DNA from: a virus
Taxonomy: Duplodnaviria; Caudoviricetes
Virus record (IMG/VR): IMGVR_UViG_3300030433_002124
Coordinates: 24,887 to 88,886 of that record
Direction: 5' to 3' (one strand)
Length of the DNA stretch: 64,000 bases
Shown here: positions 1 to 64,000 of the stretch, one piece after another
Position numbering within the stretch: position 1 is the first letter of the stretch
How the letters are laid out: the number at the start of each line of letters is the position of its first letter
Program-made: the position numbers and the translations under genes
The notes under the pieces: model-generated
Database searches by the model: none
The model's input: the letters and a program-made list of their open reading frames with translations, nothing else
Told to the model about the DNA's origin: nothing

Positions 1-2
1 AT

Positions 3-2441
3 CAATTAATTAATGTTTTACCAAATGCAGATTTAAATAATGCATTTGTAACTGGAACAGTTGTAAAAATTAGTCAATATCCAGATAGTCAAGGTAATCC
101 TAGATGTTGGCAAATTGAAACTCAAGATGTATGCAACCCAGAAATAGCAGTAACAGTTACTGATACTTTTGTAGGATGTCAATTCTGTAGTGCAACAGTT
201 TCTACTACAGGATGTACAGATCCAAGCGCATTAAATTGGTGTCCGCAATGTGTTACATGTTTATCACCACTAGGTGTTTTAAATGAATGTTGTATATATG
301 AAGGATGTCCTTTATCTTGTCAAGATCCAACTGCTACTAATTATAATCCTAATAATACATGTGATTGTAATGGAGTAGAAGGAGGAGATGATATTTCTTG
401 TTGTGAATATCCTGCAATAGTTCTTCCACCAGAAGGTATTGAAGTAACTTTTGAAAAAGATTGTACTAATTGTTTGGATTGGGCTACTGTAGATAAAGTA
501 TTTTCGAATGCTGCAGAGTTATGTGGAACTTGTTTTCCTCCTAAAGGATTAACATTAAGAGAATATAATTGTGATCTAACAGATGCAACTGAAACTATTA
601 TACCTCCTGTAGAAGTTCCTGGAGGATGTACAAATCCAGAAGCTTTAAATTATGATGCATCTGCTGAGTGGGATGATGGATCTTGTTATTATACATCTGC
701 ATGTACAGATCCAAATGCTTGTAACTTCGATCCTAATGCAGTTGAAAATAATCCAGATGAATGTATATATCCAGGACAATGTGGTTGTGAAGATTTTACA
801 GACTCATGTGTAGGATGTATGGATTTAACAGCATGTAACTATAATCCAAATGCTACTGTTCCTGATAATAGTTTATGTGAATATGCAAGTTGTTATGGTT
901 GTACAGATCCAGAAGCAGGTAATTACTGTGCAGATTGTATAATGTGTCCAGATGCTGCTTGTTGTGCAAATAATGTACAAGCATGTCTTGACAATAGAAA
1001 TATATATGTATTCTATGATATGACATCTATACTTAACAGCGGTACTAACGAAGATAGATTTCAGGCAGTTATAGACCTTAGAAATTTGGTAGAAGCTTCT
1101 GTATCACAAATATTAACTAATAATGAAATAACTAATTTTAGTGGTAATATTTATCATTTACCTGTAGGAGCTTATTTTGGTGAAGGTAATGTACCTGCAG
1201 GTAATTGGAGAGTTGGTGGTACTGATCCATCAACTTGGATTCCTTATGAAACTCCTGCTAGTGGTGTAACAAATTTAAATAATAGTTCATTGTATTATCT
1301 AGGAGGTAATACAACTAATTTAACAGAAGATTTTCCAGGATGGACTACTGTATTACCTACTGACAATAACGTAAATAGTGAAGGTACAGGTTCTGGTGAG
1401 AGGTGGTTACAATGGATGATGTATCCATTACATGGTAATTCCGCAGCTTTACATCCTAATTTAAGAATACCTTTTTCTAGTGTAACTGGAGTTTGGAAAG
1501 ATACAGGACTACCAGTAAATAATCAAACTAATGAAGAACGTCTTCTTATTAAATCTATAAATTCTAATGGTTTAGATCAAAATGGTAATTATGTAAATAA
1601 TTTACCTGGTACACAAGTTAACCCTTTTAATGATCCACCAGGAGAAGAAGGGTTTAGTGATATATATCATCAATTTGAAGGAGGAGATACTAATGCTATT
1701 TGTATTGCATTTATAGATGAATCAAATCCGGTATATCACACACTTGCTCAACCAGGGGGAGGAGCTTGTACTACAGATATGTTAGTTAGTGATAATTTAT
1801 GTGGTCCTGGTATAATAAATAATACTCAAACAGCCTGTGGTAATGCATCGTGGTATGGTACAGCTCCTGGTGTAGATGTTTTTGATATTTATATTACCGC
1901 ACCTTTTTGTTTCGATCATACTAGATTTACTGAGGCTTGGAATTATGGGTATGATACTAATGGAGCAGCACCTATGACTGTTAAGTATGCTAATGGACCA
2001 ATAGGTAGTGGTTATGGAAATGGTAACTTTAATGGTATTATAATACCTACTAAATTGTCGGGAACTCCTGGAACTGATACAAATCAAATGTTTATCTCAA
2101 CTTTATATGGTTCTATAGGACAAGGAAATCCATCAGAATTAGGTCATATTAGTTGTGCAGATTTTATAGATCTTCCTTGGCCTGATGCAAGAAGTATGGC
2201 TCCTTATACAGATACATATTGGCCTAATCCTTTTTCTTGGACAAATAATTCTATGGTAACTACTGCTTTACATGATGGTTCAACTATTCCTCCTGGTAGA
2301 TATAGTTCTCAAGGATTTAGTTTAGCTAACTATGGAATGACTTTTAAAATACCAGGAGCAGGTCAAGAACTACTTCAAATAAGTCAAGATGATTTAGCAG
2401 ATGCAATACTACAAGGGTTATTGTGTAATAATGGAGGATAA
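3..2441 (+). CDS. Cys-rich repeat (GCTDPxAxNY) virion/adhesin-like protein, 5'-truncated by the window edge
   Basis: The frame of the 474..2441 ORF is open back to position 3 (QLINVLPNAD...). It has about six GC(T/M)(D/N)PxAxN(Y/F/W)-type repeats, then a vWA-like strand (NIYVFYDMTS). It lies at the start of the virion module. Confidence 0.7.
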   Translation, partial: QLINVLPNADLNNAFVTGTVVKISQYPDSQGNPRCWQIETQDVCNPEIAVTVTDTFVGCQFCSATVSTTGCTDPSALNWCPQCVTCLSPLGVLNECCIYEGCPLSCQDPTATNYNPNNTCDCNGVEGGDDISCCEYPAIVLPPEGIEVTFEKDCTNCLDWATVDKVFSNAAELCGTCFPPKGLTLREYNCDLTDATETIIPPVEVPGGCTNPEALNYDASAEWDDGSCYYTSACTDPNACNFDPNAVENNPDECIYPGQCGCEDFTDSCVGCMDLTACNYNPNATVPDNSLCEYASCYGCTDPEAGNYCADCIMCPDAACCANNVQACLDNRNIYVFYDMTSILNSGTNEDRFQAVIDLRNLVEASVSQILTNNEITNFSGNIYHLPVGAYFGEGNVPAGNWRVGGTDPSTWIPYETPASGVTNLNNSSLYYLGGNTTNLTEDFPGWTTVLPTDNNVNSEGTGSGERWLQWMMYPLHGNSAALHPNLRIPFSSVTGVWKDTGLPVNNQTNEERLLIKSINSNGLDQNGNYVNNLPGTQVNPFNDPPGEEGFSDIYHQFEGGDTNAICIAFIDESNPVYHTLAQPGGGACTTDMLVSDNLCGPGIINNTQTACGNASWYGTAPGVDVFDIYITAPFCFDHTRFTEAWNYGYDTNGAAPMTVKYANGPIGSGYGNGNFNGIIIPTKLSGTPGTDTNQMFISTLYGSIGQGNPSELGHISCADFIDLPWPDARSMAPYTDTYWPNPFSWTNNSMVTTALHDGSTIPPGRYSSQGFSLANYGMTFKIPGAGQELLQISQDDLADAILQGLLCNNGG

Positions 2442-2443
2442 GA

Positions 2444-2475
2444 TTTGGAAAAACAAAATATATATAATATATTTG
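2444..2475 (+). promoter_or_regulatory. Bacteroidota housekeeping-sigma type promoter (-33 TTTG / -7 TAnnTTTG)
   Basis: TTTG at 2444-2447, a 20-nt spacer and TATATTTG at 2468-2475, 36 nt upstream of ATG 2512. Matches the established Bacteroidota consensus. Confidence 0.7.
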
Positions 2476-2511
2476 GAAAATTGAATTAATAATTAAAAAA
2501 AATAAATAATA

Positions 2512-2880
2512 ATGGCGACTTTATCACAACAATTAGTTTTGACAAGTACTACAACAAGTACTGATGCGTTGAGTATATCAACAACAGATAGTCTTAGTGT
2601 AACAGAGCCATCTATAAACGTAGCGCGTAAATCAATAGCAACGGGAGGATCGACAGCTGTATTAGCAGCTGTTGCAGGAAAAATAACTTACTTATATATA
2701 AAAGTAATAAGTGGTGTTACTGCTACTGATACAGTCGAGATTGATCTTGGAGGAGCTGGAATTATGAGAATGGGAATAGGAGAATGTTGTTTTTTACCTT
2801 TGAAAGATGGTAAAGCAGTGGCAGCTCAGGCTTTTGGAAATGCGTGTGTTATAGAATATGGTCAGTGGGCTAAGAGTTAA
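2512..2880 (+). CDS. Small Thr/Ser-rich beta-strand structural protein (paralog 1)
   Basis: 122 aa with an AT-rich leader. The first 33 aa are 25/33 identical to the next ORF. Confidence 0.75.
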   Translation: MATLSQQLVLTSTTTSTDALSISTTDSLSVTEPSINVARKSIATGGSTAVLAAVAGKITYLYIKVISGVTATDTVEIDLGGAGIMRMGIGECCFLPLKDGKAVAAQAFGNACVIEYGQWAKS

Positions 2881-2910
2881 TAGAATGTTTAATATAATAG
2901 AATAATAATA

Positions 2911-3279
2911 ATGGCAACTTTATCAACAGCCTTAACAATAACAAGTACTACTACTTCAACTGATGCTTTAAGTATTAGTTTAACAGATACTCTAACTGTA
3001 ACTAATCCTGTTGTGGATTCTGCTAGAGTAGAAGTTACAACAGCAGCTCATACAGAGTTGGTAGCTACTAGTGTAAGTACCATTACATATGCATATATAA
3101 AGAACTTACATACTTCTAGTATATTAGATGTATGTACAGGAGCAGGATCTCCAGTTATATTTGGAGGATTAGGACCGGGAGAATTTATGATGTACCCGAT
3201 AGATGCAAGTAAAGGACTGAAACTAAAAGCTAACACTACTAATATAAAAGTAGAGTATGGTTTATGGACAAAAGGTTAA
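2911..3279 (+). CDS. Small Thr/Ser-rich beta-strand structural protein (paralog 2)
   Basis: 122 aa; tandem paralog of 2512..2880 (shared TSTTTSTDALSIS and ITYxYIK, EYGxW). Confidence 0.75.
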   Translation: MATLSTALTITSTTTSTDALSISLTDTLTVTNPVVDSARVEVTTAAHTELVATSVSTITYAYIKNLHTSSILDVCTGAGSPVIFGGLGPGEFMMYPIDASKGLKLKANTTNIKVEYGLWTKG

Positions 3280-3307
3280 TAGTGTTTAATAATAAAAAAG
3301 AATAATA

Positions 3308-3613
3308 ATGGCAAAAGCAGATAGTCCAGTAACAAGTAGAGCTAAAAAAGAATCTCTTGGAGCTGAAATGAAACTAAAATATGCATTAGCTAAAGATGTA
3401 GATCAAATTGTAAAAGACTTACAATTTTTTTATATTAAAGCTACTGCAACATCAACTACTACTGATTTTGGTAATTTAAAAGTAGGGGATTTAGTAATTC
3501 AAATTCCTGATGCAGCAGCAACTATGCATTATATGACAGTAGCAACTGCAGGTACATTACCAGAAGCTGCAGTAGTAGATGATCTATATGTGGTATTACG
3601 ACCAAGTGCGTAA
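3308..3613 (+). CDS. Hypothetical protein, probably virion-associated
   Basis: 101 aa ORF with an aataataATG leader, inside the structural operon. Confidence 0.65.
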   Translation: MAKADSPVTSRAKKESLGAEMKLKYALAKDVDQIVKDLQFFYIKATATSTTTDFGNLKVGDLVIQIPDAAATMHYMTVATAGTLPEAAVVDDLYVVLRPSA

Positions 3614-3641
3614 TAAGTTTAATAATTTTAAAATTTTTAAT

Positions 3642-4037
3642 ATGGCTAAGAATAGCAAAAAACAAAAGATGACTAATAAAGACTTACTAGCGATAAGTCA
3701 AGGTATTGCTTATATAAATAGCAAAGAAACTAAAGTATGGCATACACTGTCTAAAAATCTAGATCTTATTTCACCTATTGTAACGAGTGTGAATAAAAGA
3801 CATAAAGAACTAACAGATGAGTTAGCTCCAAAAGATGATAAAGGACAGATAAAAAGAAATCAACAAAATCAAATTGATTTTGGAGATAACTTAGAAAAAG
3901 CCAACGAAAGATGGGAAAAAGTAATGACTGAAGAAGTTGAAGTAGAGATCATACCAATTCCATTAGATGATTTAAAAGACTATGGTTTAGATGCTAATAT
4001 GATGAAGCCTTTACTGGGTACGCTAGTAGTTGAATAA
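3642..4037 (+). CDS. Hypothetical helical protein (DUF1617-like assembly chaperone candidate)
   Basis: More plausible start is ATG 3642 (MAKNSKK), which avoids overlap with the upstream gene. Family resemblance judged by eye only. Confidence 0.55.
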   Translation: MAKNSKKQKMTNKDLLAISQGIAYINSKETKVWHTLSKNLDLISPIVTSVNKRHKELTDELAPKDDKGQIKRNQQNQIDFGDNLEKANERWEKVMTEEVEVEIIPIPLDDLKDYGLDANMMKPLLGTLVVE

Positions 4038-4048
4038 ACTATAAGCTA

Positions 4049-4264
4049 ATGGCAAGACGTATTTCAAACTCAGAGTTACGCGAAGATATACTCGATATTA
4101 AGAAGGATGTAAGTGATCTTAAAAAAAGATTACTAGATCCGGATTTGGGAGTCGTGGCTAGAGTTAATAAAAATACGTCTTTTCGTCATAATGCTAATAA
4201 AGTATTATGGTCGATCTGGGTAGCTATAGTAGGTATTCTGGCTAAATTAATGTTTTGGAATTAA
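4049..4264 (+). CDS. Holin-like small membrane protein
   Basis: 71 aa: N-terminal coiled coil, then a single C-terminal hydrophobic segment (VLWSIWVAIVGILAKLMFW). Adjacent to a membrane-anchored spanin-like gene. Confidence 0.5.
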   Translation: MARRISNSELREDILDIKKDVSDLKKRLLDPDLGVVARVNKNTSFRHNANKVLWSIWVAIVGILAKLMFWN

Positions 4265-4275
4265 TATTATATAAT

Positions 4276-4869
4276 ATGAAACTAGATCCGAAATGGATAG
4301 TAATAGGTTTATTAATAGCCTATATACTATTTTTACAAGAGTGTGGATCTCCAAAAGGAGGTTCTGTAATTGAGACCGAAGTGACTACGGTTCAGACGGA
4401 TACTATATATAAAACAAGAATAGATACTGTTAAGTTTGTAGAAACAGTAGAAAGGATTGTAGAAGTAGAGATAGTCAAACCGGTTAAAGTAGAATTGCCG
4501 GATGATGTTTGGGATGAATTTAATATCAATGAGTATAATAATCCATACTCCGATAGTTTAATAGATGGTACTATTTATACTAGAGTAGATGGAAAGTTAT
4601 TAGATCAAAATCTAAGTTATACTCCAAAATTCCCCCAGTATATCATAAAAATAGATACTGTTATGGTTAATACAGTATCCTCTACTGTAAAAACATTAAA
4701 GCCACCATTTACTTTAGACCTGGGGGCTGAAATAGGAGGTAATAGAGATATGTTTAATTTCTCTCCTAAAATAGGATTTACAAGTAAGAGTGGGTTTTCC
4801 TATTCTTATAGATATGGAATATTAAATAAAACTCACAATGTGGGGATAATGTATAAAATTAAATTTTAA
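4276..4869 (+). CDS. Membrane-anchored protein, spanin-like/lipoprotein candidate
   Basis: Start MKLDPKW at 4276. N-terminal TM segment ending in ...LFLQEC, Thr/Val-rich stalk and beta-strand C-terminus ending in Phe. Confidence 0.5.
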   Translation: MKLDPKWIVIGLLIAYILFLQECGSPKGGSVIETEVTTVQTDTIYKTRIDTVKFVETVERIVEVEIVKPVKVELPDDVWDEFNINEYNNPYSDSLIDGTIYTRVDGKLLDQNLSYTPKFPQYIIKIDTVMVNTVSSTVKTLKPPFTLDLGAEIGGNRDMFNFSPKIGFTSKSGFSYSYRYGILNKTHNVGIMYKIKF

Positions 4870-4874
4870 TAATA

Positions 4875-5516
4875 ATGGGACTTTTAGATAAACATAAGAA
4901 AACAAGAGGAGCATGGGGACAAAAGATAGTTCGTTCATCTTCTACTTATGGTAAAAACTTAGATCGAGTTATAGATCAAAATGAATTACTAACAGATATA
5001 GAAACTAAGTTTGCTGCACAAACAGATTTAACTAGTATAGAAACTTCGGTTAATTCTAATACAGCAACTGTTAATACACTGTCTGGTTTAACTAAGACAC
5101 TTATATTTAATGGTATAAGTGCTGCTAATATTAATGGTGTATTTAAATTAATAGAACCTACTACTGGAAAAGCTATTATACCTTTACATATGATTGTTAC
5201 TGCAACAGCAGGTAGTAGTGCTGAGAGTGCTAATAAAGCTTTAGTATTAGCTTATGGTAATGGAGCTAATAATGGGTATGCTTTTACAGCGAGTAAATTT
5301 ATGATGGGTACTGTTAATAATAGAATATATACAACACAAGTACACGCTAATGTAGGAGCTTATTCATTATTCGATAGTTTAGTAGGTCCAAAAGATGTAG
5401 CTTTGTATTTAAGACCTAATAGTGGATCGTTTAATGGAAACTGGGTTCTAAATTCAGGTATTTTAATTTATGCAGAAGTCACTTATGATAATGTAGCTAA
5501 AACGTATTCACTTTAA
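4875..5516 (+). CDS. Putative virion fibre/decoration protein
   Basis: 213 aa: short coiled segment, then an Asn/Gly/Ala-rich beta domain. Structural-operon context. Confidence 0.5.
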   Translation: MGLLDKHKKTRGAWGQKIVRSSSTYGKNLDRVIDQNELLTDIETKFAAQTDLTSIETSVNSNTATVNTLSGLTKTLIFNGISAANINGVFKLIEPTTGKAIIPLHMIVTATAGSSAESANKALVLAYGNGANNGYAFTASKFMMGTVNNRIYTTQVHANVGAYSLFDSLVGPKDVALYLRPNSGSFNGNWVLNSGILIYAEVTYDNVAKTYSL

Positions 5517-5525
5517 TTTGTAACT

Positions 5526-6665
5526 ATGATATTACAATATACAATGCAGGGACAGCTGGTTGGTCGGTACCAAGATGTTTCTGAAGCTTCAACAAAAACC
5601 GATATAGATAATGGGAGTATACATAAAGTACTCCGAGGAGAAAGAGCTACAGCGGGTGGCTTTATGTGGAAGCAGGAAAATGAAGTAAATGAAAATGTTA
5701 GTTCTAATGAGCTTAAAGAAGCGATAAATGCTCAAGGACTAACTGAAGATGAAGTTAAGTCAGTTAAAATCTGGCAAACTATGAGCGGTGAGACACGTTA
5801 CTCTATAGTAACTAGAGATGGTGGTAAAGCTGCTCAGAAATTTAAAGATGAGTTCTTTGAAAAACTGAAAACAATAGCTCCGGCTGAAATAGATCGTAAA
5901 TATACTATGGTCGATAATAATCCTATAGTATATGAAATATCTTTACCAGATATACATTATGGTAAAGAAACTAATGAAGATCTTAATACAGGTGAAGTGC
6001 ATTTTATGAATTCTGTAAAAGAATTACATGCACGAGCAAAAGGATTAAATATACAGCGATTCTTATTACCAATAGGAAACGATGGTATGAATTCAGAAGG
6101 TATGAGAAAGACTACAACTAAGGGAACACCTCAAAGTGATTCTGTAGATTGGCAAAAGTCTTTTATTGGGTATACTAAATTAATTATAGATGCTGCTAAT
6201 TATTTAGCAGAGTATGCTCCGGTAGATATTGTTATAGTACAAGGTAACCATGACTTTGAACGTATGTTTTATGCGGGAGAAGTTTTATCAGCTTGGTTTA
6301 AAAATGATAAAAATGTAACAGTTGATAATGGTTTAGATAGTAGAAAATACTATGAGTACGGAGTAAATATGATTATGTTTACTCACGGTGATAAAGAAAA
6401 GGCTGCTGATATGCCATTAATAATGGCTACTGAACAGCCTATGATGTTCTCGAGAACTAAATTTAGAGAAGTTCATTGTGGACATTTACATAAAGAAATG
6501 GTAAACGAATATAGAGGAATTAAAGTAAGATTTATTCCTTCTATATGTGCAAATGATTCTTGGCACAAACTAATGGGTTATGAATCTTTGCGATGCGCAC
6601 AAGCGTATATATGGAATAAGGAAAAGGGATGTGAAGGTTACTTACAAGTTAATATAGATAAATAA
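5526..6665 (+). CDS. Calcineurin-like metallophosphoesterase with N-terminal NUMOD1-like DNA-binding motif
   Basis: Motifs LPDIHYG, GNDG, QGNHD, FTHGD and CGHLH. N-terminal ILQYTMQGQLVGRYQDVSEAS...IHKVLRGERATAGGFMWK resembles NUMOD1. Confidence 0.8.
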   Translation: MILQYTMQGQLVGRYQDVSEASTKTDIDNGSIHKVLRGERATAGGFMWKQENEVNENVSSNELKEAINAQGLTEDEVKSVKIWQTMSGETRYSIVTRDGGKAAQKFKDEFFEKLKTIAPAEIDRKYTMVDNNPIVYEISLPDIHYGKETNEDLNTGEVHFMNSVKELHARAKGLNIQRFLLPIGNDGMNSEGMRKTTTKGTPQSDSVDWQKSFIGYTKLIIDAANYLAEYAPVDIVIVQGNHDFERMFYAGEVLSAWFKNDKNVTVDNGLDSRKYYEYGVNMIMFTHGDKEKAADMPLIMATEQPMMFSRTKFREVHCGHLHKEMVNEYRGIKVRFIPSICANDSWHKLMGYESLRCAQAYIWNKEKGCEGYLQVNIDK

Positions 6666-7420
6666 TGGCACTAACTTTAAATAAATTGGTTTATGATATT
6701 AAAAACATTGCTTATGGTGGCATAACGTCTGATGATGCAAAGATAAGTGATAGACAGATTGCATATTGGGTAATGCAAGAGAGATCTATGCTTTTATCTC
6801 AGATTATGGGTAGAAAGATGAGAGTCGCTGCATCATGTATAGAAACGTTAGAAAGAGTGTTTTTAGAACCAGTAGATAGTGCGGAAGCTTGCGAAGTGGA
6901 TTTGGGAATTCATGTACTAAAATCCGTTAAACCTATTCCAAGAACTGTACAACGAAATGAAAGAGATAGTATACTAGCTGTAGAATCTTTGGACGGGCAA
7001 AGAGCTTTTTCTGAGACTACTGCGTTTAGGACTAAGTGGAACAAGTATAATAAATATACAGGTTCTAAGAACAGGTGGTATATTAAGGATAGTTATCTAT
7101 ATGTTATATGTGACTTACTAATTGAAGCCGTCAAAGTCACGGGAGTCTATGAAGACGCTGAGGAAGTATGGATGCATAATAGATGCTTAACTGAAATGGG
7201 AGGAATAGATTCAGAAAACTCTGACTATTTGAATACTCAATTTTTTGATTGTGAATACTCTTGGGATGAACCTTTTCCGATTTCCATGACTATAGCAGAA
7301 AATGTTACAAGTATTGTTTTACAAAAAAGAATGCAGATAACATTAACTTTACCTAATGATGAAACTAATAACGCTAAAGGAGATGGAGAGCAAAACATGC
7401 AAGTCCCTGCAGGTAAATAG
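6665..7420 (+). CDS. Tail ring/tubular protein (crAss-like)
   Basis: 251 aa. MALTLNKLVYDI...SDRQIAYWV...R start and PFPIS...D near the C-terminus. Sits before IHF-like, ring and muzzle genes as in crAss-like gene order. Confidence 0.65.
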   Translation: MALTLNKLVYDIKNIAYGGITSDDAKISDRQIAYWVMQERSMLLSQIMGRKMRVAASCIETLERVFLEPVDSAEACEVDLGIHVLKSVKPIPRTVQRNERDSILAVESLDGQRAFSETTAFRTKWNKYNKYTGSKNRWYIKDSYLYVICDLLIEAVKVTGVYEDAEEVWMHNRCLTEMGGIDSENSDYLNTQFFDCEYSWDEPFPISMTIAENVTSIVLQKRMQITLTLPNDETNNAKGDGEQNMQVPAGK

Positions 7421-7829
7421 TTGCACTTTAAAAAGTGCTTATAAAAGTTATGATGACTTTTATAATGTAGGATATAAAAAATACAGAGCGATCTGTGAAG
7501 ACTTTAATAAGAAAATTATTGATGATATTCTTATGAAAGCAAAAGAATTTAAAATGCCTTATAGGCTAGGAACTCTTAGAATAAAGAAAAAGAAAATGAA
7601 TTATTCTAAGAAAAATAAATTAAAAATTAATTGGGTTGAAACCAATAAACATAAGAAAGTTATTTATCATTTGAATGATCATACTGATGGATTTAATTAC
7701 AGATGGTTTTGGTCGAAGATAAATGCAGTAGTAAAGAATAAAAGTGTATATAGCTTTCAGGCTACTCGTACTAATAAAAGACGATTAGCTGCATTATTAA
7801 AAAACAATGAAGTAGACTATTTTGAATGA
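7356..7829 (+). CDS. IHF/HU-like protein (crAss-like tail-module IHF homolog); start uncertain
   Basis: Basic protein with EFKMPYRLGTLRIKK, an IHF-like beta-arm motif. Conserved position between ring-protein genes. Confidence 0.65.
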   Translation: MMKLITLKEMESKTCKSLQVNSCTLKSAYKSYDDFYNVGYKKYRAICEDFNKKIIDDILMKAKEFKMPYRLGTLRIKKKKMNYSKKNKLKINWVETNKHKKVIYHLNDHTDGFNYRWFWSKINAVVKNKSVYSFQATRTNKRRLAALLKNNEVDYFE

Positions 7830-8578
7830 TTTATAAATATGTATCAGTATATGAAATAATAGAAGGAGTATATAGAGACTCAGGTATCCAAGAAGAACTT
7901 GACATTTGGGATGTAATCGAATGGGCAGGAGAAGCATTAGAACTTATTGGGGCTGGAGTATCTTACGTAGAATTAATAGGTGAACTATGTGTACAAGATC
8001 ACAAAGTTAAATTACCTTGTAATTTTCATTCATTAGAACAGATTTCATATAACGGTATTCCACTATCTCAGTGCTCTGGAACATTCGGAGCGATTTCAAC
8101 AACTTCTGGAAATGCTACTAAGAATACTATTGATGGTAAGGAAGTAGATGCTACTAACTTTCCATTAACGGATTCTCAAACTACAAGCGGTAATTGTTAT
8201 TATATAAATGATAATTTTATTGTTACGTCTTTTGACAAAGGATGTTTATTAATATCCTTTAAAGGTATAAATGTAGATAAAGAAGGTTTTCCTATGATAC
8301 CTGATAACATTAGTTATAAAAAAGCTGTAAAGGCTTATATACAAACTATGGTAGATAGAATATGGTGGAGAAGAGGATCGTTACAAGAGGGTGTATATAG
8401 AGAGAGTCAAAGAGATTGGGAATGGTATGTGAAACAAGCAAGAGGATCGGCAAGTATGCCTAATCTAGATCAAATGGAAAATCTTAAGAATCAATGGGTT
8501 AAATTAAAACCTAACATGAATTCTTCAAGAACATTTTTTACTGATCTGGCTAGTCCTGAGCGCAGGAAAATTAACTAA
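7826..8578 (+). CDS. Tail ring protein (crAss-like)
   Basis: 250 aa with EWAGEALELIG, KLPCNF, YINDNFIVTSFDKG and GFPMIPD; directly upstream of the muzzle gene. Confidence 0.7.
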   Translation: MIYKYVSVYEIIEGVYRDSGIQEELDIWDVIEWAGEALELIGAGVSYVELIGELCVQDHKVKLPCNFHSLEQISYNGIPLSQCSGTFGAISTTSGNATKNTIDGKEVDATNFPLTDSQTTSGNCYYINDNFIVTSFDKGCLLISFKGINVDKEGFPMIPDNISYKKAVKAYIQTMVDRIWWRRGSLQEGVYRESQRDWEWYVKQARGSASMPNLDQMENLKNQWVKLKPNMNSSRTFFTDLASPERRKIN

Positions 8579-11500
8579 TGGCAGAAAAACAAAGACAACA
8601 GGGACCTCCTAGTAATTCTTTTAATACCTTTATCAAGGGTATGAATAAAGATGTAGCTAAGTATATATTACCTCCAGATACTTATTATGATGGTGCAAAT
8701 ATTCGTATAGCTGCTCATCATTCTAAAGAGGGAGCAGCTGTAGTTAATATTGAAGGTAATCAATATATAACTACAATTCCTTGTTCTCCTAGAGTTCTTG
8801 CATTAGAAATGGATGACCAAGTTGTTTTAAACAGTTATTGGGAAACTACATCTTGGAATGTTACATTTAATATTTATACAAATAATAATGTTTATAGCAG
8901 ATCTTTTTCAGGTATAGGAGGAAATATAGTTTCTGTTATATATCAAGCTTTAATAAGTCCTGCTCCTGGTTTTTTAACAAATGGAGTTCAATCCGGAAAT
9001 GGATCATTACCGGAAGAATTAAAATTTTCTTATGATAATAGTAGATTTAGATTAACTTTTTGGAATACTGTAGGAGATCTAGAACTTAATAGTATTGCAG
9101 TAACAGGTGGTTATACAAATACTATTAATGTAGGTGGTAGAGAATGTGATCTAGAAATTATAGGATATACTACAATTAGAGATGATATTTATTTATTCAC
9201 TACTTCTCATGATGGAGGTACTCCTGAAGCTGCTGGAGGATTAGGACAGATATGGAAATTAACATATGATCCTACATCATATGAAATAGAATGGACATGT
9301 GTTTATAATAATAACACAATGAATCTTACTAAACAGCATCCTATACAAGCTATTGGTAGATATGAAAATAAAGATGAGCAAGGAGTTTATTGGACTGATT
9401 TTTTTAATCCTCCAAGAAAGCTTAACGTTGCGTCTCCAAATTCTATAGCTGTTGATTCTAGATTTTTGGATCTTTCTCCTGTAACTGAATTTCAAATTCC
9501 TACATTATCCGAAATAACTATAGGAGGTACACTCCCTTCTGGTACTTATCAAATAGCTTATAGATATAAAAGTTTTGAAGGTTTAACATCTAATTGGTCT
9601 CCTTTAAGTAATAAAGTATCTTTATATGGAGATGAAGAAACAGATCCTTATTGTAATATAGAAGGAGGAGAAATAGATTTAGATGCAGCAGATTTACCTG
9701 GAACTGCTACAAGTAAACGTATTCAATGGGATCTTAAAGATTTAGATACATCTTATGATTTAATTGAATTTGGAGCTGTATATATGAAGACTAGTGGTTA
9801 TGATCCATTATTACATCAGTATTATATTTTTCAAATAGCTCCTAATATATTAGAAGATATGTCTGTTGAATTAACAGGAAGTGAAGAAAAAATACCATTA
9901 TCTCCTACCGAATTTCAAGAAGGTATTGGAGCAACATTCGAGAAAGTTAAAACTATAGCCTCAAGAGATAATAAATTATTTATGGGTAATATTGTAAATA
10001 CTTCTTTTTATGTTGATTTTGATGCAAGAGCATATAGATTTGATGCAGGTAAAGCTAAAGCAAGATTAGATTCTGAATCAGATGTTACAGTTTTTATTGA
10101 TGGTAACGCTCCTTTTGCAGATCAACCTGGTACTGAATTTACAGCTATTAATAAAGTACCTGAAACACATGATTGTATATGTCCATATAATGATGAAAAT
10201 CCAGAAACAAACCCAGATTGGTTTGATGAAGATCAATATATATGGCAAGCAAACGGTGATATTTTAGGGGGTACTGGTCCTAATATTTCTTATCGATTTG
10301 TGACACAGGAATTAAAAGGAGACGATGCTCAATTTACAATGCAGCAATATAATAATTTTATAGGAGATGTATCTGGTTATGCGGGTGTCTCGTTAAGGTT
10401 AAATGATTGGACAAATGATGTACTTAATAATTGTACTCCTTATCAACCCCCTCCACTAAATTCATGTTTAATAAATCCAAATGAAACTACAAATGTTACA
10501 GAAAATTTAGGAATACCTGGACAAACATATAATCAAAATAATACAATAGAAAACTTTAAAAGTAGTTATCAATATAGTTTATTTGAAGGATATGCAAGAG
10601 GAGAGACTTATAGGTTTGGTATTGTATTTTATAATAGTAAAGGATCTCCTAGTTTTGTTAATTGGATAGGAGACATTAAATTCCCTTTTAGTTATCAATA
10701 TGATGCTGGTGAAGTTATAGGTCAATTTGCAGTACATAAATGGAAACCTGAAGGACAATTTAAACCATGGATGGATCATATAGGAGACTTTGGATTTAAG
10801 GGAGAAATGTGGTTACAATCTTTAGGTATTGAATTTACAGTTGATTTATCTGGTTTAGATGTAGAAGGATTAGGAATAACTGGTTATTCTATTGTAAGAT
10901 GTGAAAGAAAAGAAACAGATAAATCTAAATTAGGTCAAGGTTTAGCTTGGCAAACAACTCATGTAAGAGCAAGAACTTCGGGTAGAGATAAAATTGATGA
11001 GGGTTATACAGGTTATCCAGGATATGAATGGTTGGCTCCTTTACATAATTTAATTGTAGGTACTTTTAGTTGTTCTAATTATGGATTATTTTCTTTTGAT
11101 CCTGGTACTGATGATTTTGAAGATCCTGTTTATGATGCTTATGTAAGTCCTGGTGCAGAATGTGTTAGGATTGGTTTGACACAGCAAAAAGCATTATTAT
11201 TATATGGTCCTTTAAATTGGGTCAATAGTCAATCAGATCAATTATATAATAGAGATTATAAAGTAGATTTTATAGGAGGAGATTATATTAAAATAGAATC
11301 TGTTTTTGCTCCATTAGTTAATGGTGATTATGCAGAATTACCTAATTTTTCACCCGCTGGTTCAGGTTTAATAGTTTATACTAGTCTTGGTCCTTTTAAT
11401 CTTCCTCAAAATGCACAACGTACTGGACAGTGGTATAAATATTATTATCCACTAAGTATGAATGTAGGAACAGGATGGAATGATAATATAGGTTATTATA

Positions 11501-13950
11501 ATGGATTACCTATGGCAGGAGATAGTCAAGATCCTCAATTCTTAAAGTTTCCATTAGAGTTTGCTCAGTGGGTTGGAGATGGAGGTCAAATTGAAAAAGA
11601 AGCTGATGTAGCTATGCCTCATCCTTTTGTAAATATTACTAATGAAGGAGAACCTGCATATTCATTTGGAGATCCTACTAATGGATGTGGTATGTGTGGT
11701 AGGCCTAGATCTATAGGAAGTGAAACTATGTTTTGTTTAACAACAGATGAACTTAATTTTAGAAATATGTTGATGGGAGCTCATTTACCTGCGACAGAAC
11801 AAGGCCCTACTGTTGTAAGAACTGTTATGAATTACGAAAGATATGTAACACCTTACGGAGGACCTACTTATGCAGAGCGTAGTCGATCTATTTATATATT
11901 AGCTAATCATTATTATCCTATAAATAAAACAATGCAGCAAATACCAGGTATGTTAGAAAATATGACTTCTAAAGTATTTGGAGGAGATGTTAGTGTTAAT
12001 ATATTTGATTATACACAACAAGAAAAAAATTGGGGACAAATACCAGGTTTTCCAGGTAAGTGGGGATTGGTAAATGCAAGTGGAGACTTTTTAGGATGTG
12101 CTCCTGATACTTTGGATGATAGTCTATATGGTATTATGAGAGGATGTGCAGTTCCTTTAGAAATACATACTGCTAATCCTGAGTATAGAAAAGGTTATCA
12201 TTTTGCTTCTAAAGGAGGGGCTAATAATCCATATCCAGACGATGGTACATTTTTACATGATGAGTATAGAATATTAGATGGTTATATGGCTGTTACTAAT
12301 GTAAGAACATATATACCTCAACCATTAGATTTTAATATTAATGAAGAGTTTGATACTCGAATCTATTATTCTAATACAAAAACAAATGGAGAATCATCAG
12401 ATTCTTGGGCTGTATTTAAAGTAGGTAATTTTCATGATGTAGAAGGTATTCAAGGTCCTTTAAATAATTTATTAGTACATCAAGATAAAATGTATTTCTT
12501 CCAAGATAAAGGGTTTGGGGTACTTAATATAAATCCAAATGCTATTGTACAAGCTGCAGATGGTACTGCTATACAATTAGGAACAGTATCTAGTGGTACT
12601 GGTGCATTTATACAATCTTATCAATATATTTCTAATCAGTTTGGAGCTTCTCAGCAATGGGCTGTTACTAAAAGCCAAAGCTCAATTTATTTCTTTGATG
12701 CTTTACAAAAGAAATTATTTAGTTTTAGTGCTGATGGAATGCAACCATTAACTGATATTATGGGATTAAGTGCATGGTTCCAAGATAAATTAAGAGGAGA
12801 TGTAATTAAATTTGATAATCCTATATTAAGACAAGGAGTAACTGCTACAGTAGACAATAGACATAATGAAGTTTTATTTTCATTTCATGATAAAAATGTA
12901 GATCAATTATATGAAACACAATTAATAGACTTACAACCTCTACCGTTTGGTGCTGGTATTTTAATTATATTAAGAGCTTTAGATCAATGTAATGATTGTT
13001 TTCATATAGAATGCCCGTGTAATTGTAGTGGCTTTTTTCCTAGTGACACTATGGAATATCCTAATCCTGAGCTTTGGTTTAATGGTCAAAATTTAGGAAC
13101 TGGAGACATATTAGGAATTGTAGGGTGTCAAGACTTTATATCTCCTCAACCTCCTCTTCAATATGGTGATATGGTTTTAATATTTCCTTTTTTTGAAGTT
13201 AATGATTATAATCTAAATGTTAGTACTAATCCTATTATAGAAATGGTATGCCCAATAGGATCTGCTTCTTATACTGTTGCATATAATGAACTTGTTCGTG
13301 GGTTTACTTCTTTTTATGATTTTCATCCTTCTATATATGTAAATGATGGTAAAACTATTATAACTCCTAATACAGAAAATCTATGTTATAATTCTATGAA
13401 TTATTGGAATCAAAGTTATATTAAGAATAATTTATACATACATGATATAGGATCTTATGGAACTTTTTATGATGTTACGTTAGCTTCTAGATTATCTTTA
13501 ATATCTAATGAAGCATCAGTAATGACTAAAAGTTTTGATAATGTTTCTTTTCACATGGAATCTTTACAAGTAGATGGAGAACCTCAATCAGAAGATTTTG
13601 ATGTACAGTATGATGTATTTGATAGAATAAGATTTTATACAGATTATCAAACTACAGGTTGGATAGAAACAAACACAGGTGATTATTATGGTGATAGAAA
13701 TATAAGAAAAGTAGAAAGAGAATGGCAAATGACAGTACCTCGTAATGTTATGGCAGATAATCCTTTAAATATGGATTTATTTGATCCTACTAATTATGAT
13801 TTAGATAGACCTTTTAAAGATAGGTTGAGAGATAAATACATGATTGTAGAATTAGAGTATGATAATTTAGATAATGTATCGGGAGCTGCTAAAAATGTGA
13901 AATTTATTTTACATTATTTTAGAACCTTCTTTAGAGGTTCTTTCCGATAA
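8578..13950 (+). CDS. Tail stabilization/muzzle protein (P22 gp10-like beta-propeller)
   Basis: 1790 aa with NTFIKGMNKD at the N-terminus and YWTDFFNPPRKLN, YARGETYRFGIVFY, EEFDTRIYYS and YNELVRGFTSFYDF internally. Confidence 0.8.
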   Translation: MAEKQRQQGPPSNSFNTFIKGMNKDVAKYILPPDTYYDGANIRIAAHHSKEGAAVVNIEGNQYITTIPCSPRVLALEMDDQVVLNSYWETTSWNVTFNIYTNNNVYSRSFSGIGGNIVSVIYQALISPAPGFLTNGVQSGNGSLPEELKFSYDNSRFRLTFWNTVGDLELNSIAVTGGYTNTINVGGRECDLEIIGYTTIRDDIYLFTTSHDGGTPEAAGGLGQIWKLTYDPTSYEIEWTCVYNNNTMNLTKQHPIQAIGRYENKDEQGVYWTDFFNPPRKLNVASPNSIAVDSRFLDLSPVTEFQIPTLSEITIGGTLPSGTYQIAYRYKSFEGLTSNWSPLSNKVSLYGDEETDPYCNIEGGEIDLDAADLPGTATSKRIQWDLKDLDTSYDLIEFGAVYMKTSGYDPLLHQYYIFQIAPNILEDMSVELTGSEEKIPLSPTEFQEGIGATFEKVKTIASRDNKLFMGNIVNTSFYVDFDARAYRFDAGKAKARLDSESDVTVFIDGNAPFADQPGTEFTAINKVPETHDCICPYNDENPETNPDWFDEDQYIWQANGDILGGTGPNISYRFVTQELKGDDAQFTMQQYNNFIGDVSGYAGVSLRLNDWTNDVLNNCTPYQPPPLNSCLINPNETTNVTENLGIPGQTYNQNNTIENFKSSYQYSLFEGYARGETYRFGIVFYNSKGSPSFVNWIGDIKFPFSYQYDAGEVIGQFAVHKWKPEGQFKPWMDHIGDFGFKGEMWLQSLGIEFTVDLSGLDVEGLGITGYSIVRCERKETDKSKLGQGLAWQTTHVRARTSGRDKIDEGYTGYPGYEWLAPLHNLIVGTFSCSNYGLFSFDPGTDDFEDPVYDAYVSPGAECVRIGLTQQKALLLYGPLNWVNSQSDQLYNRDYKVDFIGGDYIKIESVFAPLVNGDYAELPNFSPAGSGLIVYTSLGPFNLPQNAQRTGQWYKYYYPLSMNVGTGWNDNIGYYNGLPMAGDSQDPQFLKFPLEFAQWVGDGGQIEKEADVAMPHPFVNITNEGEPAYSFGDPTNGCGMCGRPRSIGSETMFCLTTDELNFRNMLMGAHLPATEQGPTVVRTVMNYERYVTPYGGPTYAERSRSIYILANHYYPINKTMQQIPGMLENMTSKVFGGDVSVNIFDYTQQEKNWGQIPGFPGKWGLVNASGDFLGCAPDTLDDSLYGIMRGCAVPLEIHTANPEYRKGYHFASKGGANNPYPDDGTFLHDEYRILDGYMAVTNVRTYIPQPLDFNINEEFDTRIYYSNTKTNGESSDSWAVFKVGNFHDVEGIQGPLNNLLVHQDKMYFFQDKGFGVLNINPNAIVQAADGTAIQLGTVSSGTGAFIQSYQYISNQFGASQQWAVTKSQSSIYFFDALQKKLFSFSADGMQPLTDIMGLSAWFQDKLRGDVIKFDNPILRQGVTATVDNRHNEVLFSFHDKNVDQLYETQLIDLQPLPFGAGILIILRALDQCNDCFHIECPCNCSGFFPSDTMEYPNPELWFNGQNLGTGDILGIVGCQDFISPQPPLQYGDMVLIFPFFEVNDYNLNVSTNPIIEMVCPIGSASYTVAYNELVRGFTSFYDFHPSIYVNDGKTIITPNTENLCYNSMNYWNQSYIKNNLYIHDIGSYGTFYDVTLASRLSLISNEASVMTKSFDNVSFHMESLQVDGEPQSEDFDVQYDVFDRIRFYTDYQTTGWIETNTGDYYGDRNIRKVEREWQMTVPRNVMADNPLNMDLFDPTNYDLDRPFKDRLRDKYMIVELEYDNLDNVSGAAKNVKFILHYFRTFFRGSFR

Positions 13951-13952
13951 TA

Positions 13953-13983
13953 TTTGGAAAATTAATAAAAATTATTATTTTTG
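13953..13983 (+). promoter_or_regulatory. Bacteroidota-type promoter ahead of the cargo operon
   Basis: TTTG at 13953-13956, a 19-nt spacer and TATTTTTG at 13976-13983; ATG at 14005. Confidence 0.7.
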
Positions 13984-14004
13984 TAAACTGGTAAAGTATA
14001 GTTA

Positions 14005-17000
14005 ATGGCGCATAAGAAAAAAAAGAAAACAAATTGGTATATGTATGGGGGTAAACCCAGTGACATGAAGTCTTTAATTCCAAAAGCTAATTTTGGCCAG
14101 ACTCTAGGAAGTATAGGTGATACTAATTTAGCTAAAAATTTAGATATGGCTATACCTGGATTAGGTACAGGTATAGATGCTGCTTTAGATTTGGCAGGCT
14201 TTTTTGGAGATAAAAAAGTATATAATGAAGCTCAAGAAGATAAAAAAGCTGCTGGAAGCTATATAACTGCTATAGAATCAGGTCCTAATAAAGGAGGTTT
14301 AGATTTTTCTGCTGGGTTATCTGGAGCTAAAGGTTTTCAAGATTATGCAAATACTTTAAAAAAACCTAATTTTGGTAGAGATTTTCTTTTACCAACTGTT
14401 ATGAGTGTAGGAGAAAGTGCTATAGGAGGTGGGCTTGGTAATCTAGGATTAGAGAATTTACAAATAGGTAAGTCAAATGCGCAAGATATTTTAAGCGGTA
14501 TAACAGGTATACAAAAACCTGATTTTTCAGAAATGGGAGGTTCTCCTAGATCTGATGTATATGAAGCAGAAGGAAATGAAGTAATACAACATGAGCCTGG
14601 AGCTCCTCCAGGAACAACAGGTAAAATGGAACCTATAGGTAATAATCCTATGTTATCTGAACTTAAAGGTAAGTCTCATGCAGCTGGTGGTGAACTAGTT
14701 GATTCTGTAGGACAACAGGTAGTATATTCGAAAAAACTAAAATCGAAAACATGGGGAATATCTTTTGCAGATGCAGCTAAGAAAATAGGAAAGAAAATAG
14801 AAACATTTGAAAAAGCTGCAGCAGAAGGTGATCATATAACAAAACAAACTGCTCAATCTATGATTAGATCTTGGATTGTTAAATTACAAGAGTTACAAGC
14901 AGAACAAGAAGCTGCAAGAAAAGAAAAGTTTACACAACTTTTACAAGATGGATCTTCGTTTGAAGAATTACAACAAAGTTTCCCGGACTTAACTGATCAA
15001 TTTATGCAGGCTAATGCTGGGCCTCAAAAACAAGTAAATCCTACTGAAGGGCCTATGGCGCCTATAGCTCCTATGGAACAGCAATTCTTATACGGTGGTA
15101 AAAATAAAATGATGTACGGTAGTACTCCTAAATATGCGTATGGTATGTCAGCTGATCCTAATGATCCTCCTTTCTACGAAGGCCGAAGAACAGATGAAGA
15201 TGTTGATGCATTACAAGATACTTTTATGACTTATAATGGTCATAAGATTTATGGAAATGATCAGGGTATAAAAGACTATATCCAAGAAATTGGAATGGAC
15301 GAATTTGCTAGACAATGGATGGCAAACATGGATCCTGAGTTATTAGAGTTTGCAGGTATACAAGAATTTGGTGATTTATTTGAAAATAATGGAGACAAGC
15401 TTAAAATGCTTCAAAGATTATATAACGAAAAGAATGCAGGACAACCAGGCTTTACTCCTATACCGGTAGACTCAGGTGTTGGAAAGTTTGGAGAACACTC
15501 TATGAGTATGGCAGGATGGAAAGAATTAGAAGATTCTGCAACTAATCCAGACGGTCCTATTAGTGGAGGAGATCAAGGAAATGTACCTAATCCTAATAAT
15601 ACAGGAGATCCGGGTATTCTAGATGATGATTTTGATTTAGGTGAAATAGAAGATCCATTAGCTGATGATGATGGAATAATGGAAGAAGAAGAGGAAATAG
15701 AGATTTATAGAGATCCTAATCTAGGCCCACAAAGAGGTCCAAGAGATGATATGGCACCTATAGCTACAGGAGATCCTATACAAGATAGAGCATATCAAAT
15801 AGAAGGTGAACCTGAATTAGAAATTACTGAATTAGATCTTGAAGATGATGAAGAAGAAGAAGAAGAAATAGTTTACGATCAACAGGGTAATATTATATAT
15901 GACCCTGCTATAGATAAACCAGGTACAATACCAGGTAATCCTTTAGAACTTAGAGGTCCTATTCGTTTAACTGAATATGAAGGAGTTGAACTACCTCCTA
16001 ATACTCAAACAAAGAAAAAAGATCCACCTCCATATATGGGAGATGCTCCTTATACTGATATTGTAGCAGATAATGCAGGAGTTCCATTACAACCAGGACC
16101 AGGAAAAAAACCACCATTTACAGGTGGATACTTCACAGGACAAGACGATGGAGTAGATGATATTCTACCAGGAATGTACGATGATGAAGCAATGTATTAT
16201 AATAGACCAACTCTTGAAGATGCGGATATGTATAGAGAAGATGTACAATTATACAAAGATGATTCTAAAATTAAAAAACCTAAATGGAAAGCCGGAGGTA
16301 CTGAAGATCCTATGTTCGGTCCTTTCCCTGAGAATGATAGAACTCCTTATAGATCTAAAAACAGATGGTGGGAAAGAGATCCAAATAAGAAAAATAAAAA
16401 AGAAGAAGAAGAAGAAGAAATTATTAATAATAATATAAATAAAAATGAAGAAATTATTAATAATAAAGGAGCGACTGATACAGATAAGACACAAGCATTT
16501 AATAACCGAAAGTTCTTCCAAGGTCTTTCTAAATACGCTTCTCCTCTTTATAATTTAATGAAATCAAAAGAAGGAGCAGAAATAGAAAAGAAACAAGTAA
16601 ACCCATATGAAAAAGATATTTTAAAAGAGTTGGATCAAACAGTTGATATACAACCTTGGTTAAATCAAAATATGATGTCTATGAAAGGTGGTATGGATTT
16701 CTCTAAAGATTTTGCTAGTGGTAATCCAATGCAGATGTTTAATATGTATAATAGATTAAACCAAGGTAAAATGATGCAAGACTCAGCAGCTTGGAAATAT
16801 AAACATGATGCAGAAGGTAAGTTAGGTACTGCTAGAGCTAATATGATGTTTAATTTAGGAGAAAGAGATAGAGCTGAAAGTGTTAGAGTAGCAGGTGTAA
16901 ACTCTCAAAACAGAGCAGCAGTAGATAAATATGTATCTACCGCTATAGAACAGTTATCTGCTATAGGACAACTAGATGAGTATACAGCTAATTTAATGGA

Positions 17001-18093
17001 GAATGATAAATTAAGAGCTAGCTTTATTAATGCTATGGCTCCTGATTTGCAAAAGTATATGAATAATAATCCAGATGCAGGTGTTGATGAATCTATTACT
17101 AATGTTATGAGTACTCTAACTGAAGAGGATATACAAAATATGATTAATAATAGTGTAGGAAATATTCCTGTAAATATAAATATTACTCCGGGGGATAATA
17201 ATACTAATGTTACTGATAATACAGGTACTAACAATGAAGTAGTAACTGGTAATAATGAAGATCCTATAGATGCTAATAATGTATTGTCAGGAGGAGAATT
17301 TATAAATCCATTAGATGAAGCTACTAGTAATGTACAGAACGTAGGAACCCCTATTGATGTAAGTGATGATATGAGATTCAATAGTGCTTTTGATCATGAA
17401 GTAAATGGTAATTTATTTACTCCTATAGAAGGAGAACCTAATAGATATTCATACGACAATCAAACTTATGTTAAAATTAAGCAAGGAAATAGCGAACTAT
17501 ATATACCAGAAGAAGAAGCTATACAAAAAGGATTGATTACAGAAGAAGATATAAATGTTGATATGGATGATGTTGTATTAGATGGAAATACTGGAGGAGA
17601 TGGAACGGGAGGTGGTAATAATATAGAATATACTCCTATTATTTCAGCTGATCAAATGGCTTCATTAGAACCTATGAGTATTCAAAGTACTGGAGCAGGT
17701 AAAGCTAATATATTAGAAAATGGTCAGCCTATACAAGTAGAAGTAGATGGAGGTATGTTAAAAGTAAATGGAGTAAGAGCAGAAGGAGATAAGATAGTAG
17801 TTGATGGTTCTGTGACTATGTTAGGTGTAGACCTACCTTCTACAAGAGATTTTGGAGAATTTATACAAGATAGTAATAGTGCTTCAGGATTTAAGTGGGT
17901 TCCTAATGAAGATTCTTGGGAACAGTTTCAAGCTAATGCTAGCGCAGAACAAAAAGCTATGTTTGCAAACTTTATAGCTGCAGTAGAAGGAGATGTAAGA
18001 TATGCTGAAGCATTACGTAATCAAATAAGCGGAGGAGAAGGAACTTTAACGGGAGCACAACTAAATGATACAATAAGAAATAAACCAGAGTAA
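14005..18093 (+). CDS. Ejected internal virion (cargo) protein 1
   Basis: 1362 aa with EAEGNEV...KGKSHAAGGE...VYSKKL motif and repeated YGG. First of three large genes after the muzzle gene, with a long acidic/Pro-rich insert. Confidence 0.7.
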   Translation: MAHKKKKKTNWYMYGGKPSDMKSLIPKANFGQTLGSIGDTNLAKNLDMAIPGLGTGIDAALDLAGFFGDKKVYNEAQEDKKAAGSYITAIESGPNKGGLDFSAGLSGAKGFQDYANTLKKPNFGRDFLLPTVMSVGESAIGGGLGNLGLENLQIGKSNAQDILSGITGIQKPDFSEMGGSPRSDVYEAEGNEVIQHEPGAPPGTTGKMEPIGNNPMLSELKGKSHAAGGELVDSVGQQVVYSKKLKSKTWGISFADAAKKIGKKIETFEKAAAEGDHITKQTAQSMIRSWIVKLQELQAEQEAARKEKFTQLLQDGSSFEELQQSFPDLTDQFMQANAGPQKQVNPTEGPMAPIAPMEQQFLYGGKNKMMYGSTPKYAYGMSADPNDPPFYEGRRTDEDVDALQDTFMTYNGHKIYGNDQGIKDYIQEIGMDEFARQWMANMDPELLEFAGIQEFGDLFENNGDKLKMLQRLYNEKNAGQPGFTPIPVDSGVGKFGEHSMSMAGWKELEDSATNPDGPISGGDQGNVPNPNNTGDPGILDDDFDLGEIEDPLADDDGIMEEEEEIEIYRDPNLGPQRGPRDDMAPIATGDPIQDRAYQIEGEPELEITELDLEDDEEEEEEIVYDQQGNIIYDPAIDKPGTIPGNPLELRGPIRLTEYEGVELPPNTQTKKKDPPPYMGDAPYTDIVADNAGVPLQPGPGKKPPFTGGYFTGQDDGVDDILPGMYDDEAMYYNRPTLEDADMYREDVQLYKDDSKIKKPKWKAGGTEDPMFGPFPENDRTPYRSKNRWWERDPNKKNKKEEEEEEIINNNINKNEEIINNKGATDTDKTQAFNNRKFFQGLSKYASPLYNLMKSKEGAEIEKKQVNPYEKDILKELDQTVDIQPWLNQNMMSMKGGMDFSKDFASGNPMQMFNMYNRLNQGKMMQDSAAWKYKHDAEGKLGTARANMMFNLGERDRAESVRVAGVNSQNRAAVDKYVSTAIEQLSAIGQLDEYTANLMENDKLRASFINAMAPDLQKYMNNNPDAGVDESITNVMSTLTEEDIQNMINNSVGNIPVNINITPGDNNTNVTDNTGTNNEVVTGNNEDPIDANNVLSGGEFINPLDEATSNVQNVGTPIDVSDDMRFNSAFDHEVNGNLFTPIEGEPNRYSYDNQTYVKIKQGNSELYIPEEEAIQKGLITEEDINVDMDDVVLDGNTGGDGTGGGNNIEYTPIISADQMASLEPMSIQSTGAGKANILENGQPIQVEVDGGMLKVNGVRAEGDKIVVDGSVTMLGVDLPSTRDFGEFIQDSNSASGFKWVPNEDSWEQFQANASAEQKAMFANFIAAVEGDVRYAEALRNQISGGEGTLTGAQLNDTIRNKPE

Positions 18094-18094
18094 G

Positions 18095-21000
18095 ATGGCA
18101 GTAAATAGATTTAATACACCGGCAGAACAGAATTTGATGCAAACATATGTACCACTTCCTTTTCAGGAAATGGCTGCAGCTGCTCAAATGATTCAACAGA
18201 GACATGATACAGCAGAAGCTTTAGCAGATTCTTTAGATGATGATTTATTAGGTATAAAAGCTTATCGTGAATTAGATAAAAGATATTTAACTGATTATAG
18301 ACAAAATTTAGATAATGAGTTATCTGGTTTAATAAAGAAACATAATGGTAGATATGCAGATATGTTACCAGATCTTAAACTGATACAGAAAAGAGTAAAT
18401 AGAGATCTTACTGCTGGGAATTTAGCTGCTATAAAAATGAGTGGAGAACAGTTAGCTTTATATGATCAGGGTGTATTAGATACAAAAAAAGATGAAAAAT
18501 ATGATCCATATTTAGACTCAATGTTAGGAGCTGGATATGATAGAGCTGTATGGATGAGTGAGGGTATGAAAAATATTGGTACAGAATTACAACCTAATTA
18601 TATTATAGATGAGGATTATTATCAAAATAATGTAACAGGACAACCTTTATCATCATATAAGTATACAGGTGTATGGCAAGCTTCTGATATGCTTTCTCAA
18701 TTAGATAAAGTATATGGTAAAGTTAAAAAAGACAGTCAAGAAGTTACATATAATGTAACTGATCCTGATGGTACTGTAAGAACAATTACAGAAAAAATAG
18801 ATCAAATAACACCGGCTAAAATAGCTGAAGCTGCTTTAAATAATATAAGTGCATTGAGTCCAAATGCTAGACAAGAGTTGGCATTATGGTCAGCTTCACA
18901 AACAGATGATGCTGTGTTAGCATATGCAGATGCATTCTTACAAACATTACTTTCAGATGAAATGATGGCAGCAGAAACCCAAGATCAAATTGATGATGTA
19001 AATGAAAGATATTCTAGTATGTGGGCTGAAATGACAGATGAAGATGGAAATCCTACAGCTCAGGCTATTAAATATGCAGAACTTTGGAATATAAATGAAG
19101 AGGGTAGAAAATATATCACGGGAGATACAACATTAAAAGATGTTGCTGATACTAAAAATAAATACAAAAGTAGCACAGGAGGTTCTACACACACATATAG
19201 AATTATTGATACTGGTACAGGACCTGAACTTCAAATTACTCCGGTAGTAAATGAGTTTGGAGAAGATATAATAGAAAATAGTAATGACGCATTATTGACA
19301 ACATGGAATAAAAGTGTTAATCAAAACTATACTAATTATGTGGATGCGGTAGAAGAATATAATAAATGGAGAGAACAAACTCCTGGAGATGTAGATCATT
19401 TAGCTGATTTAGAAAGAATAGTAAATTCAGCTAGGTATACTTATGAAGCATCAGCTTTCCTTAAGCAACAAATAACACAGCAAGCTGCTATAGATGCTAA
19501 TTATAAATATGTAGGTCATGGAGCAGGAATGAATGAGAAAAATGAAGCAGGTTATTATTATGAAGATATTACTTTTGGTCCAAATAATGAGCTTTTAAGT
19601 ACTTTTATTGATGTAGGTTATGGTGATACTGGAGATAATATTCCTATGAGATATAATATTGATGTTATGTTTGACGATCAAGGTAAACCTATTAGTCCAG
19701 ACGATGTAAACGCTATATGGGCTCATATAAGAAATAGAACTTTAACAGATGAGGATGGTTTTATTACAGGATTTACTCCTGGATTACATGAGAATCCTTT
19801 AATGGTTGTAGATGAAGAAACCGGTGTGGGAGTAATTGATCCAAGAACAGCTGATTATACAGGACGTCATAGTATTGTATATGATGCTTCTTATGTAGGT
19901 AATACACCATTAGATAAAGCTAAAGTAAAACTGTATGAAAAAAGAAAGAAGGAATTATTTGGAGGTAGAACTAGAGAGATAACAGAATTAGCAGGAACAG
20001 GTAATAAGAGAGTAGATGAACAAATTAGAACAGCTATTACTGAAAATTGGTTAAATGAGGACTTTATGTTTATGGGACAAATGACTAATCAAACATTCTC
20101 TATGCTTGAAGATCCTGGAACAGATGCTGAAGCTTTAAAAGATATTATAGCAGATATCAATGGAGATGGTAATGAAAACCAAGAAGATGTTATGGAATTC
20201 TTAGAACAAGTTAAAAAAGGAGATGTTAGAATATTATGGGAATCTGTACCTAATTCAACAATAAATGATGGTGCAGGTGGTTATAGAGGTGTTGTAAAAG
20301 TTCCTACTAAAACGGGTGCTCAAACATTATACTTTACAGCACCACAAGCTTATTTAAATGAAATAATGACATATCATGTAGATATGGATGGTAATTATGT
20401 AAAAATGAGTCCAAATGAATCTCAAATGAAATGGATGAATTACAATGCTCAAATAGATTTAGATAGAGCAATGAGATTACCTGGTAATATTGTTCCAACT
20501 GCTACTTTAGATGAGAATAATAATCCAATAGGATGGTATTATTTTGGTATAAATCCTAATGATGGTACACCATTAAGATCTGATGAATATATATTTGTTC
20601 CTAATAAAAATGTAATAACTGCAGTAGATGTTGTAGAAGGACAAATTGTAGAAACAAGAGCCACAGGAGAGCCTAGCGGTGCTATAGATGTAGATGATAA
20701 TACTAGAGATTTAGCTAGAATATTAATGTTAAATGATCCTAATCAAGCGGCTACTAAAAAATTCTGGTATAATCAGTTAGACGTAACACCTGCTACTGAA
20801 CCTATTAAAAGAGAATTTGACAAAACGCCTATTATTAATAATAATGATAATACTATTATTGATAATAATATTAATATCGATAATGAAGATAAAGATAATA
20901 TTATTGTAGTTGATCCGAATGATAAAAAAGATAAAAACGATAATGACTATATATTACCAGAAGAGATTGATCCAATTCCTGAAGGATTTGATGAAAACGG

Positions 21001-22852
21001 TAATAGAATACCAGAAGAAATAATTAAGCTGCCAAGGAAAGAAATAAATAAAGAAGAGTTTAGACAAAAAACTCAACAAACAAGAGATGATCTTGATAAG
21101 TTAATTATAAGAAACGAAGAAGCTATTATTGATCCTGATGACTATTTTGTATATACGCCAGAAGATGATCAAATTCTTAATTTCTTAACAAATGATCCAA
21201 CTATAGAATCTACAACAAACCCTGGAGAAATTGATAAAGAACAATCTTTTGTACAAAGCTCGGGCCCTGGAGCATTAGTAATAACACAACCTGGAGATGA
21301 GATATTCCCAGAAGGTGCTATGATGAGTAATGATTATAGGATTTGGAATTTAACTACAGGTCAACAATTAGACCAAAATGGTAATGTTATAGGACCAAGA
21401 GAGTATGATCATTATTATTATCAAAATGATGATGGATTTACTGTACATGTTGACTTTACTTTAAGTGACAATATTGATGCAGATGGACAACCTATAGAAA
21501 GTCCTAATGAATATGATATTGATTTAGAAGGTGAGATTATAGAAAACGAAGGTAATGATCCTATTATTAATCCAAACGATACTGATATAATAGATGACGA
21601 AGATAATGATCCTTTACCAGGAGGAAATGCTCCTAATACTATAGTAACAAGTCCTCAAACTTATAATACTGAAATTACATTAAGAAATGGAACGGTGATA
21701 AAAGGAGAGTTTAATGTAGATCCAGGACAATTATGGTTTGATGATTCACAGAATACTTATCATACATGGGCTATGCATAGAGGTCCGGGTATAAAACCTG
21801 AACAAATGCAAGTTAAAAAACCATTACTTGATGCATTATTAGAAGCTGAAACTAATATTAATAAAGATATGTTTGATATATTTGCAGGATTATACGGTGA
21901 TTTAGGAGGGGGCGCATTATCAGAAGACGCAACTAAACATGGAGCTGCAAAAATATTAGGATGGATTGATGAAAGTGGAAATACATATCCTTATAAAGGA
22001 TTCCAGTGGAGCCCAGACGATGATACTTATTATGGAGAATTGCCTGAAGGGTTTACACAAGATGATTTAAAATTACAGTGGTCAGATAATTATAATGAGA
22101 CATATCATAATAGAGATGGCTCTGTAAAAGATGAGTATTTAGGAGATAGAAAACAAATATTAAATGGTAACTTCCCTGGTTTAGAGTTAATATCAGCAGA
22201 AGAAATGACTGTAGCAGATGGAACTACTGCAAGTATAGCCGATCTTATAAAACAAGGTAAAATAGCTATAATGACTAAAACAGGTGTTATGGATCCATTT
22301 ATGAGAAATAATACTAGACAATCAGATGGAAATATATTTAATATACCAATGGCAGATGTTTGGAGATCTTATGAATCTCAAAAAAGAGCTTATGATAAGT
22401 ATCAAAAAGAAGGAGGTTCACCAGTTGCTCCTCCAGGACACTCATTCCATGAAGCTGGTCAAGCGTTTGATATTTCTCAATCTGATAATGATTATGGAAT
22501 ATATATAGTAGATCTTTCAAGTCAAGGAGAATTAAATAATATTGCATTCGGTTCAAATAAATGGAAAATGGAAACATTATTTTCTACTACAAAAGCTTTA
22601 CCTGCTATACAATTAGATGATATTATATATAATGGTACAAGACCTTGGAATGGAATGGATAATGAAATTCAAAAATTAGTTACACAAAGATTAATTGATA
22701 TGAATAAAAAAGATGGATATACATTAGCACAATTATCAGCTTCTAATCCTAAAAACAATGAATGGTGGCACTTCTCAATAGGTGAAATGACAACTTATAG
22801 AGAACCTTTAATGCCAGGCAATAAATATGGAACATATAAATACGTAAGATAA
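18095..22852 (+). CDS. Ejected cargo protein 2 with C-terminal M15 (VanY-like) Zn peptidase domain
   Basis: 1585 aa. N-terminal YVPLPF is followed near the C-terminus by RSYESQ, APPGHSFHEAGQAFD (SxHxxGxAxD) and EWWHF (ExxH). Confidence 0.75.
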   Translation: MAVNRFNTPAEQNLMQTYVPLPFQEMAAAAQMIQQRHDTAEALADSLDDDLLGIKAYRELDKRYLTDYRQNLDNELSGLIKKHNGRYADMLPDLKLIQKRVNRDLTAGNLAAIKMSGEQLALYDQGVLDTKKDEKYDPYLDSMLGAGYDRAVWMSEGMKNIGTELQPNYIIDEDYYQNNVTGQPLSSYKYTGVWQASDMLSQLDKVYGKVKKDSQEVTYNVTDPDGTVRTITEKIDQITPAKIAEAALNNISALSPNARQELALWSASQTDDAVLAYADAFLQTLLSDEMMAAETQDQIDDVNERYSSMWAEMTDEDGNPTAQAIKYAELWNINEEGRKYITGDTTLKDVADTKNKYKSSTGGSTHTYRIIDTGTGPELQITPVVNEFGEDIIENSNDALLTTWNKSVNQNYTNYVDAVEEYNKWREQTPGDVDHLADLERIVNSARYTYEASAFLKQQITQQAAIDANYKYVGHGAGMNEKNEAGYYYEDITFGPNNELLSTFIDVGYGDTGDNIPMRYNIDVMFDDQGKPISPDDVNAIWAHIRNRTLTDEDGFITGFTPGLHENPLMVVDEETGVGVIDPRTADYTGRHSIVYDASYVGNTPLDKAKVKLYEKRKKELFGGRTREITELAGTGNKRVDEQIRTAITENWLNEDFMFMGQMTNQTFSMLEDPGTDAEALKDIIADINGDGNENQEDVMEFLEQVKKGDVRILWESVPNSTINDGAGGYRGVVKVPTKTGAQTLYFTAPQAYLNEIMTYHVDMDGNYVKMSPNESQMKWMNYNAQIDLDRAMRLPGNIVPTATLDENNNPIGWYYFGINPNDGTPLRSDEYIFVPNKNVITAVDVVEGQIVETRATGEPSGAIDVDDNTRDLARILMLNDPNQAATKKFWYNQLDVTPATEPIKREFDKTPIINNNDNTIIDNNINIDNEDKDNIIVVDPNDKKDKNDNDYILPEEIDPIPEGFDENGNRIPEEIIKLPRKEINKEEFRQKTQQTRDDLDKLIIRNEEAIIDPDDYFVYTPEDDQILNFLTNDPTIESTTNPGEIDKEQSFVQSSGPGALVITQPGDEIFPEGAMMSNDYRIWNLTTGQQLDQNGNVIGPREYDHYYYQNDDGFTVHVDFTLSDNIDADGQPIESPNEYDIDLEGEIIENEGNDPIINPNDTDIIDDEDNDPLPGGNAPNTIVTSPQTYNTEITLRNGTVIKGEFNVDPGQLWFDDSQNTYHTWAMHRGPGIKPEQMQVKKPLLDALLEAETNINKDMFDIFAGLYGDLGGGALSEDATKHGAAKILGWIDESGNTYPYKGFQWSPDDDTYYGELPEGFTQDDLKLQWSDNYNETYHNRDGSVKDEYLGDRKQILNGNFPGLELISAEEMTVADGTTASIADLIKQGKIAIMTKTGVMDPFMRNNTRQSDGNIFNIPMADVWRSYESQKRAYDKYQKEGGSPVAPPGHSFHEAGQAFDISQSDNDYGIYIVDLSSQGELNNIAFGSNKWKMETLFSTTKALPAIQLDDIIYNGTRPWNGMDNEIQKLVTQRLIDMNKKDGYTLAQLSASNPKNNEWWHFSIGEMTTYREPLMPGNKYGTYKYVR

Positions 22853-22853
22853 G

Positions 22854-25800
22854 ATGAGTCAAAATAATTCACTACAAAATTTATTGAATAGTAGTACTCC
22901 TGAACCTGTTGAGTTAAATCCTATTACTAACTTACCAATAAAAAGAGGCAATCCTCAAAGGATTCCAGGAGCTAGTTCAGTTAAAGATTTAATAGATGGA
23001 ACCTATTTAGATCCGGCTAGAGATGAGTCTTATTTTAGCAATCCTGTTAATCCCGATGACCCTTATGATTTAAAAAGAGTTGATTGGCCTGTATATGATC
23101 GTAGTCAGATTAATAAAATTCGAAATTCTAATCAAACTCATGGAGGTAGATTTTTAGCATGGCTTAATCAATCTATTGCAGAAATTGGAGGAGGTACTCT
23201 TTATGGTATAGGAGCATTATATGATTTAGTAGCAGGTAATGTAGAAAATGATTATCAAAATGCTCTTACAGAAATAGGACAAGATTGGATGGATTGGGCT
23301 AAAGATGTTACTCCTATATTTAGAAGGAATCCTGGAAAAGGTTGGGATCCTAATGATTGGGCATGGTGGGCTTCTAATGCAGTTTCATTAGTATCTACTT
23401 TATCTTTATTTATACCTGCAGCTGGAACAGTAAGAGGTGTTAGTATGGCTGGTAGAGGTGTGGGTATGTTGGGAAAAACTATGAGAGCTGCTGGTAGAAC
23501 TAGTAAACTTGGTAAAAAAAGTTTAAAATTTCAACTTGGTACAGCATTAGCTAAAGTCCCTAGATTAGGAGGAAAAAGAGTACAAGCTTTAGGAGGTATG
23601 ACTTTAGGGGGTTTGAGTATGAGGTATATGGAAAACTATAGAGAAGCAGGAGATACTTTTGTACAATCTTATGATAAAAACTTAGAATTTTTTCAAGATC
23701 AAGCTGCTTTTGATCGTTTTTTAGAAAGTAAAGAAGGGCAAAAATTTTTAGAAGATAATCCAGGTATTACTCTTGATGATCCTCTTTTAAAAGAAAAAGC
23801 CGCACAATGGATAGCTGGACATGCTGCGCATAAATCTTTTAATATGAATTGGCATAATGCTGCATTTGATATACTTCAATATGGTCTTGTGTTTGGACAT
23901 CTTGGAAGATTAGGAAAAGGTACAAGAGCTAGTTTTTTAGCAGGGCATAGTAATAAAGTTAGACAGGCTCAAAATGCTTTACTTAAAAATCCTAAAATTC
24001 CTAAAACTAGATTAGGTAGAATATGGCAAAACTATGGTAAAAAACCTACTAAATGGGGAGCTTGGGCTTATTCTGAAGGTATAGAAGAACAAATAAACTG
24101 GATATCTATGCAAGAAGGTATAAGGTATGGAGATATTATGGCAGGTAATATGGGACCTTCTAATCCTGATTGGCTTGGTGCTGGTTTTGGTCGTCCTGAT
24201 TTTTCTTTATTACCTAGTATGTTTCTAGGACCTGAAAACAGAAAACATGCATATAGCCAGCAAGGAGAATATTGGTCTTCGACATTATTTGGAGCTATGG
24301 GTGGTGGTGGATTTACTATGCTTGGAGGTTTAGCTAATAGAAAAACAAATATAGCTAGACAAAAAAGACAGATAGAAGAAATTGGTAAACGTCAAGAGTT
24401 TATAATAAATGCTTTAAATAAACGTAATGAAGCAAAACAAAAAGGAGATGTTGAAACAGTTAAAGAACAAAATAGATTATTAGCTATTAATTTAGGGTTA
24501 AATGCATCTCAAGCAGGGAATGTAGATTTACTATTAGAGCAAATAAATGATGAGAATTTTGATCAATTACTTTTAGATAATGGTATTACTCAAGAAGAGT
24601 TAAATACAACTAAAAAAGACATTATCAATGTAATTAATAATACTGAAAAACGCTATAGAAAGTATAGTGATACAATATTTGGTACAGAATATGGAGCAGG
24701 TGCAGCAAGAGCTGTAGTAGAATTAGAAATGGCTATGGATATGTATTCTGAGCTAATGGAAGATATTGATAATAGAATAGAAGAATCTCAAGAGAGTACT
24801 AAAGTAGCCGAAGAAAAATCTAAAATAGGTACTAATACTAAAAGACGTAGACAAATACAAACTAATATTATTAGTTTGAATCAAACTATAGAAAAAGTAA
24901 AAACTATTATTGAAAATCTAGAAAATGATAATGCTACACCTAATTTAAGTAAAGAAGAAAAACAACAAAATGATTCTACTATTGCTGGTTTTAAACAGGC
25001 TTTAAATAATTTTGAAGTTGAATTAAAAGACTTGACTAAAGAAGGAGCAGATTTAGAAAAAAATTCAAAAGAAACTTATACAGAAGATCAATTTAATGCA
25101 GAACAAGAGTATTTAAATCAGACTAATAGAAATGATGTTATACAATTAGCTAATAAAAAACAAATTTATAAAGCTAATAGATTAGCAGCTTGGAAGCAAA
25201 TGAATGAAATACTTAGTGGTAATTATGAATTTACTGTTAAGCAAAAATCTGATAAGGTAGAAGATGCATTACTTTCAGAAAAAGAACAAAAGAAAAGACT
25301 TAAGTTAGATGAACAAGATCGTGCTGATATTGAAAGAAGATGGAACTCGATAACAAAAAAGAATGCAAGAGATACAGAGAATGATGCTATTATACAAGAC
25401 TTCTTAGACCTAACATCAGATCCTAATACTAATCAAGATCAAATAGATATTTTTGTAGATGAATATAGAGATAATAGCGAAGTTCAAACTCGACTTAAAC
25501 CTCTTATTCGTAATTGGAAAACTAGAAAAAAACAACTAGAGTTACAGTCTTCTATAGATCAACTAAAAAAACTTAGCTCAGAAGTTAATGAAGCTGTAAA
25601 AGAAGGTAAAGAAATTGAAAATATAGATAAAGTTATTAATGAAGTTATGCTTCTATTAAATAATATATGGGGTAAGAAAGGATTTCGTAGAGATTCTTCA
25701 GGAAAAGATTTATCTAAAAAACAATTTGAACAAAAAAGAAAAGATTATAAATGGGCAGAGCATCTAACTGGTTTTTTAGCTAGATATAAACATGGTATAC

Positions 25801-28800
25801 CAGAATCTTTAAACTGGGAATGGGATAAATTATTTGATAATTTTGTTCCTAATGTACAAGTTATGTGGAATAATCGTATAGGTGTTATATATGCTGAAAG
25901 CGGTGCTTTATTTTTTGAAGATGAGAAACAAAATAAAGTACAGGTAACTGAGAACAATGATATTTTATATAATTTAAATATGATTGTGTTAAAAAATAGT
26001 ACTACTATACCTTTAACTGTACATGAAGATGGTAGAACATTTAGAATAAATGGAGATTATTATAGTAATCTACATGAAGATCCTACTGATGCTATTAAAT
26101 ATAATAAAGAAGATATTCCAATATCTGTTACTTTAACTAGATGGATAGGAAATGACATTACTATTACTACCCCAGGTATTGTAATGGACATAGCTAGAGT
26201 TATAGAGACTTTAGAAGCTGTAAAAATAGCTAAATTTGCTGAGTTTAATAATCAAGAAAATTCTTTAGATTTAGGAGATACTATTCATTATGCTATTTGG
26301 AAAAAGACTTCAAATGGTTATAAGCTTGTAGTAATGAATGAAGAGACTGGTAAAGCAGTTAGAGGTAAGAAAGCTAAAGAATTAAAGCATATAGCAAATG
26401 AAATGCTAAGCTATAAAATAGAAACTGAAATTAACAAAATAAAACAAAAATTCAATGAATCTATCACAACTCATAATGTTACTCCCTCCCCGATTACAAA
26501 AGAAACTCTTAGCGGTACCCCCGGTCAAGCAGCCCGGATTTCTGAAGAAGTTGAGGAATCCAACCCCCAAAAGCAAGAAGAAAAAATAAGCGCTGAGGTA
26601 CAATCTGCTAGTCCTATTGTTAATGTAGACAGAACAGAAGTTAGTCAAAAAGAAAAGGATGAAATATTAAATAAAATAAATAATGATGCTTTAGAAAAAG
26701 ATAAAGCGAATGCAGAACAGGTTATAGAAAACGAAAAGAAAAATCAAACAGAAAATCTAGAACAAGAAGTAGGTACAAGTATTGATAGTTTAATAAATGA
26801 AAATAAATCTGATGCAGAAAAAACTGTTAATTTAGTAGAGTCTTCTGTTAACCAGCAGGAAAGTACACCACCAAAGAAACAACGTCCTAAAAAAGCTATT
26901 ACTAATCCTACTGCTACTAATAAAAATAAAGTAGAGCTAGATAGATCTTACCCACAAGCTTGGACTCCGCAATTTGTAGGAGTTAATTTAAGTACTAAAG
27001 AAAATCCTTTATGGGTACAAGCACTTGATAGAAACGGTAATAGTATGCCAGTATTTGTAAGGTCAAATGGAGCTCCTTATAGAATTATACCTGAGTCCTT
27101 TTTAACGCCTACACAACTAGATCAAATAGATAAAAAAAGTCCAGGCCCAGGAACAATAAATACTGTTTTTTATAACGAACCTAGAGTAAATCAAAATAAT
27201 AAAGTTATACGAGAGGGGAATCGTATCATAGTAAATAAAGAAAAACTAGTTAGATATACTGTATTAAATCCTAAAACTAAAAAAAGAGAAAATGCTGTTA
27301 TGATTATCTATCCAGGATCGATAAATCAATCTGATATTATAGATTTTGATGTAGCTAATAGCCCAGAGACTGGGGTAGGAACAGATGTAATATTAAGAGT
27401 AGAACCTAATTGGCAATATCATAGAAGTAAAAATCCTAATGATGTAATAATTACTGTTAGATTAGCGGGAAGAACTGATACTATTATTTCTACAATGCGT
27501 GGAGGTTCAGCTCAGTTTAAACAAAATTTATTACTTAGAAAAAATGTAGCAGAGGCTTTAAAAGGTAATAGGTCTATGGATATTAAAGCTAAGATCGCTG
27601 GTAAAACAGATGGTTTTGTTACTAATATAAAAAAGAAAGGTAAATCTGTAAAACAATCTATAGATGTATTACAAGGGCCTATAGTAATTGGATATGGTAT
27701 GGAAGGTACAGTGCGTATACCTAATTCTGATGTATCTGTTTCCAACTCAGAATTTGTTGAAAATGGTACTATTTATTTAGCTACTAAATCTGCTAGCGGA
27801 AGAATGATTCCTATTAGATTAGAAACTTCTAATTTAAATAATATAGCTGCAAATAAAGTTGTAGATATAATTTTAGATAATAAGCTAACAGAAGAAGAAA
27901 GAAGACAAGAAGTAAATAAAATAATACAAGTTTATGGTAAACTTGAAGAAGATACACAATTAGCTATGGATAATTATAGAATTAAATTTCCATATGCTGG
28001 TAAAATGATAGGGCTACAAATACATGCAGAAGGTAGTGATCAAATAAGTAACTTCGAGAAATTTATAACAGGTAAACCTTTTAAATATATTTTATATGAT
28101 TCACAAGGTTTAATACAATCTGTAGGAGAAATACAAAAATCTGATGGTAAAACAGCTCAAAGAATATTAAGAGATAGTTCGGATTTTTCACAACAACTAT
28201 TAGTAAATAATAGAAATGTATTTGTAGAATATTTAAAAACTAAAAAATATAACGTACAAGGCCATGAATTAAATATCAATGAGCCTTACAGAAGTCCTAT
28301 AAATGGATATGAGTATGATAATTATATACAATACTTATCAGATCCTGATTTTAGTATATTAACTACAGATATTCCGGGGGGAAATGCATCTAAATTTCAT
28401 CATTCAATTATTTATACAGAAGTAGTAGATGATACAACATCTATTCCTTTTGAAAAAGCAGATCTAACTAAAGCAGAAATTAAAGAGTTAACTACACCTT
28501 CATTAGATGAACAAGTTGTAGAAGCTATAGAAGATGAAGCAACTATGTCTATAGATGATCTGATTGAGAATAATAAGAAAAAACCTAAGACTAAAAACGA
28601 TATAGATAATTTAGATGATATTAATTTACCTGATATTAAATTAAGAGAAGTAAATGTTGTAAATCCTCCATCTTATAATATGTTGACACAAGAAGAGGTA
28701 GATTGGTTTAAAGAAAAGTTTGGTGAGCAGGGTTTAAATGTATTAGAACGTGTTAAGTGGATACGTGTATCTAAAGGTAGAAACGCATGGGGATTTTATA

Positions 28801-31800
28801 GAAACGGTTTAGTTACATTAGCACGAGAGGGTAAAGAAGGTACAGCATACTGGGAAGCGTTTAGAAGAGTATTTGATATTCATTTATCAGAAGAAGAAAA
28901 AGCAGATATATTATTAGAAGCTGATAATAAGTATGGTTATGATATGTTAATGGCACAAGAAGAAGCAGGTGTAGATATATCAAAGGCTACTTATTCTAAC
29001 GAGCAATTAGAAACAGCCCTTGCAAGAGATTTTATGGATTTCATGATGAATGAAAAAGATCCTTCTTTTAAAGGTAAAATAAAAAGATTCTTTAAAGAAT
29101 TATTATATACTATCAAAAACTTTTTAGGATTAAATAATAGTATAGAAAGATTATTTAGAAATATCCGTGATACAAATTATAACAATTATACATTAGAAGA
29201 ATTAAATAAGTTATCAAAAGTAGAAAATGAACAACTTAGGCAAATGTATAATAAGAATGGCCAGCCTATGCCACAAGAATTTGTAGAAGAGGTAGTAGGA
29301 AATATAAACCATGATTTATATACTGCTTTACAAAATAAAGCAAAACAAGATAATGTATCTTTTGAATCATATCTTAAAGATCAAAAACAATTAGATGCTT
29401 TTTACGATGCTTTAAGAGCACAATACAGAGCTATAGGTAAAAAAATATTAGATACACCTGGAATAAGTGATAGAGTTAGAAGTATCGGAGAAAACTATTT
29501 AAGAATTACAGAAGATTCTTTATGGGGTATAAGAACTGATGCTTTACATAATTTAACGTCACCTGGATTTAAAAAATTAGCTATACAAAATTTACAACCT
29601 TTATTCGGTGTAAAATATACTACATATAGAGGTAAAGAATTGACAGATGATTTAGATGCTAATGAAGTAAACGATATTGTAGAAGATGCACAACCACAAG
29701 CTCAAGAAAAAATACATGGTATAAATTACTATTATAGGCCTGTAAAAGATACTTTATCTAAAGATGTAAAAATAGGATTAAGTTTTATTGAGTCTAAAGA
29801 AAAAGGTAAGATATTAGGTAAACATAGATTTGTACCATTTGATGATGTGTATAACTATCTTGCTTTAAACTTATCCAATGCTACAGAAGGTAGAGTTATA
29901 GAAAAATTAAAAACTCTAAAGCATGAACTAGTACCTCAAGTATTAGAAAAATATACACAAGCAGGCCCAGCCTGGCAAAATAAATTTGTTACTCACTTTA
30001 ATAAACAAAACATAGCTTTTAAAACTTTAGTTATTGATAACTCGGGATCTGTAAAAGTTATGTACACAAATCGTAATGGTCTTGAACGGCAAATTATAAA
30101 TGATTGGATGGGTAACAAAGCATCTTCACCTATATTTACAGAAGTTAATGGTGAAAATGATAAAATTAATGTAGAAAAAGCTAAAGAATTTAAAGCTATT
30201 TTAGAAAATGATTTAGTAAAAATATATAATAAATATAGAAACACATCTAAAATATCAGAGCAAACAGCAGGTAAAAAAGAATACATGGTTCCTATGATGA
30301 AAGTTCTAAAGAGTCTGGGTATAACTTTACCTCAGAATATGAAGAATGATTTGTTTAAAGATGAGACTGTTAGTGTTAAAGATCTTCATGCATATATGTT
30401 TGGGCCCAACTCGTTTCAATATGTATTTAAAAATCTAGCGCTAGGAAGAAGTCCTTACATGGCTAATAATATGGAGATGGGGGCTTTAGGTAAATTAGCT
30501 AAATTTGTTGCTCAATATAAAGTAGATTCTTATTTAGCGTCATTTATTGGAGGTAATAGAAAAAGTATATATTCTATTAATTTAAATACTTTTGATTCAG
30601 AAAGAACTTTAGCATTAAGATCTGATGAAACTTTTAAAGAAACAATAGCTAAATATTTTTCTGATGTATTTTATAAACCTAATTCCAAAACATCCCATGT
30701 GTTATTAGATATGTTACTTAAGCATCCTACTGTAAGAAACAACTTCCAATTAAGTACATTTGATGTAATAAAAGATAGAGGTAATTTTGGTAGAGCTACA
30801 GCTTATGATCGAATGACAGAAAATTTATCTGCAATAACTAGATTTGCTATGTTTAATAATAGCGGAAATGTTTTTGGAGAATTTAGTACAGGTACTAAAT
30901 CTGATAAAGGTCAGTTTAAATTTTTAACATTACCTAAAATACATCCTAAAAACAAAGCATTTGGTATGTGGAAATCAACTAAGCTTGGTACAGAAGGCTT
31001 TATAGAAACAGCTATAGAGTTATTAAGACCATTAGCATTAGGAGAATATGCACGTATATCTAAAGTAGAACGTCAATTATTTGATGTTAATATGGATCCT
31101 AAACATTTAATAAAGAATTTTCATTATAGAAATGAACCGGGAGATATGGATGCTAATGGATTAAAGTTTATGTTATTTAGAACTTTAAACGAATCAGAAA
31201 TATTTAATGAAGATACTAATAGACTAGAAGCTATAGCAGACACTAATGAATCTGACATTGAAGTATATAATAAATTAGCAGGAGTAATAGATGCTCATAT
31301 TAAAGCATATATAAGAAAACAAATAAGTAAAACAATAGATGCTTTTGTTGAAGCTAAAGCTATAGTAAAAGTAGGAAAAGAATTACATAATATTAATCTT
31401 CCTTTAAATGCTATAGCAAATAAAAGGATAGGTAAAGATGTTACACCGGCTATAATAGAATTTGCTATTAATGATATTGTTATGAAGCCTTATATAAATA
31501 CTATATTCGGACCTGAACTTGCTTTCTATAAAACTGATAAAACAGGTAATCCTATGGTAGATGCGGGGAAAAGACAATATCAATCAGTTACTCCTAAAAT
31601 GAATCTTACATATAACGAAGAGCATGACTATGGAGCTAAACCTAAATTTACACACGCAGTAGTTAGGGATATAATTAAAAGAAGCCCAGAAACTGTAGAA
31701 AGATTTCAAAAAATATTAGAAAAATCCGGAGTAGAAAGTACAGAAGCTAAAAAAATAGCTTCCGCTTATACAGAAGTTTTAAAAACGGATGCTCAAGGAT

Positions 31801-34800
31801 ATACGACTTTAGAATTCCATAAAAGACAAATGGAGTCCCAGGGTAAATGGTCTAAAGAACATCAGAATGCATATGAAATGTATTGGAGAAAAGGATTAAT
31901 GGGAGGAAAGGCTGAACAAGAACTTTTATTAGATCCTTTAAAAACATATTTCTTTGGAGAAGTATTAGAAAATGACGGTCATAATAATGAAACTTTAGTA
32001 TTTAAACAAATAAAACACTCTACTGTACCATTATTAAAATCTTATACTCAGGCTTTTGCAGAAGAAGGTATAACTACATTAGATGATCTTAGACAACGTA
32101 TGGAAGCTACTGGTAAATATAAAGGTATGCAACATATTGATATGATTAATTTTGAAAGTGGTGTAAAAGTAGGTATATCAGGATTATCTAATGTTCAAGA
32201 TTTATCTAATGTAAATGTAGAAGTTTTAGAAAGTAAGTATTTAGGATCACCTCAAATAATTACAACTAGACCTAAAGACCCATTATTTGGTTCTCAATTT
32301 GCTAAATTATTACCTTCAAATATAAATAATGAAGATAGTTATTCTCTGCCTAATGGAGATAGATTATTAGGATCGGAATTAAAAACTTTATACAATGACT
32401 TATGGTATGAAAAAATAGAAAGATCTTCTAATAAACTATCAAAAAAATTAGGATATAGAGCATTCATGGATGTTTTAACTACAATGAATGAAAATCCTAC
32501 AGCTGTATCACCAGAACAATTTGCTGCAGCGCAGTTAAAGTTTTTAAAGAAAGTTAAAAATGAAGTATATCAAATGTTACAAGAAAGAGAATTACCTGAT
32601 AATTATTTCTTAGCATTAGATATAGAAGAGTTAATAGATGATGTTGATAGATACGGTTATGTAACACCTATGGCATTCCCTACTTTTTCTAAACGGTTTG
32701 AAAATATATTATTATCTCTATTTAAAAATAATATATTAAAACAAAAAGCTAAAGGAATGAGCGCAGTACAAGTAGCAGACTTTGGCTATTCTTTAAATAA
32801 CGAGCTTAAAATTGAAGCTAATAGTAATGGAGGTATATATGCTGAAGTTGCATTACCTTATGATTTAGTACATAAATTAGGATTAGAAGTAGGAAGTGAC
32901 TTATCTGCAGTAGATCCGTCTTTATTAGAATTAATAGGATATCGTATTCCTACACAGGGTAAAAACTCAATGCTGATGTTAAAAGTAGCAAGAATTTTAC
33001 CTAAGAATATGGGTGCAGTTATACAATTACCTGCAGAAATAACAACAATTATGGGATCTGATTTTGATATAGATAAAATGTATATCATGTTCCCAGAGTT
33101 AACAAAAGAAAAAAGAAGAGAGTCAGCATTTAAAATAGGACAATATAGAACTAAAAAAACTTTTGAGGGCTTATCTGATCAAGCTGTTAATCAAGCTTTA
33201 TTTGATATATCTGCAAGTATATTGTCATCTAAACATTCTGTAAAAGAAATCTTAACACCATTAGATTCTGATACATATGCTAATGCTATAAAAGATTATC
33301 AAGAGGCTAGAATTACAGAAGATATATCTGACTTTGATGTATTTACCCCGGCTGCGGATATGTATTTAGAGAAAATAAATAAAGATGCATCTATGCTAAT
33401 CGGTTTATTTTCTATGCATTCTACATCACATGCTCTAGCGCAAGATATGGATATTAAATTAAATAATGTAGCAGTTTATTTTAACAGTAACAAAGGACAA
33501 GAGCATACAAGTTTAAGTAATATCTATGATTTTGATGGTAATTATATTTCTGATCATATAAAAGATGACCAAAATGAGTCTATAGATAATGCTAAAAATC
33601 AAAGAATAGGTCCCGCGGGAGTTACAGTATATAATCATGGTGTAAAAATGTTATTAAACAGAGTAGGTGTTCCTGGAAGAGCATCTCTTGATTTTATTAA
33701 TCAGCCTATTATAAAACAATATCAAAAAGAAAGAGCTACAAATACGAGTAATGTATCTGATCAAAAACTTGCAGAAAAAGTAGCAGAAGAATGGCAAGTA
33801 AAACAAGAATTTTTAGAAGCTAAAAAACTATTTGGAGAAGACAGATTTTTTACTCCAAGTGCAGCTTCTTTAAAGAAATCATTAAAACATACTAAAGGTG
33901 GCCAAAGAGAGCATAAAGTACAACAAGCTCAATTATTAGCAGATTTCTTTAATTATATAGATATTGCTAGAGATATATCTAAATTAAATATGCTATTAAA
34001 TCCAGAAGGATTAAAGAACTTTAGTAGATTAAGTTTCTTAGAAAACTTTAAAAATGCACAAGCGCATTTAGAATCTAGTATGTCTTTTATAGATATAGGT
34101 AAAATGCCAAAAAGAACAGAAGCATTCATTAAATTTGGTATAGATGAAGCTATCGATACAACAAGTTATTTTATTCCATTTAATAAAGAAGGATTTTTAG
34201 AATTAAAAAGAAAAATAGCTAAATATACAGGACAGAGAGATGGTGTTTTATCACAAGAGTCAATAGAAACTATAAATAGTTTAGCTCTTTATTATGTGTT
34301 TACACAGCCCCATTCTCCTTTAGCGGATCTATTTTATACTGATGGAAAGTCTGATATGTCATTAGTTAAGGAAAGATTGTTTACATTATCAGGATCCACA
34401 GTATCTAGGTTTTTAAATCTAAGAGCTAATAAAAATATGCATAATGATAAATTCTTTGGTATGTTATATGCTCATACAGAGAATACAGGTAAAAATAAGT
34501 TTATTAAATTATTAGCATTTAATAATACAAGTAAATTAGATGCTGCTAAAAAGTCGGCTATTACAGATAGATGGGAGCAGTTATTAGATCCTAATGTTAC
34601 AAAAGATGTAGAAGTAAGAAGGATGGCAGAAGCATTAGTTCTTTATTCTATTATTACTTCAGGATTTATCTCTACAGGTCCTAATACATTTGTAGATTTA
34701 ATTCCTAATTCATACTGGTCTAATAAATCAGAGAATAGAGATTCATTAAGTAATTTCTTTAGAAAAGAAGTTAGAACAATGGATTATTCAAATTACTTTG

Positions 34801-37800
34801 ATGACAATGCTGCAAGACAGATAATAAGAAATTCTTATAAAGACCCCGGATTATTAAAAACAGTAGATAAATCAAGTTTAGTACATAATGATTTAGTAAA
34901 AAATAAAGGTTATAATAAAAATTACTATTTTATCCACAAAGAAGCAGCAGGTGATATTTTAATGAAAGATAGCCCGGGAACAAAAGCTTATGTAGAGTAT
35001 TTTAAAACTTGGGAAAATAAATGGAGATTATATCAACTAACTGAAGCTACAGAAACTGGGGCTATATACCAAGAAATACAGCCTTTAGGAGAAAGATACA
35101 AATTTGTAGAGATGACTAGTAAAGATGCTTTAATTGAAAGTATACATCCTGTAAACAGAACAAAGCACAAGCAGTCTATAGATCAAACATTAACTAATTT
35201 ACCACCTAATACAACAGAAGCTACAGAAAGTATTGATGATATAATGGGTATGCCACAATTAGCAGCTGAAAAAGTATTAGAAACAAAAATACAAGATCTA
35301 GAAGGTAGACTATTAACATGGCTGAAAAAAGAATTTGGAATTGGCCATAGAAGTTATAATGTTTTAAAAACAAAAACAGGAAAAGATGCTTTAGGTATAG
35401 CAGATATTATGCATAAACTAATACATATCTCTAATAGAAGAGATCGTTATACAGTACCAGAAGAAACTGCACATTTCTTTATCGAAATGTTAAAAGATAA
35501 GACTATAGTTAAAAAATTAATGAGTTTAGCTAGTAAAACTAATCTACACGGTGAAGTATTAAGAGATTATGCAGATGTTTATAATACTCCCGAAGAGTTT
35601 CAAAAAGAAACGGCCGGTAAAATATTAGGAAAATACATTGTTTCTGAGTATTATCAAGGAAAAGGCTTTAGTATTGGCACAGAAACAGAGTTTGTTAAAG
35701 AATATAGAGGGTTTTTAGGCATATTAAAGAAGATTTGGGACAGAATTAGATCAATTTTTGTAGGAGAATCTGCAAGTAATGAGTTAAATAGACATATTAG
35801 AGATGTTTTTGGACAAAAAGCGAGACAAATATTAAATGGAAGCGCATTAGGATTAGATGTTAATCTATTAAGAGAGCATACAATACAAAAATACTATAGT
35901 ATTGGTAGTATTATGGAAGGTGCGGGTAAATTAGGAGAAGGTGCGCTTAATAAGATCGGTAAAACATTAAGTATATTAGATTTTAGTGATAGTCAATTAA
36001 AAGAATTAAAAGAAAAAGGTAAAGAATTATTACAAAGAAGAGCTACCTGGAAGCAGGCAGACTTTTTTACAGAGTTACTTGCAGATAGTAATAGAATAAC
36101 AGAGCCTACAGAAGAAAATCAATATTATACTAAAGATGGTATACAATTAACACGAGTTACATCTGTTCAAGATTATTTTACTGATGCATTTGCGGAAGAA
36201 GAAATGGCAAAAAAAGTAGCTAAATCAAACAGAGCAAAAGGAGATATATTTAATTCTGCAGAAAGAGTATTAAATTTATGGAAATTCTTACAAGAAGGTG
36301 GGACAGAAATCCATAAAGTAATGCAAGGAATTATAGAAGGTAAATCTAATAAGCAGGTTATGGAATCTGTTAATATAGATCCAAAAAGTAAAAAAGCTAT
36401 TCAAAGTTCTTTATCTATATTAAGATCTTGGGTACAAGATAAGCTTAATAAAGGTAGTATATTACATGCAGAAGTTAAAGTAGCAGACATGAACAATCTA
36501 ATGGCCGGTACAATAGATGTTATAGAAAGAACATCTGGGGGTCGAGTATTTCTACACGACTTTAAAACTAAGGTCCTTGGAAAGTTAATTGAAATAGAAA
36601 AAAGATTACCTAACTTTAAATATGCATTATCAGGAGTGCCTAATACTATACTGAATCAATATAGATTACAACTTTCGCTATACAAATATATGTTAGAGAG
36701 AAAAGGAATTAAGGTAGATGGTATTAAAGTACAACCATTAGAAGCAGGTGTTAATATAACCCCAGAAACAGGCGTTATTAATTATACATCATTAGCATTT
36801 CCAAGTGCTACATCACCTGTATTAAATAAATTAAATAATTTAAAACCTATTGATAATACTATTTTATCTAACGTTGTAAAGAAACTTAATCCAGAATCAA
36901 CAGGTGTCGCTGAAGAATTAAAAGAAAAAGATGCTGCAGTTAGAGTATTACAACAAGCTAAAGATGTTATTAAAAAGAAAATTGATAGGTATAAGAAATC
37001 AGGAAATCCTAATTACTTAGATGCTATGCAGGAACTTTCTAATCAATTAGAAGAAGTAAGTGAAAAAGAAGGTATTGTTTTATTTGTAAAAAGAGCACTA
37101 AAAGAAATAAACGATGCGCATAAAAGATTATTACAACTGCAGAAAGATGATGCAGTAACTGCAAGAAATTTAGCAGAGATAAGAAATTATGTATCAGCAT
37201 ATGAGATCTTAGATGAAATGACTTTATTAGCACCATCATTAGGAAAAACAGGCTATGAAAATCTTATTAAAACATATGTTGCACCGGCTGTACTAAAAAG
37301 ACAACAGGTAGAAGAATTGTATAAAGCTTTAGGAAGACCTATTATTGCAGACTTTTTAAGTAAGTATAGTACTAAGCCTGGGATGACTAAACAGAAGATG
37401 GAAGCAGAACTTATCAAAGCTAGTAGAGATATAGGTTATTTAGCTAGATGGTTAAATGCATTAGCAGATTCTAAGATGACTGAGCTTGCTATGATCGATA
37501 AGCATATAGGTATCCAAAGAAATATTGTACAAGAAGCTAAATATAATCTAGAATATGGCGCTGGTAAGGCTGAAGGTTTACTTGATATTGTAAAAGAATA
37601 TGAAGATCATAGATCTAGTGAGGGAGCAAGTGTTACTAATTATGTTCAATTATTTGAGCCTATATTAGAATTCCATAATGGTAAGCCAACAGGATATATA
37701 GTAGGCCCATTATCTTATGAGTTTAGAAAAAAGAAATATGATTTTATTCAGGCTAAAAAAGCAGCTGGAGAAGCTATTACATCTAGAATATGGAATGAAT

Positions 37801-39773
37801 TCTATGAAGATAATAAATTTGTTGAAGATCCTAAATATAAAGCATTGATGGCATTACCAGAGTCTAATCCAACAAGAAAATTTTATGATTTCTTTATAGA
37901 AAATTATAAATATGCGCAAAGTATATTACCTTCTTTTGCAAGAAGAGGTTTAATGTTACCCGGATTAAGAAAAACACCACAAGAAAAGTTTATGGAAACA
38001 GCTGGATTTGTTGGATTAAAAGGAGGATGGAACGCAGTAAAAGAAGCTGCATTACAAAAGTTTACTATACTTGAAGATGAAACTGAATACAAAGAAAAAG
38101 TAGATGAAAAAGGAGATGCTATGCATTATGTTCCTATACACTACAGTGAGAAAATAGGATTCGAAGAAGGTATGTTAAATCCTGAAGAAGTATCTTATGA
38201 TCTAAGTAGCGCATTATCTATGTATTATACTATGGCTGTTAATAATCAACAAATGAATGAGATAATAGCAGAATTAGAATTAACTAAAGAATTAATAAGA
38301 ACTAGAAAAGTTACTAAACTAAAAAGTGGTTTACCTGTTATTGATTCAGTTACTGATGCACAAGTTACTACAGAAGGAGTACAGTCTTTAGCTTATAATA
38401 GATTAGTTGATTATCTAAATATGGTTGTTTATGGAGAAAGAAAGAAAAGAGGAGGAGATGTAATGACTATAGCTGGAAAAAAAGTCCCTATGGATAAAAT
38501 AATGGATGGTTTCTTATCTTATAATAGTTTAAGAGTACTAGCATTAAACCCTCATGCGGGTTATGTAAACGTAGCATTTGGTAATTTAATGAATAGTATT
38601 GAAGCTTTTGCTGGTCAATATTTTGGTAAAAAGAATTTCATAAAAGCAAAAACAGCTTATTGGGGAGGTTTATCAGGAATATTAAAAGATACTGTTGGAA
38701 GAGTACCTACATCTAAGATCGGATTAATGAATGAATACTATAATGTATTACAACATTTTGATGAGTTTGGAAATAGAATAAAGCATAAGTCTTTAGCAAT
38801 GCGTGGTATGAATACCGGCTCATTCTTCTTTATGATGACTATGGGGGAACATATGTTACAGACACAGTTATTTATGGCAATGGCTTATAATAAAACATTT
38901 AAACTAGCAAATGGTAAAACAATTAATTTATGGGATGCTCATAAAGTAGTAGATGGTAAGTTAGAACTGAATCCAGAAGTTGCAGAACAGTTTAATCAAA
39001 CAGAAAGAGCTATATTTAAAGAAAAAGTACAGGGGGTTTATCAAAGATTGCATGGTATATATAATCAAAAAGATAGAAATGCTATACAGCAGTATGCTTC
39101 AGGTAGATGGGTTATGCAATTACGTAAATGGATGCCATCAGGATTCCAAAGAAGGTTTGAAGGAATAGAAAAACTATGGTACGACAAAAAATCTGAGTTT
39201 AAAGGACCAGAATGGAATGAAAGATTACAATCTTATGTAGAAGGTAACTATGTTACTATGATGAGATTTATGAATCAATTAAAGTGGGATATTGCTAAGT
39301 TAAAAATATATAGTATAAAAGAAAAATGGAATGAGTTAGATACTTGGCAAAAACAAAATGTAAAACGTACAACAGGAGAAATAGCAAGTTTCCTTGCATT
39401 ATTGGCATTATCAGGGTTAATAAGATCTGACGATGATAAAGATAAAGGTTATGTATATTACCAGTCTTTATATACAGTGCACAGAGTTAAACAAGAATTA
39501 TTATTCTTCTCATGGATACCTGAAACATTTAACGTTCTTAAAGCTCCTGCAGCTAGTATAACATCCATTGAAGTAATATTAGATTTAGTTGCTCAAATAT
39601 TAGAAGACACAGGATCTATAATGATGGGACAAGATATAGAAAGATATAAAAGAAAAACAGGAAGATGGGATAAAGGAGATCCTAAAATATGGTCTAAACT
39701 ATATAAAACATTCCCATTAAGACAATTATCACAAAAAGCTAAAGATAAGTTAAGCTGGTTCCACTTGAATTAA
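22854..39773 (+). CDS. Giant virion-associated multisubunit-type RNA polymerase polyprotein (crAss-like)
   Basis: 5639 aa single ORF. Catalytic DFDID at 33060-33074 is preceded by YRIPTQGKNSM. It also contains degenerate zincin-like motifs and a PD-(D/E)xK segment (AGTIDVIE...HDFKT). Confidence 0.9.
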   Translation: MSQNNSLQNLLNSSTPEPVELNPITNLPIKRGNPQRIPGASSVKDLIDGTYLDPARDESYFSNPVNPDDPYDLKRVDWPVYDRSQINKIRNSNQTHGGRFLAWLNQSIAEIGGGTLYGIGALYDLVAGNVENDYQNALTEIGQDWMDWAKDVTPIFRRNPGKGWDPNDWAWWASNAVSLVSTLSLFIPAAGTVRGVSMAGRGVGMLGKTMRAAGRTSKLGKKSLKFQLGTALAKVPRLGGKRVQALGGMTLGGLSMRYMENYREAGDTFVQSYDKNLEFFQDQAAFDRFLESKEGQKFLEDNPGITLDDPLLKEKAAQWIAGHAAHKSFNMNWHNAAFDILQYGLVFGHLGRLGKGTRASFLAGHSNKVRQAQNALLKNPKIPKTRLGRIWQNYGKKPTKWGAWAYSEGIEEQINWISMQEGIRYGDIMAGNMGPSNPDWLGAGFGRPDFSLLPSMFLGPENRKHAYSQQGEYWSSTLFGAMGGGGFTMLGGLANRKTNIARQKRQIEEIGKRQEFIINALNKRNEAKQKGDVETVKEQNRLLAINLGLNASQAGNVDLLLEQINDENFDQLLLDNGITQEELNTTKKDIINVINNTEKRYRKYSDTIFGTEYGAGAARAVVELEMAMDMYSELMEDIDNRIEESQESTKVAEEKSKIGTNTKRRRQIQTNIISLNQTIEKVKTIIENLENDNATPNLSKEEKQQNDSTIAGFKQALNNFEVELKDLTKEGADLEKNSKETYTEDQFNAEQEYLNQTNRNDVIQLANKKQIYKANRLAAWKQMNEILSGNYEFTVKQKSDKVEDALLSEKEQKKRLKLDEQDRADIERRWNSITKKNARDTENDAIIQDFLDLTSDPNTNQDQIDIFVDEYRDNSEVQTRLKPLIRNWKTRKKQLELQSSIDQLKKLSSEVNEAVKEGKEIENIDKVINEVMLLLNNIWGKKGFRRDSSGKDLSKKQFEQKRKDYKWAEHLTGFLARYKHGIPESLNWEWDKLFDNFVPNVQVMWNNRIGVIYAESGALFFEDEKQNKVQVTENNDILYNLNMIVLKNSTTIPLTVHEDGRTFRINGDYYSNLHEDPTDAIKYNKEDIPISVTLTRWIGNDITITTPGIVMDIARVIETLEAVKIAKFAEFNNQENSLDLGDTIHYAIWKKTSNGYKLVVMNEETGKAVRGKKAKELKHIANEMLSYKIETEINKIKQKFNESITTHNVTPSPITKETLSGTPGQAARISEEVEESNPQKQEEKISAEVQSASPIVNVDRTEVSQKEKDEILNKINNDALEKDKANAEQVIENEKKNQTENLEQEVGTSIDSLINENKSDAEKTVNLVESSVNQQESTPPKKQRPKKAITNPTATNKNKVELDRSYPQAWTPQFVGVNLSTKENPLWVQALDRNGNSMPVFVRSNGAPYRIIPESFLTPTQLDQIDKKSPGPGTINTVFYNEPRVNQNNKVIREGNRIIVNKEKLVRYTVLNPKTKKRENAVMIIYPGSINQSDIIDFDVANSPETGVGTDVILRVEPNWQYHRSKNPNDVIITVRLAGRTDTIISTMRGGSAQFKQNLLLRKNVAEALKGNRSMDIKAKIAGKTDGFVTNIKKKGKSVKQSIDVLQGPIVIGYGMEGTVRIPNSDVSVSNSEFVENGTIYLATKSASGRMIPIRLETSNLNNIAANKVVDIILDNKLTEEERRQEVNKIIQVYGKLEEDTQLAMDNYRIKFPYAGKMIGLQIHAEGSDQISNFEKFITGKPFKYILYDSQGLIQSVGEIQKSDGKTAQRILRDSSDFSQQLLVNNRNVFVEYLKTKKYNVQGHELNINEPYRSPINGYEYDNYIQYLSDPDFSILTTDIPGGNASKFHHSIIYTEVVDDTTSIPFEKADLTKAEIKELTTPSLDEQVVEAIEDEATMSIDDLIENNKKKPKTKNDIDNLDDINLPDIKLREVNVVNPPSYNMLTQEEVDWFKEKFGEQGLNVLERVKWIRVSKGRNAWGFYRNGLVTLAREGKEGTAYWEAFRRVFDIHLSEEEKADILLEADNKYGYDMLMAQEEAGVDISKATYSNEQLETALARDFMDFMMNEKDPSFKGKIKRFFKELLYTIKNFLGLNNSIERLFRNIRDTNYNNYTLEELNKLSKVENEQLRQMYNKNGQPMPQEFVEEVVGNINHDLYTALQNKAKQDNVSFESYLKDQKQLDAFYDALRAQYRAIGKKILDTPGISDRVRSIGENYLRITEDSLWGIRTDALHNLTSPGFKKLAIQNLQPLFGVKYTTYRGKELTDDLDANEVNDIVEDAQPQAQEKIHGINYYYRPVKDTLSKDVKIGLSFIESKEKGKILGKHRFVPFDDVYNYLALNLSNATEGRVIEKLKTLKHELVPQVLEKYTQAGPAWQNKFVTHFNKQNIAFKTLVIDNSGSVKVMYTNRNGLERQIINDWMGNKASSPIFTEVNGENDKINVEKAKEFKAILENDLVKIYNKYRNTSKISEQTAGKKEYMVPMMKVLKSLGITLPQNMKNDLFKDETVSVKDLHAYMFGPNSFQYVFKNLALGRSPYMANNMEMGALGKLAKFVAQYKVDSYLASFIGGNRKSIYSINLNTFDSERTLALRSDETFKETIAKYFSDVFYKPNSKTSHVLLDMLLKHPTVRNNFQLSTFDVIKDRGNFGRATAYDRMTENLSAITRFAMFNNSGNVFGEFSTGTKSDKGQFKFLTLPKIHPKNKAFGMWKSTKLGTEGFIETAIELLRPLALGEYARISKVERQLFDVNMDPKHLIKNFHYRNEPGDMDANGLKFMLFRTLNESEIFNEDTNRLEAIADTNESDIEVYNKLAGVIDAHIKAYIRKQISKTIDAFVEAKAIVKVGKELHNINLPLNAIANKRIGKDVTPAIIEFAINDIVMKPYINTIFGPELAFYKTDKTGNPMVDAGKRQYQSVTPKMNLTYNEEHDYGAKPKFTHAVVRDIIKRSPETVERFQKILEKSGVESTEAKKIASAYTEVLKTDAQGYTTLEFHKRQMESQGKWSKEHQNAYEMYWRKGLMGGKAEQELLLDPLKTYFFGEVLENDGHNNETLVFKQIKHSTVPLLKSYTQAFAEEGITTLDDLRQRMEATGKYKGMQHIDMINFESGVKVGISGLSNVQDLSNVNVEVLESKYLGSPQIITTRPKDPLFGSQFAKLLPSNINNEDSYSLPNGDRLLGSELKTLYNDLWYEKIERSSNKLSKKLGYRAFMDVLTTMNENPTAVSPEQFAAAQLKFLKKVKNEVYQMLQERELPDNYFLALDIEELIDDVDRYGYVTPMAFPTFSKRFENILLSLFKNNILKQKAKGMSAVQVADFGYSLNNELKIEANSNGGIYAEVALPYDLVHKLGLEVGSDLSAVDPSLLELIGYRIPTQGKNSMLMLKVARILPKNMGAVIQLPAEITTIMGSDFDIDKMYIMFPELTKEKRRESAFKIGQYRTKKTFEGLSDQAVNQALFDISASILSSKHSVKEILTPLDSDTYANAIKDYQEARITEDISDFDVFTPAADMYLEKINKDASMLIGLFSMHSTSHALAQDMDIKLNNVAVYFNSNKGQEHTSLSNIYDFDGNYISDHIKDDQNESIDNAKNQRIGPAGVTVYNHGVKMLLNRVGVPGRASLDFINQPIIKQYQKERATNTSNVSDQKLAEKVAEEWQVKQEFLEAKKLFGEDRFFTPSAASLKKSLKHTKGGQREHKVQQAQLLADFFNYIDIARDISKLNMLLNPEGLKNFSRLSFLENFKNAQAHLESSMSFIDIGKMPKRTEAFIKFGIDEAIDTTSYFIPFNKEGFLELKRKIAKYTGQRDGVLSQESIETINSLALYYVFTQPHSPLADLFYTDGKSDMSLVKERLFTLSGSTVSRFLNLRANKNMHNDKFFGMLYAHTENTGKNKFIKLLAFNNTSKLDAAKKSAITDRWEQLLDPNVTKDVEVRRMAEALVLYSIITSGFISTGPNTFVDLIPNSYWSNKSENRDSLSNFFRKEVRTMDYSNYFDDNAARQIIRNSYKDPGLLKTVDKSSLVHNDLVKNKGYNKNYYFIHKEAAGDILMKDSPGTKAYVEYFKTWENKWRLYQLTEATETGAIYQEIQPLGERYKFVEMTSKDALIESIHPVNRTKHKQSIDQTLTNLPPNTTEATESIDDIMGMPQLAAEKVLETKIQDLEGRLLTWLKKEFGIGHRSYNVLKTKTGKDALGIADIMHKLIHISNRRDRYTVPEETAHFFIEMLKDKTIVKKLMSLASKTNLHGEVLRDYADVYNTPEEFQKETAGKILGKYIVSEYYQGKGFSIGTETEFVKEYRGFLGILKKIWDRIRSIFVGESASNELNRHIRDVFGQKARQILNGSALGLDVNLLREHTIQKYYSIGSIMEGAGKLGEGALNKIGKTLSILDFSDSQLKELKEKGKELLQRRATWKQADFFTELLADSNRITEPTEENQYYTKDGIQLTRVTSVQDYFTDAFAEEEMAKKVAKSNRAKGDIFNSAERVLNLWKFLQEGGTEIHKVMQGIIEGKSNKQVMESVNIDPKSKKAIQSSLSILRSWVQDKLNKGSILHAEVKVADMNNLMAGTIDVIERTSGGRVFLHDFKTKVLGKLIEIEKRLPNFKYALSGVPNTILNQYRLQLSLYKYMLERKGIKVDGIKVQPLEAGVNITPETGVINYTSLAFPSATSPVLNKLNNLKPIDNTILSNVVKKLNPESTGVAEELKEKDAAVRVLQQAKDVIKKKIDRYKKSGNPNYLDAMQELSNQLEEVSEKEGIVLFVKRALKEINDAHKRLLQLQKDDAVTARNLAEIRNYVSAYEILDEMTLLAPSLGKTGYENLIKTYVAPAVLKRQQVEELYKALGRPIIADFLSKYSTKPGMTKQKMEAELIKASRDIGYLARWLNALADSKMTELAMIDKHIGIQRNIVQEAKYNLEYGAGKAEGLLDIVKEYEDHRSSEGASVTNYVQLFEPILEFHNGKPTGYIVGPLSYEFRKKKYDFIQAKKAAGEAITSRIWNEFYEDNKFVEDPKYKALMALPESNPTRKFYDFFIENYKYAQSILPSFARRGLMLPGLRKTPQEKFMETAGFVGLKGGWNAVKEAALQKFTILEDETEYKEKVDEKGDAMHYVPIHYSEKIGFEEGMLNPEEVSYDLSSALSMYYTMAVNNQQMNEIIAELELTKELIRTRKVTKLKSGLPVIDSVTDAQVTTEGVQSLAYNRLVDYLNMVVYGERKKRGGDVMTIAGKKVPMDKIMDGFLSYNSLRVLALNPHAGYVNVAFGNLMNSIEAFAGQYFGKKNFIKAKTAYWGGLSGILKDTVGRVPTSKIGLMNEYYNVLQHFDEFGNRIKHKSLAMRGMNTGSFFFMMTMGEHMLQTQLFMAMAYNKTFKLANGKTINLWDAHKVVDGKLELNPEVAEQFNQTERAIFKEKVQGVYQRLHGIYNQKDRNAIQQYASGRWVMQLRKWMPSGFQRRFEGIEKLWYDKKSEFKGPEWNERLQSYVEGNYVTMMRFMNQLKWDIAKLKIYSIKEKWNELDTWQKQNVKRTTGEIASFLALLALSGLIRSDDDKDKGYVYYQSLYTVHRVKQELLFFSWIPETFNVLKAPAASITSIEVILDLVAQILEDTGSIMMGQDIERYKRKTGRWDKGDPKIWSKLYKTFPLRQLSQKAKDKLSWFHLN

Positions 39774-40102
39774 TGAGAGAGTTTGATGAGTTATATGAAG
39801 AAGAGTTTTCTGAAGAAGAAAAAGAATCTATCAGAAGATCTTCTATGATTAATACATATAGATTGCTTGTAAGTAATTATGATTTTAGTATATTCCCTGA
39901 TAATTTATTTTGGTTATTATCTGATTACAATGAAGAGCATGTATTTGATGTTTTATTAGAATATTTTGAGTCTACTGAAGAATATGAGCTGTGTGCGGAT
40001 ATTAAAAGAATGAAAGATAATTTTATAAAAATAAAAAACAGCCGTGCAGCTAAAAAAAACACAATGATTCGATACATCATGGGGCCTAACGATGAAAAGT
40101 AG
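39773..40102 (+). CDS. Small acidic protein with UVR-like motif
   Basis: 109 aa with LEYFESTEEYELCADIK; coupled to the RNAP stop (TAATG). Confidence 0.6.
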   Translation: MREFDELYEEEFSEEEKESIRRSSMINTYRLLVSNYDFSIFPDNLFWLLSDYNEEHVFDVLLEYFESTEEYELCADIKRMKDNFIKIKNSRAAKKNTMIRYIMGPNDEK

Positions 40103-40105
40103 ACA

Positions 40106-40690
40106 CTACATTCCTATAATGTCTACTATATTCATCAATTTCTTAAATTTATTCCTATCAAAGTATTCATCGTTCTTATTAAGTATAGGCCAAACTTCAT
40201 CGTCACTCGATAATTTTACATTGAGTCTATTCTCCCAGTAAATTTTTAAAGAGTTATCCTTATCCAGGATCAAGGGCATTGGGCTATCTTTAGTACGATG
40301 TCTCATAATACGAATTTTAGCGGGATCGGAAAATTGTGAGTATTTACCTTCAATAAACCTTTTATAATCAACAAGAAAAGAAGGAGATATAGTAAATACA
40401 AACATTATATACTTACCTTGATATAATTCATAGGAAGTTTTAAAATATTTATCATTTTCTAACATCTTTTCTAATCTCATGAAATGTCTATTTCCATAAA
40501 ACCTCATTAACACAAAAACATCAGGAGATTCTAAATCCCAATCTAGCATAGCAATATCACCAAGATATGCATTTACTAAATAGGGATTTAAATCTACCTT
40601 ATCATAACCCGTTAATGGGAATAGAAAATCTAAGGTTTTTGTAGGTTTAACTTTATCAGCAATTCTCCTTAATTCTTGAGATATTCTCAT
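40106..40690 (-). CDS. Conserved-looking crAss-like hypothetical protein
   Basis: 194 aa, last gene of the replication operon, overlapping the upstream exonuclease gene. Confidence 0.7.
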   Translation of the reverse strand: MRISQELRRIADKVKPTKTLDFLFPLTGYDKVDLNPYLVNAYLGDIAMLDWDLESPDVFVLMRFYGNRHFMRLEKMLENDKYFKTSYELYQGKYIMFVFTISPSFLVDYKRFIEGKYSQFSDPAKIRIMRHRTKDSPMPLILDKDNSLKIYWENRLNVKLSSDDEVWPILNKNDEYFDRNKFKKLMNIVDIIGM

Positions 40691-41657
40691 CTGATAATTT
40701 TAAGTTAACAATTCCATTATTTTTGTAATACTCCATTGGGAAATCCCAAAGGTTATTAGATACATGCCATTTATATCTTCCGATTAATTCATTAAATTCA
40801 TCTGTACCAACAGATAAATCTGTTAAATCTGGCTTGTAAACAACACATTCATGTAACCCGGTAGTTTGCACTACCACAATATAACAATTAATATCGTAGT
40901 CTTGAATACTTATTCCAAGAGTTTTCAAATAGCTAATTACTGCTAGTCTATAAATAGCCATTTGTCTATAATAATTATAAGAAAAATAACTTCTCTCAAA
41001 ATTATAAACAGACTTAGAAGTAGTCTTCAAGTCTACAATATTAACTGTTTTTGCAGTTACATCAAGTATTAAATTATCAATAATGGATTTTACATTAACA
41101 TCTTTATAAATCCAAGAAATTTCAAACTCAGGTTTTCCATCTTTGTCCTCATCAGGAAACAATAGCGGATTTGTCATCTGGTGTTCGATAAGATTATTAT
41201 AACAACTTTTTATAATATCCATATCGTCTTGAGATAACACAATTTTACCCGAATTTTCTTTTAGAAATTTGTAATAAGCTTGATTCTCGTCAGAATTAAA
41301 CTTTTTTAACACGGTTTCTAAGGCCGTTTTAAAGCCGGCTTTATCATAACACAATTCATGCAGTGTTTGATAACCGTCTATTTTTAATTGGTGTGGCATA
41401 TTTTCATTAATCATAATAGCTTCTGCTTCTACATATGATTCAATAAATACACCCATCATTCCTCCTACAGGACTAGAATGAGATACCACATATCTATCAT
41501 TAAATTCTTTATGTTCTAAAACATAACAATGAATTGCAGATCCTAAATCAAAAGCTTTACTATCTTTATGCAATTCTCTAGCCTTATATTTCTCAAAATA
41601 TCTAGGGCTAACACTTAACGCACTCAATGAGGAGTGACTAACATGATCATCATTCAT
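40656..41657 (-). CDS. PD-(D/E)xK exonuclease (RecE/ExoVIII, DUF3799-like)
   Basis: Motifs SHSSLS, FDLGSAIHCYVLE, EFEISW, KSIIDNL...IVDLKTT and YYRQMAIY. Confidence 0.8.
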   Translation of the reverse strand: MNDDHVSHSSLSALSVSPRYFEKYKARELHKDSKAFDLGSAIHCYVLEHKEFNDRYVVSHSSPVGGMMGVFIESYVEAEAIMINENMPHQLKIDGYQTLHELCYDKAGFKTALETVLKKFNSDENQAYYKFLKENSGKIVLSQDDMDIIKSCYNNLIEHQMTNPLLFPDEDKDGKPEFEISWIYKDVNVKSIIDNLILDVTAKTVNIVDLKTTSKSVYNFERSYFSYNYYRQMAIYRLAVISYLKTLGISIQDYDINCYIVVVQTTGLHECVVYKPDLTDLSVGTDEFNELIGRYKWHVSNNLWDFPMEYYKNNGIVNLKLSDENISRIKENC

Positions 41658-42135
41658 CTTTATTATATTTACTTAATTCAAAAATTAATTTTCTATCTTC
41701 GAAATTTTCTACAGGAATAAATTCTATTTCTCCCGAGTTTGGTATTAAAGTTATATTATCATCTTCAATCATACCCATTTCAACAAGAGTATCTTGAAAA
41801 CATTTAATCCATATCCATAAGTTATCTACATCCCATTTAGGAACATAACCTTGTTTAGGAGCTCTCCATCTTAATTCTCCTCTATACATTCTTACATCAC
41901 CGTGGTTAACTGTAGTGTAAACATATAATTTAACCTTCATAGGTAATAAATCTTTTAATTCTAACACAGGTGGAATGTATTGAGATATATAAGTATGCAT
42001 TCTTCGAACTACTAAAGCTCTTAAATGATAATTCATACCCGTAAATAATTTTTGACCGTTTATCTTTATATATTTATTTTTTGTTTTAGCAATATGTGTG
42101 ATAAACTTGGGGATAGTTATTAATACTTTATCCAT
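41650..42135 (-). CDS. rusA: RusA-like Holliday junction resolvase
   Basis: WDVDNL...FQDTLVEMGMIEDDN matches the RusA DxDN...DxL....DD pattern. Confidence 0.7.
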   Translation of the reverse strand: MDKVLITIPKFITHIAKTKNKYIKINGQKLFTGMNYHLRALVVRRMHTYISQYIPPVLELKDLLPMKVKLYVYTTVNHGDVRMYRGELRWRAPKQGYVPKWDVDNLWIWIKCFQDTLVEMGMIEDDNITLIPNSGEIEFIPVENFEDRKLIFELSKYNKDE

Positions 42136-42145
42136 AACATTATTT

Positions 42146-42182
42146 TTTAGGGAAATAGGGAGCCCGTTAAGACCCCCTCCCT
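42146..42182 (-). terminator. Intrinsic terminator after rIIB
   Basis: AGGGAG/CTCCCT stem (42157-42182) followed on the - strand by ATTTCCC, between 42190 and the next gene. The U tract is weak. Confidence 0.45.
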
Positions 42183-42189
42183 GATTAAC

Positions 42190-43200
42190 TTATTTAGAAA
42201 TTTCAGCAGCTAAACGATCATTTTGAGCCAGTTCGGCTTCAAGATCACTTATTTGCTTTCTTTTAGCTTCCTCATATGCTTTCAAATCTTTTTTCATAGA
42301 TTGAGCATTGAATTCACTATAATCAGACTCTAGATATACATTCTCGTTCTCACCATTACTAATAGCAATAGGAAAATATTCACAGCATCTCATTTTAGTG
42401 TTATTGTAATCTGATGGCACTGCCACCACATTACGAGGACTTACTAATACTTCAAGTATCACACCGTCACCATACCCAAAGTCATGAACATATTCCATAG
42501 ATCCCACGTGTAATCCATGAGAACATGTTTGACTCGGATCAGGGTCACACTCTTCTCTTGGCATTGTAATAGGCTGACCTACTTTAATTACCATTCCATG
42601 AGCGCCACTATGATAAGGTGCAAAAGTTAATGATTGAGTATATTTCTGCTCTTGTTCGCCAGTGTCTTCATTGTACTGAAACTGAACAATTTCTTCCCCA
42701 GTCTTTTTATCATACTTTGACTTAACTTTACAGGCTTTATACGCAAGAAAATACCCTTTGTCTGTTATCGGATGGCCATTATGCTCTAGAAAGCTATATA
42801 ATTGCTTTCTAACAGCTTTATCCGGATTTAATAACAGATGCTTCCAGAAATTAATTAAACCTTCTAAAGGAATATCTTCCTCCATCCATTTCATTAATTT
42901 CTTTGCTAAAAAGTTTGGTATAGGATCAGTAGTACCTTTAAGATACATTTTCCTACCACCATCAAATTCAAATCTACCATCGGTTTTACTTTGAATTCGG
43001 TGCCCAGGAGTTAGCAATTCCTGAACTTTACCTATTATGGCATTTCGTTCATCATTATCTCTAGATTTATTATAATTTTCTGCTAATTTAATAACTTTAT
43101 CAGCTTCAGAGAAGCTTCTAGAAATACTTTTTGGTAGTCCATCGATAATGACCTGAACGTGGTCTTTATCAACTTTACAGACTAAATAACTATTATTCAT
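42190..43200 (-). CDS. rIIB: rIIB-like protein
   Basis: NFWKHLLLNP, LYSFLEH, ITDKGYFLAYK, MPREECDPDP..TCSHGLHVGS..Y, V.PRNVVAVPSDY..KMRCCEY; follows rIIA. Confidence 0.85.
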   Translation of the reverse strand: MNNSYLVCKVDKDHVQVIIDGLPKSISRSFSEADKVIKLAENYNKSRDNDERNAIIGKVQELLTPGHRIQSKTDGRFEFDGGRKMYLKGTTDPIPNFLAKKLMKWMEEDIPLEGLINFWKHLLLNPDKAVRKQLYSFLEHNGHPITDKGYFLAYKACKVKSKYDKKTGEEIVQFQYNEDTGEQEQKYTQSLTFAPYHSGAHGMVIKVGQPITMPREECDPDPSQTCSHGLHVGSMEYVHDFGYGDGVILEVLVSPRNVVAVPSDYNNTKMRCCEYFPIAISNGENENVYLESDYSEFNAQSMKKDLKAYEEAKRKQISDLEAELAQNDRLAAEISK

Positions 43201-45662
43201 TTTTTTACTTTATTTAATTTTTTAAACTTAACCGTCTTTTTATTCTTACTTTTTAGATAAGCTCTTAATGATAAAAACAATTCTTTATTATTAATATTGT
43301 TTTGATCAGTTTTTGCTTGAACTTGTCCTAAATTTTGAATAATTTCTAGGTCTTTGGCATACTCTTCTAATTCGATTAAAACTTCTAAAGCTTTATGATC
43401 TACACAGTCATACTTTTTACACATATCCATCAAAGCTTCTCGTTCGGTGTATCCCAAACTTCTAAATTGATTATAGTAATTAGTATGCAATTTATGCAAT
43501 TTTCTCCACTTATGAAAGAGATCTTCATTAAGAGTTTTAAATATTTGAAACATATTAATATCTTCAACTCTTTCCTTAATTAGATGAGCAGTATACCATC
43601 TTTTTACAATATGATGTCCCATTTCAAATAATTGATTAACATTAATAAATTCACTTAATTCATCCTTAATACTATTAGCAACTTTCAGTATAACTACACC
43701 ATCATGCTTATAATACTTTTTACGCTTCTCTTCATCAGCTTCAAAAGAAAATGTATGACTTGGATATTCTACTGAATATTGATTATAAGCATCTTCACCT
43801 TGTCTACAGATTTGACCAACAGCTTTAAGTAAATCATTATCCTTAGAATTACCATAAATAATAATACCACCCTTATCTTTGTAATTACCCATGGTTTCAC
43901 CATCGGTTTCTATATTACAAAATTTAGGATTATGAGCATTATCTTGATAATATCTTCTACAAAATAATTTACCTAATCTCTTTCTTCTTGCCTGATCTGT
44001 TTCAAACTCACCCATATTCTCTAACTCTTCTTCATTAGTTACAATAACATCATCATACATTTTAAATTTATGTTTACAACCATCAATTAGTTTGCACATA
44101 ATATTATAATCAGATATTATAACTTCAGGTTCTCTAGACTCTAATTTAGTATTCCATAAATCATAATCTTTTTCAGAATCAATTACTTTTTGATCACATC
44201 TATTCTTTCTTAATTGAATATATTTACCAGTAGAAGTTTCAGCTATATGATTAAGAATAGTAATATCTTTAGGCTTCCTAAATGTTTTAGTAGGCTTATC
44301 AGAACCATCTTCTTTCTTTTCATATACCTGCTCTTGATAATATACAGGATATTTTAAGAAATCTTCCCACTCAGTTGCTTTCTTAGAAACCTTAAAACCA
44401 CCAGAATAATTATGATGAGTTTCTTTACTAACAGTAGCAATAGTAAAACCCATAAATAATTTTTCTATAGCCTTATCTTGTAAAGGGTTTATACTTAAAG
44501 CGCCAAGAAATTCCATCCTAACATCTTTTTGAGTTAAGTCAGCAAGATGAGATCTTACTTCAAATGTACTATTCCAATTACGTCCATAGTAATTTCTGTT
44601 ACTTTTCTTAATCGAAGTAGCCATTTTAATCCAATGTAAGAAATCAGTAGCATTCTTTAATTCTCTATTACAATCATATATACAACTTTTTCTAACTTCT
44701 TCAAATTTAGCTTTAATAGCTGCTTTAGTTCTATCAGTATATCGAATATTCTCTCTTGATGGAACCAAATCAATTTCACCAATAGCAAATTTAAGAGCAG
44801 CAGGAGCACGATCTTCATTTATACCATCTAATTGATTAAAATCTAATGGATATCTTACTCTTCCAACTACACAATGTAAATCTTTATCAATCTCAGTATT
44901 TTCTAGTCCTAAAGCTACAATTAAATGTTCATCTTCATAGTCAATCTTAACACCACTTATATGAGCACCAAGACCTTCGTCTACATTTAGATATTCTATA
45001 CCATCAAAATATAATAATTGCTGTTCTATAGACTTTCTAAACGTTCTAAGGTCTTTATCCTCTTGTATAGGGATAATTACTTCAGTAGAGTTTAAATCCT
45101 CTGTAGGGCTTGATTTAATCATATCCATATGAAATGCATCATTACCTTTATATAGCATATAAGAATATTTAATACCATTATGATTTGCTATAATATAAAA
45201 TGTATTAGTATATGAAAATGGAGATTTAGCACCGATACCAAATCCACCAATTTGTAAATTATTATCTCTTTTAGTTGAATTACCAAACATAGTGTAGATA
45301 GTTTCTACTCTTTTTTGACTTAATCCAATACCAAAATCTCTAAATATCATTGCATTACCAATACCTAATAATATATTCTCTTCTTGAAATTCTATTTGAG
45401 GACATTTATTGTCAGGATGCCACCATTTAGGATCATCTTCATGAGTACTAGGAATAGTCTTCATTCTTTTAAGACGCTTCTCTCTATGTGCATCATAACA
45501 ATTAGATGTTACCTCTCTTACTATAGAACCTATAGGATCAGAATATAAATTAATTAATGAATCGATGATAATTCCCATAGAATCTTCACCGATCTTAAAT
45601 TTATTGGTTTTCATTTCATCACCAATAATTTTTTCTACGCTTTTTTCTCTGTTTATTTCCAT
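43197..45662 (-). CDS. rIIA: rIIA-like protein with N-terminal GHKL ATPase
   Basis: LYSDPIGSIVREVTSNCYDAH, RDFGIGL, STKRDNNLQIGGFGIGAKSPFSY and EIDLVPSRE. Confidence 0.85.
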   Translation of the reverse strand: MEINREKSVEKIIGDEMKTNKFKIGEDSMGIIIDSLINLYSDPIGSIVREVTSNCYDAHREKRLKRMKTIPSTHEDDPKWWHPDNKCPQIEFQEENILLGIGNAMIFRDFGIGLSQKRVETIYTMFGNSTKRDNNLQIGGFGIGAKSPFSYTNTFYIIANHNGIKYSYMLYKGNDAFHMDMIKSSPTEDLNSTEVIIPIQEDKDLRTFRKSIEQQLLYFDGIEYLNVDEGLGAHISGVKIDYEDEHLIVALGLENTEIDKDLHCVVGRVRYPLDFNQLDGINEDRAPAALKFAIGEIDLVPSRENIRYTDRTKAAIKAKFEEVRKSCIYDCNRELKNATDFLHWIKMATSIKKSNRNYYGRNWNSTFEVRSHLADLTQKDVRMEFLGALSINPLQDKAIEKLFMGFTIATVSKETHHNYSGGFKVSKKATEWEDFLKYPVYYQEQVYEKKEDGSDKPTKTFRKPKDITILNHIAETSTGKYIQLRKNRCDQKVIDSEKDYDLWNTKLESREPEVIISDYNIMCKLIDGCKHKFKMYDDVIVTNEEELENMGEFETDQARRKRLGKLFCRRYYQDNAHNPKFCNIETDGETMGNYKDKGGIIIYGNSKDNDLLKAVGQICRQGEDAYNQYSVEYPSHTFSFEADEEKRKKYYKHDGVVILKVANSIKDELSEFINVNQLFEMGHHIVKRWYTAHLIKERVEDINMFQIFKTLNEDLFHKWRKLHKLHTNYYNQFRSLGYTEREALMDMCKKYDCVDHKALEVLIELEEYAKDLEIIQNLGQVQAKTDQNNINNKELFLSLRAYLKSKNKKTVKFKKLNKVKK

Positions 45663-46669
45663 GCGTTTATTAATTTATCTATTAAACATTTTGTTTCTTC
45701 ACTTGTATGAGATTTTCTATAATCAGATATATCTTTAAATCCATTTGATCTTGTTTTAAAATTTTGTAGAAATATAGGTTTAAAACCATATATTTTCCTT
45801 AACTTATTAGCGCCTCTTACGCCAGTATAGTCAAAATCATTTAAAATATAAATATCATTGAATCTCTCATATAATTCACGAGTAACAGTATCTTTAATAT
45901 TAGCAATTTCATTTTGTAGGGCTACACTTATGTAACCTAATGTTCTTAATACCATAACATCTTTTAATGCTTTAGTAATAATTAACATATTACCTGTTCT
46001 AGGTAATTGATCCCATCCTTGAAAAATAGTTCTATTAGTATTGCTCATCCATTTGTATCCTGTTAAAGATAACGGACGATAAATTTTCCATGTATATTCT
46101 TCATCCTTATAAAATAAATAACCATAAATAGGATTATTATTTACATAAGTAGCGACTGTATTGTCACCTACAAATACACATTTACAAGAAAATACATTAT
46201 ATACTTTAAGTAAATTCTCGTCAATACCATATTGACTCCAATAATGCTTATCTACAAAAGTAAACTTTTGTGTTTTTACATTTATTGATTTCTTAGGAGT
46301 AAAATTTAATTGCTTTATATCAGTTTGATAACCTTTATACTCTTTTGTTTTATAACCATATTGGCTATACATTAGTTCTAGGTTAAAGTCTTTGTTTATT
46401 TGAATTAATGCATCGAAGAAATTTATACCAAATTTCTTTTGTATGAAATTAAAACAATCACCAGACTCACCAGTACCAAAATCTTTATATCTAATAACTC
46501 CTCTTCGATCTACAAACAATGAAAAGCTAGGCTTGTCATCTTGTCTAAAAGGACTACTCATTACTATACCGGATTTAAAATCACGGCCTATATAATAACT
46601 AAAGATTTGATATTCACTAATTTTATTTAGTATAGCCTCTTTGGATAATTGAATATTAATTTTATACAT
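45653..46669 (-). CDS. dnaG: DNA primase (crAss-like DnaG, TOPRIM)
   Basis: SPFRQDDKPSFS, YKDFGTGESGDCF, IITKALKDVMVL, NDFDYTG and KDISDY. Confidence 0.8.
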   Translation of the reverse strand: MYKINIQLSKEAILNKISEYQIFSYYIGRDFKSGIVMSSPFRQDDKPSFSLFVDRRGVIRYKDFGTGESGDCFNFIQKKFGINFFDALIQINKDFNLELMYSQYGYKTKEYKGYQTDIKQLNFTPKKSINVKTQKFTFVDKHYWSQYGIDENLLKVYNVFSCKCVFVGDNTVATYVNNNPIYGYLFYKDEEYTWKIYRPLSLTGYKWMSNTNRTIFQGWDQLPRTGNMLIITKALKDVMVLRTLGYISVALQNEIANIKDTVTRELYERFNDIYILNDFDYTGVRGANKLRKIYGFKPIFLQNFKTRSNGFKDISDYRKSHTSEETKCLIDKLINAWK

Positions 46670-46689
46670 ATCTTTAATATTTTTAAATT

Positions 46690-46795
46690 TCCAAAAAGAA
46701 AAGGGAGGAGCTATAAATAAACCACTTTATCGCTCCTTGATCGCTAAACGCGTTATGTCAGCGCGTCATCACCGCGAGGAACTTCTCCTCCCCTA
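46690..46795 (-). terminator. Terminator-like stem enclosing a structured insert
   Basis: GGGAGGAG/CTCCTCCC arms (46703-46710, 46785-46792) followed by TTTTCTTTTT on the - strand, directly after the SSB-like gene. Confidence 0.6.
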
Positions 46796-46811
46796 TCTCA
46801 AATCATATTAC

Positions 46812-47381
46812 CTAGAAAGGTAAACCAGATTCTGCAGGCTGCTCTGCTGCACCATTTGATGCAGTAGAAGTTAATGTAGCAGGATTATCTGCTTCATCTT
46901 TTTCCATTTTATCGAAACTTGTTATATTTAACTTAGTTGGATCAGTATCCATAGTTTCAACAAAAGGAACATATTTAGGAATAGATACATAATTATTGTA
47001 ACTATAAACAGTTTTAACTCTTAGTTTTTTACCAACATAAGAATTACCGAGTAAAGTAATAACTGTTTTACCAAAATTCTCGAAAGAATCTGCATTAATA
47101 ATTATTTTCTCTTCTCCCATAAATTTAGTTAGGATATGTTTTACTCTCTTCATTTGAGATTGTAATTTCTTTTCCCAACCTTCGTTGTTTGTGTCTATTG
47201 GCCATTCAAAATGATTTAATGAAGCACCTCCTTCTGATTTAAAAGTAAACTTTAAAAAGGCATTACCATTACTAGCAGTGTCAACACTTACACCCGTCAT
47301 TTCTACATTCTCCGTTATACCTAACGGGAATACTGAGGTAGACGATCCCTCTGACTTAACGTCTTGATTAATTTGATACAT
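46812..47381 (-). CDS. Single-stranded DNA-binding protein (OB-fold, crAss-like)
   Basis: 189 aa with a flexible acidic tail ending LPF; located next to an AAA ATPase and primase. Confidence 0.6.
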   Translation of the reverse strand: MYQINQDVKSEGSSTSVFPLGITENVEMTGVSVDTASNGNAFLKFTFKSEGGASLNHFEWPIDTNNEGWEKKLQSQMKRVKHILTKFMGEEKIIINADSFENFGKTVITLLGNSYVGKKLRVKTVYSYNNYVSIPKYVPFVETMDTDPTKLNITSFDKMEKDEADNPATLTSTASNGAAEQPAESGLPF

Positions 47382-47403
47382 AAATTTAATTTTAATCGAT
47401 TAA

Positions 47404-48075
47404 TTATTCATTATAGTACTTTCCCATTTCTGTTTTAATAGAACGTAAACAGTTAGGAATTAAATAGTCCGCAAACATACCTTCAGGTGATTTCGCAGTT
47501 GAAACACCATCAGATTGAGTTTGGAACATATATTCGTTCTTTCCTTTACCATCAGATTTAACTTCAGTAAATAAAACAACGCTTGACATAGACTCTAAAA
47601 CAATACGATCTAATTGTTTTCCAGCTGTCATTACCTTCTTATATTGAGCACCCATATCAGTATAACCCTCTTCCGAGTGTGCTAATACAAATACATCAAT
47701 ATCATCAGGTAATATTTGATTTATGATAGTAAATACATCGTAAATACCACCAGATAATTGAGTCCACTTTTCGAAACCTTTAATATGTCTCTCTCCCATT
47801 ACTTTATCTGTCATCATACGATTAATTGTATCTATAATAACAGTTTTAATGTGAGGAGCCTTTTCAGGTATAGCTTTCAAAATATTACATACTTCTACTA
47901 AAGATGATACTTTAGAATAATTCTTATTTTCTTTAGAATAATTCTTTTTCCATCCTTTAAAAGGTAATGCTTTTTGATCACTATTTATATAAAAAGTGCT
48001 TTTAGGATCCAAATTTCTAGTAGAGGTGGACTTGCCGGATCCAGACTTTCCACATACAATAACTAAATTCGCCAT
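47404..48075 (-). CDS. AAA/RecA-superfamily ATPase (Sak4-like)
   Basis: Walker A GKSGSGKST, Walker B VIIDT, and TQSDGVSTAKSPEGMF. Confidence 0.8.
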   Translation of the reverse strand: MANLVIVCGKSGSGKSTSTRNLDPKSTFYINSDQKALPFKGWKKNYSKENKNYSKVSSLVEVCNILKAIPEKAPHIKTVIIDTINRMMTDKVMGERHIKGFEKWTQLSGGIYDVFTIINQILPDDIDVFVLAHSEEGYTDMGAQYKKVMTAGKQLDRIVLESMSSVVLFTEVKSDGKGKNEYMFQTQSDGVSTAKSPEGMFADYLIPNCLRSIKTEMGKYYNE

Positions 48076-48076
48076 A

Positions 48077-48448
48077 TTATTTTTCTTTTAATATATAAAA
48101 CCCTAATTTTAAATAATTCATTGCATCAGCAAATCTACCATCAATACTTTCTGCTTGCGGGATCGTAGGATCCTTAGCATAAGACATAATAGCAGATACA
48201 TGTTTATAAAAATAAACACTCCAAGCTTGCATAGGAGTTGTTCCGCTCAACTCTGCAGCTTTTCTAAAATTTGCTAACACATCGCCATTAGCTTGAGTAT
48301 AGCCGGGTCTTTTAGCATCCTCAATATTTTTAGCTAATTCTTCTAATTGTTTTACACAATTATCATAATCTTTTCCATTATGATAAGTTACTTCCATATC
48401 TCCATCAACACTGGTATGATATGTTTCTTTATTCCACAGTTTTGTCAT
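48077..48448 (-). CDS. All-alpha NTP pyrophosphohydrolase-like / nucleotide-modification-associated small protein
   Basis: DVLANFRKAAE...VYFYKHVSAI...RFADAMNYL helical pattern. Confidence 0.5.
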   Translation of the reverse strand: MTKLWNKETYHTSVDGDMEVTYHNGKDYDNCVKQLEELAKNIEDAKRPGYTQANGDVLANFRKAAELSGTTPMQAWSVYFYKHVSAIMSYAKDPTIPQAESIDGRFADAMNYLKLGFYILKEK

Positions 48449-49418
48449 CTGAATTCATTTTATAATTAACACTTTCATTTGTAAAATCAACTACACGATT
48501 ATACATTAATTCATTTTTCATTTTAGCAATACAAGGTTTACCCTCTCTTACTTTTAGAAAATGCCAAAATAATGCTCCAGCAGTAGTCCAAGCTTTTGGT
48601 CCATAAGTTTCTAATCCTAATTGTTCAGGATTCATAGATACCATAACCAAATCTGAAAACATATATACTGAATCACCACCAAATAAATCTTTCTTTTTAG
48701 GAAATTGTTGAGATGGTTCAGTAACACGATCTGCTTGTTCTATCTCTCTGTTTAATTGAGATAAAAATACAAATGCTATTTTATATTTTTTCTTTAATGC
48801 ATTAGCCATTACCATTAGTTCAACTAATACAAGTCTCTCCATTTCATTAGCCTTACCTCTAACAAGAATAGTATGATCTAACATAATAACTACTCCTCTA
48901 TCTTGATTCTCTTCTGTTGTAGCAAAATGTTCTATAGTATTTTTAATTAATTCAACTGTACCAGGCATTTCTACATACCATATAGGAAATTGAGTAATTT
49001 CTTTACTTGTTGATAATACTTTATAATAAGCAGCATCAGATAATTGATATCCTTCTATACCACTATGTAATTTTCTTGTTGTTGTATTTAATGCACTAGA
49101 AAATTTACGACTCACTAATTGTCGAGCTAGCATCTCGAAATTAAATGATAATACTGCAAATTTTTCTTCTTTATTTAATAGAAACAATTCTGTTTCTAAT
49201 TGGTTGATAATAGCTGTTTTACCACTACCTGACATACCCGCTATTGTATGTATAGTGTTCCATTCTATTCCATCCATACTCACATGATTATATTTAGACC
49301 ATGGAGTTCTTAAGGATTTAATTAATCCTTTTCTTCTATCATCAATATACTGAACAGCATCAAATGCTGCTTTCTTTATACTTGTATATTGCAATCTTGG
49401 TTTATTTATTTGTGTCAT
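48429..49418 (-). CDS. dnaB: DnaB-like replicative helicase (ATPase domain only)
   Basis: IAGMSGSGKT, FNFEM, IMLDH and LSQLNRE motifs. Confidence 0.85.
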   Translation of the reverse strand: MTQINKPRLQYTSIKKAAFDAVQYIDDRRKGLIKSLRTPWSKYNHVSMDGIEWNTIHTIAGMSGSGKTAIINQLETELFLLNKEEKFAVLSFNFEMLARQLVSRKFSSALNTTTRKLHSGIEGYQLSDAAYYKVLSTSKEITQFPIWYVEMPGTVELIKNTIEHFATTEENQDRGVVIMLDHTILVRGKANEMERLVLVELMVMANALKKKYKIAFVFLSQLNREIEQADRVTEPSQQFPKKKDLFGGDSVYMFSDLVMVSMNPEQLGLETYGPKAWTTAGALFWHFLKVREGKPCIAKMKNELMYNRVVDFTNESVNYKMNSDDKTVE

Positions 49419-50002
49419 ATTAAATCTTCGCCATATTTAGCATCGCTAGTAGATGTATTAACTTCAGCTTCAAGAAAACTAGCATAAGCATCCCAAGCAT
49501 TTTTATTTAAATAGGTTTCTAAAGCATGCATATATGCCATATTACCTCCACGAGTTCTTAACTCGACTTCTTTCTTTAAACAAGCAAGAATATATTGGTG
49601 AGTTAAAGGATTACCTTTTACAATTCTATCGTATTTTTGTTTACATACAATAGCAGCTTTAGCTGATAAGCTAGAAGGTCTTAATACTCTTACTGATCTA
49701 CCATTATATACCTTAACAGGATATTCATTAAATAATTCAGTAAAATAAGATTCTTCTATTCCTAATAATTTTCTCACTTTATCTCTTGCAAGAGTTATAC
49801 AAGTTAAAGGATTTTGTGGATCACAAGATAATATATATCCCTGATCCACTAATCCTTGAACTTCCTTTCTAGCAAATCCATATAGATTTACATACTTTAC
49901 AAATAAATCAACTTTGTTCTCAAATAGTAAATTTAACATTACATATTGAGACGCGGTAAGTTTGTTCTTGATCAATCCAAGAACATTGATTTCTATATTC
50001 AT
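49415..50002 (-). CDS. Replication initiator/helicase loader-like protein
   Basis: Winged-helix-like N-terminus and FTELFNEYPVK...ETYLNKNAW C-terminus; coupled to the helicase gene. Confidence 0.5.
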   Translation of the reverse strand: MNIEINVLGLIKNKLTASQYVMLNLLFENKVDLFVKYVNLYGFARKEVQGLVDQGYILSCDPQNPLTCITLARDKVRKLLGIEESYFTELFNEYPVKVYNGRSVRVLRPSSLSAKAAIVCKQKYDRIVKGNPLTHQYILACLKKEVELRTRGGNMAYMHALETYLNKNAWDAYASFLEAEVNTSTSDAKYGEDLI

Positions 50003-50061
50003 ATCGGGAAATTTTTTGAGTTATAAAGATAATTAATTTATAGTTTATATGCAACTATTTA

Positions 50062-51072
50062 TTAGAAAATATAACGTATTTTATTCCAAGGAATTACTCT
50101 GTTATGTAGCCTAATAAATTGATCTATAAACTGTCTTTTTAAGCCAGATCTATATCTAAGATTTCTTCCTCCATATTGAGAAGTTTTAAACTCTTGCTCA
50201 TTAGGTTTCCATAAATCATTTTCTGCTTTAGGATTCTGTGCAAGATTATAAGTATGTCTGTTTTCATTATGTGTTAAAAATATACACTCTGCTAAAACTT
50301 CACTTTTATAATCTACATAATCATTCATCATATTAAATAATTCTTCATAATCATCTAACCATTTATCATAAACTATGATAGGAGAATAATTAACATGCAC
50401 GTCATATCCTGCATCAATAAAAGCATTAATTGCTTTTATACGATCTATAATCTTAGACGTGTTAGGCTCATGTATATCAGCTTTACACTGTGGCATGAGA
50501 CTAAATCTAATCCTAATTTTACCTTTAGGATCAAATGATATTAGATCTGGGTTTACATATTTAGTTGCAAAACTACCCATTGCTGTATCATGATCTCTAA
50601 AGAACTTAAATATTTTACGCCACTCGTGATGTTTAGCATGAAGAGCAAAATCTTCATTACAACTAATATCATAAGTGATGTACTTTTTATGTGTTTGATT
50701 AGGTTTACTTATTTCCATTGGAGCAAACCAAGCATGCTTGTTTATTTCTGATAATATATCTTCTGTATTTGTAGCGATAGACAAACCACTAGGTTTATTA
50801 CGCTTCATATAACAATAAGAACAATTATATAAACAGCCATGACCAAAGCTAGGAGATATGTAATCTGTAGATCGACCAGATAATCTAATTTTAAAAGATT
50901 TTCTTTTGACTTTTTCTACATTTACTATAGGTTTAATTTTTTTATAACTTGTAATTAACTGACTACCAATAGTATAGACCTTCTTCTCAAGAAGTCTGCC
51001 TTTATACTCATAGTAATCTTGTATTGCTTCATAAGGTACCCCGTTAATACCTTCATCCCATATTTTAGCCAT
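50062..51072 (-). CDS. splB: Spore photoproduct lyase-like radical SAM enzyme
   Basis: CxxxCxxC as GCLYNCSYCY, DISCNEDF (Cys at the position of the SPL H-donor Cys), FATKYVNPDL, RIRFSLMP, and AGYDVHVNYSPII. Confidence 0.8.
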   Translation of the reverse strand: MAKIWDEGINGVPYEAIQDYYEYKGRLLEKKVYTIGSQLITSYKKIKPIVNVEKVKRKSFKIRLSGRSTDYISPSFGHGCLYNCSYCYMKRNKPSGLSIATNTEDILSEINKHAWFAPMEISKPNQTHKKYITYDISCNEDFALHAKHHEWRKIFKFFRDHDTAMGSFATKYVNPDLISFDPKGKIRIRFSLMPQCKADIHEPNTSKIIDRIKAINAFIDAGYDVHVNYSPIIVYDKWLDDYEELFNMMNDYVDYKSEVLAECIFLTHNENRHTYNLAQNPKAENDLWKPNEQEFKTSQYGGRNLRYRSGLKRQFIDQFIRLHNRVIPWNKIRYIF

Positions 51073-51535
51073 CTTTATTTAGTATTAATTTTTTTAAATT
51101 TAACACGTCCTCTAGCTTGAAACGTGTCGTAAGAGCTTCAGTCATATTTACTTGTTCAGTACTCCATTCGTACACTTTACCAGCATATACCAAACAATAA
51201 GATGGTACAACTATAGTATCTTCTACAAATGCTTTACCTTTGTTAGTTACTCTCCAATGACCGTTTTTGTCAGGATTAACTTCTATAAACTTCCACTTTT
51301 CTAAATAAGTATAATCCATAGCAGTCGCTCTTAATCCTAAAAGAGTAAATTCATTTTGTACATGTATATACATGTCACTATTTTTTGTTCTAGCATATAT
51401 AATAGCTAACGCTCTACACATATTAGAATTCAACTTTCGTTTATAAGCCTTAACCAACTGCCCACAAGCGGGACAGTTAGTTCCAGACTCATAATGTTTA
51501 CGAAGATGATCCTTGGCTTCAAGAATTGTTTTCAT
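51065..51535 (-). CDS. Zn-knuckle/winged-helix hypothetical protein
   Basis: CPACG followed by GHWRVTNKGKAF. Start at MKTILE (51535) or MNMK (51541) is more plausible than 51562. Confidence 0.55.
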   Translation of the reverse strand: MKTILEAKDHLRKHYESGTNCPACGQLVKAYKRKLNSNMCRALAIIYARTKNSDMYIHVQNEFTLLGLRATAMDYTYLEKWKFIEVNPDKNGHWRVTNKGKAFVEDTIVVPSYCLVYAGKVYEWSTEQVNMTEALTTRFKLEDVLNLKKLILNKDG

Positions 51536-52739
51536 ATTCATTAATATTAATAAGTTCAACATTATAATCCTCTTGAGAAGAAGCTATCCATTTCTCTTCT
51601 TGACTATTTTCAACATAGATACGATATATAACAGCCTGCTTGTCTTTTTCCCAACGAACAGTACGACCTATTCGTTGTATCATATCTTTAGTTTTGCTTG
51701 TTCCACTAGCTATAATAGCCATAGAAATATCAGGTACATTCATACCCTCGTTCAAAGCCTTAGCAGTAGATATTCGTGTTATTGAGTTCCCGCTCTTCAA
51801 TAAATCTAAGTTTTCAGTTCTTTTCTTTTTAGAAATTTTACTATGAAAACTTACACAATTATCTAATCTATCTGTGACTTTGTCAGCAAATTCAATAGTC
51901 TGAGAAAATATAATAGCTTTTTTCTCAAGATTCATATTTGAAATTAAATTAACTGCATCTAACTTAGCGCTAGCATTATATATTATATTTTTACGCTTAG
52001 TCATTGCAGCATTACACATATAAGGGTAGGATGAATTTGTATTATCTAATACTTCTCCTTTACCTCTTAAAAATGTATCATATTTGGTTGGGTTCATACA
52101 TGCAAACATTACTTTTAAATCTTTATTAAAATAAGGAAATAAAGAGTTAAATGTTCTATCTGCTTTTGTATATTCAGATAATTCAGAAGTTGTTAACTTA
52201 ATTGGCACGTTATATATCTTGAAAGGACTAATCAATCCAAGATCTTCTGCTTCATTAGTTGTAACACTGTGAATAACAGGACATATACCTGATAAAATAC
52301 GTAATTTGATTTTATCTACATAGGCAGTTAACCCTAATATTTTCTGATATCTGTTGTTAACAAAAAAATTAACATACTTTGGGCTCATATAATTATGAAC
52401 CTCATCAGCTATTATTAAATTAAATGTATGACCCATCCATTTATATGCGGTTTGTATACAAACACATTTAACACATTGTTCATATACATCACCTTCGTTC
52501 CATTTATAAAATTCATCTCTCCAAGATCTATCTCTAATAGTTTCAGTAGGAGTTAATATTAATATCCTAGCATCCATATCAGTTAATCTGGCGATGTAAG
52601 CTGCAGCTAGCACACCACATCGTGTTTTACCGGTTCCGGTAGCATACTGCAATGTCCCCCTGCCAAACCACGGCTTACTCCACCATTTATTTAAACCTTG
52701 TCTTTGAATTTTATCTTTAGATTCAGATATTTTATTCAT
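51519..52739 (-). CDS. Superfamily 2 helicase (UvsW/XPB-like)
   Basis: ATGTGKT, IIADEVH, LGLTA, LNEGMNVP and QRIGRTVR. Confidence 0.9.
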   Translation of the reverse strand: MNKISESKDKIQRQGLNKWWSKPWFGRGTLQYATGTGKTRCGVLAAAYIARLTDMDARILILTPTETIRDRSWRDEFYKWNEGDVYEQCVKCVCIQTAYKWMGHTFNLIIADEVHNYMSPKYVNFFVNNRYQKILGLTAYVDKIKLRILSGICPVIHSVTTNEAEDLGLISPFKIYNVPIKLTTSELSEYTKADRTFNSLFPYFNKDLKVMFACMNPTKYDTFLRGKGEVLDNTNSSYPYMCNAAMTKRKNIIYNASAKLDAVNLISNMNLEKKAIIFSQTIEFADKVTDRLDNCVSFHSKISKKKRTENLDLLKSGNSITRISTAKALNEGMNVPDISMAIIASGTSKTKDMIQRIGRTVRWEKDKQAVIYRIYVENSQEEKWIASSQEDYNVELININEYENNS

Positions 52740-54607
52740 TATTTACTCCATTTTTTAGTTATTGTATAATCTACAGTCATATCAAACCCTTTGATAATCT
52801 TTTCACCGGCCTTTTTCATTATGTCACATTGTATTTCAGCCCATTCTTTTGCAAAATCATCTCTAACTTCTACACCTATCTCATCATGTACTTGTGTTAC
52901 CATATAACATGGTAAATTATCTTCAATGATACGACTTCTAATCATTAACATAGCTTGTTTAATCATATCTGCACCAGTACCCTGGATAGGAGTATTTTTA
53001 GAAGCACGTTCAATAGCTCCTTTAGTTTTAAAATCTTGAGGTGAATTTTGTATACCTTGATACCATAGAGGAAACCATCTAATTCTTCGAAAAGGTCTAA
53101 ATGTCCTAATATGTCCATGGTTTACGCCATACGCTCCAAGTTTAGTTAAAAATGATTTTATATTTGGAAATGCACTAAAATATTTTTTTATAAGTATATC
53201 AGCTTCATCAACACTAATATTTAATGTATCAGATAGTTTAAATTTACTCATGCCATAAGCTAGACCAAAATTGATAGTCTTAATCATTGTTCTCAATGCT
53301 TTTTTATCTCCAGTATGCCATTTATCTCCAAATACTAACTCTGCACAAACTGAATGTAGATCTTCATTATTCTTTCTACATTTAATCCATACAGGATCTT
53401 GAGAACCGTAAGCTATAATAGCTAACTCCTGTCCGCTGTAATCAACAGATACAATACTGTATCCATCTCTCGCAGTGAAACAATTCCTAAACTCATTCCT
53501 GGCTGGAATGTTTTGCATATTAGGCTTACGATCCTCTTTTGATCCACTAGACACACGTCCAGTGTTTAATACTTGCCAAAAGCTGGTTCTAACCTTACCA
53601 TCCTTCATGACATATTTAAGAAATGATTTACCATAAGTACTTGATATTTTTTGTTTTTCTTTATATCGTAAGTACTTGGTAATCAGAGGTCTATCTTTAA
53701 ATTTAGATAATTCAAATGCATTAGTATTATCTAATTTTCTTTTTAGATAGCTCTCCATTACCTTCTTAACTTGAGTTGGAGATGACCACTTAACATTGAC
53801 TTTTCTTAACTCTTCGGCAGGTGTAAACATATCGAGCTGTAAATAATTAGGCATGAAATCAGTCAATTCATTACTAATTATTTCTTTATCTAATTCAAGC
53901 TCAATCTCTCGTACTAATTCATCGTTACTATCTGCATTTGAAAGCCACGAGTCCTGATCAAAACATAGACCATTATATTCTATGTCAGCAAAAGCTAAAG
54001 ATGCTTTATTCTCTAATACTAAAACATGATTCAATTCAAGCTTGTGTATTTGATCTAATTGTTTCGTCATGATTTGCATGAGAAATTCAACATCTTGCGC
54101 GCCATAGCATATCTGCTCGGTTGTAAAAGGTCTCCCTTCTAAACCTATGAACTTATTACGAACTTCCTTGTTAAGTGATACCTCCAGATATCTTTGAGTT
54201 AAATGATTAAGACTATAACCATATTTATCCTTACCACAATTTAATACACATTCTGCCAACATAGTGTCATATATGTTATTTAAATTGATATTATAATTTG
54301 ATTTAATAAATTTATAATCAAATTTAACATTGTGAAATATTTTTACTCTTTCACTATCTTCTAGATAAGGTCTTAATGGTTCGATAGATACAGTTCTAGT
54401 ATCAATAACATACTGAACTTCATCTGTTCCAATTTGAAACATGATTATCTTTTTTGTTAGAAAGTCTTTACCATTTGTTTCTGTGTCTATAGCAAATACA
54501 TATTGTCTAGATATATATTCGACACAATCATCTATTGTCCCTAACTCAAAAGGACACAGACTTGTATGTAACGGTTTTTGTTCCGTTATTAAGATTATTT
54601 TTCCCAT
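52739..54607 (-). CDS. polA: DNA polymerase family A with 3'-5' exonuclease
   Basis: Exonuclease motifs DTET, FHNVKFD and YGAQD; polymerase motifs DYSGQEL, KTINFGLAYG and VHDE. Confidence 0.95.
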   Translation of the reverse strand: MGKIILITEQKPLHTSLCPFELGTIDDCVEYISRQYVFAIDTETNGKDFLTKKIIMFQIGTDEVQYVIDTRTVSIEPLRPYLEDSERVKIFHNVKFDYKFIKSNYNINLNNIYDTMLAECVLNCGKDKYGYSLNHLTQRYLEVSLNKEVRNKFIGLEGRPFTTEQICYGAQDVEFLMQIMTKQLDQIHKLELNHVLVLENKASLAFADIEYNGLCFDQDSWLSNADSNDELVREIELELDKEIISNELTDFMPNYLQLDMFTPAEELRKVNVKWSSPTQVKKVMESYLKRKLDNTNAFELSKFKDRPLITKYLRYKEKQKISSTYGKSFLKYVMKDGKVRTSFWQVLNTGRVSSGSKEDRKPNMQNIPARNEFRNCFTARDGYSIVSVDYSGQELAIIAYGSQDPVWIKCRKNNEDLHSVCAELVFGDKWHTGDKKALRTMIKTINFGLAYGMSKFKLSDTLNISVDEADILIKKYFSAFPNIKSFLTKLGAYGVNHGHIRTFRPFRRIRWFPLWYQGIQNSPQDFKTKGAIERASKNTPIQGTGADMIKQAMLMIRSRIIEDNLPCYMVTQVHDEIGVEVRDDFAKEWAEIQCDIMKKAGEKIIKGFDMTVDYTITKKWSK

Positions 54608-54655
54608 AATTTATTTTTTACTTCTGTGTATTATACACATGCTGGTTTATACTAT

Positions 54656-54886
54656 TCAATAAATAAGATCGTCAGCTTCTCTATGATTATTTATATTATT
54701 ATTAAGACCAAAGTCTTCAATATAACTAATAACTGACTCTACATATTTTGTTTTATATTCTACATTATTAAATGTAATAGTATCAATATTGTTATCTATT
54801 GCATTTTTATGCAACTGTTTCATCTCTGTTAAATCCTCCTGATCTAACAAAGAACACCATTTCATATAACTCATGATACTATTCAT
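54656..54886 (-). CDS. Hypothetical protein
   Basis: 76 aa ORF co-oriented with the operon. Confidence 0.6.
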   Translation of the reverse strand: MNSIMSYMKWCSLLDQEDLTEMKQLHKNAIDNNIDTITFNNVEYKTKYVESVISYIEDFGLNNNINNHREADDLIY

Positions 54887-54965
54887 TTAAATTACTTGTG
54901 AATATGGACCAAAAAGTCCACATAACTATTATAGCCGATACGACTATCACTATTTTTCCAATCAT
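54879..54965 (-). CDS. 28-aa single-TM peptide (MIGKIVIVVSAIIVMWTFWSIFTSNLNE)
   Basis: Read manually, below the ORF-track cutoff. Its stop overlaps the start of 54656..54886. Confidence 0.45.
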   Translation of the reverse strand: MIGKIVIVVSAIIVMWTFWSIFTSNLNE

Positions 54966-55033
54966 TTTAATCTATTTTATTAATTAATTACTATTTGCCT
55001 ACAGTATCTGATTAATAATGATTGTCCTGTTTG

Positions 55034-55150
55034 TAAATGTTGAGATGCTAGGAGTCGAACCTAAAAACACAGTCATGTTTCGAGTAACTAGCACACTCTC
55101 TCAATGTATTATACATCAAACATATTCCAACAATGTCATCTCAAACATTT
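55034..55150 (-). ncRNA. tRNA-like structured RNA
   Basis: 7-bp acceptor-like stem TGAGATG/CATCTCA, T-arm TTAGG-TTCGACT-CCTAG and D-like arm ACAT-TGTTGGAAT-ATGT, with an oversized, non-canonical interior. Confidence 0.5.
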
Positions 55151-55181
55151 ATTTGGTGCTGAATGATGTCTGTTAAACTAA

Positions 55182-55367
55182 TTACTTTAAAGGACCATGT
55201 ATAGCTTTAATGTATGTACCATTATGGCCATCCCATGCTATTCTACCTTTTTTATGTAATTTAGTTCTCCATTTTAATTCTTTCATACGATCTTTGTAGT
55301 CTTCTCGAGACTCACCTGGTTCACGCGTTCCATTCATGTTGATATTGTAAAAAGCTGATTCACTCAT
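55182..55367 (-). CDS. Small basic hypothetical protein
   Basis: 61 aa, downstream of a host-type promoter. Confidence 0.65.
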   Translation of the reverse strand: MSESAFYNINMNGTREPGESREDYKDRMKELKWRTKLHKKGRIAWDGHNGTYIKAIHGPLK

Positions 55368-55406
55368 TTATTTAAGTTTTTATCTATAAAATTATTTACT
55401 AATATA

Positions 55407-55438
55407 CAAAAATAAAAGCCTAATGCTAGCCCTGCAAG
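55407..55438 (-). promoter_or_regulatory. Bacteroidota-type promoter for the replication operon
   Basis: - strand CTTG (55438-55435), a 20-nt spacer and TATTTTTG (55414-55407). Confidence 0.55.
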
Positions 55439-55464
55439 AAAACTTATAACAGTTATTTCTGTAA

Positions 55465-55713
55465 TCATATTGTTCCAATTATTAAACATGTGATTGCAGA
55501 CTTCAAACTATTTATTCTCTCGTCTATTACATTTATATCTTCTTGACTTGCTGTTTTTATAATACTATTCTTTAAAGCTTCAAACTCTACAAGTTTAGCA
55601 TCTAATACCTTAACAGCATAAGGTAATTCAGTTTTCCTTTTACTAGGATTTTGACTTAAATTCATAAGATATTCATATTTCTTATGAATTTCATCATTTA
55701 TATTTAATTTCAT
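55465..55713 (-). CDS. Hypothetical helical protein
   Basis: 82 aa ORF overlapping the upstream small gene. Confidence 0.6.
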   Translation of the reverse strand: MKLNINDEIHKKYEYLMNLSQNPSKRKTELPYAVKVLDAKLVEFEALKNSIIKTASQEDINVIDERINSLKSAITCLIIGTI

Positions 55714-55873
55714 GATCCCATTTTAATAACATTAATACTACAGCTGTAAATAACAAGGCAGAACCTGCTAAAGCTATGATGTCCAGTTGTTCTGTTATAA
55801 TTAACTCATAATAGAACATAATCCAGTTAAGACAAGCGCCTAACGCGATTACATAAAAAAATATTCTTTTCAT
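55694..55873 (-). CDS. 59-aa two-TM membrane protein
   Basis: Read manually: MKRIFFYVIALGACLNWIMFYYELIITEQLDIIALAGSALLFTAVVLMLLKWDHEIKYK. Confidence 0.6.
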   Translation of the reverse strand: MKRIFFYVIALGACLNWIMFYYELIITEQLDIIALAGSALLFTAVVLMLLKWDHEIKYK

Positions 55874-55875
55874 AA

Positions 55876-56037
55876 TTATTTAGTTTTATTATACGCCTGG
55901 AATTGTTTTAATAAGGTTTTAAACTTGCGTTTTAATTTCTCTGTATCATATACTTTTCTATATCCAGGCTTATTATAGGTATATTCTACTTCTACAGGAA
56001 ATACTTCTTCGTAAATATGTCCTTTTTTACTTTCCAT
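55876..56037 (-). CDS. 53-aa hypothetical protein
   Basis: Read manually: MESKKGHIYEEVFPVEVEYTYNKPGYRKVYDTEKLKRKFKTLLKQFQAYNKTK; 2 nt from the next start. Confidence 0.6.
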   Translation of the reverse strand: MESKKGHIYEEVFPVEVEYTYNKPGYRKVYDTEKLKRKFKTLLKQFQAYNKTK

Positions 56038-56159
56038 ATTTAATAATTATTTAATATTAGTTTAACATTCTTTTAACATTAGATATGTATATTACACTTA
56101 ATGAGAATAGACATAACTAAATATTTATACATTATCTTAATGATAACAGTATTTCTTTT

Positions 56160-56600
56160 AAGCGTATAAGCCTAGTGATACTTTCGATAATAATGGGTTT
56201 AACACTCTAGCTCTTTAGCACTGTGTTAGGTCATCCTTAGGATTACTTTCCCGCGATAAGCTGGCCGGCTTATCTTTATTATCTAATAATATCACTGGCT
56301 CATACATAAACACTGACAAGATCAGAGCAGTCCAGAGTTCGCACGCTAATGTATCGTAAATTACATGCTAACTATCATAACCTGGGTTGTCCAAGCTAAG
56401 TCTTATGCAAAATAATTTTTCTCGATCATTAGATTAGAAAACAACGTGATGTTTATCGTAAATACCCGTTCGGATAAATAGGATAAACACACTATCTGGT
56501 GACGTGCTTTACAAGACCCGTGTACACCAATAAGTGTGTGGTACATAAGGATTTAATCTTATGTCTAATGCAGCCTCACGGCTCAACACTTGTCATTGTT
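56160..56600 (-). ncRNA. Candidate large multi-domain structured RNA
   Basis: No ORF of 60 aa or more and raised GC. Many nested stems, e.g. 56164-56180 with 56290-56305, 56255-56261 with 56268-56274, and a GNRA hairpin AGCC-GTGA-GGCT at 56572-56583. Confidence 0.55.
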
Positions 56601-57010
56601 TATATTTTAAAAGAGGAGCTCCCACATGCTTAATATTAAAATTATTATAAAAATCTATTTACATGTACGAATGAGAAAATAAAATCTACTTACATCGAGC
56701 ACTCCTCTTAAGTTTGAGAAAGAGCTAGGTTGATCAGCATTACCCCAATGCTTCATTTTCACTAACTCAATCTCTTGTATTAAGACTATGTGAACAGGAA
56801 ATGGTATCAATTCACACAAAGTATAACAGGATGTTAATAATTAAGATACAACCTATTCACATAGTCAATATTATATCTACGGTATACAATCCTTCATTTA
56901 GATATAATTATAAGTTGGTAGGACTTAATGAAGAGATAAAAAGAGGCTGACAACAAACAGACAAAAACACTCTTGGAACATATTACTAGTGTCCCTATCC
57001 TACCATAGTT

Positions 57011-57268
57011 TTAATGCTCCTTATACTTATCAATAGAAAAGAATATTCCTACTCCTCTACCACAATCTTTTCTTACTTCATTTAATATTATAACAAAGAA
57101 ACAGCCTACAAGCATAGATAATTGCATAGATATTAAATCTAGCCATACTGTACCTGTAAACTCTCCTGTCATTATGTAATAAGGGAAATAAAAGAATAAA
57201 AAGACTGCACCTGCCATAAAAGCAAATTTAATCAGCGTTTCTAAACAGAAATACAAAGTTTTTTTCAT
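57011..57268 (-). CDS. Two-TM membrane protein
   Basis: 85 aa with two hydrophobic segments, downstream of the TATAGCGAAAGTAT motif. Confidence 0.6.
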   Translation of the reverse strand: MKKTLYFCLETLIKFAFMAGAVFLFFYFPYYIMTGEFTGTVWLDLISMQLSMLVGCFFVIILNEVRKDCGRGVGIFFSIDKYKEH

Positions 57269-57290
57269 TTTAATTTAATTTAAATAGTTA

Positions 57291-57304
57291 ATACTTTCGC
57301 TATA
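57291..57304 (-). promoter_or_regulatory. Repeated motif B TATAGCGAAAGTAT (copy 1)
   Basis: Exact 14-nt copy of 58112-58125; both lie upstream of - strand genes. Confidence 0.5.
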
Positions 57305-57311
57305 AATATAA

Positions 57312-57353
57312 TGATAGATAATGAGCCGTAGCTATAAAGCCCATTATCTATCA
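57312..57353 (-). terminator. Long hairpin after the 229-aa gene
   Basis: Perfect 12-bp TGATAGATAATG/CATTATCTATCA arms; terminator or processing stem. Confidence 0.5.
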
Positions 57354-57370
57354 ATATACATCCAGCAAGA

Positions 57371-58060
57371 TTATAATCTCTTATTTAGAATGTCATCAAA
57401 TGCTTTTTCCGATGTAGCATTTGCTTCAACAGTCATAGAAGCTTCTTTCATCTCAGGTATCAATGTATGATCCCAATTTCTATTTACTTCACCTGTTGCA
57501 GTATTCAATTCTTCAACTTGAACATTCACATTACTAAATATCATTGCTTTAGTTCCATTATTATCACCATAAATGATAGGACCATCTTTACCAGCTCTTT
57601 TACATCTGTTTTCAGGGTCTTCAGCTTGATAGTCATTCATTTCAAATGTTTCTGTAACTTGCAATTTAAACATGTACTTTTTATCACCTATTGCTAAGTG
57701 AGCACCTTTAGCACCTACAAATTTACCTTCACCAATTTGTAAATTGTCAAAATCTTCTTGTTTTAATGTAATACCACTATTTTTAGCAATTTCAGTTAAT
57801 TGTTTAGCTGTAGACAGTACCCATGCACGTCTTGCACCACGTTTAAATCGATTATCATCTAAATTTAATAGTTGTAATGCACTATTGCTATTATTGTTGC
57901 TTACATTTAAGATTTCACCAAATTGACCTTGATATTGAGGTTGACCTGTATCTACTCCATCCTTGTGTACATTTCTTACTCGCTGGATAGCTAAAAGGGC
58001 ACAATCTCCCACATTCATTGTAGGTGTGAATTGATTTATTCTATTTTTCGTATCTTCCAT
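57371..58060 (-). CDS. Early-region hypothetical protein (beta-rich, possibly nucleic-acid binding)
   Basis: 229 aa with its own upstream motif and downstream hairpin; no family recognised. Confidence 0.7.
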   Translation of the reverse strand: MEDTKNRINQFTPTMNVGDCALLAIQRVRNVHKDGVDTGQPQYQGQFGEILNVSNNNSNSALQLLNLDDNRFKRGARRAWVLSTAKQLTEIAKNSGITLKQEDFDNLQIGEGKFVGAKGAHLAIGDKKYMFKLQVTETFEMNDYQAEDPENRCKRAGKDGPIIYGDNNGTKAMIFSNVNVQVEELNTATGEVNRNWDHTLIPEMKEASMTVEANATSEKAFDDILNKRL

Positions 58061-58111
58061 AAGATAATTTGCACGGTTATAACAGTGTGCTCTTCGTTTT
58101 TGTAGATTACT

Positions 58112-58125
58112 ATACTTTCGCTATA
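58112..58125 (-). promoter_or_regulatory. Repeated motif B TATAGCGAAAGTAT (copy 2)
   Basis: Exact repeat of 57291-57304, lying within a 10-bp inverted repeat (58105-58114 / 58139-58148). Confidence 0.5.
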
Positions 58126-58318
58126 TATATATTAATATTATAGTAATCAGGGTTATGTATAAAATGATTAAAATGTAGGTTTAAACATATACTACCGTAA
58201 GAGAATACATTTACTTTCGTAATTATGCTTTCACTCTGTTGGTTAGATTTGTTTTAATGAGACAATCAGGAATATAATTCTTTGTATTCTCTCTTTAGTA
58301 GCTATGTTTAATCCCTAC

Positions 58319-58352
58319 TTTAGTAAAGGTCCTTGATCTATAAAAAAAAGAC
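58319..58352 (-). repeat. Motif A direct repeat copy 1 (T-tract-ATAGATC-nn-GACCTT-ACTAAA)
   Basis: 30/35 identical to 58546-58580; a partial third copy lies at ~58934-58952. Confidence 0.65.
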
Positions 58353-58398
58353 TGCTTAATCAAATGTTCATTTCATATGAGGGTACAATTAAACAGTC
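58350..58398 (-). terminator. Intrinsic terminator
   Basis: GACTGTTTAAT/ATTAAGCAGTC stem with a U-G pair on the - strand, followed by a T8 tract. Confidence 0.6.
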
Positions 58399-58439
58399 AT
58401 CCCTAACCAAAGAGTAGAACAGTGAGCTAGAAACAGACA

Positions 58440-58520
58440 TTAGAAGCCTGTTTCATAGCTATCTTTTTCAGCATAAAGTTCTTCAATAAGATCTTCATAA
58501 GTTAATTCTTTATCATTCAT
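58440..58520 (-). CDS. 26-aa acidic peptide (MNDKELTYEDLIEELYAEKDSYETGF)
   Basis: Read manually; sits between motif A copy 2 and a terminator. Confidence 0.4.
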   Translation of the reverse strand: MNDKELTYEDLIEELYAEKDSYETGF

Positions 58521-58545
58521 GATCAGTTGGATTTAGTTACCAAAA

Positions 58546-58580
58546 TTTAGTGAAGGTCATAGATCTATTAAAAAAAACAC
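58546..58580 (-). repeat. Motif A direct repeat copy 2
   Basis: TTTAGTGAAGGTCATAGATCTATTAAAAAAAACAC on the + strand. Confidence 0.65.
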
Positions 58581-58625
58581 TAATTACCCCGAAGGGGCTG
58601 CACTGAGTAAGAGAGTGTGCAGCAA
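58570..58625 (-). terminator. Hairpins plus U tract after the 80-aa gene
   Basis: GCTGCAC/GTGCAGC stem, CCC-UUCG-GGG tetraloop hairpin on the - strand, then T8. Confidence 0.6.
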
Positions 58626-58675
58626 CTCCCCAAGCTGTATTGTCTTGCTGGACTTGTAGCTTGCTACTCTAACGC

Positions 58676-58918
58676 TTACTTCAAGATCACATAGCCATGC
58701 TTAGCCATGATATCCTTGATAGCTTTGTGTACTTCTTCACTGTACACTATGAACTCAGTCTTGTTAGCAACAGTTAACTCACCTGTGTTGATGTCAACAT
58801 CAGTTACAGTTCCTGATTGCTCAAGTACTAAGATCTCACCACCACCATTCTCAGCCTTACGAGTGTAAGGACCACGAACTGTAGTGAAAGCGTTAGATGG
58901 AATGTTATTCGCATCCAT
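58676..58918 (-). CDS. First early-region hypothetical protein
   Basis: 80 aa with locally GC-richer codon use; motif A partial copy just upstream. Confidence 0.65.
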   Translation of the reverse strand: MDANNIPSNAFTTVRGPYTRKAENGGGEILVLEQSGTVTDVDINTGELTVANKTEFIVYSEEVHKAIKDIMAKHGYVILK

Positions 58919-58955
58919 ATCTACTATTTGTACAGTTCATGGATCTATTTAATTT

Positions 58956-59075
58956 CGACCCACGGGGGGTTTGATTGCGCGTTGGGCCCGGGGGGAGTTG
59001 TCATAAATGGTCTGCATCTCTGAATACTTACTATGAAAAAAAATATTAAAAAAATTTTTTTTAAAAAATATTTTA
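58956..59075. other. Strand-divergence point with G-rich island and A/T tracts (candidate terminus/pac/origin)
   Basis: G6 at 58964-58969, G3 at 58984-58986 and G6 at 58990-58995 in an AT-rich genome, followed by long A and T tracts between divergent gene blocks. Confidence 0.4.
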
Positions 59076-59112
59076 TTATATTTGGAATTACTAATATTAA
59101 AAATATAGCGAA

Positions 59113-59292
59113 ATGGTAAATTTTATAAACTCATGGAAAAGGGGTAATAAGAAGAATAAAATAGATTTCTGTATAAGATTCGGATATCTTACTATTCTGG
59201 AAATTAATATTTGTTTAGATTCAAGTTGTGAAAAAGATTGTAAATGTAAAAGAGCAAGACTTATGTTCATGAACTTTGGAATAGAGATTTAA
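59113..59292 (+). CDS. 59-aa Cys-containing hypothetical protein
   Basis: Read manually: MVNFINSWKRGNKKNKIDFCIRFG...FMNFGIEI; downstream of a TATATTTG -7 box (59077-59084). Confidence 0.6.
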   Translation: MVNFINSWKRGNKKNKIDFCIRFGYLTILEINICLDSSCEKDCKCKRARLMFMNFGIEI

Positions 59293-59302
59293 AAAATAAA
59301 TA

Positions 59303-59692
59303 ATGGATACATTACATGAAAAAAGAAAAAAAAGAAGGGAAGCCTATAAAAAGTTAACTGAAAAACAACAGAAAGAACTTCATAGTGCTGATAATTATAA
59401 AATATGTGATCATCATAATTTTAGAGCAGCTTCTTATGTAAATAGAGAAGAAGCTTTAAAGTTTTTTAATGATAATAATTATAAAGCAGAGTATACAATG
59501 GTATTAAAAGATGGTACAAATAGATGGTACTGGACTGTAAGAAATAAAGATTATGTAAAAATAGGATTTATATTAGGCATACCAAGTAAAGATCAGAAGC
59601 AAGGAAATCATTCACATAATGATCCATTTAAATCGCAATTTGATTACATGGAAATTAATAAACATGGAGAAGAATTTCTAGAGAAAAAATAG
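59303..59692 (+). CDS. Hypothetical protein
   Basis: 129 aa ORF; its stop codon overlaps the first bases of the tRNA. Confidence 0.65.
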   Translation: MDTLHEKRKKRREAYKKLTEKQQKELHSADNYKICDHHNFRAASYVNREEALKFFNDNNYKAEYTMVLKDGTNRWYWTVRNKDYVKIGFILGIPSKDQKQGNHSHNDPFKSQFDYMEINKHGEEFLEKK

Positions 59693-59762
59693 CGGGTTAG
59701 AGTAGGGGTTACTCACGGGTCTCATTATCCCGTCTAGGAAGGTTCGAGTCCTTCACCCGCAA
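59691..59762 (+). tRNA. tRNA-Met(CAT), initiator-like, atypical anticodon arm, CCA not encoded
   Basis: Acceptor (A)GCGGGT/ACCCGC(A) with a 1:72 mismatch, D stem GAGT/ACTC (A11-U24), anticodon CAT at 59723-59725, T arm GAAGG-TTCGAGT-CCTTC. Confidence 0.85.
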
Positions 59763-59791
59763 CTAATATTTAATTAATTAATTTAAAAATA

Positions 59792-60100
59792 ATGTCAAAA
59801 ACAGAATTAAAAAAAATAAATACGTCAGTTAGACAGGGTAATAGAAACAGTTTAGGTTGTGGTGCTACATATATTACATCAGCTGTTGGATTAGTAAAAG
59901 GAGACTGGGTAGCTATACAAGCTGTTACTAATCAAGATGTGATATTAGACGTTGATGGTACAAGCGAAACAGTAGTAGACTGGGACTTTGTTTCAGGGGA
60001 TTTAACGTTAGAAGCTAGTATACCACTCCAAACATGGTATGGAAATTTTACACAAATAAAAATATCTCAGGGAGGAATATTAGCATATAAGCGTTGTTAA
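59792..60100 (+). CDS. Small beta-sandwich hypothetical (possible virion decoration) protein
   Basis: 102 aa, all-beta pattern ending in YGNFTQIKISQGGILAY. Confidence 0.55.
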   Translation: MSKTELKKINTSVRQGNRNSLGCGATYITSAVGLVKGDWVAIQAVTNQDVILDVDGTSETVVDWDFVSGDLTLEASIPLQTWYGNFTQIKISQGGILAYKRC

Positions 60101-60103
60101 TGC

Positions 60104-60307
60104 ATGAAAGATATTATAAAACAATTATCAAAAGACTATGATTTACCTCCGTTTGTAATAGAGAGTATTATTAAATCAGAGTTTAAATTTGTTAAAGAAT
60201 GTATGGAAACTGATGAATGTGTAAAAATAAGACTACATCATTTTGGAGTTTTTAAAGTTAAACCTAAAAGATTATATATAATAAATGGCGAGACAGAAGG
60301 ATCATAG
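60104..60307 (+). CDS. HU/IHF-like DNA-binding protein
   Basis: IIKQLSKDYDLP...IRLHHFGVFKVK, the HU helix-helix-beta pattern. Confidence 0.7.
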   Translation: MKDIIKQLSKDYDLPPFVIESIIKSEFKFVKECMETDECVKIRLHHFGVFKVKPKRLYIINGETEGS

Positions 60308-60551
60308 AACAAGTCGAGAGACACAATTAATAACCAAATATCAAAATAGCTTAATAAACTATAGGAAATGGCAGGCTATGGAACGTGGTAAAGAAGAACC
60401 TGATGCTGGTAAAATAAAAATATGGCAAGCTAAAATAGATTATTATGAAGAAAGAATTGAAAAACTTCCTAAAGAGATGGATCTCCTTAGTAAAACTACT
60501 GAAAAAGAAAAAACGCAAATAAAACATTTTTTATATAATATTAATGATTAA
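60285..60551 (+). CDS. Helical hypothetical protein
   Basis: 88 aa, overlapping neighbours. Confidence 0.6.
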   Translation: MARQKDHRTSRETQLITKYQNSLINYRKWQAMERGKEEPDAGKIKIWQAKIDYYEERIEKLPKEMDLLSKTTEKEKTQIKHFLYNIND

Positions 60552-60834
60552 GATAATAAAACAATTAGAAAAGTTTAAAGATAATATTGCTAGTAGATTC
60601 TTAGTAGAAGTAGCTAATTCTAAAAGAATAAGTAATTTTTCGAAAGAAGTTATAGGAACAAAATTTGATACTAGGAATAAACAGAGTAAGGAATATAAAA
60701 AATCTTTTAGGTATTTAACTGATAAAGAAGTAGAAGAATTAAAAAATAAAAAAGATTTAGGTGTAGTTGAGAATAGAGGTAAAGCAAGAAAAAACCAAAA
60801 AGCTCAAAGGTATTTAGATCGTAAAAATAGATAG
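60544..60834 (+). CDS. Basic hypothetical protein
   Basis: 96 aa, Lys/Arg rich. Confidence 0.6.
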   Translation: MIKIIKQLEKFKDNIASRFLVEVANSKRISNFSKEVIGTKFDTRNKQSKEYKKSFRYLTDKEVEELKNKKDLGVVENRGKARKNQKAQRYLDRKNR

Positions 60835-60836
60835 GT

Positions 60837-60965
60837 ATGATAGAATTTATAAAACATATGTTAGGAATATGTGGAGAATCCCATCCTAATTTAATAACAA
60901 TTACTCTTGTATTAGGAGTATTAATATATGCAATTAAAAAATTATGGCGTCATTATTCGATCTAA
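60837..60965 (+). CDS. 42-aa membrane peptide (HMLGICGESHP motif)
   Basis: Read manually; has a TM segment and overlaps the start of the next gene. Confidence 0.55.
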   Translation: MIEFIKHMLGICGESHPNLITITLVLGVLIYAIKKLWRHYSI

Positions 60966-61486
60966 GAGATGGTCAGGTTGTATTAAATGCGGAATCACTA
61001 GCTATACCGATATTTAATAAAATTTGGAAAAGAGATAAAAGTAAAGATAAAGAAAAAGCAAATAGAGAAATTGCTTATATTTATTTTATGTGTGATTTTA
61101 ATAGCCCTTACATGGCTTATCCTAATACTAAAAGAAGAGAAGTTGTACTAACTGATTTTATGAGGGATGTAAAATGGAAGGAAGATAAAGAGATAGAAGA
61201 TGCTATGAGTAAGTATCTAGAATTTCAAGAAACTCATACTATGAGATTAATGAAGGCTGCTAGAGGAGCTGCAGATAAATTAGCTTCTTATTTTGAACAT
61301 ATCGATTTTAGAGAGATGGGAGAAAATGGTAAGCCTTTATACAATGCTAAAGATGTAGCAATCAATTTAGAAAAGGTTGGAAGCATTGTTGAAAGTTTAG
61401 ATAAACTAGAAAATAAAATAAAGAAAGAAATTAAGAGCGATTCACGTGTCCGAGGTGGCGGTGATATCGGATTATATGAACGTTAA
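60944..61486 (+). CDS. crAss-like conserved helical protein, small-terminase candidate
   Basis: 180 aa helical protein (IWKRDKSKDK, YFMCDFNSPY) with C-terminal RVRGGG; function inferred from its look and position only. Confidence 0.45.
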   Translation: MASLFDLRDGQVVLNAESLAIPIFNKIWKRDKSKDKEKANREIAYIYFMCDFNSPYMAYPNTKRREVVLTDFMRDVKWKEDKEIEDAMSKYLEFQETHTMRLMKAARGAADKLASYFEHIDFREMGENGKPLYNAKDVAINLEKVGSIVESLDKLENKIKKEIKSDSRVRGGGDIGLYER

Positions 61487-61497
61487 AATTAATTGTT

Positions 61498-61827
61498 ATG
61501 GGATGCGGATGCAATAAAAATAAAAAATCAAATCAAACTCCTGCTAATAAGCCTTTTATTCCAGAGAATGGTGGTAAAATGCCTAGTTTGGCTAAAAGGG
61601 CTTTTTCATTTGCTAAATCAGCTACTGAATATGTTAGGAGCGGTATGGAAAATGTTTCAGAAACACAGTATGAAACTAGATTGAAGATATGTGAAGTATG
61701 TCCTTTTAGAAAAGATACTCAATGCACAAAGTGCGGATGTTATATAGAACTAAAAGCAAAATGGGCTACTTCAACATGTCCTGATAATAGATGGCCATTG
61801 ACTTTAGCAAATCAAAAAAATAAATAA
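61498..61827 (+). CDS. Zn-binding Cys-rich protein (DUF6171-like)
   Basis: RLKICEVCPF...CTKCGC...K....TCPDNRW. Confidence 0.7.
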   Translation: MGCGCNKNKKSNQTPANKPFIPENGGKMPSLAKRAFSFAKSATEYVRSGMENVSETQYETRLKICEVCPFRKDTQCTKCGCYIELKAKWATSTCPDNRWPLTLANQKNK

Positions 61828-61828
61828 T

Positions 61829-62080
61829 ATGGCAATAACAAGAAAAATATTAAAAGATAAATATCATTTTAAATCTATAAAAGATAATAAAAAGGTATTA
61901 GTACGCAAAATAGGCGGAGCAGAAACTTTAGATCTTCATGGTAGTGCTCTATGTTTTAGAGGTGAAGTAATGATGACTTTGGAATGCATGTCGATCAAAA
62001 GTTTTGAGGGTTATTTGGAAAAATTAATTAGAAGTATAAAAAAGAGAAATGAAATTAAAAGTAATAAGAATAAGCAGTGA
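61829..62080 (+). CDS. Hypothetical protein
   Basis: 83 aa, operon spacing. Confidence 0.55.
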   Translation: MAITRKILKDKYHFKSIKDNKKVLVRKIGGAETLDLHGSALCFRGEVMMTLECMSIKSFEGYLEKLIRSIKKRNEIKSNKNKQ

Positions 62081-62528
62081 GGCGGACTCAACATCGGGAG
62101 TGTTGTTTGATGTTACGGATCCTGATAATAAAAAATTTTTAGCATATACATTAGAAGATGAATATAGAGATGCAAAGAACGAAAAAGTCATGCACGAGAC
62201 AAGAATCCCGGCTGGCGAATATAAAATCATACTTAGGAAAATTGGTAGAATACATGAAAATTACAGTAAGCGTTTTGCTGATATTCATAAAGGTACTCTT
62301 CATGTTATTGACGTTCCTAACTTTAAGTATATCCTTATTCATTGTGGTAATACTGATGAACACACGAGTGGGTGTTTACTTGTGGGGGACACCCAGAAAA
62401 ACAACCAAGTCGAGAAGAACGGTTTTATAGGCAGTTCTTCTAAGAACTATGCTAGAATTTATCCTCCTATTGCGGCTGCTTTAGAAGCGGGGGAGGAAGT
62501 TACAATTAAATATGTAGATTATGCGTGA
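62049..62528 (+). CDS. DUF5675-family protein (L,D-transpeptidase-like fold; endolysin candidate)
   Basis: YTLED, RIPAGEY, VPNFKYILIHCGNTDEHTSGCLLVG. Confidence 0.75.
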   Translation: MKLKVIRISSEADSTSGVLFDVTDPDNKKFLAYTLEDEYRDAKNEKVMHETRIPAGEYKIILRKIGRIHENYSKRFADIHKGTLHVIDVPNFKYILIHCGNTDEHTSGCLLVGDTQKNNQVEKNGFIGSSSKNYARIYPPIAAALEAGEEVTIKYVDYA

Positions 62529-62760
62529 GAAATACGATCATGAAATATTAGCAGAAGCAATGAATTATGCTTATTTAATTGTAACAGGCAAAGCTTCATT
62601 CGAAGATCTTGTAGATAAAGAGGATGAAATTATGTTACCGTATAATATATTGGCAGAAGAAGATGTAAATTTTGAAATACTTATTGAATATTTTGAAGGA
62701 GAAGAAGAGTATGAAAAATGTGCAGAGTTATTAAATATTAAAGAATCAGTTAATGTCTAA
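62521..62760 (+). CDS. Small acidic protein with UVR-like motif
   Basis: IEYFEGEEEYEKCAELL; similar to the motif in 39773..40102. Confidence 0.6.
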   Translation: MREKYDHEILAEAMNYAYLIVTGKASFEDLVDKEDEIMLPYNILAEEDVNFEILIEYFEGEEEYEKCAELLNIKESVNV

Positions 62761-62887
62761 AAGAACTATATCATCATTCATAGAAAAAACGAGAACAAAA
62801 AGAAAAGGTATACATGCAAAATCTAAATCTTCGAAAAACAAAAGTAGTGTAAATTATGTAAAAAAATATAACAGACAAGGAAGATAA
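62753..62887 (+). CDS. 44-aa highly basic peptide
   Basis: Read manually: MSKRTISSFIEKTRTKRKGIHAKSKSSKNKSSVNYVKKYNRQGR; overlaps both neighbours. Confidence 0.6.
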   Translation: MSKRTISSFIEKTRTKRKGIHAKSKSSKNKSSVNYVKKYNRQGR

Positions 62888-63933
62888 TGAAAAATATAAT
62901 TATTATAATGTTATTTTGTGCAAGTGTTTTATCTGCACAAAATAACTTTTTTAAATATTCTACTTTCTATACATCAATGTCAATGGGAACATCGATGACG
63001 GAAAGACAAGATTATATAGCAGTAAATAAAGGTTACGAAGAAGTAACAGATGTTAATCCCTATGACTATAATCTAACTATAGGGCTCAGAAAAATAGCAA
63101 GATTTGATTATGAATATAAAGTTAAAACGTGGTATTATGGTACTGAAGACAATGTTGCAGATAATGTTACTATTGGTAATGCTGTTGGTTGGGAGTATCT
63201 ATTTAATTATTCATTTATACGTAATCGTGGTGAGTCATTTACTGATCAGAATTATTGGTTACGATATCTTGGAAATAGGTTCGTAACAAAGATTCAATAT
63301 ACAGATAATCAAAGAGTAGATTTACAATATACTTCTTTTGATCTAAGATATAGAGCAACAAAAGGAAATTGGGATTTTACAATGGGAACTGTGATGAGAA
63401 TACATCCAGTATACGGGATAACCCCCATTGAAGATTTTTGGATACCTGGAGAAGAAACTTTCCAGGATCTAGCAGAAGAATTCGGCTATTCACCCGAAAT
63501 GTGGATCCAAGGTAGTTATGTCAACCAAAACTGGTATGATGTAAGTGGTGGAGACTCATTATTGATCGCTACCTCCAATGATGAATTTTTCCACCACTAC
63601 TTTGGTGACGCTGTAGCTGAATTTAATGAAAGGGAGCTTGAGAAGTTGGGTATGCAAAAAGAAATATCTATGGTTTTTGGAATGGCTTATTATAAACATA
63701 CACCTAATTTTTGGTTACATACTTGGGTTAATTGTTTACCATTTCATGTAGGACTTGATGATTATTCATATGATTATGATACTGAATATGAATGGTTTGA
63801 ATGGGATGCAGGAGTAGTTCTTGGTGCTAGAGTTACAAAAAATTTAGGTATATTTGTAGAAGGCACCCATCAAAAGTACTGGGGTAAACCAGTTTTTGAT
63901 GTTAAATTTGGGTTTAACTATTTAATATTTTAA
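62887..63933 (+). CDS. Signal-peptide protein, outer-membrane beta-barrel-like
   Basis: Sec signal MKNIIIIMLFCASVLSA-Q, alternating aromatic strands, and terminal FGFNYLIF. Confidence 0.65.
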   Translation: MKNIIIIMLFCASVLSAQNNFFKYSTFYTSMSMGTSMTERQDYIAVNKGYEEVTDVNPYDYNLTIGLRKIARFDYEYKVKTWYYGTEDNVADNVTIGNAVGWEYLFNYSFIRNRGESFTDQNYWLRYLGNRFVTKIQYTDNQRVDLQYTSFDLRYRATKGNWDFTMGTVMRIHPVYGITPIEDFWIPGEETFQDLAEEFGYSPEMWIQGSYVNQNWYDVSGGDSLLIATSNDEFFHHYFGDAVAEFNERELEKLGMQKEISMVFGMAYYKHTPNFWLHTWVNCLPFHVGLDDYSYDYDTEYEWFEWDAGVVLGARVTKNLGIFVEGTHQKYWGKPVFDVKFGFNYLIF

Positions 63934-63936
63934 AGA

Positions 63937-64000
63937 ATGAAAAAGATTTTATATATATTATTTGTGTTTATTGGCTCGGTTGTCAATGCACAAGGATACG
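63937..64000 (+). CDS. Signal-peptide protein, 3'-truncated by the window edge
   Basis: MKKILYILFVFIGSVVNA-QGY... Confidence 0.55.
   Translation, partial: MKKILYILFVFIGSVVNAQGY

What the first reader, a model, noticed from the sequence alone, without database searches (positions are those of the whole stretch)
56160..56600. Candidate large ornate non-coding RNA in the early region
About 440 nt lack a credible ORF but are densely and hierarchically paired on the - strand. GTATGAGCCAGTGATA (56305-56290) pairs with TATCACTAGGCTTATAC (56180-56164). That stem closes a multiloop containing GATAATA/TATTATC, GATAAGC-6-GCTTATC and TAACAC/GTGTTA helices. An upstream domain has GTGTTTATC/GATAAACAT, TTTTCT/AGAAAA, ACATAAG/CTTATGT and an AGCC-GUGA-GGCU GNRA hairpin. 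I do not recognise it as a group I/II intron, RNase P RNA, tmRNA, ROOL or GOLLD. It may be an undescribed phage RNA, expressed just upstream of the replication operon.
Basis: partly seen in the sequence, partly recalled or inferred. Interest (0 to 1): 0.8.

Follow-up and report, generated by a model that had tools for sequence, protein, structure and literature searches.

The report
New abundant structured RNA, marine crAss-like phage
The flagged stretch encodes a real, roughly 440-base folded non-coding RNA of an uncatalogued family, kept by about twenty related marine crAss-like phages and found in ocean RNA samples where its neighbouring genes are not; what it does is still unknown.

Summary
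Window 56603-56164 (minus strand) is ORF-free and folds far better than shuffled sequence (z -6.75). It matches none of 4227 Rfam families.

About 20 distinct relatives carry it, from two clades of uncultured marine phages and from metagenomes. Compensatory base changes support at least six helices. The core is a three-way junction with conserved joining strands and a conserved internal loop around GUAAAG. A long 3' hairpin with one bulged A follows directly.

In four marine metatranscriptome runs from two studies, the only contigs landing on a 5.5-kb stretch lie inside this RNA (56223-56589). So it accumulates above the neighbouring mRNAs.

The phage is crAss-like: a 5639-aa protein matches the virion RNA polymerase of phage phi14:2. 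That phage was reported to make abundant early long non-coding RNAs of unknown function. My models do not match phi14:2, so this is an analogue, not a shown homologue.

More distant sister phages with the same replication genes lack the RNA, so it is accessory. My best guess (about 40%) is a stable, trans-acting protein-binding particle made early in infection.

The scan has noted other large RNAs in crAss-like phages. A sequence look-up found no look-alike of this one in any other genome.

The parts
56164..56603 (-). Whole structured non-coding RNA (about 440 nt)
   Evidence: Fold z -6.75. Homologous in 6 IMG/VR contigs at 73-89% identity, in a second clade by covariance models, and in metagenome contigs. 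RNA-library contigs cover 56223-56589.
56306..56603 (-). 5' domain, closed by helix P1 (56603-56589 with 56320-56306, 15 bp)
   Evidence: RNAalifold finds 23 of 64 pairs compensatory in clade 1 and 23 of 62 in clade 2. P1 has at least 8 different complementary sequence pairs across members.
56495..56584 (-). Conserved core arm, with several parts. P2 5' strand: 56584-56581 (partner 56328-56325). P3: 56580-56577 with 56506-56503. Internal loop: 56576-56573 opposite 56509-56507. P5: 56572-56569 with 56513-56510, using the first bases of GUAAAG. P4 hairpin: 56564-56543. Joining strand UCA: 56502-56500. P6 5' strand: 56499-56495.
   Evidence: In the 19-sequence alignment A8, P3 and P5 are 100% paired, 6 of 8 pairs change on both sides, 0 of 500 shuffles reach this, and slid controls are near zero.
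56325..56336 (-). P6 3' strand (56336-56332), joining strand ACU, and P2 3' strand (56328-56325)
   Evidence: P6 shows 9 or more different complementary pairs across members, always directly before the conserved GACU. P2 reads GAGC/GCUC, GAAC/GUUC or GAC/GUC within clade 1.
56164..56305 (-). 3' domain: a long stem (56305-56290 with 56180-56164, one bulged A on the 3' strand) closing a multiloop of three hairpins. One hairpin has an invariant CGGCCA loop.
   Evidence: In clade 2 the stem is kept with compensatory changes, but the multiloop is replaced by one short hairpin.
56040..56163 (-). A+T-rich segment between the RNA and the next gene, nearly invariant in clade 1. It may or may not belong to the RNA.
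   Evidence: Alignment A1 columns 605-725 are almost all invariant, although PolA is only 77-83% identical in protein. No RNA contig covers it.

Best explanation
Window 56603-56164 (minus strand) is the gene of a stable, roughly 440-nt structured non-coding RNA of a new family. It is carried by one lineage of marine crAss-like phages.

SHOWN: it is non-coding. Its fold is conserved by compensatory changes. The fold is a three-way junction (P2/P3, P6, P1) with conserved joining strands UCA and ACU. It also has a conserved internal loop at GUAAAG and a long 3' hairpin with one bulged A, placed directly next to P1. It is present in environmental RNA libraries in which its flanking genes are not seen. 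More distant sister phages that share the replication module lack it.

INFERRED: it is transcribed rightmost-to-leftmost with the early/replication unit, probably by the injected virion RNA polymerase as in phi14:2. It then survives as a discrete species because the compact fold and the long 3' hairpin protect it. The hairpin with its asymmetric bulge may also be the site where the RNA is cut from, or ends before, the downstream mRNA.

MOST LIKELY ROLE (about 40%): a trans-acting folded particle that binds a host or phage protein early in infection, as a decoy, sponge or scaffold. I judge the claim 'real, expressed, conserved RNA of a new family' at about 0.9. The figure below is for the whole statement.
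For: Non-coding.

Fold stability and strand. G-U pairs are kept on the minus strand only.

Covariation.

Both domains always occur together: the 5' core model hits 27 loci, all of which have the 3' hairpin.

No known family.

Accumulation: in 4 RNA runs from 2 studies (2019, 2025), every contig that lands on 54000-59500 lies within 56223-56589, with 0-4 mismatches. None lies on the flanking genes.

Context: the virion RNA polymerase homologue and the same strand as the replication genes. In phi14:2, early intergenic RNAs are more abundant than most mRNAs and persist (bioRxiv 10.1101/2020.03.07.982082).

Accessory nature: about 60 loci with PolA near 50% identity have no match. There the homologue of the upstream 229-aa gene sits within 1 kb of PolA. 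This argues against an essential cis role for the replication operon.

Conserved unpaired bases in junctions and loops point to a specific tertiary fold or a bound partner.
Against: No partner, target or activity is known.

Contigs cannot show transcript ends, strand or true level, and RNA libraries can contain DNA.

The RNA always sits directly in front of the first small gene of the downstream unit (35 nt in clade 2), which also fits a leader.

Most covariation in the long stem is a single split between two clades, so it reflects few independent events.

The neighbouring conserved 229-aa protein gave no family and no fold match, so no candidate protein partner was identified.
Confidence: 0.55

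Rival explanations
1. It is a cis-acting leader of the replication operon. The folded RNA would modify or protect the transcript that continues into the small genes and the helicase, primase and polymerase genes. Possible modes are processive antitermination, protection of the 5' end, or processing at the long hairpin in the manner of phage T7 RNase III sites. What accumulates would be the stable processed leader.
For: It has the same strand and a fixed position directly upstream of the first gene of the unit in both clades. The 3' hairpin ends about 35 nt before the next start codon in clade 2. The long, nearly perfect helix with one asymmetric bulge looks like a double-strand-specific nuclease site. 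No promoter-like or terminator-like site above chance separates it from its neighbours.
Against: Sister phages with a homologous replication module lack it. The genes immediately downstream are not conserved between the two clades, whereas the RNA is. A multi-helix junction of 330-440 nt with conserved unpaired bases is far more than a processing site needs.
Confidence: 0.25
2. It is a replication element. The transcript would prime or open an origin in the invariant A+T-rich DNA just downstream. This resembles the structured primer RNA of ColE1 plasmids, which a family A polymerase extends.
For: The phage encodes a family A DNA polymerase, a primase and helicases just downstream. The 124 bp after the RNA are almost invariant and A+T-rich, with short repeats and a palindrome.
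Against: The GC-skew switch lies at window about 58.1-59.1 kb, 1.5-2.5 kb away from the RNA. Clade 2 lacks most of the A+T-rich segment. Sister phages with the same replication genes lack the RNA.
Confidence: 0.05
3. The conserved hairpins act as DNA, not RNA. For example, they could be extruded single-strand hairpins that serve as promoters for the virion RNA polymerase, as in phage N4.
For: The phi14:2 virion polymerase transcribes denatured DNA in vitro, and no early promoter motif is known. The region is rich in inverted repeats, as is the region upstream of it.
Against: Conserved G-U pairs exist on one strand only. The other strand folds much worse. Long-range nested helices span 280 nt. 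RNA-library contigs cover exactly this stretch.
Confidence: 0.04
4. It is a ribozyme or a degenerate self-splicing intron.
For: Its size and multi-helix core are in the range of small group I introns. Short strings resemble conserved group I elements by eye (my own recollection, not a test).
Against: No Rfam intron or ribozyme model matches, even at E up to 10. No gene is interrupted and no exons flank it. There is no reverse transcriptase in the genome. Its position is fixed rather than mobile. The string that resembles a group I element lies in a part that clade 2 lacks.
Confidence: 0.03

Closest known systems
Abundant early 'long non-coding RNAs' of Cellulophaga crAss-like phage phi14:2 (g004-g005 and g005-g006 junctions; bioRxiv 10.1101/2020.03.07.982082)
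   Same: Both lie in long ORF-free stretches in the early region of a marine crAss-like phage with a virion RNA polymerase, on the strand of the early genes. Both are more abundant than neighbouring mRNAs. Both have unknown function.
   Different: No sequence or structure match was found. Both covariance models and nhmmer find nothing in phi14:2 positions 1-9000. The neighbouring 229-aa protein is not similar to g004. This is an analogue by position and behaviour, not a shown homologue.
GOLLD and ROOL (Rfam), large ornate RNAs of phages and prophages
   Same: All are large, multi-helix, phage-encoded, highly expressed RNAs without a known function. This RNA also has an invariant hairpin loop (CGGCCA in clade 1) that contains a self-complementary GGCC, which could allow self-association.
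   Different: Neither model matches. This RNA is smaller (330-440 nt), has a different architecture and is not next to tRNA genes. Self-assembly is untested.
Phage phi29 pRNA
   Same: Both are stable RNAs encoded in the early region and built around a three-way junction. This comparison rests on my own knowledge.
   Different: pRNA is about 170 nt, belongs to protein-primed podoviruses and works on the packaging motor. Nothing links this RNA to packaging, and no Rfam match was found.
Phage T7 RNase III processing hairpins
   Same: Both have a long near-perfect helix with an asymmetric interruption between cistrons of an early transcript, which can leave a protective 3' hairpin on the upstream product. 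This comparison rests on my own knowledge.
   Different: The resemblance concerns only the 3' hairpin. Cleavage is not shown, and the 300-nt junction domain has no counterpart.

Membership tests
New family defined here (crAss-like early three-way-junction RNA) | P3 (4 bp) and P5 (4-5 bp) flanking the conserved internal loop at GUAAAG | tested here: met
   In 19 sequences, 100% of cells pair, 6 of 8 pairs change on both sides, and 0 of 500 shuffles reach this.
New family defined here (crAss-like early three-way-junction RNA) | P1 closing helix and P6, with joining strands UCA and ACU | tested here: met
   P1 and P6 each show 8 or more different complementary pairs. P6 always ends at the conserved GACU.
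New family defined here (crAss-like early three-way-junction RNA) | Long 3' hairpin with one bulged A, directly after P1 | tested here: met
   It co-occurs with the 5' core in all complete loci.
phi14:2 early long non-coding RNAs | Encoded in the early region of a crAss-like phage with a virion RNA polymerase, and more abundant than neighbouring mRNAs | tested here: met
   The giant protein matches 6VR4 at E 2.5e-26 and carries DFDID. RNA-library contigs cover only the RNA. Contigs are a weak measure of level.
phi14:2 early long non-coding RNAs | Sequence or structure homology to the phi14:2 intergenic RNAs | tested here: not met
   R1 and R2 with filters off, and nhmmer, find nothing.
Group I intron (Rfam RF00028) | Match to the covariance model, and insertion in a gene with flanking exons | tested here: not met
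   No match at E up to 10. No interrupted gene.
Group II intron / retron / DGR template | Domain V or msr-msd match, and a reverse transcriptase in the genome | tested here: not met
   No Rfam match. No RVT_1 in the 88.9-kb genome.
GOLLD, ROOL, OLE, HEARO, raiA, IMES and other large Rfam RNAs | Match to the family covariance model | tested here: not met
   The whole window and 7 related loci give no match at gathering score. The region gives none at E up to 10.
RNase P RNA, tmRNA, 6S, SRP RNA, tRNA | Match to Rfam or ARAGORN models | tested here: not met
RNase III processing site (T7 type) | Cleavage by RNase III at the interrupted helix | not testable with these tools
   Only the shape fits. 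Contigs cannot show RNA ends.

The most novel reading that the evidence does not exclude
The RNA is a self-contained functional particle that the phage makes in bulk at the start of infection to neutralise or capture a host factor, such as an RNA-degrading enzyme, the host RNA polymerase or a defence sensor. It would be one of several unrelated large RNAs that different crAss-like lineages place in their early regions for the same purpose. That would make bulk early structured RNA a general but unrecognised takeover strategy of this very abundant phage order.
Probability: 0.2. Interest if true: 0.85.

Novelty: new variant of a known kind. Interest (0 to 1): 0.62.

Why it matters
crAss-like phages are among the most abundant viruses in guts and oceans, and almost nothing is known about their early takeover of the host. 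The only transcriptome of a cultured member reported very abundant early non-coding RNAs and left their function open. This finding adds a second, unrelated RNA of that kind. It comes with a covariation-backed secondary structure, a defined set of about 20 members and field evidence that it accumulates. That gives structural and biochemical work a concrete object: probing, cryo-EM and pull-downs. It is also a candidate for a new Rfam family. The RNA is accessory: sister phages with the same replication genes lack it. This favours a role in dealing with the host rather than in core replication.

Tried and rejected
- **Phage collection:** blastn of the 971-bp gap found no match.
- **Rfam:** no hit at gathering score or in E-value mode, apart from a chance snoRNA hit at E 4.
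- **More distant phages:** covariance models R1 and R2 and nhmmer found nothing in about 60 loci with PolA near 50% identity, nor in phi14:2. Two ORF-poor gaps of one such locus were folded. One had z -0.52. The other was too long for shuffling.
- **Bacterial and archaeal genomes:** an exact-pattern scan of 185,579 genomes gave 70 hits. None matched R1, so all are chance. This tests only the exact 17-mer.
- **IMG/VR pattern scans:** two scans returned only the already known contigs plus chance hits.
- **Promoter and terminator scan:** no more sites than in shuffles.
- **Reverse transcriptase:** none in the genome.
- **Neighbouring proteins:** they had no Pfam or PHROG family. The conserved 229-aa protein had 9 relatives, a low-confidence model (pLDDT 61.5) and no PDB fold match at E 0.001 or better. 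No protein partner can be proposed.
- **RNAalifold helix GGCUGC/GCACGUC in clade 1:** rejected, because it is not kept in clade 2 and conflicts with P3, which covaries.
- **A pseudoknot between the conserved AGUC and GACU strings:** considered by eye, but it clashes with the closing pair of P6 and shows little covariation. Left open.
- **Sarcin-ricin or kink-turn reading of the internal loop:** the strand order does not fit (my own recollection of those motifs).
- **RNA runs:** no cover outside 56223-56589. Contigs cannot prove absence, and the 3' end (56222-56164) is simply not covered.

Full report
**What is in the sequence.** On the minus strand, window 56040-57010 has no credible ORF. The two short frames inside the flagged part (34 and 47 aa) are broken by stops and frameshifts in the closest relatives. 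G+C rises to 33-40% over 56100-56600, against 22-30% around it. The minus strand of 56160-56600 folds at -134 kcal/mol, against -99.7 +/- 5.1 for 100 dinucleotide-preserving shuffles (z -6.75). The plus strand reaches only z -3.77.

**Known families.** The whole window gives no match above gathering score to any of 4227 Rfam families. A permissive search of 55900-57100 at E up to 10 gives only a chance snoRNA hit. Seven related loci give only a tRNA elsewhere. ARAGORN finds one tRNA-Met 3 kb away. The genome has no reverse transcriptase.

**Relatives.**
- The window is part of an 88,886-bp IMG/VR virus record rated 100% complete.
- Its family A DNA polymerase retrieved 80 related loci.
- The RNA region is alignable by sequence in six contigs whose polymerase is 77-83% identical (73-89% nucleotide identity over the RNA).
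- A covariance model of the 3' domain (R1) then found a shorter version in a second clade, with polymerase 61-66% identical. It lies on the same strand and in the same slot: after a conserved 229/241-aa gene and a small membrane-like gene, and before a run of small genes and the polymerase.
- A metagenome scan with a 17-mer from the hairpin, filtered with R1, added further variants from Tara and other marine assemblies. An IMG/VR scan added three more contigs.
- A second model of the 5' core (R2) hits every locus that has the hairpin (27 loci).
- Neither model hits about 60 loci with polymerase near 50% identity, nor phi14:2. In those more distant phages, the homologue of the 229-aa gene lies within 1 kb of the polymerase, so the slot is absent.
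- The family therefore has about 20 distinct known members, in one lineage of marine phages with genomes of 86-89 kb.

**Structure.**
- RNAalifold, run separately on each clade, gave 23 of 64 and 23 of 62 pairs with compensatory changes.
- I anchored all sequences on the conserved strings. This shows a common core. The 15-bp helix P1 closes the 5' domain. P2 continues it in clade 1.
- P3 is a 4-bp helix formed by the four bases before a conserved AGNC and the four bases after GUAAAG. It reads CGUG/CACG, CGUU/AACG, CCAG/CUGG, UCAA/UUGG or CCUG/CAGG in different members.
- P5 follows across a conserved internal loop and uses the first bases of GUAAAG. It reads UGCA/UGUA, UAUUA/UAAUA or CAUAU/AUAUG, among others.
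- On a plain MAFFT alignment of 19 sequences, RNAalifold recovered P3 and P5 on its own. Counting gave 100% paired cells, 6 of 8 pairs changed on both sides, 0 of 500 shuffles as good, and near-zero values when partners were slid.
- P3 is joined to P6 by an almost invariant UCA. P6 has nine or more different complementary sequence pairs and always ends at a conserved GACU.
- P1 likewise has eight or more different pairs.
- The P4 hairpin has an invariant AGGAAC loop in clade 2 and covarying stems in both clades.
- The 3' domain starts with no linker after P1. Its 16-19-bp stem with one bulged A is kept in all members (95.8% paired, 6 of 19 pairs compensatory). The three-hairpin multiloop of clade 1 is replaced by one short hairpin in clade 2.
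- Conserved G-U pairs occur on the minus strand only, which fixes the strand.
- A fold of the window RNA constrained to the comparative helices costs only 4.7 kcal/mol more than the unconstrained optimum.
The supposed GNRA hairpin is replaced by P2/P3. TTTTCT/AGAAAA conflicts with a helix that covaries.

**Expression.** A search of public runs found marine metatranscriptomes holding small shares of a 1.5-kb query. I laid four of them, from two studies (2019 and 2025), on window 54000-59500. Every contig that fits lies within 56223-56589. There are six pieces of 163-285 nt with 0-4 mismatches, plus one unrelated 38-nt piece near 59300. Nothing lies on the flanking genes or on the rest of the gap. 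Contigs give neither ends, strand nor level, and RNA libraries may hold DNA. Even so, contaminating DNA would not select this 370-nt stretch in four libraries. One contig runs from the 5' domain into the 3' domain, so both are on one molecule.

**Context.**
- A 5639-aa ORF carries DFDID and matches the virion RNA polymerase of phi14:2 (PDB 6VR4, E 2.5e-26). The phage is therefore crAss-like.
- Downstream on the same strand lie small ORFans, a family A polymerase, helicases, a primase and rIIA/rIIB-like genes.
- GC skew follows gene direction and switches at window about 58.1-59.1 kb, not at the RNA.
- The phi14:2 study reports that two long intergenic regions of its early region are transcribed above most genes from the earliest time point. 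They do not decline later, and their function was left open. In the current record that gap is 1.7 kb.

**Interpretation.** The RNA is real, conserved, expressed and of no catalogued family. Its conserved unpaired bases at the junction and internal loop suggest a specific tertiary fold or a bound partner. Its absence from sister phages with a homologous replication module makes an essential cis or origin role less likely. I therefore favour a stable trans-acting particle made early in infection (about 40%). Next come a processed leader of the replication unit (25%), an origin or primer element (5%), DNA-level hairpins (4%) and a ribozyme or intron (3%). The long hairpin with its asymmetric bulge plausibly forms or protects the 3' end. 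This is inference only.

**Relation to earlier scan notes.** Notes on other genomes describe other large RNAs in crAss-like phages. Two of them (e1-5755262, e1-5786738) report a counterpart in phi14:2. My models do not match phi14:2, and a sequence look-up found no look-alike of this RNA in any other genome's window. I cannot say whether the families are related.

Noticed in passing
window 56784-56866 (- strand): A second conserved element lies about 180 nt upstream of the RNA. A 15-bp stem with compensatory changes in 3 pairs encloses about 55 well-conserved bases. It is kept in five clade-1 sequences at up to 90% identity, while its surroundings diverge. No RNA-library contig covered it.
   Followed up: partly
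window 56040-56163 (- strand): The A+T-rich segment between the RNA and the next gene is almost invariant across clade 1. It is more conserved than the protein genes. It contains a short palindrome and a repeated AATGTTAAA. Only its last part has a counterpart in clade 2. It could be a promoter, an operator, a translation leader or the 3' tail of the RNA.
   Followed up: partly
window 22854-39773 (+ strand): This is a single 5639-aa ORF. Residues around 3403 carry DFDID and match the phi14:2 virion RNA polymerase gp66 (6VR4, E 2.5e-26). The polymerase is thus embedded in a protein more than twice the size of gp66.
   Followed up: partly
window about 58100-59300: This is the divergent ORF-free region between the leftward early/replication unit and the rightward genes. 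The GC skew changes sign here, and G+C reaches 43-46% at 58500-59000, in a genome of about 30%. It may hold the origin and/or further RNAs. Rfam finds nothing.
   Followed up: no
window 57371-58060 (- strand): This 229-aa early protein is conserved across both RNA-bearing clades (27% identity) and, more weakly, in the sister clade. It has no Pfam or PHROG family, only 9 database relatives and no PDB fold match.
   Followed up: yes
L016 3765-5618 and L008 3735-5588: Clade 2 phages carry a 617-aa ORF between the RNA and the polymerase. It has no counterpart in the window, which has only small ORFs there.
   Followed up: no
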